A stretch of 64,000 nucleotides of DNA. Origin: a virus (lineage: Duplodnaviria > Heunggongvirae > Uroviricota > Caudoviricetes). The notes below the pieces were generated by a model that saw nothing but the letters and a program-made list of their open reading frames with translations, was not told the DNA's origin and did not search any database. Of this stretch, positions 1 through 64,000 are shown one piece after another. A program made the translations under genes and the position numbers. The stretch is from IMG/VR virus record IMGVR_UViG_2925891887_000001. One strand, given 5' to 3'. The number at the start of each line of letters is the position of its first letter. Position 1 is the stretch's first letter.

Positions 1-2
1 TA

Positions 3-101
3 ACTGGTGTTGCGGCTGGTACTGCCACAATCGAGGTTACTACCCAAGATGGTAGCCACAAAGCGACAGCGACCGTAGAGGTCACTGCCGCACAGGAATA
101 A
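3..101 (+). CDS. 3' end of an upstream gene; C-terminal Ig-like (Big_2-type) segment, likely head or decoration protein
   Basis: Open frame from the window edge to TAA at 99-101; the translation (GVAAGTATIEVTTQDGSHKATATVEVTAAQE) resembles the C-terminal Ig-like tail of the protein at 2761..3507. Confidence 0.4.
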   Translation, partial: TGVAAGTATIEVTTQDGSHKATATVEVTAAQE

Positions 102-145
102 CCGATATTGGGCGGCGAAAGCCGCCCAAGAGGAGAGAAAGCGTT

Positions 146-580
146 ATGAAACCAGCAAAAATTGTTTTATTAGAACCGCAATTTTCCGGTTATTCGGGAA
201 TGCTGTGTGGCGTTCAGTTCGAGAACGGGGTATCCGTAGCGGAGTTGCCTTTTATCGATCAGCAAAGGATTTGTGCCTCAATGCGAGCATCAACAGTCGA
301 GGGCAAAAATGTTTCTCCGTCTGCCGCATACAGTGATCGTGGCGAGTTGACCGCAGACCTGATTACCGAGCCAGCAGCACCTGGCATTGTGCCAATGAAA
401 CGTGGGACACCAGATGAACCGGCCAAACAGATCCAGACTTTCACACGAGAAGAGTTGGAGTCAATTGCAGACAATGAAGGCATTGCCGGTCTACGTGTGA
501 TTGGTAATCAGGTTGGTGTCAAAGCGAAAGGAATTGTCGAGATGATTGAAGGCATCCTGAAAGCACAAGGCGGTGAGTAA
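146..580 (+). CDS. hypothetical phage structural/morphogenesis protein
   Basis: 144-aa ORF, ATG preceded by AGGAGAG, position in head-tail joining region. Confidence 0.6.
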   Translation: MKPAKIVLLEPQFSGYSGMLCGVQFENGVSVAELPFIDQQRICASMRASTVEGKNVSPSAAYSDRGELTADLITEPAAPGIVPMKRGTPDEPAKQIQTFTREELESIADNEGIAGLRVIGNQVGVKAKGIVEMIEGILKAQGGE

Positions 581-1413
581 TGGCGCAGATCGACTCGTAT
601 CGTAGCGGTGAAGCTGTTTCCCTTTCATTTGCCTTCAACGTGCTGGATATCGAATCTGCTACCTACACAGTAAAGGACAGCACCGGGGCTATTCTCGTTG
701 ATGGCGAGCCGCTAGAAATTACCAGCGGTCAAATGTCGATTCCGGTTGTCGTGTCGGCTGAATATAACCAGCTCTCTGAGAAAGAGCGAGATCTGCGGTA
801 CGTCATTGTGAAGGCTGTTGCATCGGGTCTGACGCATGAAGAGCGGCAAATGTATGTTCTGCTGAATAGTTTTGAACTGTCGATACCAGAACAGTCGTTT
901 GCAACTGTCGCTGATGCTCAAATGCAGGCGATCGATATGCTGAATGGGGACACTTTGCTGTCGGATGGTGAAGGCTTAATGCGCAAGCGTCTCATTGAGG
1001 CTACCAGACGAATTAAAACTTTACCGTTCTCAATCCGCAAAATTCTACGTATCGACTTTGACCGATACGATCGCCCTCAAAATATGCTGAATGTGTATGA
1101 CATTCCGTGGGGAGCAGATGGAGCGTACCGGCATGATTTAGTCGATTGGGAAAAGATGACGCAGGAGAAGTTTGAAGAGTTCCCTGACTACTTCAAAGAA
1201 GCGTTGATGCTTGCCGTTGTCAACGAAGCGTGTGAGATCGCAAATGGCAATGATGTAGCCGCAGCACGAGAGGATGGCATTTTGTCAGAGTCCATCGGTG
1301 AAACAACCAACATGTACCGTACCGGTAAAGCTGCAAACGTGCATGTGGCTCGTAGTACCTGGCGCTTGCTGGTCAGTTACATCAACAACCGTATGATTGT
1401 TCGCCGTGCGTAA
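580..1413 (+). CDS. hypothetical phage structural/morphogenesis protein
   Basis: 277-aa ORF, start overlaps upstream stop (TAATG), same strand as the morphogenesis operon. Confidence 0.6.
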   Translation: MAQIDSYRSGEAVSLSFAFNVLDIESATYTVKDSTGAILVDGEPLEITSGQMSIPVVVSAEYNQLSEKERDLRYVIVKAVASGLTHEERQMYVLLNSFELSIPEQSFATVADAQMQAIDMLNGDTLLSDGEGLMRKRLIEATRRIKTLPFSIRKILRIDFDRYDRPQNMLNVYDIPWGADGAYRHDLVDWEKMTQEKFEEFPDYFKEALMLAVVNEACEIANGNDVAAAREDGILSESIGETTNMYRTGKAANVHVARSTWRLLVSYINNRMIVRRA

Positions 1414-1492
1414 CGCCAGTCGCATTATTTACTTTTGGTCGAAAGGGTTTTTGGCCAGTAATGAGAGCGACCGACAACAACAGGGAGAGAGC

Positions 1493-1837
1493 ATGAATAT
1501 TTCATGGCAAACAGAAATTGCGATCTACCGCTTTGGCGCAAAGAACGTTTACGGTGAGGCGCAATTACAATTCGTCAGGAAGACGAATGTCGGCGTGGTT
1601 AAGTTCGAACAGAGTAATGAGAAATCGTCAGTTCGTGCTGATAGCTCTGGTAGTCGTGGTAAGGCGAGTCTGGAGCTGTTTGATGCTGTGTTAGTAGTCC
1701 CTTTAGAAGCGGCTGTACAACTTGATGATGTACTGATCCTTGAAGGTCAAAAATTAAAGGTGTCCAGTGTTCATCGCCGCTGGGGGCTACGAGGAAGACC
1801 TGGGCATCTTGAAGTAGGGGCGAATATATGGGTCTGA
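1493..1837 (+). CDS. hypothetical protein (head-tail joining region)
   Basis: Internal ATG (MNISWQTE) preceded by AGGGAGAG; the longer 1397 start would overlap the upstream gene. Confidence 0.5.
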   Translation: MNISWQTEIAIYRFGAKNVYGEAQLQFVRKTNVGVVKFEQSNEKSSVRADSSGSRGKASLELFDAVLVVPLEAAVQLDDVLILEGQKLKVSSVHRRWGLRGRPGHLEVGANIWV

Positions 1838-2301
1838 AATACGATGCGCATCAGTTCAAACGTGCGGGGAATAGACTCAACAACAGCCAGAAAGCATTTA
1901 AGCGATATCTTATTCGGGACATGGAAAAGCTGGCGCGTTTGGTTGAGCGCCTCAGCCGTGCAATGGCCCCGCTGGAAACCGGATCTCTGGAGACAGCCAT
2001 CTTTGCCAGGGTGATTAAAGAAGGTTATTCAGGGCTGCGCATTGAGCTTTCTGTGTCTGGAGCAAAACCACGTCAGGGGCATCCGGGCGTAGAAGTCGGT
2101 GACTATGCTAAGTACATGGAGCTGGGTAAATACCGACTCGGTTATCTTTCTCGAATGAAGAACGTGACAAACCCACCAATTGCCGGTGTTAAACCCCGTG
2201 TTGGGCCACACTTTCTGGAAAGAGCGGTGGAAATTAGCGAGAAGCAGTTCTCAGAAGCGATTCTTGAGGCTGCCAGAAAAGCCGGATTTACGAGAGGTTA
2301 A
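1828..2301 (+). CDS. hypothetical head-tail connector/tail completion candidate
   Basis: 157-aa ORF tightly packed in the operon upstream of the major tail gene. Confidence 0.55.
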   Translation: MGLKYDAHQFKRAGNRLNNSQKAFKRYLIRDMEKLARLVERLSRAMAPLETGSLETAIFARVIKEGYSGLRIELSVSGAKPRQGHPGVEVGDYAKYMELGKYRLGYLSRMKNVTNPPIAGVKPRVGPHFLERAVEISEKQFSEAILEAARKAGFTRG

Positions 2302-2302
2302 T

Positions 2303-2686
2303 GTGTTTATTGAAGCGTTTGCAAGTTTGATGCAGAAGGCAAAGATTGGCACGGTCGGGACTGACATTTTCTGTCACTACTTGCCTGCCAATGTGAAATC
2401 TGGCGTCCTGCTTATTAACCCAAATACCGGTATCAGCATCGATCATGAGCTACAGGGCTTTTACCACGAATCATTCACAATAATTGTGCGTGGTTCGTCA
2501 ATTACTACGACGGTTGAGAAAGCCAATAAAATCATTGAGATGTTTCCAGTAGAGGAAACGGAATCTGGTGGTGTTTATTTTCGACTGGTACGACCGATGG
2601 CGATGCCAATCATTTATCCCAAAAATGATGGGGCATTAATAGAAGCAGGCATTCCTATTGAATTTGCTGGCTATTTATTGAATTAA
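2303..2686 (+). CDS. hypothetical tail completion/terminator candidate
   Basis: ORF immediately upstream of the major tail gene; start uncertain (GTG 2303 after GAGAGG, or ATG 2330). Confidence 0.45.
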   Translation: MFIEAFASLMQKAKIGTVGTDIFCHYLPANVKSGVLLINPNTGISIDHELQGFYHESFTIIVRGSSITTTVEKANKIIEMFPVEETESGGVYFRLVRPMAMPIIYPKNDGALIEAGIPIEFAGYLLN

Positions 2687-2760
2687 CTCAATTGGTAAGT
2701 ATATACTTACTATTAGCGCAATGAATGCGTAGAATTAACGGAAAAAGGAGTTTTCCATCA

Positions 2761-3507
2761 ATGTCTAATACCCATGTAAAAAACATCAAACTTGGTGCCT
2801 GTAAGGTGTCGTTTGGTGGTGTGGATTTGGGTTACACCAAAGGTGGTGTTCAGGTTGAAATCGCAACCGAAACGCTGAAAGTGACCGTAGACCAGCTGGG
2901 CCAGACCACGATCTCCGAGCTGATCCAGGGCCGCAACATCACCATTACTGCGCCGCTGGCTGAATCCGTGTTGAAAAACATGGTCGATCTGATGCCAGGT
3001 TCCACGCTGAGTTCTGGCGAAGATACCGTAACCATCACGTCTGCGCAGGGAGTGAACCTGATCGACGTTGCGAAAGAGTTGGTGCTGACCCCGCAGGATG
3101 CGACGGATTATGTTCTGACCATCCCTAAAGCAGCAACCGCGGGTAACTTCACCATGACCTACCAGTCTGACGACGTTCGCGTGTTCTCAGTTGAGTTTTC
3201 CGCTTACCCGGACGACGCTGGCGTGTTGGGGAAAATGAGCCTCCCAAAGCCGGTTGAGAGCGTCACGCTGACCCCGTCTTCACCGACCGTAAAAGTGGGC
3301 ACTAAAGTTCAATTGAGCGCAACCTTCACCCCGGCCGATGCAACCAATAAGACTGGCGTGTGGAGCTCTGATGCGACTGATAAAGCGACCGTAGATCAGA
3401 ACGGACTGGTAACTGGTAAAGCTGTCGGTTCAGCCAATATCACCTTCACAACTAATGACGGTGCCAAGAAGGCGACCAAAGCCGTCTCTGTAACTGCCGC
3501 AAGCTAA
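2761..3507 (+). CDS. major tail protein with C-terminal Ig-like (Big_2-type) domain
   Basis: ATG after AAAGGAG; lies directly upstream of the chaperone/tape-measure genes (lambda gpV position); Ig-like C-terminal segment. Confidence 0.7.
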   Translation: MSNTHVKNIKLGACKVSFGGVDLGYTKGGVQVEIATETLKVTVDQLGQTTISELIQGRNITITAPLAESVLKNMVDLMPGSTLSSGEDTVTITSAQGVNLIDVAKELVLTPQDATDYVLTIPKAATAGNFTMTYQSDDVRVFSVEFSAYPDDAGVLGKMSLPKPVESVTLTPSSPTVKVGTKVQLSATFTPADATNKTGVWSSDATDKATVDQNGLVTGKAVGSANITFTTNDGAKKATKAVSVTAAS

Positions 3508-3569
3508 ATTGTGATAACCCAAGAGGCCCATGGATGGGCCTCTGTATGAGTTTAAAAGGATTTTAACCA

Positions 3570-3887
3570 ATGACCAAATTACTCGATCTCGATTCCATTC
3601 TGCCTCCGAAGAAAAGCATCAAATTTGGCGGTCAGGAATATCCCATCGTTGAAATGACGGTAGGTCTGTTCGTTTCCATCAAGCAGATGGAAGGCAAAGA
3701 TCTCATGAACATGTCTCCTGTTGAGCAAGTGACAGCTTATGCAGATCTGGTTCGTAAGGTTATCCCTTCAGTACCTGACGAAGTTCTTGAAAAACTGACT
3801 GTTCCGCAACTCCAGCAGATCTTCACCTTCGCTATGGAAGTGATTGATGAAGAAAACGAAAAAGCGGCTGGCGAAGGGGCAAAGTAA
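3570..3887 (+). CDS. tail assembly chaperone (gpG-like)
   Basis: 105-aa acidic protein between major tail and tape measure genes; AAGGA RBS. Confidence 0.65.
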   Translation: MTKLLDLDSILPPKKSIKFGGQEYPIVEMTVGLFVSIKQMEGKDLMNMSPVEQVTAYADLVRKVIPSVPDEVLEKLTVPQLQQIFTFAMEVIDEENEKAAGEGAK

Positions 3888-4237
3888 TTTCCCGCGATGA
3901 ATCCGGGACAAGGACCGTCTCAATAGATCTCGGATTCTATTTCAGTCGTGTAGTTGCTCACTACGCCGTGTCGCCATTAGAGCTACTGAACGTTCCTCTC
4001 ACGATGTTCTGGATGCTCAGTCGCAATATAGACCGTCTGCGTGCGGAAGAGGATGTCCGCAACTTACAAGTCGCTCGTGCGTCCCAGGCGGATGGCGAGG
4101 CTGTGAAGGCGTTCATGGAGGGTTTGCAACTCAGGATTGGAAGACCAGTCGTAACAGATAAAGTCTACGATCCAAGCCAGGATAAGGCAGACCCTGACGC
4201 CAAAGAGCAACTGATGCAAATATTTGGCAGAGGATGA
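3570..4237 (+). CDS. tail assembly chaperone frameshift product (gpGT-like), candidate -1 programmed frameshift near 3858-3863
   Basis: The -1 frame is open from 3851 (after TGA 3848-3850) to 4237 and overlaps the last 34 nt of the gpG-like gene; the A-run GAAAAAG at 3858-3864 allows a -1 slip on AAA. Confidence 0.45.
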
Positions 4238-4244
4238 CAAGGGA

Positions 4245-7200
4245 ATGTCACAAAACGTAGAGTTTATCCTGTCGCTGGAAGACAAACAGTTTACAGCGTC
4301 AATCGATCGTGCGGGGAAACTGCTTACTCGATTTGGTGAGCAGGTAACAAAGCCTGCTCAAAAAATCCAAACCTTTGAACGCTCTTTGGGTTCGGTCGCC
4401 CGTATCATTGGCGTTCTGGAAAGCAAGCTCGATTCTACGGCAGATAAACTACAGGATGTAGCTGCCGGTTTTGAGCTTGCTTCAGATGCTACGCGTAAAA
4501 TGCGTGGCAACATCACCAGCCTCAATTCTGGTCTTAAAGCCCTGATTGAGCGCGTCGATACGACAACTTCTTCAGTAGATAAACTCACCGCGTCATTACG
4601 TAAAGTGCAATCAGAGCTAAATGATTTCTCTGATTGGGCGACCTATGCAAGCAAAAGCGCAAGCCGCTTTGGTACGGAGGTCAAAGAAGCCTCTGCGTCC
4701 GTGAGTGGCATGAATACGCGCCTTAATACCACGACGAAGCGACTCAGTAATTGGGGTGTCTCAACGAGTCAGGCTGCCGAGGGACTGAAAAAGGTTCGTG
4801 AGCAGATGGACGAAGTTATCGGACGTCAGCAACTGATTAGCAAGCCGGTACGCGTTCGTACATCTGGAGGTAGCGATGGTGGCAGCGGGCGGCGTAGCGG
4901 CTCTGGCCATAGCGGTAAAAGTAACGAAGGAGGTATGTTCTCTGGCCTTCGTGGCAACATTTTCCTGCTTGGCGAGATCGGAGATGCAGCCAGAACGGTT
5001 ACTGACATCATGTTTGGGTGGCAGAAGCCTATTGTTGAAGCTGCGGCCGAAATGGAACGTATGCGGGTGATGCTTCGAGGGTTGAATAAGGAGAAGTCCA
5101 ACCCGGGCCAGGCTGCCGCTGATGATATGAAGTACATCGTAGACATGGCTCAAAATGCGCCGTTCGCGATGCAGGCGTTAACAGACTCCTTCGTGAAGTT
5201 TCGTTCTGCTGGCTTAGATCCAACCGATGGTTCTCTGAAGGCGCTGGTGGACTCCGTTGCTCGTTTTGGTGGTGATAGTGAGCTGTTGAAACGTGCGGCT
5301 GTGGCCGTTCAGCAGATGTCCGGTAAGGGCGTTGTGTCAATGGAAGAGCTACGTCAGCAATTAGGTGAAGCCGTTCCTAACGCGATGCAGGCAATGGCAG
5401 ACGCCGCAGGCATCACTATGGGGGAACTGACTAAAGCCGTTGCCAGCGGTACGGTTGAGGCAAAACAGGCGTTGTCTCTGATGTTTGTTGGTCTGCGTGC
5501 GGAGAATGAGAACGCAGCGAAAGACATGATGCAAACCTACACAGGTGCGCTGGCGCAACTTCAGACGTCATTCACGTTATTTGCTGATCGGGTTGGTCAG
5601 GCCGGATATCTGGATTCTCTATCGAAGGGGATGAAAGAACTGGCTTCAATCATGAATAGCGCCGAAGGGATTTCGTTTGCCAATTCTTTAGGTTCGGGGT
5701 TAACAACGGCAATCGATGGGTTGCGTCAGCTTGCTCAATGGTTAGCAAAGAACCAAGAGCTGGTAATTAATCTCGGTAAGGTCGTGGCCGCGATGGTTGC
5801 GTTCAAACTGATGCGAGCAGGGATCATGGGGGTAGTTGGCGCTGGGAGCCAGATGGTTAGCACCTTTGCCACGATGGCGACCGCCATACAGACTCCATTT
5901 AACCTCGGCGCTACAGCAGTAACTCGATTCAATCGTGCGGCACGTATGGGGCTGGCTCCGATCCCCTCTCTTATTTTCGCCATCCGTGGGGCGATTACGG
6001 GGCTTAAAGGCGCTTTTGCTGGATTAACGGCGTTCATTGCAGCAAACCCTATAGGGGCAGCATTTACAGTTGCCACAGTAGCTGTTGCTGGCCTAATCAC
6101 GTACATGACCATGCTCCGCAGCGAAACTTCAAAGGTCGTTGACGAGATTAGGAAAATACCAGAGGCGATGACGGCGGCCAAACGTGCACAGATGGCGGAG
6201 TATAAAGCGCGTCTTGAGCAACAAATCACGCAAAAGGAACAAGAGTTAAAATCTGGCGAAAAGGTGGTTTATGGGCCGGGTATGGCCGGAACTACAGTAA
6301 AGATTAATCAGGATGAACGTAAGCGTATAGAAAATGAGCTAAATGACCTTCGTGAGAAACGCGATAAAACTACTGGGGCAATTGAACGCGGAGACACTGC
6401 TGTAGCCAAACGTCTTGCAAAAGATGCGGCAGAATCACAGATAGAGAAAATACGGGAAGAGAATAGAGACTTTGCGGCAACATTCGCTAAAGCTCGTCAA
6501 GAGGCTCTGGATAAGATCCAGAAAATCAATGATGACGGTTCACTTTCAGATGACGAAAAGAACAAGCTATTGGCACCGTTACGTGAAACGGTAAACAAAA
6601 GCTATCTGGAGCCTGCGCAAAAACTGGTTGATTCACTTTCTTCTCGTAAGAATGCGACCGAGAAGCAAATTGCGACTCTTAATGATCAGCTTGAAAAAGC
6701 CAAAAAGGATGGAAATACCGAGCAGATCCAGAAACTGCAAGGCAGTATTCGTGGTTATCAGGAGCATTTGGAAGCCGTTGCTCAGGAGCTGACTCAGGCA
6801 GAGTTCGAGAGAGATAACGCGGCCAAAACTGGTAAGGGCGTAATGTCAAACCAGGGGACTGTTCTTGGGTTAGGTACAACTGATAAAGCTGCTCAGAAGG
6901 CGCTGGCGCAATATATGCGAAACCAGATGGATTCTGCGACTTATCAGCGTACTTTGCCTGACGGCACTCCGATGATGGACTTCGAAGGTAAGCCGATTAT
7001 TGGGCCTAAACAACTCAAGACGCAGCTTAATTTGCAGAAAGCATCCAGCGCCAGCTCTCTGGAGAAAATGAGCGATGAAGAGCGTGCCGCAGCCATTGCT
7101 GCACTGACTAAAGCTCGTGAACAGGATGCCGCAGCCGCCGAGAAAGCAGCCCAACGATCAGCTAACGCCTCGCAGCGTGCGGCCAAGAAGGAACAGGCAG

Positions 7201-8819
7201 CGCAACAGAAACTGGCAGCCGGATACCAGAAGGCTCTGGACAAAGCCGATCAGCTTATGGGGCAAATGGGTGAAAGCTCTAAGGCTACGGTATCGTTTGA
7301 TCAGTCTCTTCGCGATACAACGAAATCGCTGACAGATTTGGCTAATGCGGTTCCTAACGAGTTCATCACTCAAGAGATGATCGACAAGGCGAAAAAACGT
7401 CTTGAAGACCTCAAAAATGCGACACCTGAATATCGCGAGATGTTTAATCGCCGCAATGTTGAGCAGATGATCTCCACCTGGGCACCGGAGGCGGATTCCA
7501 TTATTAGTGCTGGCTATACGCCGTCTCGCGAAGAGAAAGTTGCTGATTTCGAAGACACCTACAACCGCAATCTCAAAGCGTTGATAGAACTTCGTGATAA
7601 GGCGTCTGATCCTAAAGTTGTGGCGCTTTATACAAAGAAAATCAATCAACTGATTGCTGCTGGCAATACCGCGCTTATTAAAGAGACGGGGACTGCGACG
7701 CAGAAGTTGGCACTGGAATACGAAAACCTGGCAGAGCAGATCGAAAGCACCTGGACTGATTTGTTTAGTGGCTTAACTGATGTCCTGACTGATTTCGTTA
7801 TTAACGGGAAGATGAGCTTCTCCAGCCTATCTCAGTCCATTTTGAAAGATATCACCAATATGGTCGTGAAGTCGCAAATCACGCTGCCTCTAATGAACAT
7901 GTTGGGGATGGGAACCACCGCAGCTGGTAGTTCACAGAGTGGCAATTTGCTCACTGGAGTTGCTTCTGCCGTTGCCAATCAAGGTGTACGAATGGGCAAC
8001 ACTGTTAATGGCGACAAGTCGGTAGGAGAAGCCACGAAGGAGACGTCCAGTTCGGTAACTGGATTGGGGCAAACAACACAGCAGACCACCAGCGCAATTG
8101 GCACAGCAACAAATGCGATTGGTAGCTGGGTATCGGGGCTATTTGATAGCACCGAAGCCAAAGATGCTGAGACAAAAGCAGTGAAGGACTCCATCTTCTC
8201 GATGCAGAACCTCAGCTCTGTTACCGGCGCTCTGTCTGCCGCGTTTGCAATGCTTGGAGCTAATGCTTCCGGCTCTGGTAATAAGTGGTTGAATTTCGGC
8301 GCGACAGTTGCATCTGGTTTGGTTTCAGTATGGGCTGGTGGTGGATTCGATGGATTGATGTCCGGTTCTTCTGGCTCAACTTCCGGGTTCAACAATCTGA
8401 CCAGTTCTGCTGCCGATGGCACGAATGGTATTCCTGCAATTCCGAAGTTTGCAAATGGTGGCATATTCGGAAAAGACGGCGTGATCCCGCTCCGGGCATA
8501 CCAGAAAGGCGGTATCGCCAACTCACCTCAATTGGCGTTGTTTGGGGAAGGCGATATGAATGAGGCGTATGTTCCATTGCCTGATGGCCGAACAATCCCT
8601 GTAACGCTCAGTACCGATGGTATGAGTGGAGGCGGAAATGTTCTTTCTCCTGTATCAATTGAGATCAACGTCCATAGTGACGGTAGCACGACAGAATCCG
8701 GCGATACAGAAAGCATATGGAACAATGCCGCTCAACGGATGAAAGCAATCGCGCTTGAGACTATCGCTCAAGAGAAACGCCCTGGCGGATCACTCAACCC
8801 AAACACTCAACGTAACTAA
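4245..8819 (+). CDS. tail tape measure protein
   Basis: about 1.5k-aa ORF directly after the chaperone pair; long helical segments, Gly/hydrophobic central region; start uncertain (TTG 4224 or ATG 4245). Confidence 0.85.
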   Translation: MSQNVEFILSLEDKQFTASIDRAGKLLTRFGEQVTKPAQKIQTFERSLGSVARIIGVLESKLDSTADKLQDVAAGFELASDATRKMRGNITSLNSGLKALIERVDTTTSSVDKLTASLRKVQSELNDFSDWATYASKSASRFGTEVKEASASVSGMNTRLNTTTKRLSNWGVSTSQAAEGLKKVREQMDEVIGRQQLISKPVRVRTSGGSDGGSGRRSGSGHSGKSNEGGMFSGLRGNIFLLGEIGDAARTVTDIMFGWQKPIVEAAAEMERMRVMLRGLNKEKSNPGQAAADDMKYIVDMAQNAPFAMQALTDSFVKFRSAGLDPTDGSLKALVDSVARFGGDSELLKRAAVAVQQMSGKGVVSMEELRQQLGEAVPNAMQAMADAAGITMGELTKAVASGTVEAKQALSLMFVGLRAENENAAKDMMQTYTGALAQLQTSFTLFADRVGQAGYLDSLSKGMKELASIMNSAEGISFANSLGSGLTTAIDGLRQLAQWLAKNQELVINLGKVVAAMVAFKLMRAGIMGVVGAGSQMVSTFATMATAIQTPFNLGATAVTRFNRAARMGLAPIPSLIFAIRGAITGLKGAFAGLTAFIAANPIGAAFTVATVAVAGLITYMTMLRSETSKVVDEIRKIPEAMTAAKRAQMAEYKARLEQQITQKEQELKSGEKVVYGPGMAGTTVKINQDERKRIENELNDLREKRDKTTGAIERGDTAVAKRLAKDAAESQIEKIREENRDFAATFAKARQEALDKIQKINDDGSLSDDEKNKLLAPLRETVNKSYLEPAQKLVDSLSSRKNATEKQIATLNDQLEKAKKDGNTEQIQKLQGSIRGYQEHLEAVAQELTQAEFERDNAAKTGKGVMSNQGTVLGLGTTDKAAQKALAQYMRNQMDSATYQRTLPDGTPMMDFEGKPIIGPKQLKTQLNLQKASSASSLEKMSDEERAAAIAALTKAREQDAAAAEKAAQRSANASQRAAKKEQAAQQKLAAGYQKALDKADQLMGQMGESSKATVSFDQSLRDTTKSLTDLANAVPNEFITQEMIDKAKKRLEDLKNATPEYREMFNRRNVEQMISTWAPEADSIISAGYTPSREEKVADFEDTYNRNLKALIELRDKASDPKVVALYTKKINQLIAAGNTALIKETGTATQKLALEYENLAEQIESTWTDLFSGLTDVLTDFVINGKMSFSSLSQSILKDITNMVVKSQITLPLMNMLGMGTTAAGSSQSGNLLTGVASAVANQGVRMGNTVNGDKSVGEATKETSSSVTGLGQTTQQTTSAIGTATNAIGSWVSGLFDSTEAKDAETKAVKDSIFSMQNLSSVTGALSAAFAMLGANASGSGNKWLNFGATVASGLVSVWAGGGFDGLMSGSSGSTSGFNNLTSSAADGTNGIPAIPKFANGGIFGKDGVIPLRAYQKGGIANSPQLALFGEGDMNEAYVPLPDGRTIPVTLSTDGMSGGGNVLSPVSIEINVHSDGSTTESGDTESIWNNAAQRMKAIALETIAQEKRPGGSLNPNTQRN

Positions 8820-8993
8820 CTATCGACTGCCCCGACCGGGGCAGTCTCACAAGGATGTGAGATGGAAAGACAAACGTTTAATTGGTATCCAGATTACGAA
8901 TCTGAAAAGAGCGTAAAACCGAATGTAACGGTACTTAATTTTGGTGATGACTACGAGCAGCGACAGGCTCAAGGTCTTAATCGTATTAAAGAA

Positions 8994-9002
8994 GAATGGT
9001 CG
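8994..9002. repeat. IS1 target site duplication, left copy (GAATGGTCG)
   Basis: Identical 9-mer directly flanks both IS1 ends. Confidence 0.9.
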
Positions 9003-9017
9003 GGTAATGACTCCAAC

Positions 9018-9521
9018 TTATTGATAGTGTTTTATGTTCAGATAATGCCCGATGACTTTGTCATGCAGCTCCACCGATTTTGAGAACGACAGCGACTTCC
9101 GTCCCAGCCGTGCCAGGTGCTGCCTCAGATTCAGGTTATGCCGCTCAATTCGCTGCGTATATCGCTTGCTGATTACGTGCAGCTTTCCCTTCAGGCGGGA
9201 TTCATACAGCGGCCAGCCATCCGTCATCCATATCACCACGTCAAAGGGTGACAGCAGGCTCATAAGACGCCCCAGCGTCGCCATAGTGCGTTCACCGAAT
9301 ACGTGCGCAACAACCGTCTTCCGGAGCCTGTCATACGCGTAAAACAGCCAGCGCTGGCGCGATTTAGCCCCGACATAGCCCCACTGTTCGTCCATTTCCG
9401 CGCAGACGATGACGTCACTGCCCGGCTGTATGCGCGAGGTTACCGACTGCGGCCTGAGTTTTTTAAGTGACGTAAAATCGTGTTGAGGCCAACGCCCATA
9501 ATGCGGGCAGTTGCCCGGCAT
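9018..9521 (-). CDS. insB: IS1 InsB (transposase part, expressed as InsAB by frameshift)
   Basis: 167-aa ORF recognised as IS1 InsB, overlapping insA in another frame. Confidence 0.9.
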
Positions 9522-9715
9522 CCAACGCCATTCATGGCCATATCAATGATTTTCTGGTGCGTACCGGGTTGAGAAGCGGTGTAAGTGAACTGCAGTTGCC
9601 ATGTTTTACGGCAGTGAGAGCAGAGATAGCGCTGATGTCCGGCGGTGCTTTTGCCGTTACGCACCACCCCGTCAGTAGCTGAACAGGAGGGACAGCTGAT
9701 AGAAACAGAAGCCAC
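9440..9715 (-). CDS. insA: IS1 InsA
   Basis: 91-aa ORF ([40 protein letters not shown]...) recognised as IS1 InsA. Confidence 0.9.
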
Positions 9716-9770
9716 TGGAGCACCTCAAAAACACCATCATACACTAAATCAGTAAGTTGGCAGCATCACC

Positions 9771-9779
9771 GAATGGTCG
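9771..9779. repeat. IS1 target site duplication, right copy (GAATGGTCG)
   Basis: Identical 9-mer directly flanks both IS1 ends. Confidence 0.9.
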
Positions 9780-10056
9780 TTAACCTTTACCAGATCATAC
9801 AACGAAATTAATGCAATCGATGACTTCCTGACTGAGCGAGCAGGCGTTGAGTCGTTCTATTGGGTTAATCCAAGAGGAAAACGGATTGTAGTTGTATGTG
9901 ACAGTCATACGGTCAAGCGATATCAGGGGTACTGTGTCTTAACTGCTACATTCAGACAAGTATTTGAGGCTTAAGTATCTGGATAAGTAAGTACTAATTT
10001 ACTATCATTGTGGCGCTGACAGGATGTTAGCGCCTACTTATTTCAAGGATGAAACA

Positions 10057-10755
10057 ATGGGAATTAAAGCTGATATTCAGAGCTTATCTCCCTCTGCACT
10101 CATTGAGTTGTTCGTACTGGATATGTCGAACACAACTTCAGGGGGGAAGTTATTCTTCCACGCCGGAACAAACGAACTGATGCAACCTGTCGTCTGGCAA
10201 GGAGTGACATACGAGCCGTGGCCAATCAAAGCATCAGGCTTTGACAAAACTGGCCAGGGAACGTTGCCACGTCCAAAAATTCAGGTATCGAACTTTGCCG
10301 GAACCGTCTCTGCGGAAGTTCAGGCGAACGACGATCTTGTTGGCTGCCGCATTATTCGCAAGATGACGCTGGCTCGCTTCCTCGATGCCGTTAATTTTAA
10401 AGACGGCAACCCAACAGCAGATCCAAACCAACATTTCCCGGATGAAATGTGGTTTATCGAACAGAAAACGCTCGAAACTCATCAGGTTGTCGAGTTTGAG
10501 TTGTCCAGTGTGTTCGATTTGATGGGGGTGCAACTGCCGTATCGTCAGATCATTAAAAACACCTGCCCGTGGAAATACCGAGGGCCAGAATGCGGCTATA
10601 CCGGTCCATATTTCGACAAAAATAACCAGCAGACGTCTATGTCTGGTGCTGATTACTGCACAAAACGTTATGACGCCTGTAATGCGCGTCGGAATTATTT
10701 TGCCAACGGAGTGATCCATTTTGGCGGGTTTATTGGAGCTACGCGATATGGGTAA
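10057..10755 (+). CDS. minor tail protein L-like
   Basis: C-terminal cysteine cluster (CPWKYRGPECGY, CTKRYDAC) as in lambda gpL; gene order M-L-K-I-J. Confidence 0.75.
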   Translation: MGIKADIQSLSPSALIELFVLDMSNTTSGGKLFFHAGTNELMQPVVWQGVTYEPWPIKASGFDKTGQGTLPRPKIQVSNFAGTVSAEVQANDDLVGCRIIRKMTLARFLDAVNFKDGNPTADPNQHFPDEMWFIEQKTLETHQVVEFELSSVFDLMGVQLPYRQIIKNTCPWKYRGPECGYTGPYFDKNNQQTSMSGADYCTKRYDACNARRNYFANGVIHFGGFIGATRYG

Positions 10756-11545
10756 TAAAGCAATCCCTGAGCTTGGCTCTGATGTTATGCAGCAAATCTA
10801 TCTCTGCGCCATAAATCGCTACCCTAATGAAGCGTGTGGCTTTCTGGTGAGAACTAATGGCGACAAATATCGCTTTATGGAAGCGCGAAATGTTTCGGAG
10901 AACCCGCAGAACACTTTTGTAATGCACGTTGACGACATTATAGCGGCAGAGGATGCAGGTGACGTAATCGCAATCTGGCATTCACATACTGATGAATCAG
11001 CAGAAGCATCTGATGCCGATCGTGCAGGCTGTGAAGCGACGGAAGTTCCGTGGATGATTCTGGCTATTCGCAAGAATGTTGAGGGAGATGCCCCTTTCCA
11101 TTTTAGCGAGATGAATGTGATCACACCTGATGGTTTCGAAATGCCATACCTGGGTAGACCGTATGTATTTGGCGTATTCGATTGCTGGATGTTGTGTCGG
11201 GACTATTTGAAGCGTGAGTTTAACGTCGAGCTTAACCCGAACGCACACCTGCATATTCCATCGTGGTACACCGGCGATAACGACATTCTCGACCAGAACT
11301 ACCGAAACGAAGGGTTGGTACGGCTTGCGCCTGGAACAGAGCCTCAACGTGGGGACGTCTTCTTTATTCAATACGGGAAAATGCCAGATCACTGCGCGGT
11401 TTATATCGGCGATGGAATGATTCTTCATCACCAGATCGACCGTCTTAGTTGTCGTGCTTATTACGGCGGAATGTATCAGAAACATACGACGCATCACTTG
11501 CGTCACAGAGACTTGCTCAAGGGAGATGAGACGTGTCTGAGTTAG
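10748..11545 (+). CDS. tail assembly protein K-like (MPN/JAB plus NlpC/P60 domains)
   Basis: JAB-type HSHT motif region followed by Cys/His of an NlpC/P60-like domain (DCWMLC); gpK position. Confidence 0.75.
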   Translation: MGNKAIPELGSDVMQQIYLCAINRYPNEACGFLVRTNGDKYRFMEARNVSENPQNTFVMHVDDIIAAEDAGDVIAIWHSHTDESAEASDADRAGCEATEVPWMILAIRKNVEGDAPFHFSEMNVITPDGFEMPYLGRPYVFGVFDCWMLCRDYLKREFNVELNPNAHLHIPSWYTGDNDILDQNYRNEGLVRLAPGTEPQRGDVFFIQYGKMPDHCAVYIGDGMILHHQIDRLSCRAYYGGMYQKHTTHHLRHRDLLKGDETCLS

Positions 11546-12126
11546 TTCATGTGCAGCTTGGCGGACCTATGGCTAAACATTTTGGTCGCCACTGGCATCT
11601 AAAGGTGCGCAATACAAAACAGGCTCTGGATTTAATTGAAGCCAACAAGCCTGGGTTTAAAGCATGGATGAAGCGCAATATCAAAACCTATGACAGTTAC
11701 CACATCCAGATCACCAATAAACAGGGCCACAAGTGGTCTGTTGACGAAAGTGAATATCAGATGATGGGGCAGTCTGACAACATTGCCAAAATCCGCATTA
11801 CACCTGTTCCGCGAGGAAGCGGTGGATCTGCTTTTGGGTGGTTTCAGACGGTAGTAGGGGCCGCTTTGTTGGTTGTATCGGCGGTAGTGATGCCTGCTTT
11901 AGCACCTCTCGGTTTGTCACTGATGATGGGCGGCATATCACAAATCATATCGCCGCAAGCCACTAACGAAAGTGTGAGACAGGCAGATAACTCGAACTCT
12001 TATTATTTCGACGGCCCTCAAAATACAGAAAACCAGGGCAACCCAGTACAACTTATCTATGGCGAGGAAATTCTGGTTGGCTCACAGGTTGTGAGTTCTT
12101 CAATCACGATTGACCAGCTAATGTAA
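11533..12126 (+). CDS. tail assembly protein I-like
   Basis: GTG start after GGGAG; hydrophobic C-terminal segment; gpI position between K and J. Confidence 0.6.
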   Translation: MSELVHVQLGGPMAKHFGRHWHLKVRNTKQALDLIEANKPGFKAWMKRNIKTYDSYHIQITNKQGHKWSVDESEYQMMGQSDNIAKIRITPVPRGSGGSAFGWFQTVVGAALLVVSAVVMPALAPLGLSLMMGGISQIISPQATNESVRQADNSNSYYFDGPQNTENQGNPVQLIYGEEILVGSQVVSSSITIDQLM

Positions 12127-12143
12127 ACAAGGATTTTTTGAAC

Positions 12144-15100
12144 ATGGAACAGTTCAAGAAGAAAAAGCTACCGCTGTTTATTGCCGGTGCGGGTGGTAAA
12201 AAAAGCAGCAAAAGCTCTAGTCGTACACCGGTTGAAGCCGACGATACCGTAAATTCTCGTGCAATGGCCGCTATCCTCGATCTTCTTGGGGAAGGGGTAA
12301 TTGGCGGCTTAGTAAATGGCGCAAGATCTATTTTTATCGACGATCTGCCGATTGTAAATGAAGACGGTTCCTCCAACTTCAGCGGAATCACATGGGATTT
12401 TCGCGACGGTTCACAAGACCAGACTCCAATGTCTGGCTTTGATTTCGTTGAAACGCCTAAATCCGTCAATATCCAGTTAAAAAAAACACATTATGTAACG
12501 GTTTCAATCGATAACGATGAAGCTGATCGGGTTCGTGTCATCATGAAGTTTCCTTCTTTGCGAAGCATAGATAAAAAAACTGGTGACACGAACGGTACGA
12601 CTGTTGAGTACAAGTTCCAGATAGCAAATGGCGACTCAACATTTGTAGATGTGGTCGCGGAAGGTGAAAAAAGCGTTGGCATTAAGCTAACAGCAAAGAA
12701 GACCGGCGTTTATTACCGTAGCTACGAGCTGAAGCTGCCTAAGCCTGGACGCGCATACAAGGTTCGTGTAGTCCGTATTACCGATGATAACAGTAGCCAG
12801 TATCTCTATAACGATACATGGGTGGATTCAATCGGGGAAATTGTCGATACACCGATGAACTATCCAAACTCTGTTTTGGTTGGATTGAAGGTAAACTCTG
12901 AGCAATTCGGCAGCACCATGCCATCTCGCTCTTATCTGGTGCGTGGCCTAAAAATTCGAGTACCTTCAAACTATAACGAGTCCAGTAACACTTACGCTGG
13001 GGTATGGGATGGCACTTTTAAGCTGTTGTCTTCTTCGAACCCCGCGTGGATTCTCTTTGATTTGCTGACCAATGCTCGATATGGCCTTGGTCAGTATGTG
13101 TCGGAATCTATGATTGACCTTGGCCAGTTGTACCAGATTGGTCGATATTGTGACGAAGAGGTCGATGATGGCTTTGGTGGCAAAGAGAAACGCTTTGCAA
13201 TCAATACGCAGATCACCAGTCGACAGGACGCATACCGGCTAATTCAGGATATTGCCGGAGCATTCCGCGGCATGGTGTTTTGGGCTGGTGGGATGGTTAA
13301 CATCATGCAGGATAGCCCATCAGATCCGGTAATGATGTTTACCAACTCTAACGTCAAAGATGGATTGTTTACCTATAAAGGTTCTGCGCGTAAAGATCGC
13401 CCATCCGTTGCGCTCGTAACCTACAACAACAAGGAGGACGGTTATAAGCAAAACATCGAGTACGTCGAAGATCAGGACGCAATGCGCCGTTATGGTGAGC
13501 GTAAAACAGAAGTCGTAGCATTTGGCTGTACAAGCCGAGGGCAGGCTCACCGAGTTGGTTTGTGGCTTTTATATACCGCCAGAATGGAGTCGGATGTAAT
13601 TACATTTACTGCCGGCTTAGACGCGTCATTTCTGATGCCTGGTGAAACCGTTCTGATTCAGAACAAATATCGCGCAGGCAAACGTAACTCAGGTCGAATT
13701 GTGGCGTTTACCAAAAACAGCGTCACACTCGATGCGCCTGTGTCGTTAGCCAAAGGCGGCTGCTTTATTCGAATACTGAATCAGGAAGGCAAAATCGTTG
13801 AACGCGATGTTCTTGAAACTGGCGAAAATATAACAAAAGTTACGTTTTCAAAAGCCCTGTCTTCGGCTGAAACGCCTGTTTTGAACGGCGTCTGGACTAT
13901 TACAGAACCAGACCTCGAACCTATGCGCGTTCGCATCGTTAACATCGCGCAGGGGGAAACGCCGGGTAGCTTTGACATCACCGCTGTTGAGAACAATCCG
14001 TCTAAATATGAGGCAATCGACAATGGTGCAACGCTGATCCCACAGAATACGACGGTATTGGACCCAACTTACTCCAAGCCATCTAATCTGCAAATCACTG
14101 AAGGGACTTATCTCTCAAGCCCGGGCAACCTGTCAGTAAAACTGACTGCAACATGGGAAGGGAAATCTCCAGAGTATTGGATCAGTTGGCGACGTTCTGA
14201 TGAAAACAATGTATCGAACTGGCAATCGGCGCGTGTAACCGAAGAGCAATACGAAATCGTTAATGTCGCGGAGAATGGACGCTACGACTTCCAGCTGTAT
14301 GCGGTTTCATTCAACGGTAAAAAAACAGAGATTATCAGTACCGTTTATCAGGTGTTGGGCACAATGACACCGCCGGATGCCCCAACGTCATTAACGGCCG
14401 TTGGAGACTATCGTAATGTGATACTGAATTGGGTTAATCCAGATTCGGTAGACCTTGATCACATTAATGTTTACGCATCCCAGACCAACAATCTGGATAC
14501 GGCGAAACTGATCGCAGAGTCTGCAAGCACCACCTTTACACATGCTGGTCTTGGGGATAGCGAAACGTGGTATTACTGGGTTCGAGCATCGAACAAGCGA
14601 GGTATGTTAAGTCCTCCGAACTCAAACTTGGGTACAGAGGCGACAACTCGCGATGTACTGTCGTTCCTGACTGGCAAAATTACATCTTCCGAGCTTGGTC
14701 AGGCTCTGCTTGAGGACATCAACAGCAAAGCCTCTCAAGAAGCAGTTGACGAGTTAAATGAGCATATCAACCAGAGCGTCGAATCTTTGGAGGGGGCGGT
14801 AAACGACGTTAAGGAAGATATAGCTGAATTAGATAAGCAGTTCAGCGATAACCTCGCGGATTTTGAAATAAAATTCAACGAGCGTAGCGATGCTTTGGAG
14901 AACGCACAAACCGAGCTTAAAGGTGAGGTTTCGGCAACGATCGACAAGGTCAATGAAGCGTTTGAAAAAATTGATGCTACTGATGCTGCAATTGTTGAAA
15001 TCGAAAACACCGTATCTGAACACGATAAAGCTCTCGCTAATACAGTCGAGGCAATAAAGGCTGCAAGAGATGAAGCGGCGGCTCTTATTGCTAAGGAAAG

Positions 15101-16871
15101 CGAGGCTCGTGTTGAAGGCGATGCTGCAAACGCTAAACAACTGGAAGTGTTGCAGTCAACGGTAGAGGAAAGCTCCGCTGCCGTTGAAGAAATGAAAAAG
15201 ACGGTTGCAGAGGTCGATCGTGCCAGTGCAGAACTGACTACGAACATTGAAGCGTTAGCTAAAACAAATATTGACCTGGCTCTTCGTCAAGATGAAGACC
15301 AGCACAAGCAGATGGTCAATAACGCGAAGATCGCAACAACACAGAAAACCTTTGCTGATGATATGTCCGCAATGGCCACGAAGGTTGAGGAAATTCGCGT
15401 AGAAATTGGCGAAGACATTAAGGCCAGTATTCTGGAAGAGTCCACCGCTCGTGCCGATGGCGATGAAGCGTTGGCAAAGCGTGTCACTCAGCTGCAATCT
15501 AAGTTTGAAGGAGATATCAGCGCGGCGATTAGTACAGAGCAGGAGGCTCGTACATCTGCCGATGAAGCTCTGACGACACAAATCACTCAGCTTGAGTCGA
15601 AAGTAAGCAACGATATCGTCGCAGCTATTAAGGAAGAGCAAGAAGCCCGAGCAACGGAAGATTCGGCTCTGGCAAGCCAGATCACCCAACTTCAGGCAAA
15701 AGTTGATGATGATATTTCTGCTGCAATACGCAGTGAGCAGGAGGCCCGAGCAAGCGGGGACTCTGCGTTAGCCAAACAAATAAACCAGCTTCAGTCAAAG
15801 GTTGACGGTGATATATCCGCTGCCATCACTCAGGAGCAGGAGGCCAGAGCAAGTGCTGACCAGGCGCTCTCACGAGAAATTAACAGCCTGCGAGCACAAA
15901 CCGGAACTGATATTGCCGCAGCGGTTGCTGTAGAGACAAAAGCAAGGACTGATGCCGATAGTGCATTGTCTACCCAGATTACGTCTCTTACAGCAAAAGC
16001 TAATGATCTCAAGGCGTCTCTTGCCAGAGAAACAACGGCTCGTGCAGATGGTGATACCGCTTTAACAAAAGAGGTTTCAAGTTTAAAAGCACAGACAGCG
16101 AAAGATATTAGTGCGGCCGTTGCAGTTGAAACGCAGGCTCGAACTGATGCTGACTCGGCGTTGTCGTCTCAGATCACCAAGCTGACCTCTCAATACAAAG
16201 AGGATATTAAAGCGGCTGTAGCAACCGAAACGAAAACGCGTACAGAGCAAGATGCTGCATTGGCGACTCAAATCACAAACTTAGAGTCTCAAACGGCAGC
16301 CAACATTTCCGCGGCGGTCACAACTGAAACGAAAGCGAGAACGCAGGCAGATAATGCTCTGAGTGGGCGAATCGATACTCTGAAAGCAGAGGTGAATGGA
16401 AATACCGCGACAATTCAACAGCAGGCAACAGCTATTGCTGATACCAACAAAAAAGTGTCAACCGCGTGGACGTTGAAAATGGAGACTTCAACGAGCGGAG
16501 GGCAGAAGTATGTTGCCGGTATTGCGCTTGGTATTGACACCACTGGGCTATCTCAGTTTTTGGTTCAGGCGGACAGGTTTGGTTTGGTCAACTCTGTTAA
16601 CGGGAAGATCACAACGCCATTTGTTATCGAAAACAGTATCGCCTATATGAATGGAGCGTATATCAAGGATGGCACAATCACCAATGCAAAAGTAGGCGAT
16701 CTGCAATCTACCAATTTTGTTAGCGGTAGATCTGGATGGCGGTTCGGCAAAAATGGAACGCTTGAGATCAACGGTAATAGCGGCGGCAATGGGCGATTGG
16801 TTATAAATGGTCAGCGGATTGACGTTTATGACGATAACAACGTCCTACGAGTAAGAATTGGCCGTCTGTGA
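12144..16871 (+). CDS. tail tip/host specificity protein J-like with long coiled-coil repeat shaft
   Basis: about 1575 aa; N-terminal region with gpJ-like features, then about 12 in-frame 31-32 aa repeats, C-terminal distal domain. Confidence 0.8.
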   Translation: MEQFKKKKLPLFIAGAGGKKSSKSSSRTPVEADDTVNSRAMAAILDLLGEGVIGGLVNGARSIFIDDLPIVNEDGSSNFSGITWDFRDGSQDQTPMSGFDFVETPKSVNIQLKKTHYVTVSIDNDEADRVRVIMKFPSLRSIDKKTGDTNGTTVEYKFQIANGDSTFVDVVAEGEKSVGIKLTAKKTGVYYRSYELKLPKPGRAYKVRVVRITDDNSSQYLYNDTWVDSIGEIVDTPMNYPNSVLVGLKVNSEQFGSTMPSRSYLVRGLKIRVPSNYNESSNTYAGVWDGTFKLLSSSNPAWILFDLLTNARYGLGQYVSESMIDLGQLYQIGRYCDEEVDDGFGGKEKRFAINTQITSRQDAYRLIQDIAGAFRGMVFWAGGMVNIMQDSPSDPVMMFTNSNVKDGLFTYKGSARKDRPSVALVTYNNKEDGYKQNIEYVEDQDAMRRYGERKTEVVAFGCTSRGQAHRVGLWLLYTARMESDVITFTAGLDASFLMPGETVLIQNKYRAGKRNSGRIVAFTKNSVTLDAPVSLAKGGCFIRILNQEGKIVERDVLETGENITKVTFSKALSSAETPVLNGVWTITEPDLEPMRVRIVNIAQGETPGSFDITAVENNPSKYEAIDNGATLIPQNTTVLDPTYSKPSNLQITEGTYLSSPGNLSVKLTATWEGKSPEYWISWRRSDENNVSNWQSARVTEEQYEIVNVAENGRYDFQLYAVSFNGKKTEIISTVYQVLGTMTPPDAPTSLTAVGDYRNVILNWVNPDSVDLDHINVYASQTNNLDTAKLIAESASTTFTHAGLGDSETWYYWVRASNKRGMLSPPNSNLGTEATTRDVLSFLTGKITSSELGQALLEDINSKASQEAVDELNEHINQSVESLEGAVNDVKEDIAELDKQFSDNLADFEIKFNERSDALENAQTELKGEVSATIDKVNEAFEKIDATDAAIVEIENTVSEHDKALANTVEAIKAARDEAAALIAKESEARVEGDAANAKQLEVLQSTVEESSAAVEEMKKTVAEVDRASAELTTNIEALAKTNIDLALRQDEDQHKQMVNNAKIATTQKTFADDMSAMATKVEEIRVEIGEDIKASILEESTARADGDEALAKRVTQLQSKFEGDISAAISTEQEARTSADEALTTQITQLESKVSNDIVAAIKEEQEARATEDSALASQITQLQAKVDDDISAAIRSEQEARASGDSALAKQINQLQSKVDGDISAAITQEQEARASADQALSREINSLRAQTGTDIAAAVAVETKARTDADSALSTQITSLTAKANDLKASLARETTARADGDTALTKEVSSLKAQTAKDISAAVAVETQARTDADSALSSQITKLTSQYKEDIKAAVATETKTRTEQDAALATQITNLESQTAANISAAVTTETKARTQADNALSGRIDTLKAEVNGNTATIQQQATAIADTNKKVSTAWTLKMETSTSGGQKYVAGIALGIDTTGLSQFLVQADRFGLVNSVNGKITTPFVIENSIAYMNGAYIKDGTITNAKVGDLQSTNFVSGRSGWRFGKNGTLEINGNSGGNGRLVINGQRIDVYDDNNVLRVRIGRL
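15440..16390 (+). repeat. in-frame tandem repeat region (about 12 x 31-32 aa units, EQEAR..D.AL..QI.QL.SKV..DISAAI) within the J-like gene
   Basis: Periodic repeat visible in the translation; nucleotide copies are diverged. Confidence 0.6.
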
Positions 16872-16964
16872 TGGTGGAAAAAAAATTTTATATCGGTAAA
16901 AATAGGTAGGTATATACTTAATGGCGGGCAAGGATAGCCCGCCAAATCAAGGAGCATATTCAAC

Positions 16965-19900
16965 ATGTGGTACAGGGAAGGTACTATCACATTTACACAG
17001 GGCAGCAATACTCTGGTTGGGGCAGGGACAGCCTGGAACGTAACAGCTAATGGTGTGTTGCCGGGGATGATCGTCATTGGCCCCGACAATAAGCTGTATG
17101 AGATCAAGCGCGTAACCAGTGATACGAACATTGTTCTCTCAGAACCTTATACCGGCGAAACTCAGTCTGAAGTTCCGTGCCGAATCATTACGACCTATGA
17201 AGGCGACTTAACACAGTTTAGCGCGCGCTTTACTGCGCTAATGTCGCGTATGTCGGCTGATTCCAAGTCCATACGCAGTTGGTTGACTGCGCTGGATGAG
17301 GTGACAATCGAGCGTGAAGACGGTACAGAAGTGACCGTTAAGCCGCTAATGCAGATCGTCAACGAGCACAACGAAAACGTTGAGTGGTATAAAAATAACA
17401 CTGACGCGATTGATGCTGCTGGCGACAAAGCTCGTGAGGCGGCGGCCAGTGCTGCCGCAGCAGCAAAAAGCGCCAATGCCGCTGGAGAAAAAGCCTCTCA
17501 AGCGTCTCAAAGTGCATCCGCTGCGGCATCCTCACAAAGTGCCGCAAGTGCGAGTGCAACTGCTGCGAAAAAATCTGAAACGAATGCTGCAGCGTCACAA
17601 AAATCTGCAGCCACTTCTGCATCCACCGCGACCACGAAGGCGTCAGAAGCTGCCACCTCAGCCCGGGATGCGGCGGCCTCAAAAGAGGCAGCGAAATCAT
17701 CAGAAACGAGCGCAGCCTCGAGCGCCAGTAATGCCGCTTCCTCGGCAACGGCGGCAGGAAATTCCGCGAAGGCGGCAAAAACGTCCGAGACGAACGCCAG
17801 GTCTTCTGAAACGGCAGCGGGACAGAGCGCCTCGGCTGCGGCAGGCTCAAAAACAGCGGCTGCGTCGTCTGCCAGTGCCGCGTCAACAAGTGCCGGGCAG
17901 GCCTCAGCCAGTGCCACCGCCGCCGGAAAATCGGCAGAAAGTGCCGCATCGTCTGCTTCAACTGCCACAACGAAGGCTGGCCAAGCCACTGAACAGGCCA
18001 GCGCAGCAGCGAGGTCTGCTTCCGCAGCGAAGACATCCGAAACGAACGCGAAAGCGTCGGAAACCCGTGCAGAATCCTCAAAAACGGCAGCCGCATCGTC
18101 CGCCAGTTCGGCGGCGTCATCGGCATCATCGGCGTCTGCTTCAAAAGATGAGGCGACCAGACAGGCGTCAGCAGCGAAGGGCAGCGCCACGACGGCATCC
18201 ACGAAAGCAACAGAGGCGGCAGGCAGTGCGACGGCAGCATCTCAGAGCAAAACTGCTGCTGAATCCGCTGCGACCCGTGCGGAAGCTGCTGCTGATCGTG
18301 CTGAAGAGATTGCCGGTGCAGTTGCGATGGAAGACGCAAGCCTTACAACTAAAGGTGTTGTGAAACTTAGCAGTGCTGTCGACAGCACCAGTGAATCGCT
18401 GGCCGCAACGCCAAAAGCAGTTAAAGCAGCCAATGACAATGCGAATAGCAGGGTGCCATCTAACCGAAAAGTTAACGGTAAAGCACTGACTGCGGATATC
18501 AAATTAACGCCGAAAGATATTGGTACTTTAAATTCAGTAACGATGTCTTTCTCTGGCGGGGCAGGGTGGTTCAAACTGGCTACGGTTACCATGCCACAAG
18601 CGAGTTCCATCGTTTACATCGCATTGATTGGTGGCGCTGGTTACAACGTCGGCTCCCCACATCAGGCAGGCATTTCAGAACTGGTTCTACGAGCAGGCAA
18701 TGGAAACCCCAAAGGGATTACAGGTGCTTTGTGGAAGCGTACAGCTGTCGGATTAACGAATTTCGCCTGGATCAACACATCCGGCGATACATATGATATT
18801 TACGTTGAGATTGGCAATTATGCGACTCGTGTAAATATCCATTGGGATTGTACTGCAAATGCGACAGTTTCTATTTATACCTCGCCAACATATTCAGCGA
18901 GTAAGCCTTCCAGCGTTACCGATGGTGTTGTTTATACGATGTATAGCACACATCAGAAACCGACGCCGTTAGATATTGGAGCACTGCCAACAACCGGAGG
19001 AACAGTTTCAGGTCCGTTGTCTGTTACAGGTGGATTAACTGGTTCATTGAATGGTAATGCAAGTACAGCCACGAAATTGCAGACGGCAAGATCTATCGGT
19101 GGAGTTGTTTTCGACGGTTCTGCAAATATTAACCTTCCAGGTGTAAACACTACGGGTAATCAGAACACCACTGGTAATGCTGCAACTGCTACAAAACTTC
19201 AGACTGCAAGAAAAATATCCGGTGTTCCATTTGATGGTTCTACTGATATCACTTTAACCGCTGCGCATGTTGCCGCTTTCGCAAGAAGGGCAACAGGGTC
19301 ATATGCGGATGCTGATGGTGGCGTGCCGTGGAATGCTGAATCTGGTGCTTACAATGTAACTAGAACAGGCGACACCTATATTCTTGCCAACTTTTATACC
19401 GGTGTAGGTAGTTGCCGGACCCTGCAGATGAAGGCGCATTACAGAAATGGAGGTCTGTTCTACCGTTCCTCAAGAGATGGCTATGGTTTTGAAAGTGGTT
19501 GGGAGCAGGTTTACACGACTGGATTTATGCCTCAGCCGGCTGATATAAACGCGCCAACCGCTGCCGCTGGATGGTTAAATAGTGGTAACGGAACGGCATT
19601 TACGACTGCTCAATTTATAACTTGGCTAAATAATCAGGGGGCATTTACAAACAAACATTGGATCGCACGGTGCTCATGGACTTACGCCAACAATAATTAT
19701 ATAGACGACACTGGTTGCGGTAGGATCGATCTATCTGGTTCCGTGATTGAGGTGTTTAGTAATAAGGCAACAAGCCACTACACTATTCGTGTTACAACGA
19801 CAACAACATCGGGTCATGGTGGTGTTAACAATGCGGAATTTATTTATGTGTACAATGGAAGTGATTATGCACCAGGCTGGCGTCGTTCTTATAACACTAG

Positions 19901-21263
19901 AAACAAACCAACAGCTTCTGATGTAGGAGCATTACCGCTTTCAGGTGGCACATTATCTGGAGGGTTAACATCTTCTGGTGAGATCATTTCAAAATATGCA
20001 AATGGTTTCCGCATTGCTTACGGTAAGTTTGGGTTCTTTATCCGTAATGATGGGGTGAACACATATTTCCTGCTAACAGCATCAGGAGACACATTAGGTT
20101 CATGGAACGGTTTGCGACCTATTACAATTAATAATACCAGCGGTGCTGTATCAATTGGTAATGGACTAAATGTGACTGGTGGCGTAAATGGTAGTTTGAA
20201 CGGTAATGCTTCAACAGCTACGAAGTTGCAAACAGCGAGAAACATCAATGGTGTTAAGTTTGATGGTTCAGGCGATATCAATATTAATACATTGGTATCT
20301 CGTGGCCGAGTTACGGCGTTAAGCGGCTCTACTCAAGGCACTGCTGGCATTCAAATGTATGAGGCGTACAACAATAGCTACCCGACCACGTATGGCAACG
20401 TATTGCACATGAAAGGTGCGAGTGCTGCTGGTGAGGGCGAGTTGCTTATTGGCTGGAGTGGTACGAGCGGTGCACATGCGCCAGTTTTCATTCGCTCACG
20501 AAGAGATAACACAGGTGCAGCATGGTCAGCGTGGGCGCAGGTATATACCGCTAAGGATTCAATCCCTGGTGTGAATACAACTGGTAATCAGAACACTACT
20601 GGTAATGCCGCAACCGCCACAAAATTGCAGACAGCAAGGAAAATTGCTGGTGTGGCGTTTGATGGCTCTGCCGATATAACTTTGACTGCGGCTAACCTTA
20701 ATGCTTACACGAAAACAGAGGTAGCAAACCTTCTAAGTTCCTATGCAAGCAGATCATCACTGACAGGCTATAGTGGCAACCTGGATATTGTTGCTGAAAC
20801 ACTGGTTGTCAAATCAGGCGGTAGTGGAGGGTTTGCTATATGGGATATTGGCACAACTACTAGCGGTGCCAATATGTACATTGATCCAAACCCAGGTATC
20901 AATACAGTTTGGCGTTCAACGTCTTCAAGGCGCTATAAAAAGGATATTGAAACATTACAAGATCGATATGCTGATGAACTTTTGTCATTAAGACCTGTTT
21001 GGTATCGTTCAATTTGTCGAGGTGACCGAAAGGATTGGGGGTATTACGGCCTTATTGCTGAAGAGGTTGGTGAGATTGCCCCGCAATATGTCCATTGGCG
21101 TGAACCAACAAATAATGATTCTCCAGAAGATATTTCCTCAAATGGTATGGTCGCTGAAGGAGTGATGTATGAGCGTTTGGTTGTACCACTCATTTATCAT
21201 ATTCAGCAATTGACCAAAAGGGTTGAGGAGCTTGAAACGAAGTTAAATTCACCTAAAGAATAA
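16965..21263 (+). CDS. tail fibre protein with Ala/Ser-rich low-complexity region, four phage-fibre repeat modules and C-terminal S74-type intramolecular chaperone domain
   Basis: AAGGAG RBS; repeated ATKLQTAR.I.GV.FDGS.DI.L modules; C-terminal segment containing SRRYKKDIE typical of the auto-cleaving chaperone domain. Confidence 0.85.
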   Translation: MWYREGTITFTQGSNTLVGAGTAWNVTANGVLPGMIVIGPDNKLYEIKRVTSDTNIVLSEPYTGETQSEVPCRIITTYEGDLTQFSARFTALMSRMSADSKSIRSWLTALDEVTIEREDGTEVTVKPLMQIVNEHNENVEWYKNNTDAIDAAGDKAREAAASAAAAAKSANAAGEKASQASQSASAAASSQSAASASATAAKKSETNAAASQKSAATSASTATTKASEAATSARDAAASKEAAKSSETSAASSASNAASSATAAGNSAKAAKTSETNARSSETAAGQSASAAAGSKTAAASSASAASTSAGQASASATAAGKSAESAASSASTATTKAGQATEQASAAARSASAAKTSETNAKASETRAESSKTAAASSASSAASSASSASASKDEATRQASAAKGSATTASTKATEAAGSATAASQSKTAAESAATRAEAAADRAEEIAGAVAMEDASLTTKGVVKLSSAVDSTSESLAATPKAVKAANDNANSRVPSNRKVNGKALTADIKLTPKDIGTLNSVTMSFSGGAGWFKLATVTMPQASSIVYIALIGGAGYNVGSPHQAGISELVLRAGNGNPKGITGALWKRTAVGLTNFAWINTSGDTYDIYVEIGNYATRVNIHWDCTANATVSIYTSPTYSASKPSSVTDGVVYTMYSTHQKPTPLDIGALPTTGGTVSGPLSVTGGLTGSLNGNASTATKLQTARSIGGVVFDGSANINLPGVNTTGNQNTTGNAATATKLQTARKISGVPFDGSTDITLTAAHVAAFARRATGSYADADGGVPWNAESGAYNVTRTGDTYILANFYTGVGSCRTLQMKAHYRNGGLFYRSSRDGYGFESGWEQVYTTGFMPQPADINAPTAAAGWLNSGNGTAFTTAQFITWLNNQGAFTNKHWIARCSWTYANNNYIDDTGCGRIDLSGSVIEVFSNKATSHYTIRVTTTTTSGHGGVNNAEFIYVYNGSDYAPGWRRSYNTRNKPTASDVGALPLSGGTLSGGLTSSGEIISKYANGFRIAYGKFGFFIRNDGVNTYFLLTASGDTLGSWNGLRPITINNTSGAVSIGNGLNVTGGVNGSLNGNASTATKLQTARNINGVKFDGSGDININTLVSRGRVTALSGSTQGTAGIQMYEAYNNSYPTTYGNVLHMKGASAAGEGELLIGWSGTSGAHAPVFIRSRRDNTGAAWSAWAQVYTAKDSIPGVNTTGNQNTTGNAATATKLQTARKIAGVAFDGSADITLTAANLNAYTKTEVANLLSSYASRSSLTGYSGNLDIVAETLVVKSGGSGGFAIWDIGTTTSGANMYIDPNPGINTVWRSTSSRRYKKDIETLQDRYADELLSLRPVWYRSICRGDRKDWGYYGLIAEEVGEIAPQYVHWREPTNNDSPEDISSNGMVAEGVMYERLVVPLIYHIQQLTKRVEELETKLNSPKE

Positions 21264-21323
21264 ACAACTTCAATCGGGGCTGGAGCTAAACCAGCCCCTG
21301 CTTAAAAGTATAAGGATATATTT

Positions 21324-21578
21324 ATGAGCTATGGTGCACAGGTTTGGTCGCCATCAAGACAGGAGATGGTCAATGCGTTGGCCCCTGTTTATTACCTCGA
21401 TTATTTTACTCCCTCTGGTTCAGGAAGTAGAACATATGAGGTTGAGGCGGGATTGGGAATCGACTATTACATAATGGACGTAACCAATGGAAAGTACACA
21501 AGTCTTACGGTTTCTGGAAATACCATTTCGTGGTCTGGAGCTAGTGGTAATTTAAACATATTGGTTTTTCAAAAATAA
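21324..21578 (+). CDS. hypothetical protein (tail fibre-associated)
   Basis: 84-aa ORF after the tail fibre gene; lower GC than flanking genes. Confidence 0.5.
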   Translation: MSYGAQVWSPSRQEMVNALAPVYYLDYFTPSGSGSRTYEVEAGLGIDYYIMDVTNGKYTSLTVSGNTISWSGASGNLNILVFQK

Positions 21579-22186
21579 TGTACGGAAGCAAGATATATCG
21601 ATCTGACGGGAAGGTCTGGATGTCTCCTTCTTTGTCTCCTATCGTTTTTCAGAGAAAGCAGGTTGTTTCTTTGTCCGGCGGGACAGAGTTTAACACCAAA
21701 ATATCTCCAGATCGTTCACCGATTATTTTTGTTGCCTATTCGAAAGCTGTTTCATTAATAGCCAACAGAATAGTGCGTAACAACCAGGTGATTTACAGTT
21801 TCGGAGGTCAGGGTAGCGACTCTAGTGCCACGATATACGTATTTTCGAAAGGTATAGCCAAAAAAGAAACTTGGGGCATGAGTTTTTTCAATGCACAAGG
21901 GGAGGAAATCTATAATACGGCAAATATCCCACTTTCATTTACCTTTCTTAATAATACGGAGTGGAACAGCTCTGGAGGGCATGTTTTTGATTACCCTCCA
22001 GCGATAATCCCAACATATGCGAATGTGTTCGCTGTTCCAGTACCGGGCGGAGCCATGACAATGGTTTATGGATATGCGGCATATGGAAATACTGTTAGCT
22101 CGATATTCGTAAACCAACTTAATGGCGGCCATAGTTTTAGCGTAAATGGCAGAGTACCGGTAATAAATAGAAATCTGTATAACTGA
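21578..22186 (+). CDS. hypothetical protein (tail fibre-associated)
   Basis: 202-aa ORF with start/stop overlap to the upstream gene. Confidence 0.5.
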   Translation: MYGSKIYRSDGKVWMSPSLSPIVFQRKQVVSLSGGTEFNTKISPDRSPIIFVAYSKAVSLIANRIVRNNQVIYSFGGQGSDSSATIYVFSKGIAKKETWGMSFFNAQGEEIYNTANIPLSFTFLNNTEWNSSGGHVFDYPPAIIPTYANVFAVPVPGGAMTMVYGYAAYGNTVSSIFVNQLNGGHSFSVNGRVPVINRNLYN

Positions 22187-22193
22187 TGAGTAG

Positions 22194-22427
22194 ATGATGA
22201 AAAGATTATTTCTAACAATAGCTGTTGTTCTCTCTCTTACTGGCTGCCAGAAATTGCCGACACCTATATGTTACGGTGAGGCTATCATTGGTGGACAGGA
22301 GACAGTCATACCCATATATGCTGTTAAAAAAGTGAACGACTATACCTTATACAAAGCGGGTAGCATCTATAACTGGCGATGGGTAGGAGTAGGTGCTTTC
22401 TCATCAGTCCGTTGCAATGCTGAATGA
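22194..22427 (+). CDS. small lipoprotein, candidate Cor-like superinfection exclusion protein
   Basis: Signal peptide with lipobox LTGC; 77 aa; located between tail fibre genes and the lysis cassette. Confidence 0.45.
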   Translation: MMKRLFLTIAVVLSLTGCQKLPTPICYGEAIIGGQETVIPIYAVKKVNDYTLYKAGSIYNWRWVGVGAFSSVRCNAE

Positions 22428-22508
22428 TAGGTAAGTACACACCTACAACAAAAGGGTGAAATGTGATATAAATCCGCCATCCCGATTTGACTTTTCATGG
22501 AGGAAAAC

Positions 22509-22832
22509 ATGTCGAACGAGATGGCGGGCGTTACAACAGAGCAAGTTGAGCGTATTGCCGCGATCGTTGCTCGGGAGGTTGTTGGCAAATTAGGTAAAGA
22601 GCTACGTGAAGAAATTGGCCAGGAGGTCAACGATCAGCTGAAAACCTACTTTGGTGATATGACCCCGGCGCAACATAGTATTCAACACTCCAACCTGGAC
22701 AAACTCCTTAACCGGTTAGATTCCATCTCAAGTGGGTTCTTTGGCGGCATTGTTTCTAAAATAACGTCGTTCATTATTACCGCACTGCTTTTGGGGTTAG
22801 CCGCGTATGGCGTAAAAAATGGACTGCAATAA
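22509..22832 (+). CDS. membrane protein, holin candidate
   Basis: GGAGG RBS; single C-terminal hydrophobic helix; first gene of the putative lysis cassette. Confidence 0.4.
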   Translation: MSNEMAGVTTEQVERIAAIVAREVVGKLGKELREEIGQEVNDQLKTYFGDMTPAQHSIQHSNLDKLLNRLDSISSGFFGGIVSKITSFIITALLLGLAAYGVKNGLQ

Positions 22833-22845
22833 CAGGAGATCAAGG

Positions 22846-23538
22846 ATGAAGACTCCGAGAGGTATTCGTAATAATAACCCCGGTAATCTTGATAAAGGAT
22901 CACCGTGGCAAGGTCTGGTTGCGAATCCAGACGAACCGCGCTTTTGCACGTTTAAAGACCCTGTTTGGGGGATTCGTGCACTGGCGGTGACTCTAATTAC
23001 CTACCACGACAAGCGTCGCGCAAAAGACGGCTCAAGTATCGATACCATTCGTGAAGTTATTGAACGTTGGGCACCGCCGAATGAAAACAACACTGACGCC
23101 TACATTAATGAGGTGTCTAAAGCCGTTGGTGTAACCGCAGACATGATTATCGATCTGCATGATTACGACATTCTTCGACCTTTGGTTGAGGCAATCATTC
23201 GCCATGAGAATGGGCGAGGTCCGCTAAAAACGCTGAACACCTGGTATGCGGCAGAAGTTATTGAGGAAGGTCTGCGTCGAGCTGGCGTCGTTAAGCCGGT
23301 GAAAACCGTGAAGGCTGTTCCTGTAACTAAAGAAACAGCAGGCGCAACTGTTACAGCAGGTATTGGTCTGGCGCAGCTGGCCGATGTTATGCCGCAGGTT
23401 TCCGCTGCTATGGATAAAGCACAAGGTCATATCTCTAGCGGGGATACAGTACGCATCATCTTCGGTATTGCCACTATTGTTGTGGCTGGATTTATCGCCT
23501 GGTCGCAGGTAAGAAGACACCAGAAAGGGATGGTCTAA
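22846..23538 (+). CDS. lysis cassette protein, candidate endolysin with C-terminal membrane anchor
   Basis: CAGGAG RBS; conserved-looking RGIRNNNPGN N-terminal motif; sits between holin candidate and spanins; C-terminal hydrophobic helix. Confidence 0.35.
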   Translation: MKTPRGIRNNNPGNLDKGSPWQGLVANPDEPRFCTFKDPVWGIRALAVTLITYHDKRRAKDGSSIDTIREVIERWAPPNENNTDAYINEVSKAVGVTADMIIDLHDYDILRPLVEAIIRHENGRGPLKTLNTWYAAEVIEEGLRRAGVVKPVKTVKAVPVTKETAGATVTAGIGLAQLADVMPQVSAAMDKAQGHISSGDTVRIIFGIATIVVAGFIAWSQVRRHQKGMV

Positions 23539-23539
23539 T

Positions 23540-23791
23540 ATGCTAGGCAGCCTGATGACAAAGCTAAAAGTTGCTTTGATTACGCTGGCTGCCGTTCTTT
23601 TCGTTCTGGTCGGCGCTTACACGATGGGCGGAAATGCGGCGCGACGAGCAATGGAAGAGAAGGCAAAACAGGAAGACAGAAAACGACTTCAAAGCACAGT
23701 GGATGTCAAAAATGAAACGGTTAATGAAGTGCGGCAAAAAGATGCCTCTGGTGTTCATCGCGAGCTGTTTGATAAATGGGTGCGTGATTAA
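23540..23791 (+). CDS. i-spanin (Rz-like)
   Basis: N-terminal transmembrane anchor followed by a charged helical periplasmic region; an o-spanin candidate is embedded in the +1 frame. Confidence 0.6.
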   Translation: MLGSLMTKLKVALITLAAVLFVLVGAYTMGGNAARRAMEEKAKQEDRKRLQSTVDVKNETVNEVRQKDASGVHRELFDKWVRD

Positions 23792-23939
23792 GACGCAGGC
23801 TCCAGGCGTGCTATTCTGCGATGCTGCAAATCCTATCTATGTGAGTAGAGAGGATTTTATGACTGAGGAAACGGAGCGACAGTTGCTTATCCACAATACG
23901 ATAGGTGAAAGGCTGTGTGAGTGGGGGCACCTGAACTGA
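23703..23939 (+). CDS. o-spanin (Rz1-like lipoprotein), partly nested in the i-spanin gene
   Basis: Short signal peptide with lipobox (FIASC) in an ORF that begins inside the i-spanin gene in another frame; start uncertain (ATG 23703 or 23712). Confidence 0.5.
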   Translation: MSKMKRLMKCGKKMPLVFIASCLINGCVIKTQAPGVLFCDAANPIYVSREDFMTEETERQLLIHNTIGERLCEWGHLN

Positions 23940-24163
23940 GTCGATGATTGATGAGTGGTCTCAGTTTACCTTTTATCCTAAAGATGGCATCTTCACTCAT
24001 ATACACGCCTGTTCACTCAAGCTCATGTTGAATCATTTAGTAATTTGATGTAGATTTATTAGGCATCCACGTAAGTGGGCACATACAGGCTACGCATCCT
24101 CGTAGCCTTCAACCCCGAGAGGGGTGCCGCAATGACACTTGTGTTAACGGCTAAGGTGGATAT

Positions 24164-24583
24164 ATGCTAAATTATCATGACAATACGCGTTCTATGCAGA
24201 CGATCCGCACCAATACTGCGGTCATCGACAGCTTTCCTATGCGTATTCACAACAGTGAAGACGCAGTAGAAGTGCGACGTATGTTGTGCCGTGAATCAGC
24301 TAACCGCCAGCACTTCATCGTCACTTTTAAGAGCGATGTGGCGCGTGCCGAAAAGATCTCTAATTCTACGTCACTGGTTAAACCGTTGGCCGAGGTTGTC
24401 GCTAACGGTAAACGAACCTCTTTTGTTTTAGATGTTGCTGAACAATATCCTGACTTGAAGTGTTTAGATCGTGATATTTCTTCACGAATCAAACAAGTTG
24501 TAGAGTCTTTTATGAAGAAATTCTGTAAAATCGATGATATGGAACCATCAACGGCACAGAATACTTCATGGCACCATCTCTAA
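24164..24583 (+). CDS. hypothetical protein
   Basis: 139-aa ORF, first gene after a 220-bp non-coding gap following the lysis genes. Confidence 0.5.
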   Translation: MLNYHDNTRSMQTIRTNTAVIDSFPMRIHNSEDAVEVRRMLCRESANRQHFIVTFKSDVARAEKISNSTSLVKPLAEVVANGKRTSFVLDVAEQYPDLKCLDRDISSRIKQVVESFMKKFCKIDDMEPSTAQNTSWHHL

Positions 24584-25341
24584 TTGGTCAGGCGAACAGA
24601 TTAATCCCTGAAATAGAAGACTACAGCAAGGTCTTGTCTGAAATGCCGAGAGCGACGAGAATTATCGCTCTCGGTGAGTTCTATTTTATCTCCCGAGGTT
24701 TCGATCTAATTCGATTTACCGAATACGAGCTTGTTGATTCGGCCTATGAACGCTGTATTGTTGGCGAGTGTCTTGAGTCATGTGATCCTGATTACCAAGA
24801 GCAGGAAGTTAAGCGACTCAAACGTGCTGGTTACACACCTCTTGAGATAGGAGCAGAAATTGAATCCTACAAGTTGCATGTGGGGCAGCCAGTCCAAACA
24901 GTCTTCCGCGTGGCCTACTGCGAGTTTCCAATCAAGGATAAATCTGGAGTAAAAGTCAGCGCCAAGCAGATTAGAGGGGTTTTTACTCATGCTGATTATA
25001 TGGGATTAGGCATCGCAAGTTTTGCTTACCTTTATCTCGTAGATAAGTATCAGTACTTGGTTTGCGATACGTTACAGACGGTAAAAGGCGCAACTCTTTG
25101 GGCTGTGAGTATGCGCAAACATGGACTGGTCGAAATTTACGATACGAAGAACGAAAATTTTATAGAGGAATTGGGTGAGGATGCCTGTGGCGTAAGTGGT
25201 TTTATTCCGTGGGATATCGGTAAGTCTGACGGAGGCCAGATGCGAAGACGTGAAGAGTGGGGGACTAATAAAATCAATCTCACCCCAGGTGCTTGTACTC
25301 ATATAGTGAACATTCTGACTAAACGATCTATGAATCAATAA
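24568..25341 (+). CDS. hypothetical protein
   Basis: 257-aa ORF followed by a hairpin plus T-run terminator. Confidence 0.55.
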   Translation: MAPSLIGQANRLIPEIEDYSKVLSEMPRATRIIALGEFYFISRGFDLIRFTEYELVDSAYERCIVGECLESCDPDYQEQEVKRLKRAGYTPLEIGAEIESYKLHVGQPVQTVFRVAYCEFPIKDKSGVKVSAKQIRGVFTHADYMGLGIASFAYLYLVDKYQYLVCDTLQTVKGATLWAVSMRKHGLVEIYDTKNENFIEELGEDACGVSGFIPWDIGKSDGGQMRRREEWGTNKINLTPGACTHIVNILTKRSMNQ

Positions 25342-25342
25342 A

Positions 25343-25366
25343 CCCGCTACGGCGGGTTTTTTGTTA
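25343..25366 (+). terminator. Rho-independent terminator
   Basis: CCCGCTACGGCGGG hairpin followed by TTTTTTGTT. Confidence 0.7.
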
Positions 25367-25490
25367 TTAAGCCCCCCCTATGTACCTATCATTAAACCTT
25401 TACACCGCAGCCGTAGGCATTTAGGCTATATCACATATAAGAAAACAAGTTGTTTCAGACGATAATTATATACGCAAAGGGAACTCTCCA

Positions 25491-26159
25491 ATGACCAAGA
25501 TCTTTGTGGTTGGCGGCACAAAGGGCGGGCCTGGCAAATCCACCGTTGCCCAGCAAATTGCCGTTTGCCTGAAAGTCAAAAAGAAGAAGAAGGTTTATAT
25601 TACCGATATAGATATTCAGCGCACGACAACGAGCTGGTGTGAAGACCGTCGACAGAACGAAGACCTTGAGCTGATTCCTTTCGCATACGTTCAGGATGAC
25701 ATCATTAAGCACCTAAAATCGCTTCAGGGTAGAGCTGAGTTTGTAGTGGTAGATGCTGGTGGCTTCGACTCCGAAATTCAGCGACAAGCGATGCTGATGG
25801 CTGACGTTATCATTATCCCGCTGCGTCCTAAGCGTCGTGATTTGAAATCTTTACGTGACATCGATCCTATTATCGACAATGTTCGCAATGTAAACGATAA
25901 AGTGAAGGTCCGCGCGGTCATGAACCAGTGCCCGGCTTTGCCATCACAAGTGTCTCGCATTCTGGCGGCTAAAGAGATTGTTGAGACGTTTGGCATCGAG
26001 TCTGCGCCAGTCAATCTATATAACCGCAACGTCTATGATGATGCGGAAGAGTCTGGTCGTTCTATCTTTGAAATGACCGGTAGCGAGCGCGACAAAAAGG
26101 CGGAAGCCGAGTTTGAAGAATTTGTAGATTATCTGTTGAGTCTGGAGGAAGAAGAATAA
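25491..26159 (+). CDS. parA: ParA-family partition ATPase
   Basis: N-terminal deviant Walker A (GGTKGGPGKST), about 220 aa, followed by a small overlapping gene. Confidence 0.75.
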   Translation: MTKIFVVGGTKGGPGKSTVAQQIAVCLKVKKKKKVYITDIDIQRTTTSWCEDRRQNEDLELIPFAYVQDDIIKHLKSLQGRAEFVVVDAGGFDSEIQRQAMLMADVIIIPLRPKRRDLKSLRDIDPIIDNVRNVNDKVKVRAVMNQCPALPSQVSRILAAKEIVETFGIESAPVNLYNRNVYDDAEESGRSIFEMTGSERDKKAEAEFEEFVDYLLSLEEEE

Positions 26160-26518
26160 TGTCCATGAAAATGGGTGACCTAGCAAAGCGCAAAGAGCCT
26201 GATGCACCGGCTAAGAACACAACTCCTTTGCGCCAACCAGTCAGACCACAGGGACGCCCGACTCGTGGCAAAGAGAAAATTAAAAGCCGCACAATGTCAC
26301 TGGAGGACGAATACTTCGAACTGCTGGAGATGATGAAGTTCATCCCTCGCTTCGAGAAGTTCACTCGTTCTGACGTGATTCGTGCTGCTATTTTCCATCT
26401 TGCGGAGAAGACACCGCAGGAAATCGAGGACATCGTGAAACTTAACGAGGCGATCACAGCTGCCGATGTCACGATGCGTACCGATGAAATTAAACGCGAG
26501 TTGATGAAGAAAGGGTGA
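26159..26518 (+). CDS. small partition/centromere-binding protein candidate (ParG-like ribbon-helix-helix)
   Basis: 119 aa, basic N-terminus, RHH-like segment (RTMSLEDEYFELLEMM...SDVIRAAIFHL); start overlaps parA stop. Confidence 0.5.
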   Translation: MSMKMGDLAKRKEPDAPAKNTTPLRQPVRPQGRPTRGKEKIKSRTMSLEDEYFELLEMMKFIPRFEKFTRSDVIRAAIFHLAEKTPQEIEDIVKLNEAITAADVTMRTDEIKRELMKKG

Positions 26519-26569
26519 TTATATTGGGCGTTTGTTACGCCCAATATATGAGTTGAAGGATAGACACCA

Positions 26570-28276
26570 ATGGAATCGATAGAAGTATTTTTAAAAAATT
26601 TTTTGGACTCAGATCATCGGGTTGCTGTCATAAAAGGAAATTGGGGAGTAGGTAAAACGCATTATTGGAATAGCTTTTATACTAAACATTCTAAAAAATT
26701 AGATTTTAATGCATATTCATATGTTTCTTTGTTTGGAATAAATTCTATTGGAGACATTAAAAAAGCTCTTTATCATTGTGCCACACCAATTAATGAAAAG
26801 AAATATAAAGAACTGATTTTATCTGAAACGGATCGAACTATGATTCGTTATAGAAATGGGTTTTGGGGATGGTTGAAATACAACTCCTTGTCAAAATTTA
26901 TAATACATTTTGGAAAGAACGATTTTTTTGGGTTCAAAACTGATAATCTGCTGTCATCTCTTGAGTATAAATTTGTTAATAATTATTTGGTTTGCATTGA
27001 TGATATTGAACGAAAAGGTAGTGCGCTAGAAATTAAAGAGATTATGGGGGTAATTGATGAGTTGGCAAGAAGAAAAAATTGCAAGGTTGTTCTAATATTA
27101 AATGAAGATAACTTACATGAAGAAACTGCACAACAACAGTTTTTAGAGTATAGAGAAAAAATAATTGATGTGGAAATAAAATACGATCCCACGCCTGAGA
27201 AAAACTTAAGAAAAGTTTTTTATGAGACTGACCCTGATTTTCTTTTGTTAAAAAACCTAGCAAATGATTTAAACATCAAAAACATTAGAATATTAAATAA
27301 AATAAAATCATCTCTAGTTATATTTAGAGATGTGCTAAAGTTAGCAGAGGATAAGGTTAGAGAAAGTTTTATTAATAGATTGGTCTTATTTTCAGTGGTT
27401 TACTATTTTGGTGTTCCTAGCGTTGATTATGCTTCATTTAAGGAGTCAATCAAAAATATACATGCATTCGACTATATGTTAGATGATAAAGATGAAAAGG
27501 AAGAAGTTAACTCTGTATATTCATTTGTTAATAGCCTTGATGTTATTTATGAACGAGCAGAAAGTGCTTTCGATGATGATATAGATTTTTACCTTAAGAA
27601 CGGTTATGTTTCTTCTGAAAGCAATATTCTAAATATAATAAAAGAAAAAAATGAACAATATAGAGATAATAGGGTTTTATGTGAGGTTTATAAAATTTGG
27701 GATGTTTTTAGAAACTCTTTTAAAGATAATGAATCAGAGTTTATTTTTCAAATTGAGCGCGTAATTAACGATAGTCTGTTGCGTATACCAATTGGACAGT
27801 TCGTAGGTTTAATAAATGTCCTAATTAAATTGGATAGAGATTGTAATAATATTATAGAGGCATATGCAGATGCTTTTGTTAATAAAGACAATGCGTATGC
27901 TACATTTAATTCTTTGCGAGTAGAGATCTTCGGAAATGAAGAATTAGGTTTCAGAATTGAAAAAAAATTGAAAGATAGAAATCCAGATGACTATAACTTA
28001 GATAAAATTATAAAAAAAATAGCTGGTGGAAGATTTAACCATAGTGATGTGAATATTCTTAACAGTTTTTCTAAAGATGATTACGTAAACTGGATATTAT
28101 CCTGTGATCAGGATGCTTTGAATTTAGTAGAAGAGACTATGCTCAAGTTCAAGGGTATGCAACACCCGACAGACGAACAGAAGAGCATCACTGATAAAGC
28201 AATAGAAGCTTTGGAGGAAGTTGCTTCAAAATCAACACTTAATAAGCTGCGTGTTAATAAAATACTCAATCATTAA
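26570..28276 (+). CDS. KAP-family-like P-loop NTPase, strongly AT-rich cargo gene
   Basis: Walker A in KAP style (GNWGVGKTHYW), Walker B (LVCIDDIER); codon usage and base composition differ sharply from neighbours. Confidence 0.6.
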   Translation: MESIEVFLKNFLDSDHRVAVIKGNWGVGKTHYWNSFYTKHSKKLDFNAYSYVSLFGINSIGDIKKALYHCATPINEKKYKELILSETDRTMIRYRNGFWGWLKYNSLSKFIIHFGKNDFFGFKTDNLLSSLEYKFVNNYLVCIDDIERKGSALEIKEIMGVIDELARRKNCKVVLILNEDNLHEETAQQQFLEYREKIIDVEIKYDPTPEKNLRKVFYETDPDFLLLKNLANDLNIKNIRILNKIKSSLVIFRDVLKLAEDKVRESFINRLVLFSVVYYFGVPSVDYASFKESIKNIHAFDYMLDDKDEKEEVNSVYSFVNSLDVIYERAESAFDDDIDFYLKNGYVSSESNILNIIKEKNEQYRDNRVLCEVYKIWDVFRNSFKDNESEFIFQIERVINDSLLRIPIGQFVGLINVLIKLDRDCNNIIEAYADAFVNKDNAYATFNSLRVEIFGNEELGFRIEKKLKDRNPDDYNLDKIIKKIAGGRFNHSDVNILNSFSKDDYVNWILSCDQDALNLVEETMLKFKGMQHPTDEQKSITDKAIEALEEVASKSTLNKLRVNKILNH

Positions 28277-28448
28277 TAGATTATGACCTGCTTCCGTATG
28301 TATTTAATAAGTTACTTATTATTTGTATATACAGAAGCAGGTCTTTTAAAGACGCCCACCAGAACAAGTCCCTTCCGTTTCCACTTCCAAAAACTGCCAC
28401 CAGTCGCTATCATCCGCTCATTGTGATAAGTAAGTAACTACCTACCAG

Positions 28449-29198
28449 GTGAGCCACATGAGCCAAATCTTTTTCGATACCATCGACAACGACCAGTACG
28501 ACTTCATGACAGAGTGGAATACCGCTGTTATGGACAAGTGGGTTGCTGAAAACATTGGTTTGTCGCGCTGCAAAGACGAGGCTGAACTGTTTGAGACGAA
28601 GTGGTTTGATTACCGCGATATGCATCCTCTCATGGCCACCTGTCTGTTTACGGAGGCATACAAACGTCAGTACTCAAATATCATGCTGACGCACGGTCGT
28701 GAACACTTTGAAACAGCTCCGTTCACCACCGGGTTAAAACGCTTGCCTTATCAGGAGTTGTCGACTGCTAATAAAACGTCGCTATGGAAAGCACGCCAGT
28801 TTGCGGATCGCTATTGCTGCTCATACGACTACTTTATCTCCACTGTTCTTTCCGCAGCTGCACGACGTCTGTGGGACAAGCTGCCTCGCCCACAGCATTT
28901 GTGGCAGCCAGAACTGATTGAGATATTTGAAGAGAAATTAGCCAGACGCGCAACAACCCGTCTGGATGACTCTCTGGTTAGCTTTAAGCATATGGGAGAC
29001 ATGCAGTTCAACCCGATTCAGGAAAGCTATTTTGAGTGGATTCTGGAGCGTTTGCGCACCATCCCTCGCAGTAAGCGCATACGCGCAATTTTCTCCGCTA
29101 TCTGGCTAATGGAAATCGTTCCAGAGCGCCTTATTTCCGCCCACTTTCCAGAAGAACTGGAAGAAGCACGGCGGTTTATTGATCCCCTATCTAATTAA
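28449..29198 (+). CDS. hypothetical protein (upstream of replicative helicase)
   Basis: 249-aa ORF; GATAAGTAAGTA motif upstream. Confidence 0.5.
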   Translation: MSHMSQIFFDTIDNDQYDFMTEWNTAVMDKWVAENIGLSRCKDEAELFETKWFDYRDMHPLMATCLFTEAYKRQYSNIMLTHGREHFETAPFTTGLKRLPYQELSTANKTSLWKARQFADRYCCSYDYFISTVLSAAARRLWDKLPRPQHLWQPELIEIFEEKLARRATTRLDDSLVSFKHMGDMQFNPIQESYFEWILERLRTIPRSKRIRAIFSAIWLMEIVPERLISAHFPEELEEARRFIDPLSN

Positions 29199-29219
29199 CT
29201 AATACTAGAAAACAATTTG

Positions 29220-29232
29220 TTTAAAAAACAAA
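29220..29232. promoter_or_regulatory. AAACAATTTGTTT palindrome upstream of the helicase gene
   Basis: 13-bp perfect palindrome; near-identical copies at 48876-48888, 57309-57321, 42839-42852 and 25442-25455, each 20-45 bp upstream of a start codon. Confidence 0.5.
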
Positions 29233-29241
29233 GGAAAGCAC

Positions 29242-30582
29242 ATGACCGAACTTTGCCATACAGGACGCGGGCTGTCCGAAGAGTTTGATGAAGATTTCCA
29301 GAACAGACTGACGGCATATTTTTGTCGTGATCACGAGTTTCTTACTCGTGCGGGAGATCTGGTTGTGCCTAGCCAATTTGCCAATGCGGCCAATGCCATA
29401 TTGGTTAATATGGTTTCGGGCTATTACCGTATGTACAAGAGCGCGCCCTCTTCATCTGCAATTCTGGATATGCTTAAGCGTGCGAAACGCGATAAGACTA
29501 TCCGTGAGGAACTATTCGCCGATGTTGTTGTTGCGTTTAAGCGCATCCTTGCAGAAAAATTGTCCGATACCTCGTACATGGTTGACCAGGTATCAACCTT
29601 CGCAAAAAGCGTAGCGTTTGATGATGCTCTGATTAAGGCTGCTGAACTGAAAGAGAAGGGCGACTTTCAGGGGGCGATGGCAATCATGGCCAAGGTTCAG
29701 CAGATTGGATCGAACGAAGCGACCGGAATCTATGACTACTACACCTCCGCAAGTGAGCGATTGAAAGCGCGTGAATATGAGGCTTCAGAGGAGTATGTAC
29801 CAAACAGTATTACAACTGGACTCCCTCTTCTCGATAGGTTGCTGTACCAAAAAGGCTGGGCAAAGCGCGAAATGGTGCTCTTCATGGGGTTCGCTAAATC
29901 CGGTAAATCGACCGCAATGGGTGAGTTTTCCATAAACGCAACGCTTGCTGGCTACAATGTTCTGTATCTCTCGCTGGAGGTTCACACCAACATTTTGTCC
30001 GACCGTTTTGATGCAAGATTGTCGGAGACGGAAATGTCCAAGTTGGTGGAACGGCGCGATGAAGTTCATCGTAAGTTGGCAGAGTTGGGAGCCTCTAAGG
30101 GGATTGGTAGTTTGTGGGTTGTTGAGCGTCCGTCAGGAAGTATGTCACCGGCAGATCTGGACCGTATGCTTAACAGCATGAAAGCCAACGGCATGGTGCC
30201 TGACATGGTTGTTGTCGACTACGCAGATTTGATGCGTGCCAGTTATGACCTTCGTGATGATCGCGCCAACATTCGTAGTATCTACACCGATTTACGTGCT
30301 CTTTATGACAAGCATAACGTTGCTGGGATCACGGCATCGCAGACAAACCGTGAAGGTGGCGCGTCAGAAGTTGCCACAATGATGCACGCTGCCGACAACA
30401 TCGAAAAAGTACGTATTGCTGACCTGGTAATAACGATCAACAAAACCGAAGAAGAAGAAGCGAAAGGAGAGGCTCGTCTCTACTTTGCCGGTTCACGTAA
30501 CCAGCAGGGAGGGATCAGCATTCGCGTTAAACAAAACCTCGAACAAATGCGCTTCATTGAGCGAATCTTAGACGTTACCTAA
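29242..30582 (+). CDS. DnaB-like replicative helicase
   Basis: Walker A (GFAKSGKST), DnaB-type Walker B (VVVDYADLM), about 446 aa. Confidence 0.75.
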   Translation: MTELCHTGRGLSEEFDEDFQNRLTAYFCRDHEFLTRAGDLVVPSQFANAANAILVNMVSGYYRMYKSAPSSSAILDMLKRAKRDKTIREELFADVVVAFKRILAEKLSDTSYMVDQVSTFAKSVAFDDALIKAAELKEKGDFQGAMAIMAKVQQIGSNEATGIYDYYTSASERLKAREYEASEEYVPNSITTGLPLLDRLLYQKGWAKREMVLFMGFAKSGKSTAMGEFSINATLAGYNVLYLSLEVHTNILSDRFDARLSETEMSKLVERRDEVHRKLAELGASKGIGSLWVVERPSGSMSPADLDRMLNSMKANGMVPDMVVVDYADLMRASYDLRDDRANIRSIYTDLRALYDKHNVAGITASQTNREGGASEVATMMHAADNIEKVRIADLVITINKTEEEEAKGEARLYFAGSRNQQGGISIRVKQNLEQMRFIERILDVT

Positions 30583-30591
30583 AAAATAAGC

Positions 30592-31845
30592 GTGGAGAAC
30601 ACCTCCACGCTTGATTCATTGGTGAAACAACTTTTCTTTTGCCAAACCACAAAAGAAAAACACATGAGCCTTTATGTTATATCAACATTTAGGTTGGTCA
30701 CAATATTGCCTGTTAAAAGTGGAATTATCGTGAGCGAGCTGAAAGAGCTAATTGCCGAATTAGATTTTGAACAATGGTTGGATACTGAAGGTATCGTTTA
30801 TCGACGTGGAGGCGTGAGTGCTCGCGGTCGTGAAGTGAATATCAAAGAGTGTCCGGTATGCGGCAGCTCCAACTGGAAGGTATATTTCAATCTGACCAGT
30901 GGCGTCGGCAAATGCTTCGCTGGTGATCATCCCGAAGAGATTCAGTTCAATAAGCTGGTCTTCCTCAAGCACTACAGCGGTAAATCACGACGACAGTTCG
31001 AGGAATATGTGCAGAACGCTCTTCTTTCCCAGGGGTGGACACCAAAGAAAGAAGAGCTAGTGCTTGCAAGCACAGTCGAGTTAGAGGGGCCAGTTGCACT
31101 CCCTCGTCATTACGAGCTTCCTATAGATGGCCGTCTTCCAGACTATCTGGTTGAACGAAACATATCACCTGAAATGGCAAAGTATTTTGACCTACGATAC
31201 TGCGTCGAAGGCAAGCACGCTTATGTAGATCCGTATACAGATCAGGTAAAAGGGCAGATATTCGATATGCGAATACTGATACCGGTTTACGATCTGGATG
31301 GGGTAATGAAGACATTTCAGGGACGAGACATTACCGGTACAGCAGAACGCCGCTACCTCTTTCCTATGCAGCTTCCAGCTTCAGGTAAATTTCTCTACAA
31401 CGGCCATAATGCAGTCGGCAAACAGACTGTAGTTGTCTGTGAGGGTTCGTTCGATGTTATGGGGGTCAAACGAGCTATTTTCGACGAAGAAACATTACGT
31501 GATTACGTGGAGCCAATAGGAACGTTCGGGATGCATCTATCTGGCAACACCACTCAGGATGCAGAAGATCAGTTGGGCGCGTTCCTGACGCTCAAGGCGC
31601 GTGGATTACGTAATGTGATCATGATGTGGGATAGTGAAAAGCAAGCTATACGAAACACGATGGCCGCAGCCAGGCGACTGACCAGTATTGGTCTTAATGT
31701 CAAAGTTGCGTGTTTGGGCGAGGAAGGACTCGACCCCGGCGATGCGACACCGGGGCAGATTATCAAAGCCTACTATTGCGCAAAACCTTATTCACGACAG
31801 CTTGAACTTTTAAGCAAGGTAAAAGGTATAGCAGCATTAGTTTGA
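30592..31845 (+). CDS. DNA primase (zinc ribbon plus TOPRIM)
   Basis: CPVCGSSNW...CFAGDH zinc-binding motif and TOPRIM-like acidic motifs (VVVCEGSFD); start uncertain. Confidence 0.65.
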   Translation: MENTSTLDSLVKQLFFCQTTKEKHMSLYVISTFRLVTILPVKSGIIVSELKELIAELDFEQWLDTEGIVYRRGGVSARGREVNIKECPVCGSSNWKVYFNLTSGVGKCFAGDHPEEIQFNKLVFLKHYSGKSRRQFEEYVQNALLSQGWTPKKEELVLASTVELEGPVALPRHYELPIDGRLPDYLVERNISPEMAKYFDLRYCVEGKHAYVDPYTDQVKGQIFDMRILIPVYDLDGVMKTFQGRDITGTAERRYLFPMQLPASGKFLYNGHNAVGKQTVVVCEGSFDVMGVKRAIFDEETLRDYVEPIGTFGMHLSGNTTQDAEDQLGAFLTLKARGLRNVIMMWDSEKQAIRNTMAAARRLTSIGLNVKVACLGEEGLDPGDATPGQIIKAYYCAKPYSRQLELLSKVKGIAALV

Positions 31846-33090
31846 ACCAGTATTAGTCACGTAAACATTGACCGAAAATGATTTAACTTCTGTGTTGAAG
31901 TTGTCAGTCATTACCGCGAGGTAGGCATTCTTGGTATCTCTGAATTGCTTCAGGATGATTTGAACGTTATCGGTGCAAACAAACGAGGTAGCCAGATTGC
32001 CTCCTTTCTCTGAAAAATCCTTCAAGAAGGTGCAGTCAACTTTGCCATCATTAGCGGTGAAGACGGCATCATCACCCTGCCAGGTAAATGTTGCGTTAAC
32101 GCCTTTATCAATGGATTTAGCAATAAGTCGCTGAGTGTCAGATTTGGCATTTTGCTGTTTTGAAGGCGAACGGAACGTACCTTTTGCTTTCATTGCAGCA
32201 ACGTTTTCGCAGCCCGTTTCGTCATCTTTATCGCAAGCAGCTTGGTAAAGCTCTGATGCTTTCCGATAATCCTGTTTGACGCCCAATCCCTTAAGATACA
32301 TGTAACCAAGGTGGTTCATGGCATAATCATTTCCTAAGCTGATTGCTTGTTCTAAAAGACTTCTGGCCTTCGAATAGTCTTTTTTTATACCTTCTCCATG
32401 CATCAACTTGTATCCAAGCGCGCTCATGGCGTTATTATTTCCTAATTCAGCTGCTTTCAAGTACCACTTAATTGCCTCTTTATTGTTGCGCTTAACAGCA
32501 ACACCATCGTCGTACATAGAGCCTAGCCCATACATTCCTGCGGCATTTCCACTATCCGCAGCCTTTTTATAAGATTTAAATGCTTTCTTGTAATCTTTCG
32601 GAACTCCCTTACCGTATTGATATAAATATCCCATATAGGCAAGCGAAGGTATATCACCAGCTTCTACTGCTAGTTTGTGATATTTTAAAGCAGCTTCTGG
32701 GTCCTCCTTTCCAGTCCAACCTCGTTCGTATATAACGGCAAGATTATGGTAAGCACTGCCGTTGCGAGCATTTCCTGCTAGTTTGTAGTACTCAACGGCC
32801 TTATTTAGATCTTTATCTACTCCCTTCCCAATTGTGTACATAACCCCAAGCGCATAATATGCTACTTTATCTCCCTTTTCTGCGGCGAGATCGATCCACT
32901 TCTTGGCCTCTACTAAATCCTCATCAAAGCCATTAGCCCCATCCAAATAATTTGTCCCTAACGCACTTTGTGCTGTGGTATCTCCTGCGGTGGCGGCGTC
33001 GATCAGCGTTTGTTTATTATCTGCGTTAACGTATCCAGGGCCGAAAAGCAAAGCTAATGCCAGCAACGATGAAGGTTTTATGAGTTTCAT
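31837..33090 (-). CDS. secreted Sel1-like repeat (TPR-like) protein
   Basis: Signal peptide then multiple about 36-aa repeats of Sel1 type (A..YYKLAA..G...A...LG.MY..G.GV..D); only large minus-strand gene in the replication block. Confidence 0.7.
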   Translation of the reverse strand: MKLIKPSSLLALALLFGPGYVNADNKQTLIDAATAGDTTAQSALGTNYLDGANGFDEDLVEAKKWIDLAAEKGDKVAYYALGVMYTIGKGVDKDLNKAVEYYKLAGNARNGSAYHNLAVIYERGWTGKEDPEAALKYHKLAVEAGDIPSLAYMGYLYQYGKGVPKDYKKAFKSYKKAADSGNAAGMYGLGSMYDDGVAVKRNNKEAIKWYLKAAELGNNNAMSALGYKLMHGEGIKKDYSKARSLLEQAISLGNDYAMNHLGYMYLKGLGVKQDYRKASELYQAACDKDDETGCENVAAMKAKGTFRSPSKQQNAKSDTQRLIAKSIDKGVNATFTWQGDDAVFTANDGKVDCTFLKDFSEKGGNLATSFVCTDNVQIILKQFRDTKNAYLAVMTDNFNTEVKSFSVNVYVTNTGSN

Positions 33091-33317
33091 ATTTTATGTT
33101 CTGTTGATATAGGATGAACAGTTTAGACGCGGCAAGCGTCAAGTGTGCGAAAAGGGTACTTAAATTTAGTTAATCTGTCAGCTTTGATAATTTATGAACT
33201 GTAAAGTTGATGTGATATTAATCACTGATGGAAATAATGAGCTATGGAATTATTGTGACACGGCTCGTGTTTTGGTTAACTAATACCTACGATAAATATA
33301 AATAAAGGGAAGTCAAA

Positions 33318-33731
33318 ATGAGCAAAAAGAAGTTGATTTTAACAGGTGCTTTATTGTCGTTGTTTGCATTAGTTGGGTGTAAGCCTACAGACGAGAAGGC
33401 TATTACTCTGGGCCAACAGGCAATTGCGGATGATATGAAAGATCCCACGTCGGTGATGTTTAGGAAAGATAAGTTTGTCAGGACTGATCATGATGATGGG
33501 AGTGTGACAGGCTTTGTGTGTGGTGAATTAAACGCCAAAAATGGCTTTGGTGCATACGTGGGCTATCACTCATATGTTGTTGAACTCGAAATGAAGCCAA
33601 AGGGCATGTTTTCAAAAGGGGTGGTATACAAAATCCTATCGAAGTCGTTGGCACCTAATGATCCTCATGATTTACAGCGTTATAAGCAGGTCTACAGAAA
33701 GATGTGCAACAGTGAGGCTGTAGCTCATTAA
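33318..33731 (+). CDS. lipoprotein, function unknown
   Basis: Signal peptide with lipobox LVGC; AGGGA RBS. Confidence 0.55.
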   Translation: MSKKKLILTGALLSLFALVGCKPTDEKAITLGQQAIADDMKDPTSVMFRKDKFVRTDHDDGSVTGFVCGELNAKNGFGAYVGYHSYVVELEMKPKGMFSKGVVYKILSKSLAPNDPHDLQRYKQVYRKMCNSEAVAH

Positions 33732-33856
33732 AGGTGAATGCTGGGCTGAGGATATGCCCGGCATCTTAGTATAAAGAACTATTGCACCTAAAATGATAAG
33801 TAGATACATACTTAAGTTTTTGTAAGAATACTTTCATCCGTTAGCTAGGAGTTGGT

Positions 33857-34639
33857 ATGAAAGAAGAAATTAAGAGATTAGCCTGCAACATCATTGATAA
33901 AACTGGTTTAGAAATCAGCGAGAGCAATCGGCTAGACATCATTGAAAAAGCCGTCAATACGGCAATGGATCATATCGCCACTCGTTTGGTCGAGATCCCT
34001 CTACCGGGGCTACCTTATCTGAAGGTTAAGTTGTGCGTATGGGACGAACCTGCACATGCACGACGTTCTGCATTAGTTGTTTTTGTACGCAAAGAAAACT
34101 TACGAACTCTAAAAGTGCAGGTTGGGGCGTGGTTTGATGGCAGAGTCATCTATACAGATACCATTATCTGTCCTCCAGGTGACGAACATATTGAAGCCGT
34201 TATTCGAGAATCAATTCGAGCTATGCGTAGTTTAGCTTTGCTGGAAGACAAGCAAAACTTTGAAGATTACTTGCTGTCGGTAAAAGCTGAACCAACATTG
34301 TCTCTGAAAGCCGATTTCGTCACCCCGACAAATCTGTTGGAGGTTTTGATTAATAAAGGGGCTAATGATGCTGTAAACCTAATCAGGGAGAGCGAATATT
34401 CGACTCTTTGGGACATGTGCAAAAGCCAGTTGGATCTTGTGCATATCATTGTTGATGCGGGTAAGGCGTGTGATGGCGTAATGGCGGAATTTGCTGGGAA
34501 GATGGTCAGGATTGCTAACGAATTACCGATGATAGAGCAAGAGGCCAAATCATACGCCACCAATCATGTCACAGAGCTTCTTGCCCCCTATCGCTTAGAA
34601 AGCGATCAGCGCAAGATGATTAGCTGGGGAAGTTGGTAA
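33857..34639 (+). CDS. hypothetical protein
   Basis: 260-aa ORF with AGGAG RBS. Confidence 0.55.
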   Translation: MKEEIKRLACNIIDKTGLEISESNRLDIIEKAVNTAMDHIATRLVEIPLPGLPYLKVKLCVWDEPAHARRSALVVFVRKENLRTLKVQVGAWFDGRVIYTDTIICPPGDEHIEAVIRESIRAMRSLALLEDKQNFEDYLLSVKAEPTLSLKADFVTPTNLLEVLINKGANDAVNLIRESEYSTLWDMCKSQLDLVHIIVDAGKACDGVMAEFAGKMVRIANELPMIEQEAKSYATNHVTELLAPYRLESDQRKMISWGSW

Positions 34640-34706
34640 GCTCTCTGTGTGTCGTTTTTTACGCAAATAATGATAAGTAAGCACAAGATTATTTCTGGCG
34701 GTAATT

Positions 34707-35177
34707 GTGAAAGCTGATTTGTCAAAAGTCCCTTCTATTTCAGGAAATAACGGTTATTCACTTCGTTGTGAGGAAGTAAAGATAAACGGTGAGTCGGCAT
34801 ATTGCAGCTACTCCGTTTGCCAGCACACCATTCTTGCCTTCAAAGAAAACCGTCTTCCTCGAACGTCTTTCCAGTCGTGCGCAACCGCTATTAAAGCAGG
34901 CAAATGCAAGGCGTTAAAAATGATGGTTGAAGAGATTCGTAAAGGAGAATCTCTGTATTTCGAAGATATGACCGCACTCATTAAGGAGGTTGAAGAACGG
35001 AATAAACAAGCCAGAACTATAAAACGAAAACGTGACAGTGTAACGATTAATAGCATGGTTAAGAAGAGCGCCACATCACAAACAGCGATCACTGACGTGT
35101 ATGCGGCGTTGATTGAAGAAACAACAAAAGAAACACATGAGCAAATCGATCAACATATGGAGGCAAAACAACAATGA
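34707..35177 (+). CDS. hypothetical protein
   Basis: 156-aa ORF; start uncertain; stop overlaps ligase start. Confidence 0.45.
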   Translation: MKADLSKVPSISGNNGYSLRCEEVKINGESAYCSYSVCQHTILAFKENRLPRTSFQSCATAIKAGKCKALKMMVEEIRKGESLYFEDMTALIKEVEERNKQARTIKRKRDSVTINSMVKKSATSQTAITDVYAALIEETTKETHEQIDQHMEAKQQ

Positions 35178-36496
35178 AAAAGTTGATCGCACTTAAGCAT
35201 AAGCTGGACGAAATGAAAGCTATAGGAACCAATGCAAAAAAAGAGGCATTGGCCAACATGGATGACTTTGAACAAAGCATGGTTTCATTGATGCTCAACC
35301 CTTTCATCCGTTTTGGGGTAAAGAAATACAAAGTGGCAGAGCCGCTTAGTGAGTCCATCCCAAGTGACGTAAAAGCCATTGATGTACTGAATAAGCTGGC
35401 CTCTCGCGAGCTAACGGGGAACGCAGCAATAGCAGCTGTTGAGTCTATCGTGGCGTCAATGTGCGCCGATGGGCAGGACGTGTTCCGTCGTTTCCTCTTA
35501 AAAGACCCGAAAGCAGGTGTTGGGATTAGCCTATGCAACAAGGTTTTTGAAAATCCCATTCCGAAATTCGAGGTGCAGCTGGCGTCACCGTATAAAGAAA
35601 AAGGCGACAAATACCCCTTCAAGCCAAATCCTAAAGCAAAATGGCCGATGATTGGCAGTCTTAAGCTCGATGGTTTGCGAGTAATTTGCGAGGTTATTGT
35701 TGACGAGGAAGAGGTTAACTTCCTTTCTCGTACTGGTAATCCAATCACGTCTCTCGATCACCTAAAGCCAGCAATGCTCGAATTAGGCAAACTTTCAGGC
35801 CACAAACACATCTTCTTCGATGGTGAAGGAACAGCCGGTTCATTTAACCAGTCCGTATCTGCATTGCGCAAAAAGAACGTGCAGGCAATTGGCGCTATTT
35901 ATCATGTTTTCGACTTCTTCCTACCGGAATGGCGAGCACAGGCTAAATCCAAAGAGTATGCAAAGACAGGTATGAAGCTGAAAGAGCGCCTGGCTATTCT
36001 CGTGGCGTTGTTCAAAAACGATCGCAGTGAAGGCTACACACAAGACATTCACCTGCATCCGTTCTATATCATCCATAGCCACGAAGACTTCATCGAACGC
36101 TTCATGAAACGCCTGGACGATAATGAAGAAGGGGAGATGGGCAAAGATCCGAACTCTGTTTACGAGTTTAAACGTACCCGCAGCTGGTGGAAGTTAAAAG
36201 ACGAAGATTCAGAAGATGGTGAAATTATCGATTTTGAGCCGGGCGATCCGGACTCTGGTTTTGCCAACACGCTTGGAAAAATTGTTATTCGTCTTGAAAA
36301 CGGCGTCATCGTTCGTGCGAGCGGTATTAAGCATAAATATCTGGACGAGATCTGGAACAACAAAGAGAAGTACCGTGGTCGTATTGTTGAGGTTCATTGT
36401 CACGAGAAAACACCGGATGGCAGCTTACGCCACCCCCGACTGAAATGGCCGCGTTGCTTACGCGATACAGAAGATCGAATCGGAGATAAAGAATGA
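35174..36496 (+). CDS. ATP-dependent DNA ligase
   Basis: Adenylation motif I KxDG (SLKLDGLRV) and ligase-size ORF. Confidence 0.8.
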   Translation: MKKLIALKHKLDEMKAIGTNAKKEALANMDDFEQSMVSLMLNPFIRFGVKKYKVAEPLSESIPSDVKAIDVLNKLASRELTGNAAIAAVESIVASMCADGQDVFRRFLLKDPKAGVGISLCNKVFENPIPKFEVQLASPYKEKGDKYPFKPNPKAKWPMIGSLKLDGLRVICEVIVDEEEVNFLSRTGNPITSLDHLKPAMLELGKLSGHKHIFFDGEGTAGSFNQSVSALRKKNVQAIGAIYHVFDFFLPEWRAQAKSKEYAKTGMKLKERLAILVALFKNDRSEGYTQDIHLHPFYIIHSHEDFIERFMKRLDDNEEGEMGKDPNSVYEFKRTRSWWKLKDEDSEDGEIIDFEPGDPDSGFANTLGKIVIRLENGVIVRASGIKHKYLDEIWNNKEKYRGRIVEVHCHEKTPDGSLRHPRLKWPRCLRDTEDRIGDKE

Positions 36497-36672
36497 TGCT
36501 CGGCTGGATGATTGCATTTTTAGCAGTTGGTTTTTTCATAGGTATTGTGGTGATGTCCAGTTGCATCAATGACTACATTAAAAGCGGTGTTATAGAAAGA
36601 CGCGGTCGTATTTATCGCATTGTAGAAATAACCAACACCCTGAAGGAGATTAAGGATGATCGTATTAAGTAA
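36493..36672 (+). CDS. small membrane protein (59 aa)
   Basis: Not in the ORF track (below 60 aa); ATG overlaps ligase stop; one TM helix; paralogous to 36868..37020. Confidence 0.4.
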   Translation: MMLGWMIAFLAVGFFIGIVVMSSCINDYIKSGVIERRGRIYRIVEITNTLKEIKDDRIK

Positions 36673-36871
36673 ACGGGAGAAGGAAACGCTTCATGAAATC
36701 AGTAAGTGGCCGGAGTTCCCTGAGTACTGGAAGCCTAAAACGCGAGCTAAGTTAGAGCGTTTAGGGTTGGTTGCAAACGTTTCTGAAACGTGGTGTTCGG
36801 CCAACTACCAGTTAACTGATAAAGGGAAAGTATTGCTACAGCAATTAGTAGAATCAGGAGTGTTAAAATGA
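36656..36871 (+). CDS. hypothetical small protein
   Basis: 71-aa ORF with AAGGAG RBS. Confidence 0.5.
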   Translation: MIVLSKREKETLHEISKWPEFPEYWKPKTRAKLERLGLVANVSETWCSANYQLTDKGKVLLQQLVESGVLK

Positions 36872-37020
36872 TTCCATACATCTCATTAGCTTTTATGGGT
36901 GGCTTCCTTATCGGCTTCGGCATCTGTCGTGATTTAGTTAAGCAGGAACTTAAAACCAAAACACTGTGCATCGGAAAGCGTGTGTATCGGGTAGTTCATG
37001 AAACAAAGGTGAAAAAATGA
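36868..37020 (+). CDS. small membrane protein (50 aa), paralogue of 36493..36672
   Basis: ATG overlapping upstream stop; TM helix followed by a shared basic motif (RVYRVVHETK versus RIYRIVEITN). Confidence 0.4.
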   Translation: MIPYISLAFMGGFLIGFGICRDLVKQELKTKTLCIGKRVYRVVHETKVKK

Positions 37021-37307
37021 GCAATTTAACTTCTTGGGAATGGTGGTTGGCCACCTATTTCTTAGCGGCCGGAGTCGCATTCGCCTTTTACGTAGGTCAG
37101 TTAGTCGTAAAACTGTTGCTGATTAAATTTGCTAGTCATAAACGTATCGATGATGGTCTGTGGCGTCTTGGCGCCCTGGTGGAAACTCGCTACGGGCAAC
37201 TTAAGGAGAACGAAACCATTACTATCCAAGCGAAACGATTCACTGCCACCATTACAAGAACACCTAGTCGTAGAGTGGCCTTGATCAAAAAAGTCACAAC
37301 CGAATAA
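37017..37307 (+). CDS. small membrane protein
   Basis: 96-aa ORF, N-terminal TM helix, ATGA start/stop overlap. Confidence 0.5.
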   Translation: MSNLTSWEWWLATYFLAAGVAFAFYVGQLVVKLLLIKFASHKRIDDGLWRLGALVETRYGQLKENETITIQAKRFTATITRTPSRRVALIKKVTTE

Positions 37308-37316
37308 AAACATATT

Positions 37317-37338
37317 GATAAGTATTTACTTACTTATC
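37317..37338. promoter_or_regulatory. perfect inverted repeat GATAAGTA-N6-TACTTATC, member of the recurrent GTAAGTA motif family
   Basis: Read directly from the sequence; related palindromes recur in many intergenic regions. Confidence 0.5.
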
Positions 37339-38085
37339 TTTTGTGTATAAGATGACTTTGTTTTCGTTGAGACGCGACTGTTTGAACTTAAATACAAGTG
37401 CAAACGAAGAAGTCTATCTGGCAGTAGCCTAATAAGCCAAACACCAGCGAGGTCAGTTTCCAGCCTCGTTACCGAAATGGGACACACTGAGCGAGTGTGA
37501 TTGCAGAACGCAGGAGGGAACATTCATGTTCCCTCCGATGAAGTAACAGAATGGGCGGTTGGTATATTTTCAACTCCATATGACTCCCGGATTCTTAGCC
37601 ACTGACCGCCCATCCTGTTACGTCATTTTGTTCAATTATGTCGTTTATACTGGGTTAAAAAGCGGCGACGTAGCCCGGCTGGTATGGTTAGCCAGCACAC
37701 AACGTTGAGGCCATTACATTTTTATCAATTCTAAGGTTCTATTCACAGAGATACCGGCGAGCGTTGATATGTAACATGTTGGGCAAACATTCAATCGGAG
37801 TAGTGGCCTCAACGTTGTGAAGACGGGATTGTTGTGTAGGTTTAACCACTGTTGCCATTGGTGCCTGTTTTCACAACAAATGATTCCATACATCACATTG
37901 TATAAATTACAAAGTAGGTGCTGTCCTCAGAAACATCATCTACTTAAAGATTTTGCCTTCTACTATTGAGCGAAGTCGAAAGCGTCTGGCACTAACGAAA
38001 AGTGCAAGTAGCGGTGCGTTTCCTGGCAGAAACTAAACCGTCGCGATTGGCACTGTTGAGTAATAAATACTGGCAGTGCTGAATT

Positions 38086-38160
38086 GATGGTGTAGCTCAG
38101 CGGTAGAGCAGTTGGCTGTTAACCAACTGGTCGGTGGTTCGAATCCACCCACCATCGCCA
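38086..38160 (+). tRNA. tRNA-Asn (anticodon GTT)
   Basis: Cloverleaf read by eye: acceptor GATGGTG/CACCATC, anticodon loop CTGTTAA, T-loop GGTTCGAATCC, encoded CCA. Confidence 0.8.
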
Positions 38161-38165
38161 ATTTA

Positions 38166-38252
38166 GGGGAGTTAGTCCGTAGAGGTAGCGGTGTAGACTG
38201 TAAATCTACTGTCATGGCGACTCGGGTGGTTCGACTCCATCACTCCCCACCA
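38166..38252 (+). tRNA. tRNA-Tyr (anticodon GTA), long variable arm
   Basis: Acceptor GGGGAGT/ACTCCCC, anticodon loop CTGTAAA, T-loop GGTTCGACTCC, encoded CCA. Confidence 0.75.
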
Positions 38253-38256
38253 AATT

Positions 38257-38332
38257 GCCGGTTTAGCTCAGTTGGTAGAGCAGTCGCTTTGTAAGCGAAT
38301 GGCCAGCGGTTCAAGTCCGTTAACCGGCACCA
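38257..38332 (+). tRNA. tRNA-Thr (anticodon TGT)
   Basis: Acceptor GCCGGTT/AACCGGC, D-arm AGCTCAGTTGGTAGAGC, anticodon loop TTTGTAA, T-loop GGTTCAAGTCC, encoded CCA. Confidence 0.75.
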
Positions 38333-38652
38333 ACACAACAGGTAAGAGCATTGGGCGAATCGGCGATACTGACCCACAAGGCCGTAAATCGATAGAGTCA
38401 GACCAGTGCTCTTACCGTTGTGAGGAAGTGCAGCTCTTTGAAGCAACCAGAAGATAAGCATCTGGCTTCACAACACAACGATAATATCATTACGGTTAAT
38501 CGTCGTTCATGTGCACAATGACTGGTCGAAAGGTAGTGATCTTACCGTTGTGATGAATGCACAGGCTGATGTGCCGCAACTACAGTAGTGCGCGCTTTGC
38601 GGGGCTTGCTACAACCCTGTGTCGGAGTTCAGCACCGACCATCACAATAGCT

Positions 38653-38739
38653 GGAGAGTAGGGAGCATGGTGCTCAAGCGGTCTTGAAAACCGTCCCATT
38701 GTGCAAACGATGATGGTTCGATTCCATTACTCTCCGCCA
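38653..38739 (+). tRNA. tRNA-Ser (anticodon TGA), long variable arm
   Basis: Acceptor GGAGAGT/ACTCTCC, anticodon loop CTTGAAA, T-loop GGTTCGATTCC, encoded CCA. Confidence 0.7.
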
Positions 38740-38894
38740 GACACAGCGTTGAGCGGTTTGGCCTTTTAATCAACTCGATTAAGACTCCGCTAACATAAAC
38801 CAGACCGCTCAACGCTGTGATAGATAATTACGGCAGACGTTCTTAACCATAGCTTGCTAACATCCTAGCAACACTTTTTTCAGCGCAAAATTCA

Positions 38895-38918
38895 AAGGGG
38901 CTTCGGCCCCTTTTTTGT
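38895..38918 (+). terminator. Rho-independent terminator closing the tRNA cluster
   Basis: AAAGGGGC-TTCG-GCCCC hairpin followed by TTTTTTGTT. Confidence 0.75.
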
Positions 38919-38931
38919 TGAACAGTGCAAT

Positions 38932-40194
38932 TTACTTTGCATAGTCGCCCAATTTTAATATTTCGCGCTTATATTCATTAACCATGCTACTGGATTCAGT
39001 ATAAATTCGATTTAAAAGATTATCGTTATCTTTATTTTCATTTATCTTAATTAGTGCTAATTTATATTCATAGTCATCAAATGCCACAATTAAATGGTGG
39101 CCTGGGATTATATCTTCGTCACTCTTAAAGTATATATCTTCAAGTATGTAATCTAGTTGATTAGATTTTCTTTTCTCGATGTAATCTTCAGCCATAGCTA
39201 TTACATCATTCCTGTCATTTAACCTGTTTTTTTCGGAAGGCACATCTTCGTAATGTTGCACGATTGAACAACCAATAAGGCGTGGGATGTAAACGTCAAA
39301 ATGAGTAACTCTATCATTCGCGGTTTTAAGTAGTTCCTCAAAGTAGTTTCTTACATGTAAAGGCAACTTCTCAAAGTAATCATTAATTATAGGAGAACAA
39401 GGAGTTTTATAATTCATAAGAACCGACGGTACGAGCTTTGGGTGTCGAAACATCCAGTCCCTTTTAACGTCCGATGGAACATAATAACTTTTAATGATAT
39501 TATCAAAATAATTTATCATTCGAGATTTGAATATTTTGTTGAATCTAAGGTTTATGAATGTATCCAGATAAGGCATATTTGAATAAGCATCATCAAAAAA
39601 TATTTCATCATTGAAAAAATCATATTTATTCAATAAACAACACAGTTTTTCCGAATTAATATGTTCACAATAATCGATTTTTAATCCAAAGATAGCAATG
39701 ATCAACTTCATCTGAGGTGGGATTTTAAAAATTAATTGTGACACATACGCTCTTTTTTCCTTGAGACATTCCCCATCAATATAAAATGAACCATCCACAT
39801 ACTCAAATATATTAATAATATGCTTCACATACTGTATTACCTCATGCTGTCTTACCAATGGATAATATAGTCTATGTAACTCATCGCTGTTTAAATTAAT
39901 TTTGTGTTTATCGATAATTTGTTTTGCAAGAAGACATAACTCATCATGTTGATTTAATAAGGAATCAAACCATTGTTTAAATGCACTCTTTCGCATTTCG
40001 AACAATGATTCAGTTGTTAATTGAAGGGCTGAAAAAGCTGCTTTTGCACTTTTTCTCGCTTCGTAGGCATTCCATGCTGTTGCTATAAAAGCAAATGCTG
40101 TAGCCAATGTTCCAACAGTTTGACCATTTAAAACAACCCAATCCCAAAAAATGACGGTGAGCAGTAGTATAATAATGAAAATTAAAAAAGGCAT
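38932..40194 (-). CDS. AT-rich membrane-anchored protein of unknown function (cargo gene)
   Basis: 420-aa ORF, two N-terminal hydrophobic helices, strongly AT-rich, adjacent to tRNAs and an integrase. Confidence 0.55.
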   Translation of the reverse strand: MPFLIFIIILLLTVIFWDWVVLNGQTVGTLATAFAFIATAWNAYEARKSAKAAFSALQLTTESLFEMRKSAFKQWFDSLLNQHDELCLLAKQIIDKHKINLNSDELHRLYYPLVRQHEVIQYVKHIINIFEYVDGSFYIDGECLKEKRAYVSQLIFKIPPQMKLIIAIFGLKIDYCEHINSEKLCCLLNKYDFFNDEIFFDDAYSNMPYLDTFINLRFNKIFKSRMINYFDNIIKSYYVPSDVKRDWMFRHPKLVPSVLMNYKTPCSPIINDYFEKLPLHVRNYFEELLKTANDRVTHFDVYIPRLIGCSIVQHYEDVPSEKNRLNDRNDVIAMAEDYIEKRKSNQLDYILEDIYFKSDEDIIPGHHLIVAFDDYEYKLALIKINENKDNDNLLNRIYTESSSMVNEYKREILKLGDYAK

Positions 40195-40368
40195 GTATGT
40201 ATTTCACTCTACTAACTATAAAATATTAGGCTAATGTTAACCAAACAATGCCTTAATTAATAGATTGATCGAGGCTTTAATAGCTTTATAATGCAGACTT
40301 TAAAGATAAGTATGCACATACCTATCTTCTTTGTAAGTAAAGTTGCATATCAATTCTATGAGGTAACA

Positions 40369-40614
40369 ATGACGATCACTATCTACGGACGAGATAACTG
40401 CTCATACTGCAAACGTGCGGTCGAGCTGGCGAAGCAACTAAAGGGACATGGCTACGGTGATTATGAGTACATCGACATCACCACTGCCGGTATCGACAAG
40501 GAAAAACTAAGTGAAATTGTTGGTAAACCGGTAGAGACTATCCCCCAAGTGCTGATCGATGGCCAACCGATTGGCGGATACACAGAACTGGCTGCATACG
40601 TCAGCACCCTCTGA
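40369..40614 (+). CDS. glutaredoxin-like protein (NrdH/NrdC-like, CxxC)
   Basis: MTITIYGRDNCSYCKRA... with GAGGT RBS; about 81 aa; followed by a terminator. Confidence 0.7.
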   Translation: MTITIYGRDNCSYCKRAVELAKQLKGHGYGDYEYIDITTAGIDKEKLSEIVGKPVETIPQVLIDGQPIGGYTELAAYVSTL

Positions 40615-40632
40615 TTTTAACGGCTCACAGGA
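40611..40632 (+). terminator. Rho-independent terminator
   Basis: CGGCTC-ACAG-GAGCCG hairpin followed by TTTTTA. Confidence 0.65.
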
Positions 40633-40824
40633 GCCGTTTTTATTCCCACCAAACTCACTCCCGTTTCCCTTAAAATTCAAAAAACAACGTCAAAATGATT
40701 CCATACCTACTATGTATGGAATCATTACTGAAAATGAGTTACTTTTACTCTTGATCCTATAAGAATCTATGCCTAATATACTGTTTACTTATACAGTAAA
40801 TCGGCGTAACTCGGTGATTGTCAT

Positions 40825-41928
40825 ATGAAAAATAGCTTTGACAGAGCACGCGCTGCGGAGAACACCTCAAAAGAGGCGATTGAGTATCTCGAAAGAGCAT
40901 CTCAAATGCAGGCCGTTATGATCTCGCAGGTCAGCAATGACATGAGATTCTCGGACGCATTCATGTTATTCACTCGCTTATCTCTGCTGATAACAAGACG
41001 TCGGCCAGAGATCGCTGTTCATTGTATTTTGATACATGTTTTGCCGCACATTGCCGATGTAAAAGTAAGTGACATTAATAGGTTCATGGTGAACCAACTG
41101 GTCAACCCACTAATACTGGATGGCAAAATTGTTATGGGCCGCCGCGTTTTCTCTCTGATGAAGCAGTTCCTTAGCTGGTGCGCCTTCCAGGGGATGATAG
41201 ACGTGTCACCGTTAAACGATATGTCACTAAACAAAGTTGCCGGTGGCGCAAAGCCCACACCTCGCGAGCGGAAGCTGACCGACGCAGAGGTATGGGTGTT
41301 CTGGAATATATGGGACTACTTCAATGTGTGCGCTGGTACAAAATGGGCGGCCAGGCTGTGTCTTGTATCCGCAAGACGACCTGACGAAGTACTGCGGGCT
41401 AAAAAAAGTGAGTTCAATCTTAAGCGTGGGGTTTGGAATCAAGGCAAGAGGAACAAATCTGCCCGTGAGCATTCGCTGCCTTTAAGCACATTAATGCGCA
41501 CATGTATTGAAGAGTTGTTCGAATACGGTAAAGGCAGCCAGTGGCTCGTGCCTTCGAATAAAAAAATCGGGAAAGACCTTCCTATGTCTAAAGTGGCAAT
41601 AGCCCAGGCATTACGTCGTATCCTGGAACGACCAGAACTGATGGAGCTTGAGCCATTTACACCCCGAGACTTGCGCCGTACTGCGCGTAGTTACTTCCCA
41701 GCATTAGGCATAAGCCAGGAGGTCTCACGCAAAATCATGAACCACAGTCTTGAGGGGATAGATCGAGTCTACGACCGGCACGATTATATGGACGAGATGC
41801 GAGACGCCTTAGAAAGTTTCTCGACGTACATCGCATCAATCGTAGAGCAACCGGATTTAGACGAAATTGACCACAAATTCAAGGGAGATCGTCTATCAAC
41901 AGAGCTTATTCGTGTAAATTTTTCATAG
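40825..41928 (+). CDS. tyrosine recombinase/integrase
   Basis: C-terminal catalytic signature (RDLRRTARSY ... HS..G.DRVYDRHDY); 367 aa. Confidence 0.75.
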   Translation: MKNSFDRARAAENTSKEAIEYLERASQMQAVMISQVSNDMRFSDAFMLFTRLSLLITRRRPEIAVHCILIHVLPHIADVKVSDINRFMVNQLVNPLILDGKIVMGRRVFSLMKQFLSWCAFQGMIDVSPLNDMSLNKVAGGAKPTPRERKLTDAEVWVFWNIWDYFNVCAGTKWAARLCLVSARRPDEVLRAKKSEFNLKRGVWNQGKRNKSAREHSLPLSTLMRTCIEELFEYGKGSQWLVPSNKKIGKDLPMSKVAIAQALRRILERPELMELEPFTPRDLRRTARSYFPALGISQEVSRKIMNHSLEGIDRVYDRHDYMDEMRDALESFSTYIASIVEQPDLDEIDHKFKGDRLSTELIRVNFS

Positions 41929-42309
41929 AGACTTTATGGCCTCAACAACCTTTTGTGATGCGCCTTTCTCTTTACCGAATCGCTCGTTATATGCAGCAAG
42001 AACCTGTTTTTCGTCCTCGTTAAGAGGAGCGGTGCCTTCTTTGTATAAAAATGCTGCGAGTTCAGGTTGGCGTTCTTCCAGCACCATCATCATAAGACGA
42101 CTTGGCTCAATACCCAGCGCCAGCGCCAACGGACGAACCTTATCGATAGGCAAAGGAATTTTGCCACTTTTAATTAAAGAAAGGTTGTTGGCATTTTTAT
42201 AACCAATAAGTCTGGCTATTTGGGCCTGACTCATAGGTGAGGATTCAATCAGCCCTGCGATAAAAGCGGCATAGCGACTTTCTATAAATTCAATCTTGTT
42301 GTCAGACAT
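41923..42309 (-). CDS. HTH (XRE-family) transcriptional regulator
   Basis: Helix-turn-helix segment QAQIARLIGYKNANNLSLIKSGK; divergent from 42560..42772 across an AT-rich intergenic region. Confidence 0.65.
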   Translation of the reverse strand: MSDNKIEFIESRYAAFIAGLIESSPMSQAQIARLIGYKNANNLSLIKSGKIPLPIDKVRPLALALGIEPSRLMMMVLEERQPELAAFLYKEGTAPLNEDEKQVLAAYNERFGKEKGASQKVVEAIKSL

Positions 42310-42559
42310 TGTTACAACCTTTGCGCGTTCAATTCTCTCTGGTAAGTGCTTACCGATATTACATCAAAGGTTAGGGTTGTAAAGCTATTATCATTTTTTC
42401 GATAGGCACTTAAAAGACCGGTTAAAGGCCATTGCACGGAGAAAAATTAGCCCAAAACAGGTAAGAAAATTAACTTGCATATGATATGAATGTATTCAGT
42501 ATTGATATAAATTTTAGTAGTATTCCTTACCATAGTATAAGTTAGAATGGATTGATTGA

Positions 42560-42772
42560 ATGAACACCACTATTTCCAGCCTAATCGCTCTTGAGATCGG
42601 ACACGTACAGAAATTAGCTGATGAGTGTGTAGCTGACATCCTCACCGATCTACCGAATGAGCAGATTCAGGTTGGTGTGAATGACACAACTGGCTTTATA
42701 TTCGAACTTAACAACAAACGCTTCACGCTTCTCAATATCGGCTCCGGGTCTTTAGCCGTCAGAATCTGTTAA
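42560..42772 (+). CDS. hypothetical small protein
   Basis: 70-aa ORF divergent from the HTH regulator gene. Confidence 0.4.
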   Translation: MNTTISSLIALEIGHVQKLADECVADILTDLPNEQIQVGVNDTTGFIFELNNKRFTLLNIGSGSLAVRIC

Positions 42773-42870
42773 CCCCTCTTCTCCCTGCGCGAATGGCTTA
42801 GTTCCCTGTTCGCGCAGTGCTACATTAAACACACTAGTAAATAATTTGTTTTCATAACAAAGGATTAGCC

Positions 42871-44979
42871 ATGTCTAAAAAACGTTCCATCAAAGAGGTT
42901 CAGGACTTCCGTGACAGTGTAAAACGAGTAGTCGCTCTCCTTTCAGGTAAAAACATCCCTGTTGCAGAACGAGGGGACGACGCTTATGTACGCTATAACG
43001 ATGATGGAGAGCCAATTCTCGTAAACATCCCATCAATCCCGGATAACGCAACACCGGCATTGATGAATGCTGTGCGCGGATTTCTCGATCATGAGGTTGC
43101 TCACATTTTGTTTACCGATATTCGTGTGTCCAACAAAATGAGAGAAAAAGGACGCGTTCCTTCCTGGTCGCTATGGAATGCCTTAGAAGACGTGTTCATC
43201 GAGCGAAAAATGGGTCAGGTCTTTAACGGAACAAGACGTAATCTGATGGCAACTCAGCGCCTTATAATCGAAAAAGTCTTTAAACCAAAGGCTTCAGAGG
43301 CTATTGCTTATTGTGGCAAAGATCAGCGCGCGCTTTTTCTAAACTTCTTTCTCTGTCCGGTTGTAAGAGCCTGGGATGGCCAAGCACCGTTCGTAGATTT
43401 CATGGATGAACATTGGCCTGTCATTGAGAAACCAATTTCATTATTAAAAGAACATGGTATCGATGTGGCCGTGCGTAACATGTCTTGCACCGAGGATTGT
43501 GTAAAGGTGGCTGCGACCATAGCTAAGATCCTCAAAGACACTGAAAGTGAAAGCAAAGGTAAGGAGTCAGCTCCGGGAAAAACTTCCGATCCTTCAGACG
43601 CTGACCAGACGGATGCCTCTGGAGAAAACAATGAAGACAACGAAGATCATGAGACTCCCTCAGTGTTAGATAATCACAAATCTATCAAATCAGAATCACA
43701 TAGTAAGTACAAACATGATAATAACAACAGTGATGATTCAGATAATTCTGAATCATCAGAAACAATATTCGATGATACAGAAAATGATAAAGAGGTATCA
43801 GATTCTGATGCTTCTGATAACGCGGCGTCAGAATCATTAACCGCTGACCACGAAAAAAGAAAAACGACAGAAGACGGCTCTTCAGATATCCCAACTCCGT
43901 CAAAAATGAGTCTGGAAGAGGCTTTAGAGGAGCTGGATAGCATAGAAGATGAAGTCGGAGGCATGACAGAAGATGCTCTATCCGAAACGATTAAAAGCGA
44001 GTTAACAGAAAGCTCGAAAAGCGAATACAGGCCATACAATCGCTCATACGACTTCATCGGCTCGATTGATCAGGCAGAAGCCCATATCAAACGGCTTATT
44101 AAAACATTCTCCGATATTGATTTGGGAGGATATCCAATCAGCCGCTATCGCATCGTTCCTGAAGGCAACCAGCTCTTCGACAAATATATTGAAAAGCATC
44201 TTTCGTCAGGTGTTTCGTCGACGCTGGCAAAAGACCTGGAGCGAGCAATAGCAAGCAGAAACAGAGTTCAGTTTATACCGGGCCAGCGTCGGGGGCGCAT
44301 TCATGGTTCTAGTATCTACAGATTAGCAATGAATGATGCTCGCGTGTTTCGTAAAAAAGAAGAATCTAAAGCCGTTAACGCCTGTGTTCAACAAGTGATT
44401 GATTTATCAGGTTCAATGAGTGGTATAACGATTAAACTGGCTCTTGCAAGTGCATATACCATCGCCGATGCCCTTGATCGAATAAATGTTCCCAACATTA
44501 TCACTGGCTTCACTACATTTGGTAGTCATATGGCGGCAGGAGAACTTAAGGCTGTCAAGTATGAGTTCTCTCGCTTTGAATCTTTAATGCTACCTATCAT
44601 CAAAAATTGGAATGAAAAGGTAAATTCTCGCGAAGTTCGCTCACGTATGGGGTGCGTAGGCTACACATTCCCACTTCTTAATAACGTGGATGGTGAAAGC
44701 ATAGCCAGCCTTGCATCGTTATTTTCCGGTCGCATGGAGGACAGGAAGATCATGCTTGTTCTGAGTGATGGCGCGCCGTGGGCTGTTGGGAGAGGTTTTG
44801 ACGCTCATTTGCGTTCAGTTGCGAAGCAAATTGAAACGCAGACTGATATTGATTTGATGGCAATTGGCATCATGACTGACGCACCGGAGAGATTTTACTC
44901 AAATCATGCCCTGGTAACGAGCGTTGATAGTCTTGGTTCATCTGTAGTTACTGAACTATCTCGTATCATTTTAAAGTGA
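42871..44979 (+). CDS. von Willebrand factor A (vWA) domain protein with acidic Asp/Glu/Ser-rich linker (CobT-like)
   Basis: MIDAS motif DLSGSMSG in the C-terminal part; long acidic low-complexity segment; paired with the downstream AAA+ gene. Confidence 0.65.
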   Translation: MSKKRSIKEVQDFRDSVKRVVALLSGKNIPVAERGDDAYVRYNDDGEPILVNIPSIPDNATPALMNAVRGFLDHEVAHILFTDIRVSNKMREKGRVPSWSLWNALEDVFIERKMGQVFNGTRRNLMATQRLIIEKVFKPKASEAIAYCGKDQRALFLNFFLCPVVRAWDGQAPFVDFMDEHWPVIEKPISLLKEHGIDVAVRNMSCTEDCVKVAATIAKILKDTESESKGKESAPGKTSDPSDADQTDASGENNEDNEDHETPSVLDNHKSIKSESHSKYKHDNNNSDDSDNSESSETIFDDTENDKEVSDSDASDNAASESLTADHEKRKTTEDGSSDIPTPSKMSLEEALEELDSIEDEVGGMTEDALSETIKSELTESSKSEYRPYNRSYDFIGSIDQAEAHIKRLIKTFSDIDLGGYPISRYRIVPEGNQLFDKYIEKHLSSGVSSTLAKDLERAIASRNRVQFIPGQRRGRIHGSSIYRLAMNDARVFRKKEESKAVNACVQQVIDLSGSMSGITIKLALASAYTIADALDRINVPNIITGFTTFGSHMAAGELKAVKYEFSRFESLMLPIIKNWNEKVNSREVRSRMGCVGYTFPLLNNVDGESIASLASLFSGRMEDRKIMLVLSDGAPWAVGRGFDAHLRSVAKQIETQTDIDLMAIGIMTDAPERFYSNHALVTSVDSLGSSVVTELSRIILK

Positions 44980-45074
44980 ACAAAACAGCCTTAACGATAA
45001 GTAACCACTTACGATATATAATGATATATTTATATAAGAAGTTGAACGCTCATTAGAGAACAAAGGAAAAACGC

Positions 45075-46310
45075 ATGACGACTACTGCACTGCAAAATGA
45101 AAAAAATCCTTCTGATTACCTTGTTTGCAAGTGGTGCGGCAAATCATTTCACTATTTTAAGTCCCATGTAGCCAATGGTAATTGCGAGGGCATTCCTGAG
45201 TCAGTAAAAGATGCCGATCCTGACACCGTACTGAAAATGTACACAACGCAGTTTCCAGATGAACCAACGCTATCGAAAAAGGCACTTGATGCAATTCAAG
45301 CTAAACGTGCCGAGCAAAAAAGCGAAATGGCCAAATCTTCTGGCTTGACCAGTAGCCCTGGCTACACAGGCACAGTTGAGTACAAGACAGATCTGGTCGC
45401 AGCTCACGAACTGCTAAACGTAACAGTGGAAGAACTCGGAACAAAACGTGGGACGCCGCTCATGGTTAGCGTCAACGTCAATACGCCGTATCCAGAGTTC
45501 GTTCCCGAAGTGAAGAAAGGCTACGTATATGGCGACTTCGAACTGATCAAAGATATTTTCATGATGCTTGAACTTGGCATACCTGGCTATTTGTGGGGTC
45601 ATGCAGGAACAGGCAAATCGTCATTGCCTACACAGCTATGTGCTTTGCTCAATCGTCCGTTGATCCGTGCCCAACATACAGCATCAATGGAAGAGGCACA
45701 TGTTACGGGGCAAATTCTGGCGCGTGATGGCTCTACGTATTTCGAACCTGGCTTGCTTGCGCTCGCAATGAAGCATGGCTGGGTTTACCTCGCGGATGAA
45801 TACGACTTTGCGTTTCCACAAATTCTTGGCGTGTATCAGCCAGTGCTGGAAGGTGAAGCGTTGGTCATCAAAGAGGCAACTCCAGAATGGCGTCGCATTA
45901 CTCCGCATGAACGGTTTGCTTTCATTGGCACTGGCAACACGAACGGATCTGGTGATGAAACCGGCTTGTACCAGGGTACAAACATCCAGAACGCCGCGAA
46001 CTTTTCGCGTTTTGGCATCGTTTCGAATGTGAAATACATGAGCAAAGACGCAGAGATCAACATGTTGACAAATGCAGGCATCGTGGATGAATACGCTGAA
46101 AAGATGGTTAAGTTTGCCGGTATCGTTCGCGATGGATACGAAGAACACCTCATTAGTCAGCCAATTGGCCCTCGTGAACTTTTGTTGTCGGCCAAGATTG
46201 GAATGATGCGAGGCGACTTTGTGACAGGTATTGAGCGTTCTTTCATTAACAAACTCCCTTCAGCTTCTGCACAAGCGGCTCGTGAAGTTGTTCAAAAAAT
46301 ATTTGGTTAA
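45075..46310 (+). CDS. MoxR/CobS-like AAA+ ATPase
   Basis: Walker A GHAGTGKSSL, Walker B-like VYLADEYD; 411 aa. Confidence 0.65.
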   Translation: MTTTALQNEKNPSDYLVCKWCGKSFHYFKSHVANGNCEGIPESVKDADPDTVLKMYTTQFPDEPTLSKKALDAIQAKRAEQKSEMAKSSGLTSSPGYTGTVEYKTDLVAAHELLNVTVEELGTKRGTPLMVSVNVNTPYPEFVPEVKKGYVYGDFELIKDIFMMLELGIPGYLWGHAGTGKSSLPTQLCALLNRPLIRAQHTASMEEAHVTGQILARDGSTYFEPGLLALAMKHGWVYLADEYDFAFPQILGVYQPVLEGEALVIKEATPEWRRITPHERFAFIGTGNTNGSGDETGLYQGTNIQNAANFSRFGIVSNVKYMSKDAEINMLTNAGIVDEYAEKMVKFAGIVRDGYEEHLISQPIGPRELLLSAKIGMMRGDFVTGIERSFINKLPSASAQAAREVVQKIFG

Positions 46311-46490
46311 TCGTGCGTAAAGGATGTTTCGGCTCTCTTATCGCTGCTTCTGAAACTGGTAAGGCTTGTCTGGTGTGTCCAGACAAGCCCGATTGTCACC
46401 AATCAGCAAAAGAAGTTGCGATTTCGATGCATGGGAAGTTCGTAGGCTTCCCCAATGACAAAATCAAAAAAACCAGAAAGGTAAAAACAC

Positions 46491-48854
46491 ATGAAGGCAC
46501 TGATGGTTCGAACTGACTTCTCACTTGGGGAGTCGGCTCTAAAAGCAGAAAACGCGGTGAAGATTGCCAGAGAAGCTGGCTACACCGCTGTAATTTCAGC
46601 AGATAGCATGAATATTGCGAGCGTTATTCCACTACAACGTGCCGCTGGTGACGACATGGCGGTTATTTGTGGTGTGAAACTAAACATTGTTGATGATCCC
46701 ACATACGAGCACCGGGCTAAACTTGCTAAAGAATCTATGAGATGTATGGAATCATTAGAGCGAGGACGTAACTACTCGTTTACCGCTCTAATTAAAAATG
46801 AGAAAGGATATCGCGACATCTGCGAACTAATGACGGCGGCCAACACACGAGAACAGTTCTACTTTGTACCGCGTCTCTCGCTCGAACAGTTGGTTTCTAC
46901 ATATGCCAAAGGCAACATCATCCTGCTTACTTCCGACATCGGTAGCGTGTTCCAACGCAACGATTTTGCAAAAATCATAAGCACACTGATTACAGCGGGT
47001 GGAAAAGACAACTTCTATAGTGTGGTTTATCCGCACCCTACCCCATTCTACGACCAGATTAACGTCCGGGCGATGAAAGTCGCCAGCGCATTGAAAATAG
47101 AGCCAGTGGCGTTCTATCCCGCTTATTACGAATCGATCGACGATGCAGACATTAAAGACATTGCGCACATGGTTACGAACAACATCAAAATCGACCAGCC
47201 GCATCGTCTGCGTATCCCCCACCAGCGAGATAACGCCGTCAATGGTCGCCGCCATCTCCTTGAGGCGCTTAAAGCCTTCTCCGTTCGCATGGATGTGCCG
47301 GTAACAGCTGCAATGGCCTCAACAACGCAGGATACCATTATCGATGCCTGCACATGGCGCTGGCATGAATTGCCGCCAGCACTGCCAAAGATGGCAGACG
47401 ACGAGCCTGCAACGCTGATGAAACTGGCTGTTGCAGGGCTGCGTAAACGTCTTACCACAAAAGAGTTTGGCTACACACCACCTGCTTCTGAGAACAGGGT
47501 TTATGTTGAGCGGCTAAAGTACGAAATGGACACGCTGACTCGCCTGGGATTCTGTGGTTACTTCCTGATGGTGCGCGATCTGATGAATCATAGTCGTGAA
47601 ACTGGCATTCCCGTTGGGCCTGGTCGTGGTTCCTCTGCCGGTTCTCTGGTGGCGTGGTGCATAGGCATAACCAACGTCGACCCAATCCGTCACGGTCTTC
47701 TGTTTGAGCGTTTCATCAACCCTGAGCGTCTCGACTTGCCGGATGCGGACTTGGACTTCAGCCAGGCACGTCGCCATGAGGTGATCGAGTATCTGAATGA
47801 ACGCTACGGCGAAGATTACGTTGCAGGCATTCCGAACTTCACCTACCTGGGCGCAGCCTCTGCACTACGTGATACCGCTCGTATTTATGGTGTGGAGTCC
47901 GCAGATATGGCGGTATCAAAAGAGCTGAAGAACGTCGAGGATGATAGCCTTCCATTGGAGGAGCTGCGCGAACAACTGGCAAGTCTCGACAAATACGCAA
48001 CAAAATATCCTGATGCATTCAATGCAGCCTGCAAGTTACAAAGCCTTATGCGTGGCTTTGGTAGACATGCGGCAGGGATGATCGTAGCAGGTGTTCCTCT
48101 GACAGAACGTACACCGGTTGAACGCCGTGGTGACGCGCGTTGTATCGCATTTGACAAGCGTTACTGCGAGGCTATGGGCCTAATTAAGCTGGACGTGCTT
48201 GGCCTGGCAACTCTCGATTTGCTCGATAGTGCAAAACGCTACATAAAAGAGAACACAGGTGAAGATATCAATCTTGATGCCATTTCTCTTGAAGATCGCA
48301 AGGTGCTGGATGGTTTTGCTGCAGGGTATACACAGGGCGTATTCCAGCTTGAATCAGGCCCAATGCGCAAGCTGCTTAAAGATTTAGGTGGTGGAATTGA
48401 GCCAATGAGCTTTAAAACGGTCGTCGCTACAACTGCGCTCTTCCGACCTGGCCCGATTCAATCCGGCATGTTGGACGATTATGTGTCCGTGGCCAAAGGC
48501 TTCATGGCCCCACATTCCTTACACCCAATGCTGGACGACATCTCTCGCGACACAAACGGAGTTCTGATTTATCAGGAACAGATCATGGCTGCTACGCGAA
48601 TCTTGGCGGGGTTCTCAATGGCGGAAGCAGACTCGGTCAGGAAAGCGATCGGGAAAAAAGATATGGAGAAAATGAAATCCATTGGCGGCGACTTCATTAA
48701 GCGAGCGGAGGAAGGCTGGGTGACAGTGTCACTGGATGATGGTTCTACGAGAAAAATCCATAAAGCAGCACGCCTACTTTGTGCTGATGGTGAGCGTCGC
48801 ACTTATGCCGAAGCAATGGCAATAAATGCCGACATAACGAGCTTCGATATTTGA
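46491..48854 (+). CDS. DNA polymerase III alpha-type (DnaE-like) replicative polymerase, N-terminal part
   Basis: Polymerase core block GRGSSAGSLVAWCIGITNVDPIRHGLLFERFINPER; ORF ends in non-conserved sequence just before the finger-domain motif. Confidence 0.75.
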   Translation: MKALMVRTDFSLGESALKAENAVKIAREAGYTAVISADSMNIASVIPLQRAAGDDMAVICGVKLNIVDDPTYEHRAKLAKESMRCMESLERGRNYSFTALIKNEKGYRDICELMTAANTREQFYFVPRLSLEQLVSTYAKGNIILLTSDIGSVFQRNDFAKIISTLITAGGKDNFYSVVYPHPTPFYDQINVRAMKVASALKIEPVAFYPAYYESIDDADIKDIAHMVTNNIKIDQPHRLRIPHQRDNAVNGRRHLLEALKAFSVRMDVPVTAAMASTTQDTIIDACTWRWHELPPALPKMADDEPATLMKLAVAGLRKRLTTKEFGYTPPASENRVYVERLKYEMDTLTRLGFCGYFLMVRDLMNHSRETGIPVGPGRGSSAGSLVAWCIGITNVDPIRHGLLFERFINPERLDLPDADLDFSQARRHEVIEYLNERYGEDYVAGIPNFTYLGAASALRDTARIYGVESADMAVSKELKNVEDDSLPLEELREQLASLDKYATKYPDAFNAACKLQSLMRGFGRHAAGMIVAGVPLTERTPVERRGDARCIAFDKRYCEAMGLIKLDVLGLATLDLLDSAKRYIKENTGEDINLDAISLEDRKVLDGFAAGYTQGVFQLESGPMRKLLKDLGGGIEPMSFKTVVATTALFRPGPIQSGMLDDYVSVAKGFMAPHSLHPMLDDISRDTNGVLIYQEQIMAATRILAGFSMAEADSVRKAIGKKDMEKMKSIGGDFIKRAEEGWVTVSLDDGSTRKIHKAARLLCADGERRTYAEAMAINADITSFDI

Positions 48855-48902
48855 GAATTAATTTATAAGATAAGAAAACAATTTGTTTAGTGAGTCTTAG
48901 AA

Positions 48903-49637
48903 ATGCCGAGTACGAAGTACAAAATCACAGAAGAATGGTTACGTCAGCGTTACATGGTTGACCTGATGAGAAAAGAAGACATTGCCGCCGAAGCTGGTTG
49001 CAGCAAGGCAAATATTGACCGCTTATTAGCCAAATGGGGGATCAGGCGCGGAAGCGCGCGGATCTCCGCTACCCCAGCCTGGAATCGTGGCAAAAACAAA
49101 AATAATGACGAACGTATGAAGCGTCTCTCCGAAGCCCGGACTGGCACTGGCAACCCTATGTATGGGAAAACCTCGTGGAATGCCGGTCTGCGTGCTGATA
49201 TCGATGAGCGAGTGGCCACCGTTTCGAAAAAGCTAACCGGCAGAACAATCCGCGCGGAGACGAAGGAAAAGCTGGCGGCTGCCAAACGCGGAAAGATCGG
49301 AGAAGAAGCGAACAACTACAAAGGTGGCATCATCGTAAAAACCAACGGCTACATGATGCAGCTGGTTGGTAACAATGGCGTTTCGCAATACGAATACGTT
49401 CATCGATTGATAGCGAAAGAACGTCTCGGTCGGGAGCTACGTGACGATGAACATGTCCACCATATTAACCGCGATACGATAGATAACGCCCCTGGGAATC
49501 TTGTAGCACTTCCAGAAGACGCCCACATTCGCCTGCATAGTGAAATGCGTGAAGAGATATGGAGCTGGGAGCGCCAACGGAACTGGCTGGCCTCCAATGG
49601 GTATGAGTTCGTGAAGATTGATGAGGTGACTGCATGA
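48903..49637 (+). CDS. HNH homing endonuclease inserted within the split DnaE gene
   Basis: HNH motif (HHINRDTIDNAPGNLVALPEDAHIRLH) and repeated basic NUMOD-like motifs (WNRGKNK, MYGKTSWNAGL). Confidence 0.75.
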   Translation: MPSTKYKITEEWLRQRYMVDLMRKEDIAAEAGCSKANIDRLLAKWGIRRGSARISATPAWNRGKNKNNDERMKRLSEARTGTGNPMYGKTSWNAGLRADIDERVATVSKKLTGRTIRAETKEKLAAAKRGKIGEEANNYKGGIIVKTNGYMMQLVGNNGVSQYEYVHRLIAKERLGRELRDDEHVHHINRDTIDNAPGNLVALPEDAHIRLHSEMREEIWSWERQRNWLASNGYEFVKIDEVTA

Positions 49638-50803
49638 AAATTACCGGTGTTGTCGAAGAGAGCAATGGCCTGACGCACGAACGAGCCGAAGAAATCTGGA
49701 ATATGTTTGAGAAATCCGGCGCGTATGCCTTCAACAAATCACACTCTGTTGCTTACTCCTTAATCAGTTATCAATCTATGTGGTTGAAAACTCATTATCC
49801 CGCAGAGTTTTTCGCTGCTGCTCTCACTATTCTTGGCGAAGATAAACACCAGGGGCTGGTTAAAGATGCGCTGACCTATGGCATTCGCGTATTGCCACCA
49901 GACGTTAACGTGTCATCTAACCGAATCGAGATCCGCACGCTTGAAGATGGCAGCCAGGTGCTGTATGCGCCCTTCTCTGCTGTGAAGGGGTGTTCTGAGA
50001 ATGGCTGCCAAGCCATCATGAGAGCGCGAGAAAAAGTTGGCGGCAAATTCGAGTCACTGGCGCAATTCGAAGAAGCTGTCGAGAAACGTGCCTGTAATAG
50101 TCGAGTGCGCGAATCGCTGCAAAAAGTAGGGGCGTTTGCATCCATCGAGCCAGGCAGTCTGCCAGCAACTGATCCAGAGCGCCTACGCGACCAGGCTGAA
50201 TTGATGGGAAACCTTGTCATAGACGCAGTTAAAGCCTCACGTCCGTTTGAGATGAACCCCAAACGTTCGGCTGAAATTAACGTACTCATGACGCGGATGG
50301 CGGCTGAAATGGGCTTAGGTGATGAACTAATCCGCCCCAGCATTGGTATTAAGCCGAAAATCATGATCATTCTGGACAATGCGAACGGCAATGATGCTCG
50401 AACCGGTTACTTTATGGAGAACGGATACGACGACTTTAAGGCCAAGCTATTGACGGCTGGAGATTTACGCATGGGCGATCTCTATGTCACAGGTGTTTGC
50501 AAGAAGGTTAAAGACAAAGAAAAAGACTACACCAAAGACGAGATCGGCCAGTTCACCGACTTTATGCGTGAAGAGATCAATCTGGTGCGTCCGACCTATG
50601 TGCTGACGTGTGGCAGCCGGGCAACTTCATTGTTTAACAACAAAAACAAGCCATCCGATTTGGTCGGCAGGAAGGAGTATCTTCCAGACCTTGACGTTAC
50701 TGTCTTTTACGGGTTTAACCCCAACATTCTTTACTTCAGACCTGAAGAGGGAGAACGACTAGAAGCGATATTAGCCGACGTAGCAGAAACTATTAAGACG
50801 TGA
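49634..50803 (+). CDS. DnaE-like polymerase, C-terminal part
   Basis: Begins with the conserved finger motif region (GAYAFNKSHSVAYSLISYQSMWLKTHYPAEF); own ATG overlapping the HNH stop. Confidence 0.75.
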   Translation: MKITGVVEESNGLTHERAEEIWNMFEKSGAYAFNKSHSVAYSLISYQSMWLKTHYPAEFFAAALTILGEDKHQGLVKDALTYGIRVLPPDVNVSSNRIEIRTLEDGSQVLYAPFSAVKGCSENGCQAIMRAREKVGGKFESLAQFEEAVEKRACNSRVRESLQKVGAFASIEPGSLPATDPERLRDQAELMGNLVIDAVKASRPFEMNPKRSAEINVLMTRMAAEMGLGDELIRPSIGIKPKIMIILDNANGNDARTGYFMENGYDDFKAKLLTAGDLRMGDLYVTGVCKKVKDKEKDYTKDEIGQFTDFMREEINLVRPTYVLTCGSRATSLFNNKNKPSDLVGRKEYLPDLDVTVFYGFNPNILYFRPEEGERLEAILADVAETIKT

Positions 50804-50810
50804 TCCAATA

Positions 50811-50836
50811 AACATGGCCATAAAGGCCATGTTTTC
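50811..50836 (+). terminator. Rho-independent terminator
   Basis: ACATGGCC-ATAAA-GGCCATGT hairpin followed by TTTT. Confidence 0.65.
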
Positions 50837-50905
50837 CCTTATCCCCTCACCCCCCCTATCTTCAAGCTCATTGCCTCATCATTACAATGATATAATCAAT
50901 ACAAA

Positions 50906-51361
50906 ATGATAAGTGATAAGGAAATGTGCATGATCGCCGATATTTACGAGAAAATAATGTCTGATCTCGAGTTTGACCGAGACAATCTGGAGGAAGTCTG
51001 GCGTAGACAACCCCGCCTTTTAATGGAGTATGGCTCAAAACTCGCTCATGCAGAAAGAAGTGTCGCAGAGGCAAAACTTAACCTTGAAGCTGTTGAAGCA
51101 AAGCTATACGACACAGAGCGTAAGAACTTGAGTATGAACGGCATTAAGTTCAACGAATCTGTACTGGACGCTAAGGTTAAAACAAACCCACAGTATCTGT
51201 CTAAAAGGCAGAAGTTGGATGAAGCACGGCACATCGCAGACATATACAAACATGCTGTCGCCGCCTTTTCGCATCGCCGAGACATGATCGTTCAGGCGTC
51301 AAAGATGGCCATCGTTGAATTAGAGCGATTAGGCTCTGAACGCTTTATTACTCCCCGTTGA
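50906..51361 (+). CDS. hypothetical protein (possible recombination mediator)
   Basis: 151-aa helical ORF immediately upstream of the SSB gene; function not supported by motif. Confidence 0.45.
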   Translation: MISDKEMCMIADIYEKIMSDLEFDRDNLEEVWRRQPRLLMEYGSKLAHAERSVAEAKLNLEAVEAKLYDTERKNLSMNGIKFNESVLDAKVKTNPQYLSKRQKLDEARHIADIYKHAVAAFSHRRDMIVQASKMAIVELERLGSERFITPR

Positions 51362-51478
51362 TTTTTGATAGATAATAAGTAAGTACTGATCTATCATTTA
51401 ACAGCTCGAAAGAGCCACGAATGAACGAAAGCCCAACGCGCATAGCGCCATCGGCCAAATCACAACAAGGAGAAACAC

Positions 51479-52507
51479 ATGTCTAAGACATTACTTGATT
51501 TGCTTAACAAAACTCGTGAAGACATTGCCGCCAAACGTGGTAACAACGTTGATCTGACTCGCTTAAAAGACGGCGTCAACTATATCCGCATCTTCCCGAA
51601 TAAAGACGACCCAAACGGTAAGTTCTTCCAGACTTTCGGTATGCACTACGTTAAGTATCAGAACGAGGAAGGTAAAGAAGCAACCAACGCTTATATTTGT
51701 GAGCAACATACTCACGGTCGCGCTTGTCAGCTATGCGAAATGGTGATGGAAGGTCGCGCTCGTCACAAGGGTAACAAAGCAATGGAAGAACGCATCGGTC
51801 AAATGCGTGCCACTCCTCGCTACCTGGTCAACGGCATTCTTTCTGCTCGTGAGGATTTCGCAGATGCTGAGAAATGCCAGTTAATCGAGCTGCCGTCTAC
51901 TGTATTCGATGATATCTGCAAAGCAATCACCGAAGACATCGCTGATGATATCGGCAATCCACTGAGCAAAGAGGAAGGCTACGCATTCCTGATTAAACGT
52001 ACTGGCTCTGGTCGCGATACCAAATATGACGTCTCGCCTAAGCGTAAAGTCTACAAAGGCGATATCGAAGATAAATTCTGGAATACCCAGCATGATCTGA
52101 TCGCATACGCAAATCAGGCTGATGAAACTCGTCTTCTGTCGACAGTTCGCACTATGGGTCGTCTGATTGGCATCGCTGCACCAACTGCCGCAGCATCTGC
52201 ACCAGCAATTTCCTCAACCGCGAAAACATCGGCTGCGGCACTACCTGGATTTGGCTCTGTCACTGGTCATACGGAGGGTGCGACTGCTGTAGCTACCGCT
52301 CATACCCCAGCTTCTGAACCAACCAGTCTGGTTGATGAAGAAATCCTCCGTGCCGTTGAAACTGAATTTAAACCAGAAGCAAGTCCCGCTGCCGTTGCAG
52401 TATCAGTCAAAGAGTCTGAAGCAGTCGCAACGACATCTGTAGCAGCCGCATCTGCGACGGAAGATGAAGGTCTGGATGACCTACTGAGAGAGCTGGACTC
52501 TCTGTAA
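51479..52507 (+). CDS. single-stranded DNA-binding protein (T4 gp32-like)
   Basis: Zn-binding His/Cys cluster (HTHGRACQLCE), Ala/Ser-rich linker and acidic C-terminal tail (EDEGLDDLLRELDSL). Confidence 0.6.
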   Translation: MSKTLLDLLNKTREDIAAKRGNNVDLTRLKDGVNYIRIFPNKDDPNGKFFQTFGMHYVKYQNEEGKEATNAYICEQHTHGRACQLCEMVMEGRARHKGNKAMEERIGQMRATPRYLVNGILSAREDFADAEKCQLIELPSTVFDDICKAITEDIADDIGNPLSKEEGYAFLIKRTGSGRDTKYDVSPKRKVYKGDIEDKFWNTQHDLIAYANQADETRLLSTVRTMGRLIGIAAPTAAASAPAISSTAKTSAAALPGFGSVTGHTEGATAVATAHTPASEPTSLVDEEILRAVETEFKPEASPAAVAVSVKESEAVATTSVAAASATEDEGLDDLLRELDSL

Positions 52508-52523
52508 TCCCATTACGTGACCA

Positions 52524-52552
52524 GTAAGGCGTCTACGGACGCCTTACTTTTT
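52524..52552 (+). terminator. Rho-independent terminator
   Basis: GTAAGGCGTC-TACG-GACGCCTTAC hairpin followed by TTTTT. Confidence 0.7.
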
Positions 52553-52567
52553 GGAAGGAATGTACCG

Positions 52568-53512
52568 GTGAATTATCTCTTCGTAGATGGCAATAGCCTG
52601 GGTTATTACCACCAACAATCTGACAAATTGCACAACGGCGAAATGGAAGTACAGGCTGCTTTCGGCTTTGTTAAGAACGTCCGTCGTTATGCCTCCATCC
52701 TCCATGCCCGACCTATGATTCTTTGGGATGGATTTAGTGACAAGCGTCGCGACTTTTACCCGGACTACAAAGCAAATCGCGACGACGATCCTGATATGAA
52801 AAAGATGAAGGAAGGCTTTGCTATCCAGAAGCCATACATCCTCAAAATGATGACCGCGCTTGGAGTTACCCAACTCATTGCAAAAGATGCAGAAGCGGAT
52901 GATCTGGCCGGGCTGCTGGTATCCCGCATGGCACCGCAGCCAACCGTTGAACACATCTATCTGTTAACAGGCGATAGCGACTGGCTTCAGTTAGTTCGTG
53001 AAAACGTAAGCTGGGTAAGCCTGCGTGAAGACGCCAAAAACAAGCAGGTTAATTTTGAGCAATTTGCGGAGCTGACAGGATTCGCTACTCCTCGCGCATT
53101 TTTGGAAGCAAAAGCATTACAAGGCGATAAATCGGACAACATTAGCGGTGTTGGTGGCATTGGTGCTGGCGGTGCGAAAGAGCTGCTGCATGAATGGGGA
53201 AGTGTCGCAACGATGGTACGCGGCATCAACGACGGCTCAATCGTGGTTGACAAAGGACGCCATAAGACCGCCTTCAACAAACTAGCGAAGAATGCCTTCA
53301 ACGAGAAAACAGGCTGTCGAATGCTCGAAGCGTTCAAGAGAAACATCACGCTAATGAACCTGATTGAGACGAAGTTTCCGCCTACCGAAATCGAAACAAT
53401 CAAAGGCAATCGTGACGTGAAAGCATTCGAGCAACTGTGCTACGAGCTGAATTTCCGTTCGTTCCTTGAAGACCTTGAAGTGTATGTTCTTCCATTCGAA
53501 AGGTATTGCTAA
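52568..53512 (+). CDS. 5'-3' exonuclease/flap endonuclease (RNase H-like)
   Basis: N-terminal LFVDGNSLGYY and H3TH-type glycine-rich segment (GDKSDNISGVGGIGAGGAKELL); GTG start after GGAAGGA placed downstream of the terminator. Confidence 0.75.
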   Translation: MNYLFVDGNSLGYYHQQSDKLHNGEMEVQAAFGFVKNVRRYASILHARPMILWDGFSDKRRDFYPDYKANRDDDPDMKKMKEGFAIQKPYILKMMTALGVTQLIAKDAEADDLAGLLVSRMAPQPTVEHIYLLTGDSDWLQLVRENVSWVSLREDAKNKQVNFEQFAELTGFATPRAFLEAKALQGDKSDNISGVGGIGAGGAKELLHEWGSVATMVRGINDGSIVVDKGRHKTAFNKLAKNAFNEKTGCRMLEAFKRNITLMNLIETKFPPTEIETIKGNRDVKAFEQLCYELNFRSFLEDLEVYVLPFERYC

Positions 53513-53778
53513 TGCTTAAATCAATTATTAATGGCGCTACAACCACCCCTGCCCAACTGGCAAAAGAGATTGTCTTTTATCACGGTGAGTACGCTGTCAT
53601 CGCACTGCCGTCAATTCTAGGCGCTGCCGGAATGAAAGCGACAGATCGCGAGTTTGGATTAGTCAGCGAGCAGGTCGTAAAAATCCTCGCTCGTGTATCC
53701 AGACTCCTTAACCACGATGCGATTGTATTCGATGAATCCGCCGCTTTAAAACGAATCAACGAAACAAAAGGAGCCTGA
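53506..53778 (+). CDS. hypothetical protein
   Basis: 90-aa ORF between the exonuclease and recA. Confidence 0.45.
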   Translation: MLMLKSIINGATTTPAQLAKEIVFYHGEYAVIALPSILGAAGMKATDREFGLVSEQVVKILARVSRLLNHDAIVFDESAALKRINETKGA

Positions 53779-53780
53779 TC

Positions 53781-56120
53781 ATGGCAAAAGGAAAATCCGC
53801 ACTGGCACTTGCTCTGAAAAAGAAAATCGGTAGCAACGACGAAATTCAGAAAGTAACTCATTGGATTGATACAGGCTTTCCACCGTTAAACAAAGCTATT
53901 TCTGGTCGTTACGATGGCGGCTTCCCATGTGGTCGTATCGTCGAAGTATTCGGTCCTCCAAGTGCAGGGAAATGTGTTACCGCAGACACCATGCTGCTGA
54001 CGGAGCGTGGAATGGTAACAGTGAAAGAGTTGTTTGAGATTGAAGGGTACAAAGCGACATGCACTACTCGCGATGTAGAGCATAACGTTGGACTCATCAA
54101 TGAAAATGGCGTGATAGAGAAGACCTCACACCTGACATGGAACAACCGTCGCAAATTCAAGCGTATTAAGCTGGCATCAGGCGGTTATATCGAGGCTACG
54201 TTCCGTCACCCAATCCGTGTGGTTGACGACTTAGGTAATGTCGTCTGGCGACATGCTGAAAAAATCAGTGTAGGCGACACGATTCCTTCAATGGTTGGCA
54301 CACATCAATTCGGCGATCAGCACCTGGATGCCAATATCGCAAAACTGATGGGCTATTTAATTGCTGACGGATACGTCGCCTCTGAAAATTCAGTGAATTT
54401 TTCTAACACAGATCCTTTCATCAAGGATGAGTACTACCGCCTCATTTCGCTGGTATCAGACAAGATGCCAGTTACGAGAAAACATAACGGCTCGGAAGAC
54501 CATGTGCTGTTTAGCAAAGAGGTGCGTTCGCTGCTTTTTAAAGAATATGGTCTGGAGTATGAGAAAGCTGCTGGCAAGCAGGTTCCGTTGAGTGTGCGTC
54601 GCGCCAATAGCGAGGCTCAAATTGCATTCCTTCGCGGCTACTTTGAGCTGGAATGCCACGTCAATGATGGTCGCTGCATTGAGGTTGTGAGCGCGAGTGG
54701 GCTGCTGCTACAGCAAATTCGCCTCATGCTCCTGAATCTGGGGATTACGTCAACTATCTCTGAAAAACACGTCGCGGGTTATGAAAATACATATTACCGG
54801 CTGTCATTCAGTGGCTCTAATTACGACCTTTTTCTGTCAACGATTGGTTTCGAATCTCCGGCACGTTTATCAGTGGCAACCAAACGGGACATTGGTTTTG
54901 ACCGCACTTACTCAGGCTATGTTCCGCACATCAGCGGCTTAGTGAAATCACTCTACGAGTCGCTCACCAAGACCACCCGTGAAGACTACGCTCTGGTAGA
55001 CCACGTTATTGGCCGCGGCGATCGTGTCGGAATAGACAAACTGCGAGAAATCTATGTCTCCTTCATTGGCAGAAAGAATCGTTTTAACGAGCATCTGTTT
55101 GCACAACTGGCAGCGGTAATTGGCTCTAACTTGTTCTACGACGAAGTCGTGGCTATTGAGGAAGGTGAAGCACCAACGTTCGACGTAGCGATGCCGGAAA
55201 CACACTCTTTCTGGTCTAACGGGATTATCAGCCACAACACATTCCTTGCAACAGCAGCGATGATCTCCGCTCAAAAACAAGATGGTCTGGCGGTATTCCT
55301 CGATCATGAAAACAGTTTTGACGTTGGCCTGGCTGTAGCCAATGGCCTGAACGCAGATGAGGATGACGGTCAGTGGGTCTACAAACAGCCGGATACCTTC
55401 GAAGACTCCGTAGAGCTGATCGGCACAATCCTCAAGCTGGTGCGCGACGAAGAGCTTATTCCGGAAACAGCCCCTATCTGCATCGTAGCCGACTCTCTGG
55501 CGTCGATGGTTCCGAACTCGAAGGCTGAGAAGTTCGACAAGATGGCAGAAGGCACTGCGAAAGACAAAGATCAGCTGAACATGAACGACAACACGGCGCT
55601 GGCGCGCGCGACAAGTGCGAACTTCCCTACTCTGGCGCTTTGGGCGCGTAAGTACAACGCGTGCATCATCTTCTTGAACCAGGTGCGTACCAAAATTGGT
55701 GTGATGTTTGGCGATCCGACTACGTCTCCGGGTGGCGACTCTCCGAAGTTCTACGCTTCTGTACGTATCCGTCTTGGTGCATCGGTGATGAAGGATGGTA
55801 AAGAGAAGATCGGCCAGGACGTAGGCGCAGAATGCATCAAAAACAAAGTTGCACCACCGTATGGCAAATGCACCTGGAAATTCTACTTCGATCCTACTCG
55901 TGGCCTCGACGTTATCGAATCGCTCGTCGAGTACATGCTGGAAGAAGGATACCTGCCAAAGAACGCCAGCGGGCGAGTTGAAATTGGTGACAAGAAATAC
56001 ACCAAATCGCAGATCGTCGAGATGTATCGGGAGAAGCCACTGGCTGAAATCATTGCGGCTTTGCAGGCAATCGACGACCGAAGAGCAAAAGACAACCCCA
56101 CCGAGTCAGTAGAAGAGTAA
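53781..56120 (+). CDS. recA: RecA recombinase precursor containing an intein
   Basis: Exteins (64 + 293 aa) align to bacterial RecA (GRIVEVFGPPSAGK | TFLATAA..., IIFLNQVRTKIGVMFGDPTTSPGG, KFYASVRIRLG); intein residues begin with Cys and end HN before Thr. Confidence 0.85.
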   Translation: MAKGKSALALALKKKIGSNDEIQKVTHWIDTGFPPLNKAISGRYDGGFPCGRIVEVFGPPSAGKCVTADTMLLTERGMVTVKELFEIEGYKATCTTRDVEHNVGLINENGVIEKTSHLTWNNRRKFKRIKLASGGYIEATFRHPIRVVDDLGNVVWRHAEKISVGDTIPSMVGTHQFGDQHLDANIAKLMGYLIADGYVASENSVNFSNTDPFIKDEYYRLISLVSDKMPVTRKHNGSEDHVLFSKEVRSLLFKEYGLEYEKAAGKQVPLSVRRANSEAQIAFLRGYFELECHVNDGRCIEVVSASGLLLQQIRLMLLNLGITSTISEKHVAGYENTYYRLSFSGSNYDLFLSTIGFESPARLSVATKRDIGFDRTYSGYVPHISGLVKSLYESLTKTTREDYALVDHVIGRGDRVGIDKLREIYVSFIGRKNRFNEHLFAQLAAVIGSNLFYDEVVAIEEGEAPTFDVAMPETHSFWSNGIISHNTFLATAAMISAQKQDGLAVFLDHENSFDVGLAVANGLNADEDDGQWVYKQPDTFEDSVELIGTILKLVRDEELIPETAPICIVADSLASMVPNSKAEKFDKMAEGTAKDKDQLNMNDNTALARATSANFPTLALWARKYNACIIFLNQVRTKIGVMFGDPTTSPGGDSPKFYASVRIRLGASVMKDGKEKIGQDVGAECIKNKVAPPYGKCTWKFYFDPTRGLDVIESLVEYMLEEGYLPKNASGRVEIGDKKYTKSQIVEMYREKPLAEIIAALQAIDDRRAKDNPTESVEE
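53973..55238 (+). mobile_element. intein (422 aa) with LAGLIDADG homing endonuclease domain, inserted in the RecA Walker A motif between K and T
   Basis: In-frame element CVTADTMLL...IISHN followed by +1 Thr; LAGLIDADG-like motifs LMGYLIADGYV and FLRGYFELECHV. Confidence 0.8.
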
Positions 56121-56124
56121 ACAC

Positions 56125-56148
56125 AAGGCGTCCACAGGACGCCTTTTT
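56125..56148 (+). terminator. Rho-independent terminator
   Basis: AAGGCGTCC-ACA-GGACGCCTT hairpin with TTTTT. Confidence 0.7.
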
Positions 56149-56211
56149 ATCTCTTGAAAATATATAAGTACTTACTTATTATTTTCGCATAACAACCACA
56201 TAGGAAAACAC

Positions 56212-56412
56212 ATGATCAAAATCTATCTATTGGCAGTAGCCACAGGCGTTTCAGTGGCTCTCATCTACGGTTTACTGGTTCCGTCGCTGATTTCTACCAA
56301 GAGTGATTTAGCCGTCATGTTTGGAGTTATCGTTGGTTTTGGTGCTCCTGTAATCGGTCTTATTGCTGGTCGTAAGTTTATCAACTCATTAATCAAAGCA
56401 AAGGGGAAATAA
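56212..56412 (+). CDS. small two-helix membrane protein (partner of the SPFH protein)
   Basis: 66 aa, two hydrophobic helices, 4 nt upstream of the SPFH gene. Confidence 0.5.
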   Translation: MIKIYLLAVATGVSVALIYGLLVPSLISTKSDLAVMFGVIVGFGAPVIGLIAGRKFINSLIKAKGK

Positions 56413-56415
56413 GTA

Positions 56416-57246
56416 ATGAAGAAAGGTTTACTTGCAGTTGCTCTGGCGGCTATTTGCACAATGGGTCTTACTGGCTGTGATCGCGTGGAGCCTGGATACG
56501 TTGGCATCAAAGTAAACAAATTAGGTGAAGACAAAGGGATCGGTGAAGTGGTTGGCGTTGGTCGCCAATGGACAGGTCTTAACACCGAACTTTACGTATT
56601 CCCGACCTTCAAACAAATGAAGACCTACGACGAACCGTTCACATTCCAGATGAGTGACGGTACTGCTATTGGTCACAAAATTGGCGTTGCGTATCTGGTT
56701 AATCGTGACAAGGTAACGACGGTGTTCCAGACCTATCGCAAAGGCGTAGACGATATCACCGAATCAGATCTGCGTCAGAAAATTGCCGACTCTCTAAACC
56801 GTTTGGCCAGCCGTATGACCACTGACTCATTTATCGACGGTGGTAAGGCGCAATTGCTGGACAACGCACTGAAAGATATTCAGAAAGAGATGTCTCCGGT
56901 TGGTATTGAGGTACTGAGCCTGTCATGGGTTGGAAAGCCTGATTACCCAAAAACCGTCATTGAATCTATCAACGCCAAAGTAACGGCTAACCAGCGTACT
57001 CTGCAACGTCAGCAGGAAGTTGAACAACGTAAAGCTGAGGCGAATATGCTACGTGAACAGGCTAATGGTGAAGCTGATGCTATCCGTGCTCGTGCGCAAG
57101 CAGAAGCAGACGCCATTCGTCTGCGCGGTGAAGCTCTGCGTCAAAACCCGAACGTTATGGAACTGGAAGCCATCAATAAATGGAATGGCCAGTTACCGCA
57201 GTACATGACTCAAGGGGCTAACACTCCTTTCATTACAGTGAAATAA
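56416..57246 (+). CDS. SPFH/Band-7 (stomatin/HflC-like) domain lipoprotein
   Basis: Lipobox LTGC; SPFH-like core followed by Ala/Glu/Arg-rich helical segment (EADAIRARAQAEADAIRLRGEA). Confidence 0.6.
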   Translation: MKKGLLAVALAAICTMGLTGCDRVEPGYVGIKVNKLGEDKGIGEVVGVGRQWTGLNTELYVFPTFKQMKTYDEPFTFQMSDGTAIGHKIGVAYLVNRDKVTTVFQTYRKGVDDITESDLRQKIADSLNRLASRMTTDSFIDGGKAQLLDNALKDIQKEMSPVGIEVLSLSWVGKPDYPKTVIESINAKVTANQRTLQRQQEVEQRKAEANMLREQANGEADAIRARAQAEADAIRLRGEALRQNPNVMELEAINKWNGQLPQYMTQGANTPFITVK

Positions 57247-57262
57247 CTCCCCTAAAAAGTTC

Positions 57263-57288
57263 AGGCGTCCAGTTGGACGCCTTTTTTA
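57263..57288 (+). terminator. Rho-independent terminator
   Basis: AGGCGTCC-AGTT-GGACGCCT hairpin followed by TTTTTTAT. Confidence 0.7.
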
Positions 57289-57337
57289 TCGCAATTATCT
57301 TATTAAGAAAATAATTTGTTTAAAAGGATAAGAAAAC

Positions 57338-57763
57338 ATGACAGCTATTAAGAAACTCTACGATGCCGCAAACGTGGCTCTGGATGTTATTGATGATGAA
57401 GCAGCAAAAGGCTTTCCTGAACCTGATTGGGCGCATCAGCTACGAAACGCTATCGCAGAAATGACCCCACCAGATCCAACCCCCGAGGAGACAGACTGGC
57501 AGCGATTCATCCGTATGTACGCTCAGGAAATAGGTCCAACGCCAACGGCAGAGCAGGCAATGCTGCTGAAATACTTCAAAGAGGCGGGAGAGGATTTACC
57601 AATTGATGACTCAGCATATTGGTTCCACTGCGCATGGCGTAAGTATGACGTGATATTCACACAAGGCATGGGAAGCAAAGATATGGTTGTGTGGCATCTA
57701 CTCCATATAGACACAGCCGTTGACAGAGTTATTGAACAGTTTTTCCCTAAACAAGAAGATTGA
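57338..57763 (+). CDS. hypothetical protein
   Basis: 141-aa ORF preceded by the AATAATTTGTTT palindrome. Confidence 0.5.
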   Translation: MTAIKKLYDAANVALDVIDDEAAKGFPEPDWAHQLRNAIAEMTPPDPTPEETDWQRFIRMYAQEIGPTPTAEQAMLLKYFKEAGEDLPIDDSAYWFHCAWRKYDVIFTQGMGSKDMVVWHLLHIDTAVDRVIEQFFPKQED

Positions 57764-57818
57764 TCGCCTATTCATAACTAACAAAATAAGTAAACACTAA
57801 CCACAAAAGGAAAAACAC

Positions 57819-58094
57819 ATGAGAGTTTTAGTTCGAATCGTTACCAGCACTGTCTATGACGTGTTTCCGCTTTTTATGGTCAAAGTCGATGGCCTTAACG
57901 ATGAAGAAACTGACGCGCTGATCCAGCGTACTCTTGTTGAATATACAGGTCATGACGCTGATTCAGTGATGGTTGATGACGATGGTGTTTGTTGGCATAA
58001 CGGCAACTGTTGGTACGTAGAAGAGACTCAACAAATCAGTAATGAAGATGCTGAACATCTTGAGCGTATTTTAAGCATCAGCACTTTTGAGTGA
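57819..58094 (+). CDS. hypothetical protein
   Basis: 91-aa acidic ORF with the conserved AAAGGAAAAACAC leader. Confidence 0.5.
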   Translation: MRVLVRIVTSTVYDVFPLFMVKVDGLNDEETDALIQRTLVEYTGHDADSVMVDDDGVCWHNGNCWYVEETQQISNEDAEHLERILSISTFE

Positions 58095-58309
58095 GTTTAC
58101 AGTAAAGTTTATATAAGTTAGTATCTACCTATCATGAAGATTTTTATTGAATACTTGTTACTCATCGTTTCAATAGCTTTTGTCATCGACTGCATTTTCA
58201 CTGGTGTCATTCGTAAAGTCTTTTCCCCGGTGCACGACGTAGTCATAAACGCTTTGGCTATCGTGCTCGTATTTAATTCAGCATTTGATGTAATCAAAGA
58301 GGTGGCAGC

Positions 58310-58645
58310 ATGAAGACCATCCCATTCGCGCTGTTGTTTCTTTCTTCGATCGTTGTGGCCGACACCACTGTTTATCAGTGTGAAATGTCTGTAGCCGACG
58401 TTAAGAATGGCGCTCTTACCGACGTCATAAAAGCACCATATGGAGCGATGGTCGTAGACAGCGGCGACCAGTTCTATGTTGTGCGTGACGATCGAGTGTT
58501 GTCATCCCCATATCTCACAAATCGTAATGGCAAATTAACCGGCGTCGGAGAAGACCACTTCGTATACAACAAATACAAGGGCTTCTATGGCGTTCACGCT
58601 TCTCAGCAAAGCTACCTTTTCGATGACTGCAAGGAGGTTGGGTAA
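58310..58645 (+). CDS. secreted protein with signal peptide, function unknown
   Basis: 111 aa, N-terminal signal peptide (MKTIPFALLFLSSIVVA). Confidence 0.5.
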   Translation: MKTIPFALLFLSSIVVADTTVYQCEMSVADVKNGALTDVIKAPYGAMVVDSGDQFYVVRDDRVLSSPYLTNRNGKLTGVGEDHFVYNKYKGFYGVHASQQSYLFDDCKEVG

Positions 58646-58857
58646 TGGCATTAACACTGGCAGGTCTGGAAATCGAGAAAACAAGCGGCTACTGGCGTGC
58701 TAAGGGTTTCAAGCAGCCTGGCATTCTTGAGCGTCTGGAACGTGAAGATGGGTATATCGTCCACCAGCGGCGTGAATGGCGTATGTACGATCCAGAAACA
58801 GGAAAACTGACTACAAAAGCCGGAACACTTTGGGGTCTGTTAAAGAAAATACACTAA
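58645..58857 (+). CDS. hypothetical small protein
   Basis: 70-aa ORF with ATGA overlap; followed by hairpin 58867..58888. Confidence 0.45.
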   Translation: MALTLAGLEIEKTSGYWRAKGFKQPGILERLEREDGYIVHQRREWRMYDPETGKLTTKAGTLWGLLKKIH

Positions 58858-58904
58858 ATGCAAACTGACTGCGGCACGTTCCGCAGTCATATTTCATAGT
58901 CGTC

Positions 58905-59437
58905 ACCGCTGACAGCATACACAATCAACTACCGCTGATAGCATATCGAGAGTCTATCTCACCGCTCACAGCATACTTTACTCGATTCTTTACCGCTGAC
59001 AGCATACTTAAGAAATTGCATGAATAATGTGTCCCGGTATGGGTATAACCAGAACAAAATTACCGCTGGCAGCATACGAATGTCTGACATATACCATTAA
59101 TTACCGCTGATAGCATATCCAAACAAAAATTCCTCAATAACACACCGCTGACAGCATACGTTCTATCAGGGAGTAGCAGGCAATAAATGCCTTTCACTAC
59201 AAGCAACCAGCGCAATAGCAATAGAATGTTAGTGAGCGCAAACCTATATGGAATGCACTCTTCGAGGTTAGTAACCACTGGGGAGGTATGACAGAGCATT
59301 GAGTGGTGATAGATGATTTACCGCTCACAGCATACGTTCATCTCACTATACCGCTGGTAGCATATCTTTAACCGTTCACAGCAAACTTTTCAGAAAAATA
59401 GCCGCTGATAGCATACATTTCACCGCTGACAGCATAT
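58905..59437 (+). repeat. iteron array downstream of rep: about 12 direct copies of a 16-bp unit (consensus ACCGCTGACAGCATAC), incA-like
   Basis: Copies read at 58905, 58931, 58961, 58992, 59062, 59103, 59144, 59320, 59350, 59371 (degenerate), 59401, 59422, all in the same orientation. Confidence 0.85.
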
Positions 59438-60531
59438 CAAAGCAGTTTGAGACTATTGGAAAGGATCTCAATCATCTTGATATTTTCAGGCGTCAAATTC
59501 TGCGAAAGTTCGGTTATCTTGTTGATAATGTTCTGTTTGGCATCAATTTCCCCAGCTTTCTCATCTGGTTTTTTGGGTTCGATGTCTTCAGGTTTTGGCG
59601 GTGCGACTTTGAGTTTTGGATTGCGGCTGTGAATCTGGATATAGATCGACCGCCCACGCTTAATCTCGCTGTATTCGAGATAGCCCAAATCTTGGAGAGC
59701 TTTTAAGCCGTTACGTATAGTCTGATTCTGCGAGCTGACATTCCTGCTACTCAAATTGAGTCGCGCACGCAATCGAGCAAGCGATACCGGCGCAGGCTTG
59801 GTTGGAAGACTTTCGATGAAGGTGTACAGAGCCTGTGCTGTTTCTTTGCGTGGTAGCTTATTGATAACCTTTAACTGCAAAAGAACCTTATGGTCAAAGC
59901 GATATAGTTCGGCCAGCTTCGGTTCTGCATAGAACACCACCGTATCTTTCTGCTCGTTGTAGTCCACGCTATTGATGAGGTGCACCATCAGAAGCGAGAT
60001 CTTGTTAGAGCCGTCGACGTTCTTTTCTTCATACGTTCTCTGGAAAGACAGAGTTGTACGCATGATCTTCAAAAGACTGTTTGTAAGCCGGTCGCGGAGT
60101 GTTTTGCGGATCTGTGACGATGGATAGCCACAAAACTTAGCAAATTTCGTGATGCTTAACTCGACACGACCGTTAGGTTCGCCGTATTCTGCCAGCGAAC
60201 GCACAACGCCCACCCACGTTTTGAAATCATGATCCATGTCGAGACGAGGACCGGTTATCTTGATATCGGAATAGCCTTCAGAACGGGCTACTTCGAGCTG
60301 GACAAGCTCCTTTGAAGCATCGATCTCATTTGGCTTGTTACGTTTACTGTATTTTGTTCCCTTAAGCGTGGGGACGAACAACCCCAGTCGCATCAACGCA
60401 ATTGGTTGGACTGTATTGTTGCTATTAGGGACAAGTTCCCCTGTGTACAATTCAAGGGAACCTTCTTCAAAGTTGTCGATGTTATCTTCTACTTCTTTGT
60501 TATTTTTACCTTTTTTATTTTTTGTGGACAT
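59437..60531 (-). CDS. replication initiator (iteron-binding Rep protein) candidate
   Basis: 364-aa ORF flanked on both sides by the same 16-bp iterons; basic N-terminus; start MSTKNKKG at the DnaA-box-like TGTGGACA pair; assignment from replicon architecture, not from a protein motif. Confidence 0.6.
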   Translation of the reverse strand: MSTKNKKGKNNKEVEDNIDNFEEGSLELYTGELVPNSNNTVQPIALMRLGLFVPTLKGTKYSKRNKPNEIDASKELVQLEVARSEGYSDIKITGPRLDMDHDFKTWVGVVRSLAEYGEPNGRVELSITKFAKFCGYPSSQIRKTLRDRLTNSLLKIMRTTLSFQRTYEEKNVDGSNKISLLMVHLINSVDYNEQKDTVVFYAEPKLAELYRFDHKVLLQLKVINKLPRKETAQALYTFIESLPTKPAPVSLARLRARLNLSSRNVSSQNQTIRNGLKALQDLGYLEYSEIKRGRSIYIQIHSRNPKLKVAPPKPEDIEPKKPDEKAGEIDAKQNIINKITELSQNLTPENIKMIEILSNSLKLL

Positions 60532-60551
60532 GTGGACACCTTTGTCATTCA

Positions 60552-60653
60552 ACCGCTGACAGCATACTTGATTTGCCGCTGACAGAATACCAAAAACAGT
60601 TGGCAGCATACGGTGAACCGCTGACAGACTATCAATTACCGCTGACAGCATAC
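60552..60653 (+). repeat. iteron array upstream of rep (origin-proximal, about 5 copies at roughly 21-bp spacing)
   Basis: Copies at 60552, 60575, 60596 (degenerate), 60617, 60638 of the same 16-bp unit. Confidence 0.8.
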
Positions 60654-60693
60654 ATGAACATGACTTCAGACCAGTCGTGGCGCGGCTTACAGC

Positions 60694-60766
60694 GATCGGG
60701 GATCTTATTTGATCTATATAAGGATCTATCTATGGATCTCTTTATTAGGATCTATCCTGTGGATAT
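60694..60766. promoter_or_regulatory. origin-associated AT-rich region with six GATC sites and a DnaA-box-like 9-mer (TGTGGATAT)
   Basis: GATC at 60694, 60701, 60711, 60723, 60735, 60749 within GGATCT-type repeats; TGTGGATAT at 60758-60766. Confidence 0.6.
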
Positions 60767-60852
60767 GTGAATAATTAAAACAGGCATTTACTACCTTCGG
60801 CGCACCTGGTGGGTTATCGTTGCCTCGGCTAACAATCACAGAAAAATGACAT

Positions 60853-61497
60853 ATGGATCTAAAACGCACGCGCTGGGTTCGTCGTCTTGAAGACGGCTCC
60901 TACACTATCGAATCAAATTCCAACCTGAATAAGCAGAAGTTGCTTTGTGACATCTGCGGTATAGCGGCGAAGTGCCCGATCTACGAAACCAGAATTAAAC
61001 TTGATAAGGCTGGTGTGAATTTTCATTTAAACAGTTGCATCAGGTACGTTCCATTACTCGCATTTCGTAAACCGATCATCGGATTGGATGCTCCCTACTT
61101 CAACACACTCCGTTCAGGTGTGACGTGGCGAGATCGTTTATCACCAGACAAGCTGATTTGCCTCGTATCCGCAGACACAGGGAAAATCATCCGTTTTGGG
61201 AAAGTAGACAAGGTTTACTCAGGCCCAGTAGACGAAATGTTGCGGAAACACAGCCGGTTTAATCATCTCTGTATGGGTGGTGAGAAAATCGAGAAGGTAG
61301 AAGAAGTGATCCGCAAATCCTACGGACACTTTCTGACCAAAGATAGCCTGCTCACCGCAATCTACATCAGACATGTAAAACGTGAGTTCGACCTCGAATA
61401 CCACAGCGAAGAAGAGCTTAACCTTGTTGACCCACGTCCAAAAGCTGGCGTCATAAGCATAAACGCAGCGCGTAAAAAGCCCACTGACGCGCTGTAA
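60853..61497 (+). CDS. hypothetical protein
   Basis: 214-aa ORF downstream of the origin region. Confidence 0.5.
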   Translation: MDLKRTRWVRRLEDGSYTIESNSNLNKQKLLCDICGIAAKCPIYETRIKLDKAGVNFHLNSCIRYVPLLAFRKPIIGLDAPYFNTLRSGVTWRDRLSPDKLICLVSADTGKIIRFGKVDKVYSGPVDEMLRKHSRFNHLCMGGEKIEKVEEVIRKSYGHFLTKDSLLTAIYIRHVKREFDLEYHSEEELNLVDPRPKAGVISINAARKKPTDAL

Positions 61498-61751
61498 CCC
61501 TCCAGATCGTATATTGGCGTAGATAGAATCTACGCCCCCTCAAAATAGCTCTCATAGCGTTCTACAGTGATCCTGTCTTATTTTTAGTCATACAGACAAG
61601 CAAAGTTGCGCCACAACAAATAGGTATATACTTACTTATAAATTTTGTATATTAAGGCGCTCGTTTCATTCCTAACATACCGTTATGCATAGTTGTTTAC
61701 CTTCTCATTGCTCTTAGAATTTGTATCAAAATAATCACAAAGGAAAAACAC

Positions 61752-62837
61752 ATGACTTTGCCATACGGCGTCATTTCTGACTGCCACTACCACAAATGGG
61801 ATGCGTTCTCCACGACGAACGCAGAGGGGCTTAACTCCAGACTTGAAATACAGTTGGAAGCAACGAAAGAAGCAGCCATCGCCATGAAGAAGGCCGGTTG
61901 TAAGTACATGTTGGTTGCCGGTGATACATTTCACGTCCGAGGAACTGTGTCCCCTTCTGTTTTGCATTACGTAACTGAAACGTACAAGTGGATTATCAAC
62001 GAGCTTGATCTGACAGTAGTAATGCTGGCCGGTAATCACGATCTTGAAACCAACGATTCAGTATATAGCGCCAACGCAGCAGCATCGCTGAGTTCTATCG
62101 GCGTGGTAATCGTATGTGGCAAACGCCCACACTCAATAAAAATTGGTGATGTGACTGTCCACCTGATTAGCTGGCGTAACAATCATGCGGAGCTTATCAG
62201 CGATCTGAAAGCATTACGTAAGAGCGTAGAAGGTGACAATCATGACGTTGTTATCCATACATCCATTAACAAAGCCATTCCAACAATGCCTGACGTCGGT
62301 ATCGATGCGCAGGAGTTAAAGGATATCGGCTTTCGTCTCGTGCTTAGTGGGCATTACCACAACCACAAAGAGGTCATTCCTGGAGTTATCAGTGTCGGTG
62401 CACTGACTCATCAAAATTGGGGAGATGTTGGATCTCTGGCTGGCTACATGATCGTAAACCCGGACGGCAGTTTCAGTCACTACGAAACCAGTGCGCCTAA
62501 ATTCATTAACCTGGAAGATGATGTTGCTGATGACCAAATTCGCGGCAACTACGTGCGTTTCCGCGCCGTAATTGAGAACGATGAAGAAGGCATTAAGTAC
62601 CAGAACATCCTCAAAACAATGGGTGCAAAAGGTGTCGTGTGCAACTTCATCCGTAAGTCATCAATGATGGAAGGGACAGCCAGCACAACTGAAACCAGCA
62701 AAATCGATAGCCTGGGAGAGTCGGTATCTGCTTATTGCAAGATTGTCCACGATACTGACGGCGGATTTGATCTGAGCAAATTGGATATTTTGTGTCAGGA
62801 AATCCTCACCGAAGCGGAGAGTTCGGAGGCTGTGTGA
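61752..62837 (+). CDS. sbcD: SbcD/Mre11-like metallophosphoesterase nuclease
   Basis: Phosphoesterase motifs (SDCHYH, AGDTFH, LAGNHD, SGHYHNH); conserved AAAGGAAAAACAC leader. Confidence 0.75.
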   Translation: MTLPYGVISDCHYHKWDAFSTTNAEGLNSRLEIQLEATKEAAIAMKKAGCKYMLVAGDTFHVRGTVSPSVLHYVTETYKWIINELDLTVVMLAGNHDLETNDSVYSANAAASLSSIGVVIVCGKRPHSIKIGDVTVHLISWRNNHAELISDLKALRKSVEGDNHDVVIHTSINKAIPTMPDVGIDAQELKDIGFRLVLSGHYHNHKEVIPGVISVGALTHQNWGDVGSLAGYMIVNPDGSFSHYETSAPKFINLEDDVADDQIRGNYVRFRAVIENDEEGIKYQNILKTMGAKGVVCNFIRKSSMMEGTASTTETSKIDSLGESVSAYCKIVHDTDGGFDLSKLDILCQEILTEAESSEAV

Positions 62838-63070
62838 AGCAAAGTCGTTATGGGAGCTTTCGAGACTTTGCCATCACGATGAAAAGACTTGAACGAGGCC
62901 AGACGGTGATGTTTCACAAGCCCTACCCGCCACAAGGAAATCCCGTAGCGTTTTATCTTGGAAGGTTAACAAGAAAAGGCGTATTGAGGCGCAGATCCTT
63001 CCCGGCGCATACGGAGTTCAGATTGAAAGAAGGTCAAAAGCTAACACACGGTATCAAAGGTGTTATATGA
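62792..63070 (+). CDS. hypothetical small protein (uncertain)
   Basis: 92-aa ORF overlapping the end of the sbcD-like gene; may not be expressed. Confidence 0.3.
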   Translation: MSGNPHRSGEFGGCVKQSRYGSFRDFAITMKRLERGQTVMFHKPYPPQGNPVAFYLGRLTRKGVLRRRSFPAHTEFRLKEGQKLTHGIKGVI

Positions 63071-64000
63071 AGTTTTTAAAGCTCCAGGTTGAGAATTTTA
63101 TGGCTATCGCCAGCGCGGAGGTCGAGTTAGATCAGCGTGGTTTAGTGCTCATTCAGGGTGTTAATAGTGATGATAGTTCCGCATCAAGTAATGGCTCTGG
63201 AAAGTCAACGCTAATGAATAGCCTGATGTGGTGTCTTTATGGCGAAACAGCTCATGGTGTGAAGGGTGACGATGTGTTGTCTACCGACCATGAAAAGAAC
63301 TGTCGTGTTGCAGTAACCATCGAGGATGAAGGCAAAAGATATGCGATCATTCGTCACCGTAAACACAAAGAGTTCAAAAATCGGCTTATCGTTCGTGGTG
63401 AAGACGGCGATATGACGAAAGGCAAAGATGCGCTGACGCAAGAGTTCGTCGAGCGTCTGATCGGTGCATCTAAAGAGGTTTTCATGGCTTCCATCTATGC
63501 AAGCCAAGAAGCTATGCCAGATTTACCTGGAATGTCCGACAAAAACCTCAAAACCATCGTAGAAGAAGCCGCTGGCGTTGACAGACTGACACGCGCCTAC
63601 GCTATTGCTCGTGAGCGAGCTAATGCAGCTGCCGCACGTATGGATGTGGTTAAAACCAAATTGGAGTCGACAATCTCGACCATTGAGGCAACACAGTCAG
63701 AAATTGAGTCAGCGAAAGCCTCCTCTGAATCATGGGAGCAAGAGCGTTCTAAACGTTATGACGATGCCCTGGCTGGGCTGGCCAGTGCCGAAGTTGAGTT
63801 AACGGAAGTTGAACTTGAGATCCGCACTCTTCCCGAACAGATCCGTGATACCGAGAAGGCAATCGAAAGTGAGCGCAAAAAGTTAGCCTCAAAAGAAGAA
63901 CATGACGCCAAGTTGCTCAAAGTTCGTGGTGCGATAACTGATATTCGGGCAAGCATCAAAGCTACAGAAAATAGTCAGGCTGATGCAATGAACCGCGCGC
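63067..64000 (+). CDS. sbcC: SbcC/Rad50-like ATPase, 5' part (truncated by the window end)
   Basis: N-terminal Rad50-type Walker A (LIQGVNSDDSSASSNGSGKSTLMNSL) followed by coiled-coil sequence; ORF runs to the window edge. Confidence 0.7.
   Translation, partial: MKFLKLQVENFMAIASAEVELDQRGLVLIQGVNSDDSSASSNGSGKSTLMNSLMWCLYGETAHGVKGDDVLSTDHEKNCRVAVTIEDEGKRYAIIRHRKHKEFKNRLIVRGEDGDMTKGKDALTQEFVERLIGASKEVFMASIYASQEAMPDLPGMSDKNLKTIVEEAAGVDRLTRAYAIARERANAAAARMDVVKTKLESTISTIEATQSEIESAKASSESWEQERSKRYDDALAGLASAEVELTEVELEIRTLPEQIRDTEKAIESERKKLASKEEHDAKLLKVRGAITDIRASIKATENSQADAMNRA

Follow-up and report, generated by a model that had tools for sequence, protein, structure and literature searches.

A ten-unit, 33-residue repeat in the J-like tail protein of an SSU5-like phage-plasmid, most likely part of a coiled-coil shaft related to that of F-type pyocins

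It is an open question how non-contractile tails are powered to open and to breach the outer membrane, and 2026 work on a pyocin has proposed a coiled-coil-to-beta-prism switch in the central fibre as the answer (PMC12874032). The relevant region of the F-pyocin central fibre is a three-stranded coiled-coil shaft by cryo-EM (PMC13455828; bioRxiv 10.64898/2026.02.24.707460). Side fibres attach to this shaft (PMC13455828; bioRxiv 10.64898/2026.02.24.707460), docking at an acidic kink (D950-D961/G955; PMC13455828). In their 2026 preprint, He et al. described residues 921-1083 of F7 pyocin as turning from a coiled coil into a beta-prism on cell contact, found that Gln at A987 and A995 abolishes pyocin killing, and predicted that 21 of 24 siphophage central fibre proteins switch in this way; neither lambda nor T5 uses an extensive fold switch (PMC12874032). 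The evidence for the fold switch itself is this one preprint, on a pyocin, whose main text contains neither of the terms 'SSU5' and 'repeat' (PMC12874032).

The window analysed here, a stretch of 64,000 nucleotides, is an E. coli phage-plasmid of the SSU5-like group and shares 99% identity with Escherichia phage Cyrano. Relatives of the element include Y. pestis pMT1 and Salmonella pHCM2-type plasmids, and 123 or more sequenced plasmids from E. coli, E. fergusonii or Shigella reach 99% identity or higher to it over the C-terminal 538 aa of J. The same search matched 473 plasmid records. We focused on the gene for a J-like protein, which has a nucleotide identity of 99.2% to that for the Cyrano 'tail host specificity protein J'. 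Amino acid numbering counts throughout from the TTG at 12138 given in the ORF list; the Cyrano annotation begins at ATG 12144. The gene and its Pfam domains are as follows:

12138..16871, plus strand, J-like protein gene (1,577 aa)
aa 104-238 of the J-like protein, FNIII-A_GpJ
aa 360-523 of the J-like protein, Phage-tail_3
aa 747-826 of the J-like protein, fn3
aa 1425-1559 of the J-like protein, Phage_Tail_Tip (PF09327)

The hub domains (Phage-tail_3 and FNIII-A_GpJ) and then FNIII were found at Pfam E = 1e-35, 1.5e-29 and 2e-5, and a PDB sequence search matched aa 20-860 to the F2-pyocin tail fibre (E = 5e-153) and lambda gpJ (E = 2e-124). In the Cyrano annotation the gene follows the tape measure and homologues of M, L, K and I, an order common to SSU5 and the related plasmids. 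On sequence grounds the protein is thus of the lambda-J type, a tip attachment or central tail fibre protein, and the initial annotation had named it correctly as a J-like tail tip protein. Lambda gpJ (PDB 8iyk, 8xcj, 8xci) has the homologous hub, PF09327 and the gene order M-L-K-I-J in common with it, but lacks a coiled-coil shaft between FNIII and PF09327 and carries a C-terminal LamB-binding domain after PF09327.

Between its FNIII domains and the C-terminal tip domain (PF09327), the J-like protein contains ten contiguous in-frame repeat units (aa 1101-1429, nt 15438-16424), all of 33 aa except for one of 32. They are listed with two further matches to the unit HMM that lie upstream:

15096..15185, plus strand, degenerate upstream unit copy, ESEARVEGDAANAKQLEVLQSTVEESSAAV (aa 987-1016; independent E = 2e-5)
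15363..15431, plus strand, partial degenerate unit adjoining the array, MSAMATKVEEIRVEIGEDIKASI (aa 1076-1098; unit HMM positions 9-31, independent E = 0.004)
15438..15536, plus strand, repeat unit 1 (aa 1101-1133)
15537..15635, plus strand, repeat unit 2 (aa 1134-1166)
15636..15734, plus strand, repeat unit 3 (aa 1167-1199)
15735..15833, plus strand, repeat unit 4 (aa 1200-1232)
15834..15932, plus strand, repeat unit 5 (aa 1233-1265)
15933..16028, plus strand, repeat unit 6 (aa 1266-1297), the sole 32-aa unit
16029..16127, plus strand, repeat unit 7 (aa 1298-1330)
16128..16226, plus strand, repeat unit 8 (aa 1331-1363)
16227..16325, plus strand, repeat unit 9 (aa 1364-1396)
16326..16424, plus strand, repeat unit 10 (aa 1397-1429), a transition unit merging into the C-terminal domain

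Autocorrelation of the J-like protein by BLOSUM score and identity peaked only at lags of 33, 66 and 99, with lags of 31, 32 and 34 at background. Over aa 1101-1429, identity at lag 33 was 48%, compared with 17% for the highest unrelated lag and a maximum of 18% in 1,000 composition-preserving shuffles, a periodicity beyond that expected from amino acid composition. Each of the ten units matched the unit profile individually, at independent E-values between 1e-16 and 1e-21. The initial annotation had recognized the strong in-frame tandem repeat, and its consensus (EQEAR-S-D-AL--QI-QL-SKV--DISAAI) agrees with that of the real unit. Its twelve units of 31-32 aa, however, are ten contiguous units of 33 aa, and its coordinates (15440-16390) were within 2 nt at the start but 34 nt short at the end.

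The same annotation had noted divergence at the nucleotide level, which our data bear out: units are 47% identical to one another in protein and 51% in DNA, Tandem Repeats Finder detected no 99-nt array on the DNA, and a DNA repeat search returned only partial families, 60-73% identical and spaced 99 nt apart, so that the repeat is visible at the protein level only. Identity at third codon positions was 35.5% at lag 99, against a background of 27%; with third positions nearly randomized, the duplications are old, as had been proposed; the selection for length proposed along with this is one reading among several. We rejected recent duplication and concerted evolution, given that positionally orthologous units of the window and CMS-2020a (SCU-175) are 69% identical and paralogous units 43%. 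Opposite-strand ORFs across the array (for example, 15255..15689) were discarded as by-products of biased composition. No Pfam model matched the unit repeat above its gathering threshold when the shaft was searched at E up to 10; SF-assemblin (20.8 bits versus a cut-off of 30.6) and Baculo_PEP_C, both sub-threshold, were regarded as generic coiled-coil noise. PHROGs returned merely generic 'tail fiber' families for the shaft, and a literature search found no described 32/33-residue tail-fibre repeat.

An AlphaFold2 (AF2) monomer model consisted of one uninterrupted helix over aa 1234-1410 (pLDDT ~90), then beta strands within aa 1414-1451 (aa 1414-1419, 1422-1434 and 1440-1451) at low confidence (pLDDT 41-58). 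The predicted helix therefore runs into unit 10, to about aa 1410-1412, with strands from aa 1414. A longer monomer model (aa 830-1577) had helices at aa 867-1055 and aa 1065-1412, and monomer modelling gave the helical state only. By Fourier analysis, the hydrophobic period of the array (aa 1101-1429) is 3.66 (= 33/9), with a power of 90 versus 3.6 at 3.5, the period of a canonical left-handed heptad coiled coil, which was not found there; hydrophobicity also has a strong 16.5-residue harmonic and no power near 2.0-2.4. Hendecads have a period of 11/3 = 3.67 (PMC4786415). In this the array is like the trimeric hendecad coiled coils of adhesin stalks and phage needles, to which no sequence relationship was found; with a period of 3.67, the bundle should be nearly straight or have a slight right-handed twist. 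Two features of the shaft lie upstream of the array:

14736..15302, plus strand, proximal helical shaft segment (aa 867-1055; AF2 helix, model residues 38-226)
15282..15329, plus strand, predicted shaft break and acidic patch, LRQDEDQHKQMVNNAK (aa 1049-1064)

The proximal segment has no regular repeat, and its hydrophobic period peaks at about 3.56. At the break, AF2 predicted a non-helical stretch (model residues 222-238 = aa 1051-1067) with pLDDT below 50. The break sequence, conserved in SSU5 and CMS-2020a, may serve as a hinge or, by analogy with the acidic kink of the F-pyocin shaft, as a docking site for side fibres. The repeat region is most likely an alpha-helical coiled-coil shaft, presumably trimeric. 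The coiled-coil-like shaft proposed by the initial annotation thus agrees both with the uninterrupted AF2 helix and with homology to the F-pyocin central-fibre shaft resolved by cryo-EM.

That homology extends to individual residues. In a phmmer search, aa 1277-1549 of the J-like protein (C-terminal query) aligned with 25vf_A, the F2-pyocin tail fibre, over its residues 927-1193 at E = 1.5e-23, and a 33-aa repeat of the same kind was present in PDB 9l9p_S; a paper on Avs-1, considered as the source of 9l9p, proved unrelated. A987, A995, A998, A1011, E1039, R1043, L1050, I1054 and G955 fell at their published numbers in the F2 fragment taken from the alignment. HMMER aligned unit positions 11, 13, 16, 19 and 21 in unit 8 with A985, A987, T990, L993 and A995 of F2/F7 pyocin, and unit positions 1, 5, 12 and 16 in unit 10 with E1039, R1043, L1050 and I1054 of F2 pyocin. 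The fold-switch motif of He et al., SxSxxMxxLxS, occurs in the forward direction at unit position 11 in all ten units and reversed at position 29, where it spans all ten unit junctions. The residue classes of the motif are broad (small, aliphatic or charged) and the region is rich in Ala, Ser and Thr, a composition addressed by a shuffle control: full matches numbered 15 forward and 10 reversed, compared with 2.3 +/- 1.4 of each, and at most 8, in 2,000 shuffles. The partial degenerate unit adjoining the array also has a forward motif, at aa 1078, and a reversed one, at aa 1096, and scattered matches start at aa 923, 950, 965, 982 and 997 in the proximal shaft. E1 and R5, invariant in 10/10 units, fit an acid at the M position paired with Arg at i+4. 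Given the motif twice per unit (forward and reversed) and the Glu-Arg pair, one unit can be read either as three helix hendecads or as one beta-hairpin.

The central fibre of F-type pyocins (PA0641/PyoF10; PDB 25vf, 25vj, 26ci; F7) resembles the J-like protein in domain order, with a J-type hub, FNIII, a long helical shaft and a small beta tip, and in ending right after the tip domain. Sequence homology runs through shaft and tip, both have the motif and the Glu-Arg pair, and motif starts in the pyocin are 32-33 aa apart, as in the array. The pyocin also has a neighbouring side fibre with an N-terminus similar to that of the phage's side fibre. The two nevertheless differ in several respects. 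The pyocin switch region is 163 residues long with degenerate repeats, whereas the array is twice that (329 residues) with ten well-preserved units, and about 230 further helical residues lie upstream of it. The F2-pyocin shaft is mostly heptad-based (bioRxiv 10.64898/2026.02.24.707460), but the array is hendecad-like. Separate adhesins (PyoF11/12, or PA0642) are encoded just downstream in the pyocin, and none such is present here between J and the side fibre. Finally, the pyocin is a tailocin and the present element is an infectious phage-plasmid.

The tip domain and the neighbouring fibre gene are as follows:

16425..16868, plus strand, C-terminal beta-rich tip domain, Phage_Tail_Tip, formerly DUF1983 (aa 1430-1577; Pfam E = 1.3e-41)
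16965..21263, plus strand, side tail fibre gene immediately downstream of J (1,432 aa; Pfam Gp34_trimer, Peptidase_S74)

The J-like protein ends directly after the tip domain, with no extra receptor-binding extension. A Foldseek search of the AF2 model against the PDB, in a library without F-pyocin entries, matched the C-terminal beta part only, the long helix being uninformative; the tip matched 7z4b_EA, the tail tip fibre of phage SU10, and 8xcj/8xci, the central fibre of lambda gpJ, at E = 2e-7 to 4e-6. In the side fibre, aa 2-109 resemble residues 3-106 of the 'F2-pyocin side fiber' (25ve_A), a weak match (E = 3e-4, phmmer versus PDB). This N-terminal region of about 110 aa (nt 16968-17291) is the part similar to the N-terminus that docks on the shaft in F2 pyocin.

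Among SSU5-like J proteins, we counted 3, 4, 4, 5 (five records), 6, 9 and 10 (three records) units, with differences of whole units only; the copy-number change anticipated by the initial annotation thus does occur among relatives, and the adaptation to O-antigen that it tied to such change is speculative. The J protein of Cyrano has 10 units, that of PhiR41_1 has 9 and that of SSU5 has 5. Hub identity was 85-99% in the five relatives measured, and E. coli and SSU5 members share the tip despite their variation in unit number (93-100% identical in Cyrano, CMS-2020a, PhiR41_1 and SSU5). In the other SSU5-like phage-plasmids (SSU5, pHCM2-type Salmonella plasmids, Y. pestis pMT1, and Enterobacter, Citrobacter and Cronobacter plasmids), the J protein shares this architecture and carries the 33-aa unit at the corresponding place, with 3-6 units compared with 10 in the window. 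In pMT1, Salmonella pN16S089-2, Buttiauxella and E. coli RHB41, 127-168 aa are added after the tip domain, and in Klebsiella SSU5-like members the whole distal half of J is replaced. Ten units is not an exceptional count, as J-hub proteins in a representative library have 4-21.

We favour a reading, to which we assign a probability of roughly 55%, in which the ten units make up the distal portion of a long trimeric helical shaft that is probably metastable and would switch to a beta-prism as in F-pyocin. The trimeric state, the switch in this phage and all dimensions given here are inferred. Such a shaft would keep the small, beta-rich domain of the tip at a distance from the tail-tip hub. One unit would correspond to three hendecads, or nine helical turns, and add about 4.9 nm to the shaft; at that length the array alone would measure about 49 nm, and the whole predicted helical region (aa 867-1412) about 80 nm. 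Central fibres of Cyrano (10 units) and SSU5 (5) would be expected to differ in length by about 24 nm. On the model of the homologous F-type pyocin central fibre, the coiled coil would turn into a triangular beta-prism once the tip touches the cell surface, and each unit would become one beta-hairpin whose two strands are about 16.5 residues long. Every unit would then shorten the fibre by roughly 4 nm, and the energy released would serve to open the tip of the tail and drive out the tape-measure protein. In-register recombination would add or remove whole units and so alter shaft length and, if the switch is real, stroke as well, leaving the hub untouched and, in several lineages, the tip too.

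Against this stands the possibility, which we rate lower but take seriously, that the shaft is static: a stable trimeric coiled coil that sets the distance from tip to hub, perhaps carrying side fibres, with unit number tuning its reach through surface polysaccharide and no switch involved. AF2 yields only a helix, and with high confidence, and whole-unit copy number varies under a constant tip, as a spacer would allow. Lambda and T5 manage without the switch (He et al., PMC12874032), and the repeat family is also found in many tail fibres other than J, some of them with T7-tail-fibre N-termini, in which a switch that opens the tip has no obvious role. A spacer accounts less well for the most conserved unit positions, among which are small residues (A4, A11, A29 and positions 13 and 21). 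Their counterparts in the F7 coiled coil are exposed to solvent, and burial in the corners of a beta-prism would explain their conservation. Homology also takes in the very residues at which mutation abolishes pyocin activity. It may be the capacity for two folds on which selection acts, and the shaft probably does more than hold tip and hub apart.

It is unlikely that the region is instead beta-structured in the mature virion, as a beta-prism or a triple beta-helix like the lambda gpJ central fibre, with the helix an artefact of monomer modelling. He et al. obtained a predicted beta-prism from AF3 for 30% of homologous phage regions (PMC12874032), the 16.5-residue half-period of the unit suits a hairpin, and the domain directly after the array is beta and resembles the lambda central fibre. 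Before ejection, however, the homologous pyocin region was a coiled coil in three independent cryo-EM studies; the amphipathic period of 3.66 is helical, with the beta range of 2.0-2.4 empty, and the AF2 helix is confident. The beta-helix that the initial annotation named for checking is not the predicted ground state. We consider it very improbable that the units form an interrupted alpha/beta coiled coil with beta-layers at x-D-x-D-I, or a ladder on which an accessory protein docks once per unit. The conserved K-V-D-G-D-I-S segment loosely resembles the beta-layer motifs of trimeric adhesin stalks and phage fibres, which favours the former. Alpha/beta coiled coils with beta-layers have been described in general (PMC4786415), but AF2 shows no break inside the array and 33 residues make three hendecads with no insertion needed, so we set the beta-layer reading of D-x-D-I aside. 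For a ladder there is the docking of F-pyocin side fibres on the shaft, although these dock at one acidic kink and not at every repeat. The region is compositionally biased, and its periodicity might on that account be thought a by-product of Ala/Glu/Thr-rich composition; the lag-33 identity relative to shuffled sequences, the per-unit E-values and the unit-wise indels among relatives refute this.

If the preferred reading of a metastable, switching shaft is correct, the unit could further be a mechanical quantum, contributing a fixed folding energy and a contraction of about 4 nm, with unit number tuning reach and stroke to the thickness of the host surface layer. We offer this tentatively and think it rather doubtful; the range it draws on is 3 to 10 units in SSU5-like phage-plasmids and up to about 20 in other J-like proteins. 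The 3-4-5-6-9-10 series would make it directly testable.

The element itself is common, and there is, taken alone, nothing surprising about a phage tail protein with a fibre shaft built of repeats. The shaft is genuine, modular and length-variable, a longer example of an already known kind. At this locus, the switch motif is arranged as a clean tandem repeat, with one hairpin or three hendecads per 33 residues, and nature provides a series of proteins with the same hub that differ in whole units only, several with the same tip, as a ready-made test of shaft length or stroke against adsorption and entry. Were the unit indeed a mechanical quantum, this would be a phage with a non-contractile tail and a contractile central fibre, the stroke of which evolves by gain and loss of units.

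The lambda-J-type tip attachment protein of the window, J, has an N-terminal hub, a long shaft and a C-terminal beta tip. Pfam assigned domains to the hub and tip but, even at permissive thresholds, matched nothing in J aa 830–1425.

12138..16871, + strand: J gene, a 4.7-kb ORF from the ORF list, 1577-aa product
J aa 104–238, + strand: FNIII-A_GpJ (Pfam)
J aa 360–523, + strand: Phage-tail_3 (Pfam)
J aa 747–826, + strand: fn3 (Pfam)
J aa 1425–1559, + strand: Phage_Tail_Tip / DUF1983 (Pfam)

Residues are numbered from TTG 12138, the start given by the mechanical ORF call; the Cyrano annotation begins two codons downstream at ATG 12144 (MEQFKKKK).

Protein autocorrelation of aa 1051–1460 gave sharp peaks at lags 33, 66 and 99, with lags 31, 32 and 34 at background. 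Identity at lag 33 was 48%, against 17% at the best unrelated lag and 18% in the highest-scoring of 1,000 composition-preserving shuffles, so the periodicity exceeds that expected from amino-acid composition. Anchoring on E-x-x-[AT]-R delimited ten units, nine of 33 aa and one of 32.

15438–16424, + strand: array of ten contiguous units, E-x-x-[AT]-R anchor
J aa 1101, 1134, 1167, 1200, 1233, 1266, 1298, 1331, 1364 and 1397, + strand: unit starts, same anchor motif

A profile built from the units recovered all ten (independent E-values of 1e-16 to 1e-21 each), as well as degenerate copies upstream of the array at aa 987–1016 and 1076–1098. All ten units share E1, R5, D9, A11, L12 and L19, and A4 and A29 are almost as constant. 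The repeat array is thus real and well defined. The initial annotation had recognized an in-frame protein repeat at this place in J, but its twelve repeats of 31–32 aa give way to ten units of 33. It had also described the repeats as diverged at nucleotide level, which agrees with a mean identity between units of 51% in DNA (47% in protein) and with Tandem Repeats Finder, which reported no DNA-level repeat at the array. Third codon positions were 35.5% identical at lag 99, against a background of 27%.

At the DNA level, the J ORF shares 99.2% identity with the gene for Cyrano's 'tail host specificity protein J' (Escherichia phage Cyrano) and 78–98% with its counterparts in Escherichia phage CMS-2020a, PhiR41_1 and Salmonella phage SSU5. 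In Cyrano, the tape measure and M, L, K and I homologues precede J, which is followed by a side tail fibre, lysis genes, toxin-antitoxin genes and plasmid partition genes. On the basis of these J matches and of this gene order, plasmid genes included, we assign the window to the SSU5-like phage-plasmids. At least 123 plasmid records match J over its C-terminal 538 aa at 99% identity or more; hosts among the matches listed were E. coli, E. fergusonii, E. albertii and Shigella, with plasmids of ~110 kb.

Repeat number, which the initial annotation had proposed to compare among relatives, differed by whole units, from 3 to 10.

Units in J proteins, counted with one common unit profile
10 units: window, Cyrano, CMS-2020a (SCU-175)
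9 units: PhiR41_1
6 units: Y. pestis pMT1
5 units each: SSU5, E. cloacae plasmid, Cronobacter plasmid, two E. coli plasmids
4 units each: Salmonella plasmid, Buttiauxella plasmid
3 units: Citrobacter plasmid
0 units, different distal half: Klebsiella phage

PhiR41_1 differs from CMS-2020a by a single clean in-register deletion of 33 aa, and aligning SSU5 with the window leaves a 164-aa gap, equal to five units. The array therefore changes length by whole units. The first 850 aa of J are 85–99% identical in the five relatives measured, and over the last 148 aa the E. coli phages and SSU5 share 93–100% identity. Compared unit by unit, the arrays of the window and CMS-2020a are 69% identical on the diagonal and 43% off it. 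Because units are positionally orthologous, the array is old, as previously proposed, and not subject to ongoing homogenization.

The J architecture is common to plague plasmid pMT1 (locus L013, CDS 1324–5919) and many Salmonella, Enterobacter, Citrobacter and Cronobacter plasmids (loci L006–L012), with 473 matching plasmid records in all. The J proteins of these plasmids carry 3–6 units of the 33-aa repeat, and some extend 127–168 aa beyond the tip domain. Searching 1.84 billion representative proteins with the unit profile (E ≤ 1e-3) returned 1,267, with up to 26 matched stretches. Among the best 136 of these 1,267 (P0121–P0256), units were most often spaced 32 aa apart, then 36, 39 and 33; proteins had up to about 24 units, and those with a J hub had 4–21. 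By profile similarity, the repeat family is widespread and ten units unexceptional; no Pfam family covers it. In many matches there is no J hub; a T7-tail-fibre N-terminal domain is present in some of the homologues retrieved with J's C-terminal 488 aa.

The array is predicted to be helical. An AlphaFold2 monomer model of aa 830–1577 (23-sequence alignment) has helices at aa 867–1055 and 1065–1412, separated by a low-confidence break at ~aa 1051–1067 and followed by beta structure. A second monomer model (aa 1233–1577, 18 sequences) has a single unbroken helix up to aa 1410 (pLDDT ~90), then low-confidence strands at aa 1414–1419, 1422–1434 and 1440–1451. Foldseek matched the modelled beta part to the phage SU10 tail tip fibre and the lambda gpJ central fibre. 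Hydrophobicity in the array repeats every 3.66 residues (33/9); power at 3.5 is almost nil, and a 16.5-residue harmonic is strong. In the upstream shaft the peak is at 3.56. A period of 11/3 = 3.67 is what defines hendecad coiled coils, whose bundles run almost straight or with a slight right-handed twist (PMC4786415), and each unit therefore probably corresponds to three hendecads.

A PDB sequence search matched the hub of J to the F2-pyocin tail fibre (25vf_A) and aligned a second 25vf_A stretch, residues 927–1193, with J aa 1277–1549. Several further J-like proteins were among the matches, and 9l9p_S, a 'putative tail fiber protein', bears the 33-aa repeat too (ALSREIDQLKAQIGDDIQASLTDIREVIATETE). 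In the F-type pyocin central fibre, a switch in which the coiled coil becomes a beta-prism opens the tip and expels the tape-measure protein; replacing the small residues A987 and A995 with Gln abolishes killing, with assembly unaffected; and each strand carries SxSxxMxxLxS, whose direction tracks that of the strand and whose acidic M positions are paired with Arg at i±4, for example E1039–R1043 (He et al., PMC12874032). The same authors applied AlphaFold-based methods to 24 siphophage central fibre proteins and predicted the switch in 21. Pyocin residues 907–1084 were resolved as a trimeric coiled coil with L1050 and I1054 as named core residues, and the shaft was suggested to be metastable (bioRxiv 10.64898/2026.02.24.707460). 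In the F2 fragment from our HMMER alignment, A987, A995, A998, A1011, E1039, R1043, L1050, I1054 and G955 all fall at their published numbers, so pyocin numbering is transferable. Positions 11/13/16/19/21 of unit 8 align with A985/A987/T990/L993/A995, and positions 1/5/12/16 of unit 10 with E1039/R1043/L1050/I1054. The alignment shows the array to be homologous to the pyocin shaft, in a longer, cleaner and repeat-built form.

The dual-direction switch motif is present in every unit. The forward motif begins at position 11 in all ten (A11, x13 small, I/V16, L19, S/A21), and the reversed motif begins at position 29 and crosses all ten junctions (A29, I/V31, E1', A4', A/T6'), giving two opposite-direction copies per unit. 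These lie ~16.5 residues apart, which accounts for the 16.5-residue harmonic. An independent scan for the motif classes counted 15 full forward and 10 full reversed matches in the array; 2,000 shuffles gave 2.3 ± 1.4 per direction (maximum 8). With this spacing and these directions, each unit has what an antiparallel beta-hairpin requires. That the array is instead a static spacer is credible, but we consider it rather unlikely. Canonical geometry would give ~4.9 nm per unit as coiled coil (0.148 nm per residue; ~49 nm for the array) and, with two strands per unit, ~1 nm as prism, so that conversion of ten units would make the fibre roughly 39 nm shorter. By homology, tip binding would trigger the switch, and the switch would open the tail tip.

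The shaft may also carry the side fibres.

16965..21263, + strand: side tail fibre gene, downstream of J, 1432 aa

Side-fibre aa 2–109 (window 16968–17291) resemble the F2-pyocin side fibre at its N-terminus (25ve_A, E = 3e-4), the part that docks at an acidic kink of the shaft (D950–D961); this kink, at G955, receives three side-fibre trimers (PMC13455828). In J, a conserved acidic patch, RQDEDQH (aa 1050–1056; window 15282–15329 = aa 1049–1064), coincides with the AlphaFold2-predicted helix break. The pyocin-like N-terminus and the patch at the break together suggest that SSU5-like side fibres attach to the J shaft instead of the distal tail protein; docking at the patch itself we put forward purely as a hypothesis.

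Rich in Ala, Ser and Thr (124 Ala and 73 Ser in 330 aa), side-fibre aa 141–470 (window 17385–18374) show a clear period of 7 residues, with identity peaking at lags 7, 21, 28, 35, 49, 70 and 77; the stretch is probably an alanine-rich heptad coiled coil. Several long ORFs in other frames or on the opposite strand of this stretch, including 17359..18339 (−) and 17380..18363 (+), are spurious products of its biased composition. The side fibre has 1432 aa in the window versus 1341 in Cyrano, and a 202-aa ORF without a Pfam match (21578–22186) lies between it and the presumed holin, at a place where no gene is annotated in Cyrano; the distal fibre region may therefore have been exchanged as a module.

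In the alignment-derived 25vf_A fragment (residues 985–1092), forward motifs start at 985, 1017, 1049 and 1082 and reversed motifs at 1034 and 1066. Because these starts are spaced 32–33 residues apart, the pyocin fold-switch region is itself a tandem repeat, if a cryptic one; in their main text, He et al. (PMC12874032) neither use the word 'repeat' nor mention tandem spacing of the motif. Judged by its sequence, the array belongs among the recently described fold-switching central-fibre shafts, to which it adds, modestly, a tandem-unit reading of the motif and a natural copy-number series.

Follow-up and report, generated by a model that had tools for sequence, protein, structure and literature searches.

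Four units of what is probably a widespread ~40-residue shaft repeat mark cassette borders in the tail fibre of an SSU5-like phage-plasmid

The tail-fibre gene found in the analysed window (the whole stretch of 64,000 nt of viral DNA) encodes four copies (R1–R4) of a short conserved motif, and the explanation that accounts best for the whole, which we consider probable, is that these belong to a shaft repeat of ~40 residues that is widespread in tail fibres, and mark the borders of the fibre's cassettes. The source element is an SSU5-like phage-plasmid, and the partners of its fibre include lambdoid Stf genes. A J-like tail-tip gene (12138–16871) is the upstream neighbour of the fibre gene, and small ORFs and lysis genes follow downstream on the same strand. 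A near-identical gene is already public in annotated SSU5-like E. coli phage-plasmids: in E. coli plasmids of ~110 kb, a gene annotated as "tail fiber protein" shares 99.9% nt identity with it, and phages CMS-2020a and Cyrano are 96–97% identical to it over part of its length only. The features of the gene are listed in Table 1.

Table 1. Coordinates of the tail-fibre gene and of the features recognised in it (positions refer to the window).
Feature	Position	Strand	Basis or detail
Tail-fibre gene, 1432 aa	16965..21263	+	ORF list, PHROG tail-fibre families
Conserved N-proximal joint, aa 455-500 (...GVVKLSSAVDSTSESLAATPKAVKAAND...)	18327..18464	+	aligns to tail fibre protein S residues 105-156, 8ju3/5yvq
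Repeat unit R1, aa 685-724, type A leader LSVTGGLTGSLN	19017..19136	+	core TATKLQTAR 19065-19091; breakpoint aa 700/701
Repeat unit R2, aa 725-767, type B leader PGVNTTGNQNTT	19137..19265	+	core TATKLQTAR 19185-19211; breakpoints aa 740, 749, 755
Two globular domains after R2, aa 771-868 and 860-984	19275..19916	+	PDB sequence match to 8ju3 residues 324-421, 201-324
Gp34_trimer-type domain, aa 956-1055	19830..20129	+	Pfam PF21446, E = 3.5e-28
Repeat unit R3, aa 1068-1108, type A leader LNVTGGVNGSLN	20166..20288	+	core TATKLQTAR 20214-20240; breakpoint aa 1092/1093
~92-aa beta-rich domain between R3 and R4, aa 1109-1200	20289..20564	+	at unit-unit linker position
Repeat unit R4, aa 1201-1243, type B leader	20565..20693	+	core TATKLQTAR 20613-20639; breakpoints aa 1196, 1225, 1260
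Distal stretch of mature fibre, aa 1244-1319	20694..20921	+	within variable cassette D
S74-type intramolecular chaperone / auto-processing domain, aa 1320-1432 and stop codon	20922..21263	+	Pfam PF13884

A repeat finder detected four in-register copies of a 79-nt core (19053–19131, 19173–19251, 20202–20280 and 20601–20679), which are 66–78% identical to the reference copy, as well as a longer repeat pair (19137–19287 and 20565–20715) with an identity of 75%. In the translation, the core GNA(A/S)TATKLQTAR.I.GV.FDGS..I starts at aa 697, 737, 1080 and 1213. Thus, the four motif copies recorded in the first-pass annotation are real and lie where it had placed them. Self-alignment likewise revealed elevated identity: the best pair of 27-aa windows within aa 455–1432 is identical at all 27 positions (PGVNTTGNQNTTGNAATATKLQTARKI), while in shuffles of the same sequence (n = 100) the best pair had on average 9.7 and at most 12 identical residues. 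Two subtypes can be told apart by their leaders, which read L(S/N)VTGG..GSLN in subtype A (R1 and R3) and PGVNTTGNQNTT in subtype B (R2 and R4). The segments at 19139–19266 and 20568–20695 had been described as encoding near-identical modules, which holds (40 of 45 residues are shared by R2 and R4, and 31 of 45 by R1 and R3). In the DNA, R2 and R4 agree at only 105 of 135 nt (78% of bases) and use different codons at 20 of their 40 identical residues. The longest exact nucleotide run between units within the gene is 14 nt. R1 and R2 form a tandem with a spacing of 40 aa (120 nt), the spacing of R3 and R4 is 133 aa, and R3...R4 reads as R1-R2 with an insertion between ...ININ and PGVN. Tandem Repeats Finder reported no DNA tandem repeats in 12000–21500, because the copies are too diverged in DNA. 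The statement that each copy precedes a distinct globular segment is correct for three of the copies (R2, R3 and R4); R1 is the exception, being followed directly by R2.

The search with phmmer found the unit in 5233 representative protein clusters at E <= 1e-3 and in 1509 at 1e-10, with up to 17 matched stretches per protein. The top 148 proteins carry 3–14 unit copies, most often spaced by exactly 40 aa (288 spacings), and the 133-aa spacing of R3 and R4 was seen 11 times in other proteins. The 444 phage records with the unit include P1/P7 S, P2-like phages, T-even gp37, lambdoid Stf, and phages of Acinetobacter, Aeromonas and Pseudomonas; the host genera of phages with the unit in their fibres are Escherichia, Acinetobacter, Pseudomonas, Aeromonas and Xanthomonas. 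The consensus of the unit is GNAxTATKLxTARxINGVxFDGSAxI, followed by the linker LPGVNxxGNQNTT. All four copies fit GNAxTAxKLxTARxIxGVxFDGSxxI, the consensus being drawn from 95 diverse instances, and the 40-residue period and the LPGVNxxGNQxT linker of the arrays are found in the fibre as well. The invariant alignment columns of the fibre are those of the unit, the nine-residue core being invariant. Pfam and NCBIfam scans of the units and of proteins with 10–16 copies returned no family, and a very common fibre repeat, present in >5000 protein clusters, is unmodelled in these protein-family databases. The Phage_fiber_2 (PF03406) or gp34-gp12 alpha-beta repeat was rejected as the identity of the units, which have no Pfam match at E <= 10; the gp34 repeat, a motif different from the unit, is described as combining a conserved Gly with a beta-strand and a central helix that starts with an S/T-P motif (PMC5537660). 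The full-text literature search for strings such as ATKLQTAR gave nothing relevant.

The single-sequence PDB search with R1 and R2 yielded chance matches only and was insufficient, so that solved chains were reached only by the unit profile. The latter matched, at E ~1.5e-4, the PhiM1 fibre gp47 (8vbx residues 312–357) and, in phage L, the spike at the C-terminus of the decoration protein Dec (PDB 6e3c residues 96–134, NAETADKLSTARTITLTGAVTGSASFDGSANVTIETT; E = 1.5e-4; PMC6449081, PMC11398494). The Dec spike makes nearly all of the trimer contacts, and is an intertwined trimerisation element that is unfolded in monomers; a beta-helix model and an antiparallel beta-barrel prediction compete for its fold (PMC11398494). 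Unlike the fibre, Dec carries the unit only once, with an insertion of 7 residues, on an OB-fold capsid-binding domain. By analogy, each unit of the fibre may require trimerisation in order to fold, giving an intertwined beta segment, and would keep the three chains in register and space the globular domains as its homologue in Dec suggests. The plan of the fibre may then be read as a tandem pair, R1-R2, and a second pair, R3 and R4, with the ~92-residue domain placed at the unit-unit linker. The AlphaFold2 monomer prediction of aa 1064–1330 from a 38-sequence alignment was poor (mean pLDDT 49.9).

The globular domains between R2 and R3 match the P1/P7/Mu-type tail-fibre protein S and T4 gp34 (8ju3, 5yvq, 4uxe, 5nxf and 9x3r; E = 7e-64 to 2e-20), the PDB matches of the Gp34_trimer-type domain being to protein S (5yvq) and T4 gp34 (4uxe, 5nxf, 9x3r). 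The two domains that match 8ju3 stand in reversed order in the fibre. P1/P7 S also has the 40-residue unit; none of the five solved chains showed a sequence match to the unit itself.

Mosaicism was analysed in 120 homologues by two-state segmentation of pairwise alignments, which was used instead of gapped BLASTP since the latter fused blocks of high and low identity and thereby masked the breakpoints. Switches of identity lie at aa 700, 740, 749, 755, 1092, 1196, 1225 and 1260, and the aa 1092/1093 breakpoint in R3 was found in 18 homologues. Five of the 24 distinct breakpoint positions, which come from related, non-independent proteins, lie at edges of the invariant TATKLQTAR cores (binomial P = 2.6e-4); the segmentation, with a resolution of ~9 residues, puts a switch at the edge of the invariant block adjoining the true crossover, and for breakpoints counted anywhere within the units P is 0.05 only. 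In close relatives, the flanks are 97–99% identical right up to the core and divergent within a few bases. The identity of pECAZ162_2 to the window is complete up to 19204 and that of the lambdoid phi458 nearly so up to ~19208, both points lying in the R2 core codons, the homology of CMS-2020a stops at 20236 in the R3 core codons, and the match of Cyrano begins at 20562, at R4. Relatives differ by whole cassettes, with identity switching within the TATKLQTAR codons or at their edge: CMS-2020a has an uninterrupted R3-R4 tandem where the ~92-aa domain sits here, and Cyrano has a hybrid unit whose head is of R3 and whose tail is of R2; after it stands the domain that comes after R2 here. The number of tandem units varies (2 or 3), and the alternative C-termini are S74, gp37_C or Collar. 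The comparison with related fibres therefore bore out the earlier suggestion of mosaic breakpoints, as the fibre is mosaic and its junctions coincide with the modules.

According to these alignments, the exchangeable cassettes comprise aa 497–740, 750–980, 1093–1196 and 1261–end. The left border of cassette A is the N-proximal joint, a motif distinct from the R1–R4 unit, with breakpoints at aa 487/496 in 31 homologues. By eye, the joint resembles the gp34-repeat description in PMC5537660, which the units do not; PF03406 is precomputed on homologues. Cassette B (aa 750–955/980), of low identity in homologues, makes up most of the globular domains after R2, and the Gp34_trimer-type domain comes with a small variable patch (aa 1031–1063). 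Cassette C consists of the R3 tail and the ~92-aa domain, for which four strands were predicted with low confidence (pLDDT 55–76). Of the 120 homologues, 57 diverge from aa 1261 and continue into other C-termini (PF12604 gp37_C or PF07484 Collar); the distal stretch that precedes the S74 domain is presumed to be part of the fibre tip.

Junctions of this kind could arise when co-resident phages or prophages cross over at corresponding units, which would give in-frame, fold-compatible chimeras, and these may be the ones that survive selection. The internal homology had been taken for a recombination substrate, which agrees with exchange between phages, where the junctions lie at corresponding units, but not with exchange within the gene: ordinary homologous recombination between non-corresponding units is unlikely because DNA identity is low (66–78%, exact runs of <=14 nt, half of the identical residues recoded). 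DNA homology at the unit and selection for a viable junction are both candidate contributors to the junctions, and either may weigh more. It is rather unlikely that the unit is an uncurated autonomous trimerisation fold and a universal tail-fibre "splice site", with the invariant 27-nt core as a true recombination hot spot joining cassettes and even non-fibre proteins such as Dec; if it were, splicing at TATKLQTAR would become a general rule for chimeric fibre engineering.

Selection could also act alone, with illegitimate or microhomology exchange taking place anywhere, only chimeras joined in the conserved structural unit forming a working trimer, and the DNA of the unit having no mechanistic part. 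This is unlikely, although the low nucleotide identity between the units and their differing codons would fit it, as would Cyrano, which has the same domain elsewhere at only ~74% nt identity, so that the shuffles are old. Sandmeier is also said to have held in 1994 that such chimeras are not easily explained by homologous recombination. However, near-identical flanks that extend up to the core are the expected trace of a homology-guided crossover between corresponding units. The two models are mutually compatible.

The first-pass annotation had regarded the repeats as duplicated receptor-binding modules, whose similarity within the gene serves as a recombination substrate for swapping host-range domains. 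The modules are indeed near-identical in protein and coincide with the mosaic junctions; nevertheless, this reading is very unlikely, as the units are the most conserved, invariant stretches of the fibre, are common to phages of several genera of unrelated hosts and to a capsid decoration protein, and have the variation between them. The low within-gene DNA identity and short exact matches also count against it, as does, weakly, the absence of an R2xR4 deletion product among the 120 homologues, a list that favours high coverage. Its receptor-binding part is thus largely refuted by the invariant columns, the spread over host genera and the variable segments between the units. The variable cassettes presumably carry the specificity, and a tempting misreading is thereby corrected: the near-identical repeats would be the scaffold, and the divergent cassettes between them the host-range determinants.

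It is extremely unlikely that a recent internal duplication is kept uniform by gene conversion, a candidate rejected because the differing codons at 20 of the 40 identical R2/R4 residues indicate no homogenisation, or that a Din-family invertase exchanges the segments as in the P1 C-segment or Mu G-segment, although the unit is present in the invertible Sv' segment of P1/P7 and a Pin invertase lies next to the fibre genes of the lambdoid relative phi458. Fibres switched by an invertase (P1 Cin, Mu Gin, p15B Min) were rejected as a model, and the gene, unlike P1/P7/Mu-type S, lacks an invertible segment: no noteworthy inverted repeats were found in 12000–26000, the units neither contain nor adjoin a AAACCNNGGTTT-type crossover site, and downstream there is no alternative fibre segment in inverted orientation. 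The window contains 5 AAACCNNGGTTT-type sites, a number compatible with chance (shuffled sequences have 2.0 on average, and 9 of 100 have at least 5).

Beyond the repeat, the fibre is an ordinary case of known tail-fibre mosaicism, the motif-mediated form of which is textbook knowledge. Haggard-Ljungquist in 1992 and Sandmeier in 1994 reportedly described such mosaicism, mediated by conserved motifs, in tail-fibre genes. As in those fibres, short conserved motifs flank variable segments (which here would be the specificity-bearing ones), junctions lie at the motifs, and segments are common to related and unrelated phages. For T-even gp37/gp38, conserved-motif mosaicism is credited to Tetart, Desplats and Krisch (1998), as cited in a passage of PMC10879196 (ref. 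25). In contrast to the T-even adhesins, the motif here is the 40-residue GNAxTATKLxTAR...FDGS unit and not the His-box (GxHxH), no HxH motif being visible in the fibre translation, and the element is an SSU5-like phage-plasmid with lambdoid Stf partners. For phage engineering, the TATKLQTAR cores at 19065, 19185, 20214 and 20613 offer junction points in an SSU5-like phage-plasmid fibre, and cassettes are naturally joined at those cores, including ones shared with lambdoid prophages at 95% nt identity.

The S74-type chaperone domain that had been noted at the end of the gene was confirmed by a PF13884 match above the cut-off (27 bits vs 22; aa 1320–1376, profile positions 1–57) and a putative dyad, Ser1320/Lys1325 (SSRRYKKDI), five residues apart at the domain start. 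Based on family membership, the domain would fold the mature fibre and then trim it, an autoproteolytic release that would depend on trimerisation. The C-terminal ~113-aa domain, the Pfam match and the Ser-x4-Lys dyad are shared with endosialidases, T5 pb1-type L-shaped fibres and MYRF; compared with these systems, the score is modest, cleavage is a prediction, and the stretch to be folded (aa 1244–1319) is short and uncharacterised. The Ser/Lys dyad is known for endosialidases and for MYRF S578/K583 (PMC3742443), with the same i, i+5 spacing as here. In addition, the domain has a weak match to the L-shaped tail-fibre chain 8hqz, in which tSsrrYKKDI is aligned to tSgieYKKDV.

The tail fiber ORF is matched by PHROG tail fiber families over its full length. 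Its DNA is 99.9% identical to a gene annotated as "tail fiber protein" in non-mobilizable E. coli plasmids of ~110 kb, e.g., pEcFELIX526.1. The phages CMS-2020a and Cyrano (~108 kb) match part of the gene at 96–97% identity, and Salmonella phage SSU5 matches its first 513 nt at 78%. Based on these identities, the window is assigned to an SSU5-like phage-plasmid, of which it represents a part. In addition, 1.75 kb of the gene (window 17489–19237) is common to the locus of phage phi458 (positions 3001–4749; 95% nucleotide identity), which reflects a fairly recent exchange between the phage-plasmid and an integrative lambdoid phage. In the phi458 locus, IS1 and a Pin invertase adjoin the fiber genes. 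In the gene tables of two near-identical plasmids (L005 and L006), the "tail fiber protein" CDS starts at a Met equivalent to aa 455, while the first 1.36 kb (Ala/Ser-rich; window 16965–18326, aa 1–454) are empty; the PLSDB table omits some genes, so this gap may stem from the table, not from the original record. The ORF is unbroken from 16965 in the window, and the same is seen in the annotation of phage Cyrano. Across the Ala/Ser-rich part (17195–18610), the minus strand and other frames contain several long ORFs of up to 327 aa, which seem to be a side effect of the repetitive, GC-rich codon composition rather than genes.

Features of the tail fiber gene and its downstream neighbors
Feature	Position	Strand	Match or remark
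Tail fiber ORF, 1432 aa	16965–21263	+	Directly after 1577-aa J-like tail-tip gene
Two domains of the solved tail fiber S/S' chain (8ju3), in the order opposite to 8ju3	aa 771–868, 860–984 (window 19275–19916)	+	PDB sequence match
Gp34_trimer domain	aa 956–1055	+	Pfam, PDB; also matches tail fiber protein S (5yvq) and T4 gp34
~92-residue beta-rich domain	aa 1109–1200		Between R3 and R4
S74 intramolecular chaperone domain	aa 1320–1432		Pfam PF13884
Small ORF, 84 aa	Within 21324–22427		PHROG "outer membrane protein"
Small ORF, 202 aa	Within 21324–22427		PHROG "membrane associated protein", moron category
Small ORF, 77 aa, start MMKRLFLTIAVVLSLTGC	Within 21324–22427		Resembles lipoprotein signal

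The repeat finder revealed a 79-nt core that is present four times in register, at 19053, 19173, 20202 and 20601, as well as a longer repeat pair (19137–19287 and 20565–20715; 75% identity). At the protein level, the core GNA(A/S)TATKLQTAR.I.GV.FDGS..I begins at aa 697, 737, 1080 and 1213 of the fiber in the four ~40-residue units, designated R1 to R4 from the N- to the C-terminus, and both the coordinates and the consensus of the first-pass annotation were correct. R2 and R4 have 40 of 45 residues in common, 27 of them consecutive, and R1 and R3 have 31 of 45, with a leader unlike that of R2/R4; the best 27-residue match in the shuffled fiber sequence had at most 12 identities. The statement that each module precedes a globular segment does not apply to R1, which is followed directly by R2 at a 40-aa spacing, with no globular segment between them.

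In a database of 1.84 billion representative proteins, 5233 clusters matched a 42-residue query (aa 1207–1248) at E ≤ 1e-3, of which 1509 reached 1e-10, with up to 17 matched stretches in single proteins. The best 148 proteins have 3–14 unit copies each and a modal unit spacing of exactly 40 residues (288 spacings). The "leader" seen in R2 and R4 is the linker LPGVNxxGNQxT, by which units are connected in other proteins. By tblastn against phage genomes, the motif was found in 444 records, with carriers including S of P1 and P7 (also in the invertible Sv' segment), P2-like fibers, gp37 of T-even phages (T6, RB9 and others), lambdoid Stf, and phages of Acinetobacter, Aeromonas, Pseudomonas and Xanthomonas. 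Given these copy numbers, the 40-residue spacing and the wide spread among phages, four units per fiber are normal for this repeat. Pfam scans, including proteins with 10–16 units, gave no model for the unit, and the NCBIfam scan of this fiber gave no match. The unit is distinct from the Phage_fiber_2/gp34 alpha-beta repeat; by eye, the published description of that repeat (PMC5537660) agrees with a separate motif at aa 455–500. Three cluster representatives (P0123, P0138 and P0141) consist mostly of 40-residue units: 10–17 stretches match, and the 40-aa period is kept exactly up to nine times in a row. Neither P0123 nor P0138 receives any Pfam annotation.

Residues 324–421 of 8ju3 correspond to aa 771–868, and residues 201–324 to aa 860–984; the domain order is permuted between this fiber and the 8ju3 chain, which may itself be a fusion construct. 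The ~92-residue domain lies precisely where one unit is linked to the next (...ININ, then the insert, then PGVNTTGNQNTT...), and the R3–R4 region reads like an R1–R2-like tandem pair interrupted by this domain. In CMS-2020a, the tandem pair found at this position is uninterrupted; other proteins also show the 133-aa spacing of R3 and R4. The inserted domain and the one after R2 are weakly similar in a terminal stretch, F(Y/I)RS.RD...W.QVYT (E = 2e-4 in a pairwise comparison). The S74-type chaperone proposed for the end of the gene was confirmed by PF13884 (27 bits; cut-off, 22), and Ser1320 and Lys1325, a putative dyad, are spaced i, i+5 like the S74 catalytic dyad.

For 120 homologues aligned to the fiber, each alignment was segmented into high- and low-identity states. 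Identity switches recur at aa 487/496, 664, 700, 740, 749 and 755 and, further on, at aa 955–980, in a patch at 1031–1063, and at 1092, 1174, 1196, 1225, 1260 and 1317. These positions define four exchangeable cassettes (about aa 497–740, 750–980, 1093–1196 and 1261–end), every one of which has at least one border inside a unit; relatives with alternative C-termini carry S74, gp37_C or Collar domains there. Of the 24 distinct breakpoints, five coincide with an edge of one of the four invariant TATKLQTAR cores (binomial P = 2.6e-4), and eight fall anywhere in the units (P = 0.05). At the DNA level, identity of pECAZ162_2 to the window ends at 19204, with divergence beyond, lambdoid phi458, which matches 1.7 kb at 95% identity, departs from it after ~19208, and homology of CMS-2020a stops at 20236, i.e., all three junctions lie within core codons, in agreement with the protein breakpoints. 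Furthermore, the number of tandem units varies among relatives (2 vs. 3), and Cyrano has a hybrid unit, composed of the R3 head and the R2 tail, before the domain that follows R2 in this fiber. These results support the view that the units are the joints at which phages exchange cassettes.

Such exchange may proceed by homology-guided crossover between corresponding units or reflect selection for fold-compatible junctions. The first-pass interpretation of the repeats as duplicated receptor-binding modules that provide recombination substrates holds for joints between phages, where cassette borders and DNA junctions fall at the units, but not for the receptor-binding label, as the invariant alignment columns are those of the units. 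Within the gene, the units are poor substrates: their DNA identity is 66–78%, exact matches extend over at most 14 nt, and half of the identical residues are encoded by different codons. For the same reasons, both recent duplication and homogenization by gene conversion were ruled out. Invertase-based switching of the fiber is not supported, since neither inverted repeats nor crossover-site-like sequences were found at the units.

A profile built from 95 diverse units matched two solved chains, the C-terminal spike of the phage L capsid decoration protein Dec (6e3c, residues 96–134) and the PhiM1 tail fiber gp47 (8vbx, residues 312–357), both with E ~1.5e-4. The Dec spike makes nearly all of the trimer contacts and is unfolded as a monomer; beta-helix and AlphaFold antiparallel beta-barrel models of it compete, the latter favored by circular dichroism (PMC11398494). 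By analogy to this trimer-contact element, we infer that the unit may be a trimer-dependent shaft and registry element. Our own monomer structure prediction was of low quality (pLDDT 50).

Exchange of tail fiber segments at conserved motifs was reportedly described by Haggard-Ljungquist in 1992 and Sandmeier in 1994. It is established by Tetart et al. 1998, as cited in PMC10879196. The present fiber adds one more case, from a phage-plasmid whose fiber sequence was already public. The additions are modest: the junctions are narrowed to a nine-residue core, R3–domain–R4 can be read as an interrupted tandem pair, and a very common repeat is described that has neither a curated family nor a settled structure.

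Three small ORFs lie between the fiber gene and the lysis genes. In phage Cyrano, a holin follows within ~200 nt after the fiber gene, and the three ORFs of the window may therefore be an inserted moron block. Upstream, the C-terminal third (~15000–16400) of the J-like ORF (12138–16871) contains a long series of degenerate protein repeats (...DISAAI..EQEAR...D.AL..QI.QLQ.K...), for which Tandem Repeats Finder reported nothing at the DNA level. The series looks like a coiled coil, which is unusual for lambda-J-type tail-tip proteins.

Follow-up and report, generated by a model that had tools for sequence, protein, structure and literature searches.

The window, by which we mean the whole stretch of 64,000 nucleotides that was analysed, is part of an Escherichia coli SSU5-like phage-plasmid. 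Between its tail genes and its lysis genes lies a short gene, cor, whose product we assign from its sequence to the Cor family of phage exclusion lipoproteins, a family that disables the surface receptor used by a phage and so bars an infected cell to reinfection, and which is the third and last gene of a small cassette. The genes and features of the locus are listed here.

12138..16871, plus strand: central tail fibre or tail-tip protein J, 1577 aa (phrog_31 'central tail fiber J', 1232 bits)
16965..21263, plus strand: side tail fibre, 1432 aa, between J and the cassette (multiple tail-fibre PHROGs)
21324..21578, plus strand: 84-aa gene, first of the cassette (phrog_557, E=2.4e-24; 68% identical to SSU5_023)
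21578..22186, plus strand: 202-aa gene, second of the cassette (phrog_425, E=5.8e-49; 76% identical to SSU5_024)
22194..22427, plus strand: cor, putative Cor-family exclusion lipoprotein precursor, 77 aa from the ATG at 22194 or 76 aa from the ATG at 22197
22197..22247, plus strand: lipoprotein signal peptide of cor (sequence reading and LPAM_1 match)
22236-22247, plus strand: lipobox L15-T16-G17-C18 of cor, with lipid attachment at Cys18
22245-22247, plus strand: codon of Cys18, with Gln at the +2 position
22269..22415, plus strand: predicted small beta-barrel core of mature Cor, bounded by the invariant Cys26 and Cys74
22269-22271 and 22413-22415, plus strand: codons of Cys26 and Cys74, presumed to form an intramolecular disulphide
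22425-22427, plus strand: TGA stop codon of cor (reading of the ORF)
22426, no strand: right-hand boundary of a variable module, placed by blastn at the final two bases of the cor stop
22497..23939, plus strand: lysis block, downstream of cor
22497..22832, plus strand: holin (phrog_5093 listed for the lysis block; SSU5 and Cyrano annotations agree)
22819..23538, plus strand: endolysin (phrog_873; SSU5 and Cyrano annotations agree)
23540..23791, plus strand: i-spanin (Rz-like spanin PHROGs phrog_1026/phrog_1275, E about 1e-25 for the spanin pair)
within 23634..23939, plus strand: o-spanin ORF overlapping the i-spanin gene (same two PHROGs)

The gene, its cassette and the host element

A preliminary description of this DNA had reported a 77-aa ORF with the lipobox LTGC between tail fibre and lysis genes. 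The ORF is present as described, and its placement between tail and lysis genes holds, but the 84-aa and 202-aa genes separate it from the tail fibre. The translation starts MMKRLFLTIAVVLSLTGCQ... and the full product is MMKRLFLTIAVVLSLTGCQKLPTPICYGEAIIGGQETVIPIYAVKKVNDYTLYKAGSIYNWRWVGVGAFSSVRCNAE; up to the lipobox cysteine the precursor reads MMKRLFLTIAVVLSLTG, followed by C. In the signal peptide, a positively charged n-region (KR) is followed by a hydrophobic core and then by the lipobox, and the Pfam model LPAM_1 matches residues 2-19 weakly (17.3 bits, cutoff 20). In E. coli, the Lol system sorts lipoproteins with a +2 residue other than Asp to the outer membrane. Since the residue at +2 of Cor is Gln and not Asp, sorting to the outer membrane is implied. 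The first ATG is lost (M1T) in three of the 17 near-identical copies in IMG/VR and homologues begin MK(K/R), so that the ATG at 22197 is probably the true start, giving a precursor of 76 aa. The reading frame is unbroken in all 17 variants, with nucleotide differences that are mostly synonymous, and Cys18, Cys26 and Cys74 are unchanged in every one of them. No family support was found for the antisense or overlapping ORFs at 22367..22630, 22066..22218 and 22324..22440 on the minus strand and 22456..22593 on the plus strand.

The first cor ATG lies 7 nt past the stop codon of the 202-aa gene. Homologues of the 84-aa protein are N15 gp22, T1 gp32 and HK022 p24, and those of the 202-aa protein are N15 gp23 and T1 gp31; an equal order of three genes is found in N15 (gp22-gp23-gp24), HK75 (HK75_21-22-23), T1 (gp32-gp31-gp30) and ES18 (gp30-31-32), and the same arrangement recurs downstream of the J homologue in loci of the BASEL phages. 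Maffei et al. (PMC8594841) described such loci as 'bona fide RBP loci' that encode receptor-binding proteins (RBPs) and also the superinfection exclusion proteins cognate to them, and in which the allele predicts the terminal receptor. The 84-aa product is a putative tail-tip or receptor-binding accessory protein and the 202-aa product a putative RBP, and J is the presumed carrier of both. No signal peptide is visible in either sequence, which leaves the labels inherited by these two proteins, 'outer membrane protein' and 'membrane associated protein', without sequence support. Sequence relatives of the two proteins and of T1 gp31 were not found among solved structures.

The three genes behave as one unit. 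In all 17 IMG/VR loci the window-type cor stands immediately after the window-type pair, and an SSU5-type cor follows an SSU5-type pair in eight loci, two of them in Kluyvera genomes; Cor, pair and spacing thus co-vary strictly, the spacing being constant in all copies. A search of species-representative genomes for related loci with the single Cor protein found none, and one with a tighter Cor alignment found two Kluyvera contigs only. There is no second copy of the cassette in the window or in the rest of an identical plasmid.

As regards the host element, the lysis block of the window is 94% identical to that of the phage-plasmid Cyrano (pLF82) and 83% identical to that of Salmonella phage SSU5, and the queried 1.3-kb cassette region is 99-100% identical to many E. 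coli plasmids of 109-112 kb. Among 5,426 complete E. coli genomes, 169 contain a match to the cassette region and 65 the whole cassette. Beyond the lysis block, the window contains a ParA gene at 25491. The gene at 22194..22427 already carries the RefSeq name 'cor: phage exclusion lipoprotein Cor' in cassette-identical plasmids such as NZ_CP195468.1, and SSU5_025, which occupies the same position in SSU5 (GenBank JQ965645), is annotated as 'putative phage superinfection exclusion protein Cor-like protein'.

Family membership and predicted fold

The preliminary description had guessed at a Cor-like protein from size and position, and comparison with profile models of the Cor families is clearly positive. 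NF047972 ('phage exclusion lipoprotein Cor', an NCBIfam equivalog) matches the protein with 80.7 bits (cutoff 31, E=5.8e-23) from position 1 to position 77 of a 78-position profile. The match to phrog_1119 ('Cor superinfection exclusion protein') is full-length, with E=2.3e-30 and 76 of the 78 positions in that profile covered; both E values lie far outside what chance would give. Pfam, PHROGs and NCBIfam showed no kinship with tail fibre assembly proteins, which would have spoken against this reading, and PADLOC-DB, a collection of anti-phage defence models, gave no match at E<=0.1 for Cor or for the 84-aa and 202-aa proteins. Identity is highest to SSU5_025 (59%, or 57-59% depending on the comparison) and to the Cor of Stx-like podoviruses, e.g. 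phi367 (58%); HK75/mEp235 Cor follows with 47% and N15 Cor with 42%, the range for the Cors of N15, HK75 and ES18 being 42-49%. By direct alignment T1 Cor is 28% identical, and the Cors of T1-like and Dhillonvirus lytic phages as a whole are about 28-34% identical. Alignments of 17 family members show Cys18, Cys26, Gly56, Phe69 and Cys74 to be invariant. A search of representative proteins with Cor returned 18 matches; one of these, a supposed homologue of 1087 aa (P0006) with 19 'stretches', was rejected as a false positive arising from a translated tandem repeat.

AlphaFold2 predicts a signal helix followed by a small five-stranded barrel, with a mean pLDDT of 86.5 and values of 94-96 across residues 21-70, from an input alignment of 14 sequences that held no N15, T1 or HK75 rows. 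Mature Cor is accordingly predicted to fold as a small five-stranded beta-barrel, probably stapled by a disulphide between Cys26 and Cys74. An intramolecular disulphide is common to the T5 lipoprotein Llp and the Cor family (PMC9586334), and the Cys26/Cys74 pair corresponds to it. Foldseek against BFVD gave as top match a Dhillonvirus 'super-infection exclusion protein' (E=7e-5), with lipoproteins of T5-like phages next, while the same model against the PDB gave nothing significant, only Tudor/SH3-like matches and Llp at rank 23. Among PDB sequences, the Cor profile found Llp (8a60_B) weakly, at E=0.006 over residues 1-45, and a single-sequence search found nothing relevant and did not recover Llp. 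As is predicted for Cor, Llp (PDB 8A60, 7QJF) is a small outer-membrane lipoprotein with an intramolecular disulphide, and it blocks T5's own receptor, FhuA, from the periplasmic side (PMC9586334). However, it is only 13-15% identical to the window Cor, its match to the Cor profile consists mostly of the signal peptide and the first strand, and it is encoded beside the unrelated RBP pb5, of which no relative is present in the window. Cor is thus a fold relative of Llp and not a member of the Llp family.

Taken together, the score on a curated model, a lipobox precursor of about 70-80 aa, two further cysteines, the location in the cassette and the Llp-like fold identify the product of 22194..22427, on sequence and model grounds, as a genuine Cor-family lipoprotein precursor. 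It is an ordinary, already annotated member of its family. The Cors of N15, HK022, HK75, phi80 and ES18 (gp32) resemble it in length (72-80 aa), in the lipobox and in the three invariant cysteines, and the N15-type and lambdoid Cors, which form its sister clade, are likewise encoded by the last gene of a gp22-like/gp23-like/cor cassette in the tail-tip region. The window Cor differs from them in lacking an insertion of three to four residues, 'G(V/M)LEK', after the lipobox; its locus differs in that the gene for the 1432-aa side tail fibre separates J from the cassette; its host is a 110-kb SSU5-like phage-plasmid, unlike the hosts of lambdoid and N15-type Cors; and its 84-aa and 202-aa partners belong to another branch than the FhuA-type pairs that accompany those Cors. 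SSU5_025 resembles it in setting, being equal in length and placed alike (pair, cor, holin) in a phage-plasmid whose backbone is syntenic, but it has diverged far more from the window Cor than the flanking holin and endolysin, which are 94-96% identical; in addition, SSU5 has SSU5_022, a separate gene for a tail-fibre adhesin, which is missing from the window. The Cors of the lytic phages (T1 gp30, Bas03_31, Bas05_25 and Bas16_27) share the family model (55.8-58.4 bits), the cassette and the cysteines with the window Cor. In T1 and the BASEL FhuA phages, however, cor lies on the opposite strand and diverges from the pair, whereas in the window it is co-oriented with it.

Proposed action, timing and receptor

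The best overall explanation, which we consider probable, is that Cor is an exclusion lipoprotein that blocks the phage-plasmid's own terminal receptor. The precursor, given its lipoprotein signal peptide, would be cleaved and lipidated at Cys18, and the mature protein would be held in the inner leaflet of the outer membrane. From the periplasmic side it would bind the outer-membrane protein that the phage-plasmid uses as terminal receptor, and would lock it in a state that the phage's receptor-binding proteins, presumably the 84-aa and 202-aa products on the J tail tip, could not use for adsorption or DNA entry. The element would then protect a cell that carries or replicates it against superinfection, both by this phage and by others with the same receptor, and the progeny would be spared loss on receptors in the debris of lysed cells. 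The receptor block is proposed by analogy with the Cors of phi80, N15, HK022 and T1 and with the T5 Llp-FhuA complex, which has been structurally solved (PMC9586334); the mechanism of Cor itself 'has not yet been elucidated' (bioRxiv 10.64898/2026.03.26.714494).

When Cor would act is a separate question. The gene is co-oriented with the late tail genes, closes the late tail operon and lies directly upstream of the lysis genes, and a crude consensus scan found no sigma-70-like promoter or terminator beside it, the nearest promoter-like matches (9 of 12 positions) being at 21232-21261 and 21551-21579. A late lytic role in protecting progeny, as for Llp, therefore appears at least as plausible as lysogenic conversion. 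It could even be that Cor acts mainly or only in lytic growth ('lytic conversion'), shielding progeny from receptors in debris: besides the orientation, the 7-nt distance from the 202-aa gene, the neighbouring lysis genes and the lack of an adjoining promoter-like or terminator-like site, the closest relative of solved structure, Llp, is a lytic-phase protein. However, the Cors of phi80, N15 and HK022 exclude phages from lysogens, as cited in bioRxiv 10.64898/2026.03.26.714494, the promoter scan is crude, and lytic and prophage roles are compatible with each other, so that we regard restriction to the lytic phase as possible but not the favored option.

To ask which receptor would be blocked, we used as references loci with experimentally determined terminal receptors (BASEL S5 Table): the FhuA phages Bas03, Bas05, Bas16 and T1, the BtuB phages Bas04 and Bas06, the YncD phage Bas10 and the LptD phage Bas01. 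The tree further included N15, HK75 and ES18. FhuA dependence is taken to be established for N15 and ES18 and is presumed for HK75 on the strength of its HK022 relatives. In the tree, which was built by neighbour joining, the Cors of the window, SSU5 and phi367 are sister to those of N15, HK75 and ES18 and fall within the clade of all FhuA-phage Cors (T1, Bas03, Bas05 and Bas16 included), whereas the lipoproteins from phages that use BtuB, YncD or LptD form outgroups; the window Cor is also closer to the N15, HK75 and ES18 Cors than those Cors are to T1 Cor. The NF047972 scores separate the receptor groups cleanly. FhuA-phage Cors range from 55.8 to 134.5 bits (N15 134.5, ES18 134.4, Bas16 58.4, T1 55.8), the window, SSU5 and phi367 Cors score 80.7, 77.5 and 71.5 bits, the BtuB-type lipoproteins remain below the cutoff of 31 with 18.0 and 19.5 bits, and the YncD- and LptD-type lipoproteins give no hit. 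Because both the nesting in the tree and the scores place the window Cor with the FhuA-phage Cors, FhuA is indicated as the target.

The lipoproteins of the small siphoviruses that target BtuB, YncD or LptD (small proteins as well: Bas04_25, Bas06_26, Bas10_24 and Rtp45/Bas01_29) are, as in the window, encoded beside an RBP locus downstream of J, and the BtuB-type proteins Bas04_25 and Bas06_26 also have the lipobox and two-Cys layout of the window Cor. Rtp45 acts by steric clash on LptD, which is not a TonB-dependent transporter (PMC12685063). We considered whether Cor could itself be a BtuB-, YncD- or LptD-type exclusion lipoprotein and rejected this, given the outgroup position of those proteins in the tree and an alignment to Bas04_25 that covers the signal peptide alone (22 residues; E=5e-5 when a small database was searched).

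The signals from the cassette conflict, however, the Cor sequence pointing toward FhuA and the sequences of its partner pair lying nearer the BtuB type. The 84-aa and 202-aa proteins are 37% and 29% identical to those of Bas04, against 20-27% to FhuA-type pairs, and the best tblastn matches of the 202-aa protein outside SSU5 are to tonnikala-like phages, whose close relative Bas04 uses BtuB. It is conceivable, although we think it rather unlikely, that the subclade of window, SSU5 and phi367 Cors has shifted off FhuA together with its pair, and that Cor remains an exclusion lipoprotein of the family but targets BtuB or another outer-membrane protein matching the specificity of the pair. The strict co-variation of Cor, pair and spacing would fit such a shift, as would the layout shared with the BtuB-phage lipoproteins and the rate of change of the cassette: between window and SSU5, dN reaches 0.365 in cor, 0.258 in the gene of the 84-aa protein and 0.187 in that of the 202-aa protein, compared with 0.023 in the holin gene and 0.038 in the endolysin gene, so that by this measure the cassette evolves 5-15 times faster than the neighbouring lysis genes, as expected if specificity is shifting. 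On the other hand, the window Cor is nearly half identical (42-49%) to Cors among which those of N15 and ES18 come from known FhuA phages, it passes with ease a model that the BtuB-type lipoproteins fail, and its similarity to these is confined to the signal peptide. Moreover, the likeness of the pair to BtuB-type pairs is remote, since it groups only distantly (28-37%) with the pairs of Bas04/Bas06, Cyrano and Stx phages and forms a deep branch of its own. The ferrichrome transporter FhuA is the most likely target on the sequence comparisons, with a somewhat better than even chance of being the right one, and BtuB, a further TonB-dependent transporter or some other outer-membrane protein is a less probable but serious choice; FhuA is a best guess and not a certainty because the pair sits nearer the BtuB-phage pairs. 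For SSU5, the receptor reported is the LPS outer core, bound by the tail fibre gp22, as cited in PMC12312913, and PMC4138488 likewise cites the LPS outer core, bound by the tail fibre; our literature searches on SSU5-like phage-plasmids found no report of a protein receptor.

A variable module, other roles and significance

Comparison with related phage-plasmids suggests that the cassette is part of a conserved, fast-evolving variable module. By blastn, similarity between the window and Cyrano breaks off at about 20745, inside the side tail fibre gene, and returns at 22426, beyond which 22426-23919 is 94% identical; the C-terminal part of the side tail fibre, from about 20746, is thus swapped relative to Cyrano. 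The match to PhiR41_1 begins at the same window position, 22426 (query base 1927). Cyrano and PhiR41_1 both lack the cassette at this site, and in PhiR41_1 the stretch from J to the holin is taken up by unrelated genes. Cyrano instead contains a single divergent 84/202-like pair, CYRAN_88/89, at 81.9 kb (34% and 26% identity), and the site of CYRAN_88/89 is empty in a plasmid matching the window, which argues that the pair is a required but exchangeable component of the tail tip. No Cor is encoded anywhere in the Cyrano genome according to the Cor profile, the best score being 8.7 bits versus 111.7 bits for the window gene. Since Cyrano makes virions (PMC9928086) with a J tip that is 99.1% identical to that of the window over the C-terminal 349 aa, Cor is accessory and not structural.

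It is accordingly very unlikely that Cor, instead of acting in exclusion, serves in the structure or assembly of the tail tip or tail fibre. Its tight linkage to the tail-tip genes, with constant spacing in all copies, could be read in that way, but the lipoprotein signal peptide sends Cor to the host envelope and not to a cytoplasmic assembly line, no tail-assembly family matches it, and T1 and the BASEL FhuA phages have cor on the strand opposite their tail genes. That Cor is the outer-membrane spanin or another lysis lipoprotein of the adjacent lysis cassette, as a small outer-membrane lipoprotein encoded right upstream of the holin with a weak match to phrog_456 ('Rz-like spanin', residues 1-24, E=0.39) might be, is extremely unlikely, since that match covers nothing but the signal peptide, 23540..23939 already encodes i-spanin and o-spanin as a complete pair, and the lysis block is kept in Cyrano and PhiR41_1, which have no cor.

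The practical value of assigning this gene to the Cor family is small, as a guess from position and size proved right and current NCBI models already name the gene. One prediction does follow for these E. coli phage-plasmids, which form a widespread group, namely that their terminal receptor is the protein blocked by Cor, most likely FhuA. If this is so, carriers would be resistant to phages of the T1, T5 and phi80 types and would perhaps be altered in the uptake of ferrichrome, albomycin and colicin M. Should the subclade instead have shifted, as we think improbable, the terminal receptor of SSU5-like phage-plasmids would be BtuB or another TonB-dependent transporter, and 'Cor sensu stricto' would lose reliability as a predictor of FhuA. 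In either case, the conflict between Cor and its partner proteins is a caution against inferring a receptor from one gene of a cassette. The predicted resistance of carriers bears on the prediction of host range in phage therapy and on why such plasmids persist.

The cor cassette and its relatives

The two genes preceding cor (window 22194-22427, plus strand), which encode putative receptor-binding proteins of 84 and 202 aa, occur as one copy per element, although their locus differs between the window and Cyrano, a virion-producing SSU5-like phage-plasmid without Cor.

16965-21263, window: side tail fibre
21324-22186, window: 84/202-aa pair, between tail fibre and cor
81933-82831, Cyrano (L006 5001-5899): 84/202-aa pair CYRAN_88/89, adjoining a DUF4942 gene, ~55 kb away

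The Cyrano proteins share 34% and 26% identity with those of the window, and the conserved portion is N-terminal (MYG..DG..W.SP..P). When the Cyrano-type site was checked in the plasmid matching the window, it was empty.

Beyond SSU5-like elements, the nearest Cor relatives are found in Stx-like short-tailed phages (phi367, phi419 and Stx2_EH2011). There, cor immediately follows a 'tail fiber adhesin' gene (phi367 locus, L004 5428-6213), and a pair resembling the 84/202-aa genes lies 3.2 kb downstream, adjoining lom. SSU5 likewise carries an adhesin gene, SSU5_022, upstream of its cassette (SSU5 locus, L001 10547-12234), whereas the window has none. One protein, P0006 (1087 aa), matched the Cor query in 19 stretches and was discarded as a false positive, being a translated perfect tandem repeat of ~56 residues.

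Among the near-identical natural copies of the cor locus, the first ATG is changed to ACG in three (window 22194-22199), and for this reason the second ATG is probably the true start. In three other loci the stop codon TGA has become TGG, adding one Trp before the following in-frame TAG (window 22425-22430).

Downstream genes and the matching plasmid

22819-23538, window: endolysin, 239 aa
25491-26518, window: ParA partition ATPase (222 aa), directly followed by a 119-aa ORF

The endolysin gave no Pfam match above threshold and matches phrog_873 over an internal segment only (350-572 of 1277); it is similar to tail-injection transglycosylase and tape-measure lytic domains. The protein terminates in a helix of hydrophobic residues (IIFGIATIVVAGFIAWSQV), pointing to a lysin with a C-terminal membrane anchor. 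Further downstream, the 119-aa ORF is the positional counterpart of the 'RelE/ParE putative toxin' of Cyrano. Where Cyrano has its KacT toxin-antitoxin pair, the window carries two unrelated ORFs instead (24164..25341), which match phrog_2594 and phrog_3307, both of unknown function.

Outside the window, the matching plasmid NZ_CP195468.1 (L009, 60400-106100) encodes a phage-type dihydrofolate reductase labelled in RefSeq as 'trimethoprim-resistant dihydrofolate reductase DfrA51', in a nucleotide-metabolism cluster adjoining thymidylate synthase and nrdAB; the Cyrano homologue is annotated merely as DHFR. Copies of metG and apbC are also present on the plasmid.

Divergence and exchange of the cassette

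The cassette of the window (21324-22427) was compared with that of SSU5 (L001 11127-12234). Values of dN are 0.19-0.37 in the three cassette genes as against 0.02-0.04 in the adjoining holin and endolysin genes, while dS is saturated in the 202-aa gene and cor and reaches 2.7 in the 84-aa gene. The cassette thus diverges much faster than its neighbours, cor being the fastest of the three.

Between the window and Cyrano, the C-terminus of J, the central tail fibre or tail-tip protein, is 99% identical. In the side tail fibre, a long stretch (roughly residues 150-440) is Ala/Ser-rich and of low complexity, and the motif G(N)A(S/A)TATKLQTAR...FDGS occurs four times. The C-terminal region of this fibre, which starts near 20746, has no relationship to the Cyrano counterpart, so the cor cassette is swapped together with the tip of the fibre.

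Follow-up and report, generated by a model that had tools for sequence, protein, structure and literature searches.

The segment 22509..23939 of the window (the whole stretch of viral DNA analysed, 64,000 nucleotides) is very probably a late lysis cassette from an SSU5-like phage-plasmid of E. coli, built of four co-oriented, tightly packed genes. In order, these encode a 107-aa membrane protein in the holin position, an endolysin of the Enc34/M4Lys type anchored by its C-terminus, a short i-spanin and a lipoprotein o-spanin. The cassette is an ordinary SSU5-type set that was already known. Little is added to what has been published on the endolysin family, the C-terminal anchor and the overlapped spanins, and the records of phages SSU5 and Cyrano already annotate the same cassette. 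The least settled part is the assignment of the holin, whose gene starts within a conserved RNA hairpin.

Composition and conservation of the cassette

The earlier note had read this region as a lysis cassette, and the ORFs of 107, 230 and 83 aa, together with an out-of-frame ORF open to 23939, bear this out; the four real ORFs form a four-gene lysis cassette. Over the cassette, the window matches E. coli plasmid NZ_CP107145.1 at 100% identity; phage Cyrano reaches 94% there, and phage SSU5 83%. The cassette is present in 784 plasmid records. The SSU5 and Cyrano cassettes, annotated as holin, endolysin, Rz and Rz1, are orthologous, with four genes in the same order and of the same lengths as in the window. 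Amino acid identities to SSU5 and Cyrano are, respectively, 96 and 100% for the holin-position gene, 94 and 99% for the endolysin, 82 and 89% for the i-spanin, and 74 and 63% for the o-spanin. Three small membrane or lipoprotein genes (one of them Cor-like), which lie between the tail fibre and the cassette in the window, are absent from Cyrano.

A scan of 22100-24300 detected neither a sigma-70-like promoter nor an intrinsic terminator, which is consistent with a single transcription unit. The Rfam scan of the whole window returned three tRNAs only and no match in the cassette. Pfam and NCBIfam scans of all four cassette proteins gave no significant family, because those libraries do not hold these families, which are present in PHROGs and the PDB.

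The endolysin

The second gene (22846..23538, + strand) encodes a 230-aa protein whose sequence places it clearly in the Enc34/M4Lys (PHA02564) family of endolysins. It matches the Enc34 endolysin's catalytic domain, PDB 7Q47, over residues 3-151 (phmmer, E=2.6e-54, 59% identity) and the PHROG family phrog_873, 'endolysin' (E=4.9e-88). The AF2 model is all-helical, with pLDDT of about 90 over residues 40-150, and its top Foldseek match is again 7Q47 (E=1.8e-16, TM 0.81 on the target, 59% identity); the modelled fold resembles the alpha-lobe of lysozyme. The putative catalytic residue E121, as well as W75 and Y86, is invariant in alignments of 6 and 33 sequences. The HMM and structure searches that the earlier note proposed for this gene both point to an endolysin, in agreement with its place between the holin-position gene and the spanins. 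The statement that no lysozyme or amidase signature can be recognised holds for Pfam and NCBIfam, whose models do not match, but not for the PDB and PHROGs, which identify the family. Nor is the protein the unusual candidate it was taken for, since the structure of the family has been solved and the activity of its members measured.

The PHA02564 catalytic domain occupies residues ~1-150. It begins with the RGIRNNNPGN stretch (residues 5-14), which had been singled out as conserved-looking; G6, N11, P12, G13 and N14 are indeed invariant across 33 homologues of 55-89% identity, and RGIRNNNPGN is the invariant N-terminal motif of the Enc34/M4Lys endolysin family. The domain is followed by a Pro/Lys/Val linker, a weakly hydrophobic amphipathic segment (residues ~165-192), a transmembrane domain (TMD) at residues ~200-222 (nt 23443-23511), and the basic tail RRHQKGMV. 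The TMD is the single strong hydrophobic segment (KD19 maximum 2.07, residues 204-222), confirming the C-terminal transmembrane helix that had been described as atypical, as it is for endolysins in general. The KD19 profile has no hydrophobic window at the N-terminus. The protein lacks the weakly hydrophobic N-terminal TMD by which SAR (signal-anchor-release) endolysins are exported and tethered: its N-terminus is hydrophilic (MKTPRGIRNNNPGN) and its sole TMD is C-terminal.

The closest structural relative is ORF39 of Enc34, a Hafnia phage and Chi-like siphovirus, which is an endolysin with muralytic activity and a known crystal structure (PDB 7Q47; Cernooka et al. 2022, PMC8943055). It shares with the window protein the helical fold, the Glu/Trp/Tyr trio (catalytic Glu131, with roles for Trp79 and Tyr95; PMC8943055), the RGIRNNNPGN motif and the C-terminal TMD with a basic tail. 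Its gene likewise lies between a holin and overlapped spanins, although the holin-position genes of Enc34 and of the SSU5-like phage-plasmid in the window are unrelated. The Enc34 endolysin is described with a two-helix TMD, whereas only one segment exceeds the hydrophobicity threshold in the window protein.

The best functional model, by analogy, is M4Lys of Salmonella phage BSPM4, which has N-acetylglucosaminidase activity (Bai et al. 2020, PMC7143992). M4Lys has the same layout, with a catalytic domain and a C-terminal TMD that are kept in Chi-like homologues; the window endolysin is ~55% identical to the endolysins of Chi-like phages, themselves 97-99% identical to M4Lys. Lysis by M4Lys depends on the TMD and is independent of holin and Sec, the holin-independent lysis having been seen under strong over-expression only (PMC7143992). 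From Enc34 ORF39 and M4Lys, which are 55-59% identical to it, the 230-aa protein is predicted to have muralytic activity.

A similar size and layout are found in LysAP of Acidovorax phage AP1 (227 aa, N-terminal muralytic domain, C-terminal TMD 194-216), which was described as a 'C-terminal SAR endolysin' (Zhang et al. 2022, PMC8879335). Its TMD is also needed for lysis, but unlike M4Lys its release was reported to be Sec-dependent (PMC8879335). However, the catalytic domain of LysAP is a GH24 lysozyme, and no part of the protein has significant sequence similarity to the window endolysin. Domains of the PHA02564 type also occur in T7-like internal virion protein D and in tape-measure and head proteins. 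Some records name an endolysin homologue 'structural protein P5' or 'virion protein'.

The spanin genes

The third gene (23540..23791, + strand), which starts 1 nt past the endolysin stop, encodes an i-spanin of 83 aa that matches phrog_1026, 'Rz-like spanin', over its full length (E=5.7e-25). It has an N-terminal TMD (residues 9-29, nt 23564-23626; KD19 2.38) and a charged periplasmic domain of 54 residues without Cys, ending in DKWVRD. The protein is conserved at 55-89% in eight relatives. Both its short length and its C-terminal W-x-R-D ending are common to the i-spanins of Chi-like phages. The very short SSU5-type i-spanin (83 aa) was a singleton in sequence clustering (Kongari et al. 2018, PMC6139136).

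The fourth gene (23712..23939, + strand) encodes a 75-aa lipoprotein precursor, the o-spanin, which matches phrog_1275, 'Rz-like spanin' (E=1.1e-25). It comprises a signal peptide (MKRLMKCGKKMPLVFIASCLING), the lipobox LINGC (nt 23769-23783) with a predicted lipidated Cys24, and a mature part of 52 aa with two more conserved Cys residues (C36 and C69). The residue at +2 is Val and not Asp, in agreement with sorting to the outer membrane. The lipobox Cys is the second Cys of the precursor (codon 23781-23783) and is conserved in 12 loci as (I/V/L/T)(S/N/I/T/V)GC; the first, Cys19 (IASC), was rejected, being Phe in three relatives. The ORF is intact in nine SSU5-like relatives and three Chi-like phages, the latter at 38-46% identity. 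The start had been placed at about 23703, which requires correction: this codon is Thr in two relatives, three (L003, L005 and L007) have an in-frame stop after it, and in L002 and L008 the frame opens only at the Met equivalent to 23712. The Met at 23712 is the only o-spanin start conserved in all nine loci, and comparison of the loci makes ATG 23712 the likely start.

The two spanin genes share 80 nt (23712-23791), covering only the signal peptide and the first three mature residues of the o-spanin, which then runs 148 nt beyond the i-spanin stop. The Met, the lipobox Cys and the 80-nt overlap are conserved in 9/9 SSU5-like loci, where the o-spanin extends 136-163 nt past the i-spanin stop. 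The spanin pair is of the overlapped P2/Chi type: P2 LysB/LysC and the Chi-family spanins are two-component pairs arranged in the same way, whereas lambda Rz/Rz1 are embedded. The overlapped class is defined by an o-spanin gene that begins within the i-spanin gene and continues past its stop; the SSU5 o-spanin has been listed in the Chi family, and the SSU5 spanins in this class (Kongari et al. 2018, PMC6139136). The Enc34 spanins were described as overlapped, as in P2 (PMC8943055).

The earlier note had described the spanins as nested in the lambda manner. A real pair in two frames is present, and the start codon and signal peptide of the o-spanin do lie within the i-spanin gene, but the arrangement is not an embedded one, given stops at 23939 and 23791, a geometry alike in nine relatives, and the published definition, by which SSU5 and Enc34 are classed as overlapped. 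It is just as hard to credit that the out-of-frame ORF arose by chance and that something else performs the outer-membrane step. PGAP does not call the o-spanin in the identical plasmid, and annotated starts differ (SSU5 has two alternative CDSs, Cyrano a GTG after the i-spanin stop). Such under-calling of overlapped o-spanins is, however, a documented annotation bias (Kongari et al. 2018, PMC6139136). The phrog_1275 match, the retention of the Met, lipobox and two further Cys in 12 loci including Chi-like phages, and a dN/dS of 0.04-0.12 for the mature part in the o-spanin frame, which indicates purifying selection, all speak for a real gene. As for the endolysin, its catalytic domain also heads large virion/core proteins (9vvp, Gp29 of phage E1004, E=5.5e-22), and this, like the virion-type titles of homologue records, would suit a peptidoglycan hydrolase associated with the virion and acting at the ejection stage. 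We consider this very unlikely, since the 230-aa protein is free-standing and has a membrane anchor, every relative has its gene flanked by the holin-position gene and the spanins, and the full-length homologues Enc34 ORF39 and M4Lys act as lysis proteins. Nor is a true endolysin, which the earlier note had considered might lie elsewhere, annotated on the identical 112-kb element, where the one further muralytic gene annotated is that of a C40 family peptidase; encoded among tail genes, this peptidase is probably a tail component.

The holin-position gene

The first gene (22509..22832, + strand, 107 aa) belongs to phrog_5093, a family of 'unknown function' (E=8e-69). Its ATG at 22509 is preceded by GGAGG at a distance of 5 nt, and 13 nt separate the gene from the endolysin downstream. 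In every relative this gene takes the holin position; the SSU5 record labels it 'putative holin' and the Cyrano record 'Holin'. The one TMD of the protein lies at the very C-terminal end (residues ~81-101, nt 22749-22811) and is followed by a tail of six residues, VKNGLQ, which is not the charged C-terminal tail typical of holins. The N-terminal ~75 aa are acidic and helical (positions 1-75 have 12 acidic and 8 basic residues) and carry a conserved FGDMTPxQHxIQH motif. The AF2 model (14 homologues) was uninformative, with pLDDT 47.6.

Among named holin families of Pfam, NCBIfam and PHROG ('holin'), none was matched by the 107-aa protein or by ten distant relatives, and word-index and full HMMER profile searches with the family returned 'hypothetical protein' and phrog_5093 only. 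No similarity was found to the holins of Chi and Enc34 or to AP1 HolAP, which is unrelated. In the Chi-like phage KFS-SE1, close to BSPM4, the equivalent gene encodes an N-proximal TMD and a C-terminal soluble domain, of which the window protein is a mirror layout without detectable similarity.

The phrog_5093-type family comprises about 60 representative clusters. Its distant members adjoin either Peptidase_M15_3 endolysins or a holin together with a phrog_669 endolysin. In two distant cassettes (L025 and L026), the phrog_5093 gene immediately precedes that of a soluble-type M15 endolysin of 169-171 aa, and no other PHROG holin was recognised among the scanned neighbours of these family members. 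In a third one (L023), a distinct PHROG 'holin' stands between it and the endolysin.

These observations leave the 107-aa protein most likely a holin or lysis timer. A less probable reading makes it an accessory or regulator, such as an antiholin or an XhlA-like partner, with the membrane lesion made by the endolysin's own C-terminal TMD. The protein has a large N-terminal cytoplasmic domain with a C-terminal anchor, unlike class I-III holins, and it matches no holin family. The separate 'holin' behind the phrog_5093 member of L023 also fits this reading. The topology of the 107-aa protein presumably recalls that of XhlA of PBSX, which precedes the holin XhlB; however, no Pfam XhlA match to the protein was found at E<=1. 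M4Lys alone lyses E. coli and requires its TMD to do so (PMC7143992), but only under strong over-expression. Furthermore, neither the window cassette nor that of any close relative encodes a small membrane protein besides the 107-aa one, and the soluble-type M15 endolysins of L025 and L026 would need a holin. If the 107-aa protein is itself the holin or timer, we tentatively suggest, as a possibility with less than even chances, that phrog_5093 may found an undescribed class that is tail-anchored, has a cytoplasmic helical domain of ~75 residues, is gated by a hairpin and serves at least three unrelated endolysin types. In that event, the phrog_5093 protein of SSU5-like elements would have as its partner an endolysin that is likewise anchored by its C-terminus, and this could hint at a common delivery or release route for C-terminal anchors.

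An RNA hairpin at the start of the first gene

An RNA stem-loop (22473..22528, + strand) encloses both the GGAGG Shine-Dalgarno sequence (22499-22503) and the start codon at 22509, its 3' arm being formed by codons 2-7 of the 107-aa gene. Its predicted MFE is -25.7 kcal/mol (z = -3.73), and none of 200 shuffled sequences was as stable. The same architecture is predicted in six relatives, with differing arm sequences. In a covariance-model alignment of 12 loci, itself fitted to the model structure, pairing covers 89.7% of cells, compared to 33-46% in slid controls; in this model-fitted alignment, compensatory changes affect 10 of the 22 hairpin pairs, and the observed score was reached by 0/500 shuffles. 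With a plain MAFFT alignment as input, RNAalifold returned mostly the outer stem and three apical pairs, because the divergent loops misalign. The covariance model did not find the hairpin in the most distant cassettes (L022-L026), whose individual folds have no common structure, L022 having an unrelated strong hairpin in the same place. From its position over the ribosome-binding site, we suggest that the hairpin probably throttles translation of the 107-aa gene.

Proposed course of lysis

We infer the following order of events. The tail-anchored 107-aa protein would serve as holin or lysis timer, with the hairpin enclosing the ribosome-binding site and start codon of its gene. The endolysin, tethered to the inner membrane by its C-terminal TMD, would act as a glycosidase with a fold like the lysozyme alpha-lobe and E121 as the catalytic acid, the activity seen in homologues being that of an N-acetylglucosaminidase. 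In homologues, the TMD is needed for the enzyme to reach the wall, and through it the over-expressed enzyme lyses cells without holin or Sec (PMC8943055, PMC7143992). Once the wall is cut, the i-spanin and the lipoprotein o-spanin would bridge the periplasm and destroy the outer membrane. In this scheme, family membership, catalytic residues, fold, TMDs, lipobox, overlap geometry, purifying selection and RNA covariation were computed here, and muralytic activity and TMD dependence come from experiments on homologues (proteins 55-59% identical).

Occurrence and annotation

In RefSeq, the cassette genes are named 'membrane protein' or 'hypothetical protein' and the o-spanin is left out, both in the identical plasmid and in many of the sampled related phage-plasmids of Enterobacteriaceae, which number in the hundreds. 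As a result, the cassette escapes recognition in elements that spread resistance genes. The route of the C-terminal anchor to the wall and the role of the tail-anchored 'holin' are open to study in a tractable E. coli plasmid-prophage. The anchored endolysin architecture has been described as limited to Chivirus and some related viruses (PMC8943055); the anchored endolysin of Enc34 type, found in 784 plasmid records and over 2000 protein clusters, is distributed far more widely than the Chi-like phages.

Lysis Cassette Structure and Distribution

Four genes on the plus strand form the lysis cassette, that is, a holin-position gene (22509..22832), an endolysin gene (22846..23538), an i-spanin gene (23540..23791), and an o-spanin gene (23712..23939); the ORFs listed for this region in the earlier note all exist as described. 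The ATG at 22509 is preceded by GGAGG with a 5-nt gap, the ATG at 22846 lies 13 nt past the stop codon of the first gene and is preceded by AGGAG, and the i-spanin begins 1 nt past the endolysin stop, with an ATG at 23540. Neither a sigma-70-like promoter nor an intrinsic terminator was found in 22100-24300, which, together with the tight packing, is consistent with a single transcription unit of four genes.

The cassette as a whole is already known. It is 100% identical over 1.6 kb to a region of the Escherichia coli plasmid pS2-S1K81-2 (NZ_CP107145.1; 111.9 kb, non-mobilizable), and the cassette-region identity is 94% in Escherichia phage Cyrano and 83% in Salmonella phage SSU5. A more sensitive search identified the cassette segment in 784 plasmid records from Klebsiella, Escherichia, Enterobacter, Salmonella, Citrobacter, Cronobacter, and other hosts. 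Nearly all of them are non-mobilizable and about 110 kb in size, and they are SSU5-like phage-plasmids. The orthologous genes in the SSU5 and Cyrano records are annotated as holin, endolysin, Rz, and Rz1, and the SSU5-shared genes in two genome notes on phage-like plasmids already include "a holin and an endolysin". The initial observation is real, but both points considered unusual, the endolysin and the spanin arrangement, are already explained. What novelty is left lies in the tail-anchored family at the holin position and its conserved translational hairpin.

In the segment of NZ_CP107145.1 corresponding to 22509-23791 (L012, 37715-38997), RefSeq/PGAP names the endolysin "membrane protein" and both the holin-position gene and the i-spanin "hypothetical protein", and the o-spanin is absent from the annotation. 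Similarly non-specific gene names occur on most of the related plasmid records sampled among the 784.

Endolysin

Judged from its sequence, the 230-aa product of 22846..23538 belongs to an endolysin family whose structure and biochemistry have been characterised. The earlier note had seen no lysozyme or amidase signature in it; this stands for Pfam and NCBIfam, since no model in either matches the protein, but not for other collections. In PHROGs it matches phrog_873 "endolysin" (E=4.9e-88), and in a PDB sequence search residues 3-151 match the catalytic domain of the phage Enc34 endolysin (7Q47_A, E=2.6e-54). The features that had seemed atypical are exactly those published for the Enc34 enzyme, which combines an N-terminal PHA02564-family domain without recognisable similarity to other endolysins with a C-terminal transmembrane domain (TMD), is muralytic on permeabilised E. 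coli, P. aeruginosa, and Hafnia, and has an all-helical fold like the alpha-lobe of lysozymes, with a catalytic Glu131 alongside Trp79 and Tyr95 (PMC8943055). The equivalent residues, E121, W75, and Y86, do not vary among six cassette homologues, nor among 33 homologues of 55-89% identity. In the latter set, G6, N11, P12, G13, and N14 are also invariant, bearing out the impression that the RGIRNNNPGN motif is conserved. In an AlphaFold model built on the 33-homologue alignment, the catalytic domain has a pLDDT of about 90 and the last 80 residues are helices of low confidence; the best PDB match of the model is again 7Q47 (TM 0.81, 59% identity).

The C-terminal transmembrane helix was confirmed by hydropathy at residues ~200-222, the sole segment qualifying as a TMD. 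It is preceded by a weakly hydrophobic, amphipathic Ala/Gly-rich segment and followed by a basic tail, a layout kept in Chi-like phages. M4Lys, the homologue from phage BSPM4, strips GlcNAc from muropeptides and by itself lyses E. coli in an azide-insensitive manner, and truncation of its TMD abolishes lysis (PMC7143992). The C-terminal-anchor layout is shared with LysAP of phage AP1, a GH24 enzyme termed a "C-terminal SAR endolysin" (PMC8879335), though no sequence similarity between LysAP and the window protein was found.

The alternative, a true endolysin encoded elsewhere, finds no candidate: the annotation of the identical 112-kb element names no further lysozyme, transglycosylase, or amidase. 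The single peptidoglycan-related annotation outside the cassette is a "C40 family peptidase" located among tail genes and probably a tail component. The endolysin family encoded at 22846..23538 is large, with over 2000 clusters at 90% identity; most are named "hypothetical", and a Pfam domain is present in none. Of 793 matching phage records, 182 have a match spanning at least 80% of the protein; most other matches span the N-terminal catalytic-domain region only, and these include large virion or core proteins (e.g., 9vvp Gp29) as well as annotated endolysins.

Spanins

The full length of the 83-aa i-spanin is covered by a match to phrog_1026 "Rz-like spanin" (E=5.7e-25), and the out-of-frame o-spanin product matches phrog_1275 of the same name (E=1.1e-25), in agreement with the proposed spanin pair. 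For comparison, the o-spanin frame was taken from eight SSU5-like relatives, which share 54-79% protein identity with the window, and from three Chi-like phages. The start near 23703 suggested previously is not conserved among the SSU5-like relatives: the ATG is replaced by Thr in two, it is followed by a stop in three, and two have no open frame before the next Met. The ATG at 23712 is found in 9/9 loci, the window included. The first Cys (IASC) was rejected as the lipobox Cys, being Phe in three relatives; the second is universal (LINGC in the window; ISGC, VSGC, LIGC, TTGC, or VVGC elsewhere). Given these two conserved positions, the precursor is predicted to be cleaved between MKRLMKCGKKMPLVFIASCLING and CVIK..., with Val at +2.

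The arrangement had been likened to lambda Rz/Rz1, the "embedded" class of Kongari et al. 2018 (PMC6139136). By the definitions of these authors it is instead the common and catalogued "overlapped" class: the two genes overlap by exactly 80 nt in 9/9 loci, and the o-spanin then runs 136-163 nt beyond the i-spanin stop. The part encoded within the i-spanin gene is limited to the signal peptide and three mature residues, and dN/dS of the mature part is 0.04-0.12. In the same survey, the SSU5 i-spanin is a singleton of the overlapped class and the SSU5 o-spanin belongs to the Chi family (PMC6139136), and the Enc34 spanins were described as overlapping "as in phage P2" (PMC8943055). The window i-spanin is short and lacks Cys, and its C-terminus, DKWVRD, resembles the ends of Chi-like i-spanins.

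When the spanin region of Cyrano (L002, 4115-4502) is compared with that of the window (23540-23939), the two i-spanins are identical over the first ~51 residues, whereas the Cyrano i-spanin C-terminus and o-spanin resemble those of a related plasmid (L008). The region thus looks mosaic, as if a recombination joint lay within the spanin genes. A 12-nt inverted repeat (23828-23857; 92% complementary, 6-nt loop) lies in the o-spanin coding region past the overlap.

Holin-Position Gene and Its Hairpin

The holin-position gene is the least supported part of the cassette reading. In its 107-aa product, the first ~75 residues are acidic and helical, and the only TMD lies at the extreme C-terminus. 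The Chi-like protein at this position has the mirrored layout, an N-proximal TMD followed by a soluble C-terminal domain, and the two show no detectable similarity. The sole match is phrog_5093 "unknown function". A word-index search found ~30 close clusters, all "hypothetical". Full HMMER profile searching extended this to ~60 representative clusters, whose members are 100-140 aa long, share this layout, and carry a conserved FGDMTPxQHxIQH motif ahead of the TMD; in 10 of these scanned, phrog_5093 was again the sole match, with no Pfam family. In closer relatives the gene is always upstream of an Enc34-type endolysin and the i-spanin. Among the most distant loci, it directly precedes a Peptidase_M15_3 endolysin in two contigs (L025, 3001-3333; L026, 242-574), and in a third (L023, 1081-1413) a PHROG "holin" stands between it and a downstream phrog_669 endolysin. 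These contexts tie the phrog_5093 family to lysis alongside three types of endolysin (Enc34-type, Peptidase_M15_3, and phrog_669), and it may represent a holin or a holin partner.

An RNA hairpin (22473-22528) covers the start of this gene. The inverted repeat 22474-22484/22517-22527 forms its outer stem, the Shine-Dalgarno sequence and the AUG lie in its inner stem and loop, and the 3' arm corresponds to codons 2-7. At -25.7 kcal/mol (z = -3.73) it is much more stable than shuffled sequences, and relatives with different arm sequences adopt the same predicted fold. In an alignment of 12 loci fitted to a covariance model built from eight of them, 89.7% of cells are paired versus 33-46% with partners slid, compensatory changes occur in 10/22 pairs, and the observed covariation was reached by 0/500 shuffles. 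Most likely, the hairpin limits or times translation of the first lysis gene, making it a candidate brake on holin synthesis; the sdi structure upstream of lambda S is comparable in principle. In a distant cassette (L022, 2957-3000), a different, unrelated strong hairpin with a 13-bp stem, including AGGUG, lies immediately 5' of the start of the phrog_5093 gene, where it may have arisen independently as an analogous control element.

Other Genes of the Element

Three small genes between the tail fibre and the cassette (21324-22427), present in SSU5 and absent from Cyrano, encode products that match phrog_557 "outer membrane protein" (84 aa), phrog_425 "membrane associated protein" (202 aa), and a Cor-like superinfection-exclusion lipoprotein (77 aa; phrog_1119, E=2e-30). 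The 1432-aa tail fibre (16965-21263) has a long Ala/Ser/Thr-rich low-complexity stretch, and at its C-terminus it resembles an intramolecular-chaperone (Peptidase_S74) module that was identified in the fibre of a relative (L020). Three adjacent tRNA genes are located on the plus strand at 38086-38329 (Rfam RF00005; 75.5, 41.6, and 69 bits). Beyond the window, NZ_CP107145.1 carries chromosomal-type metG (methionine-tRNA ligase) and apbC among phage genes at 80991-84282 (L014, 18991-22282).
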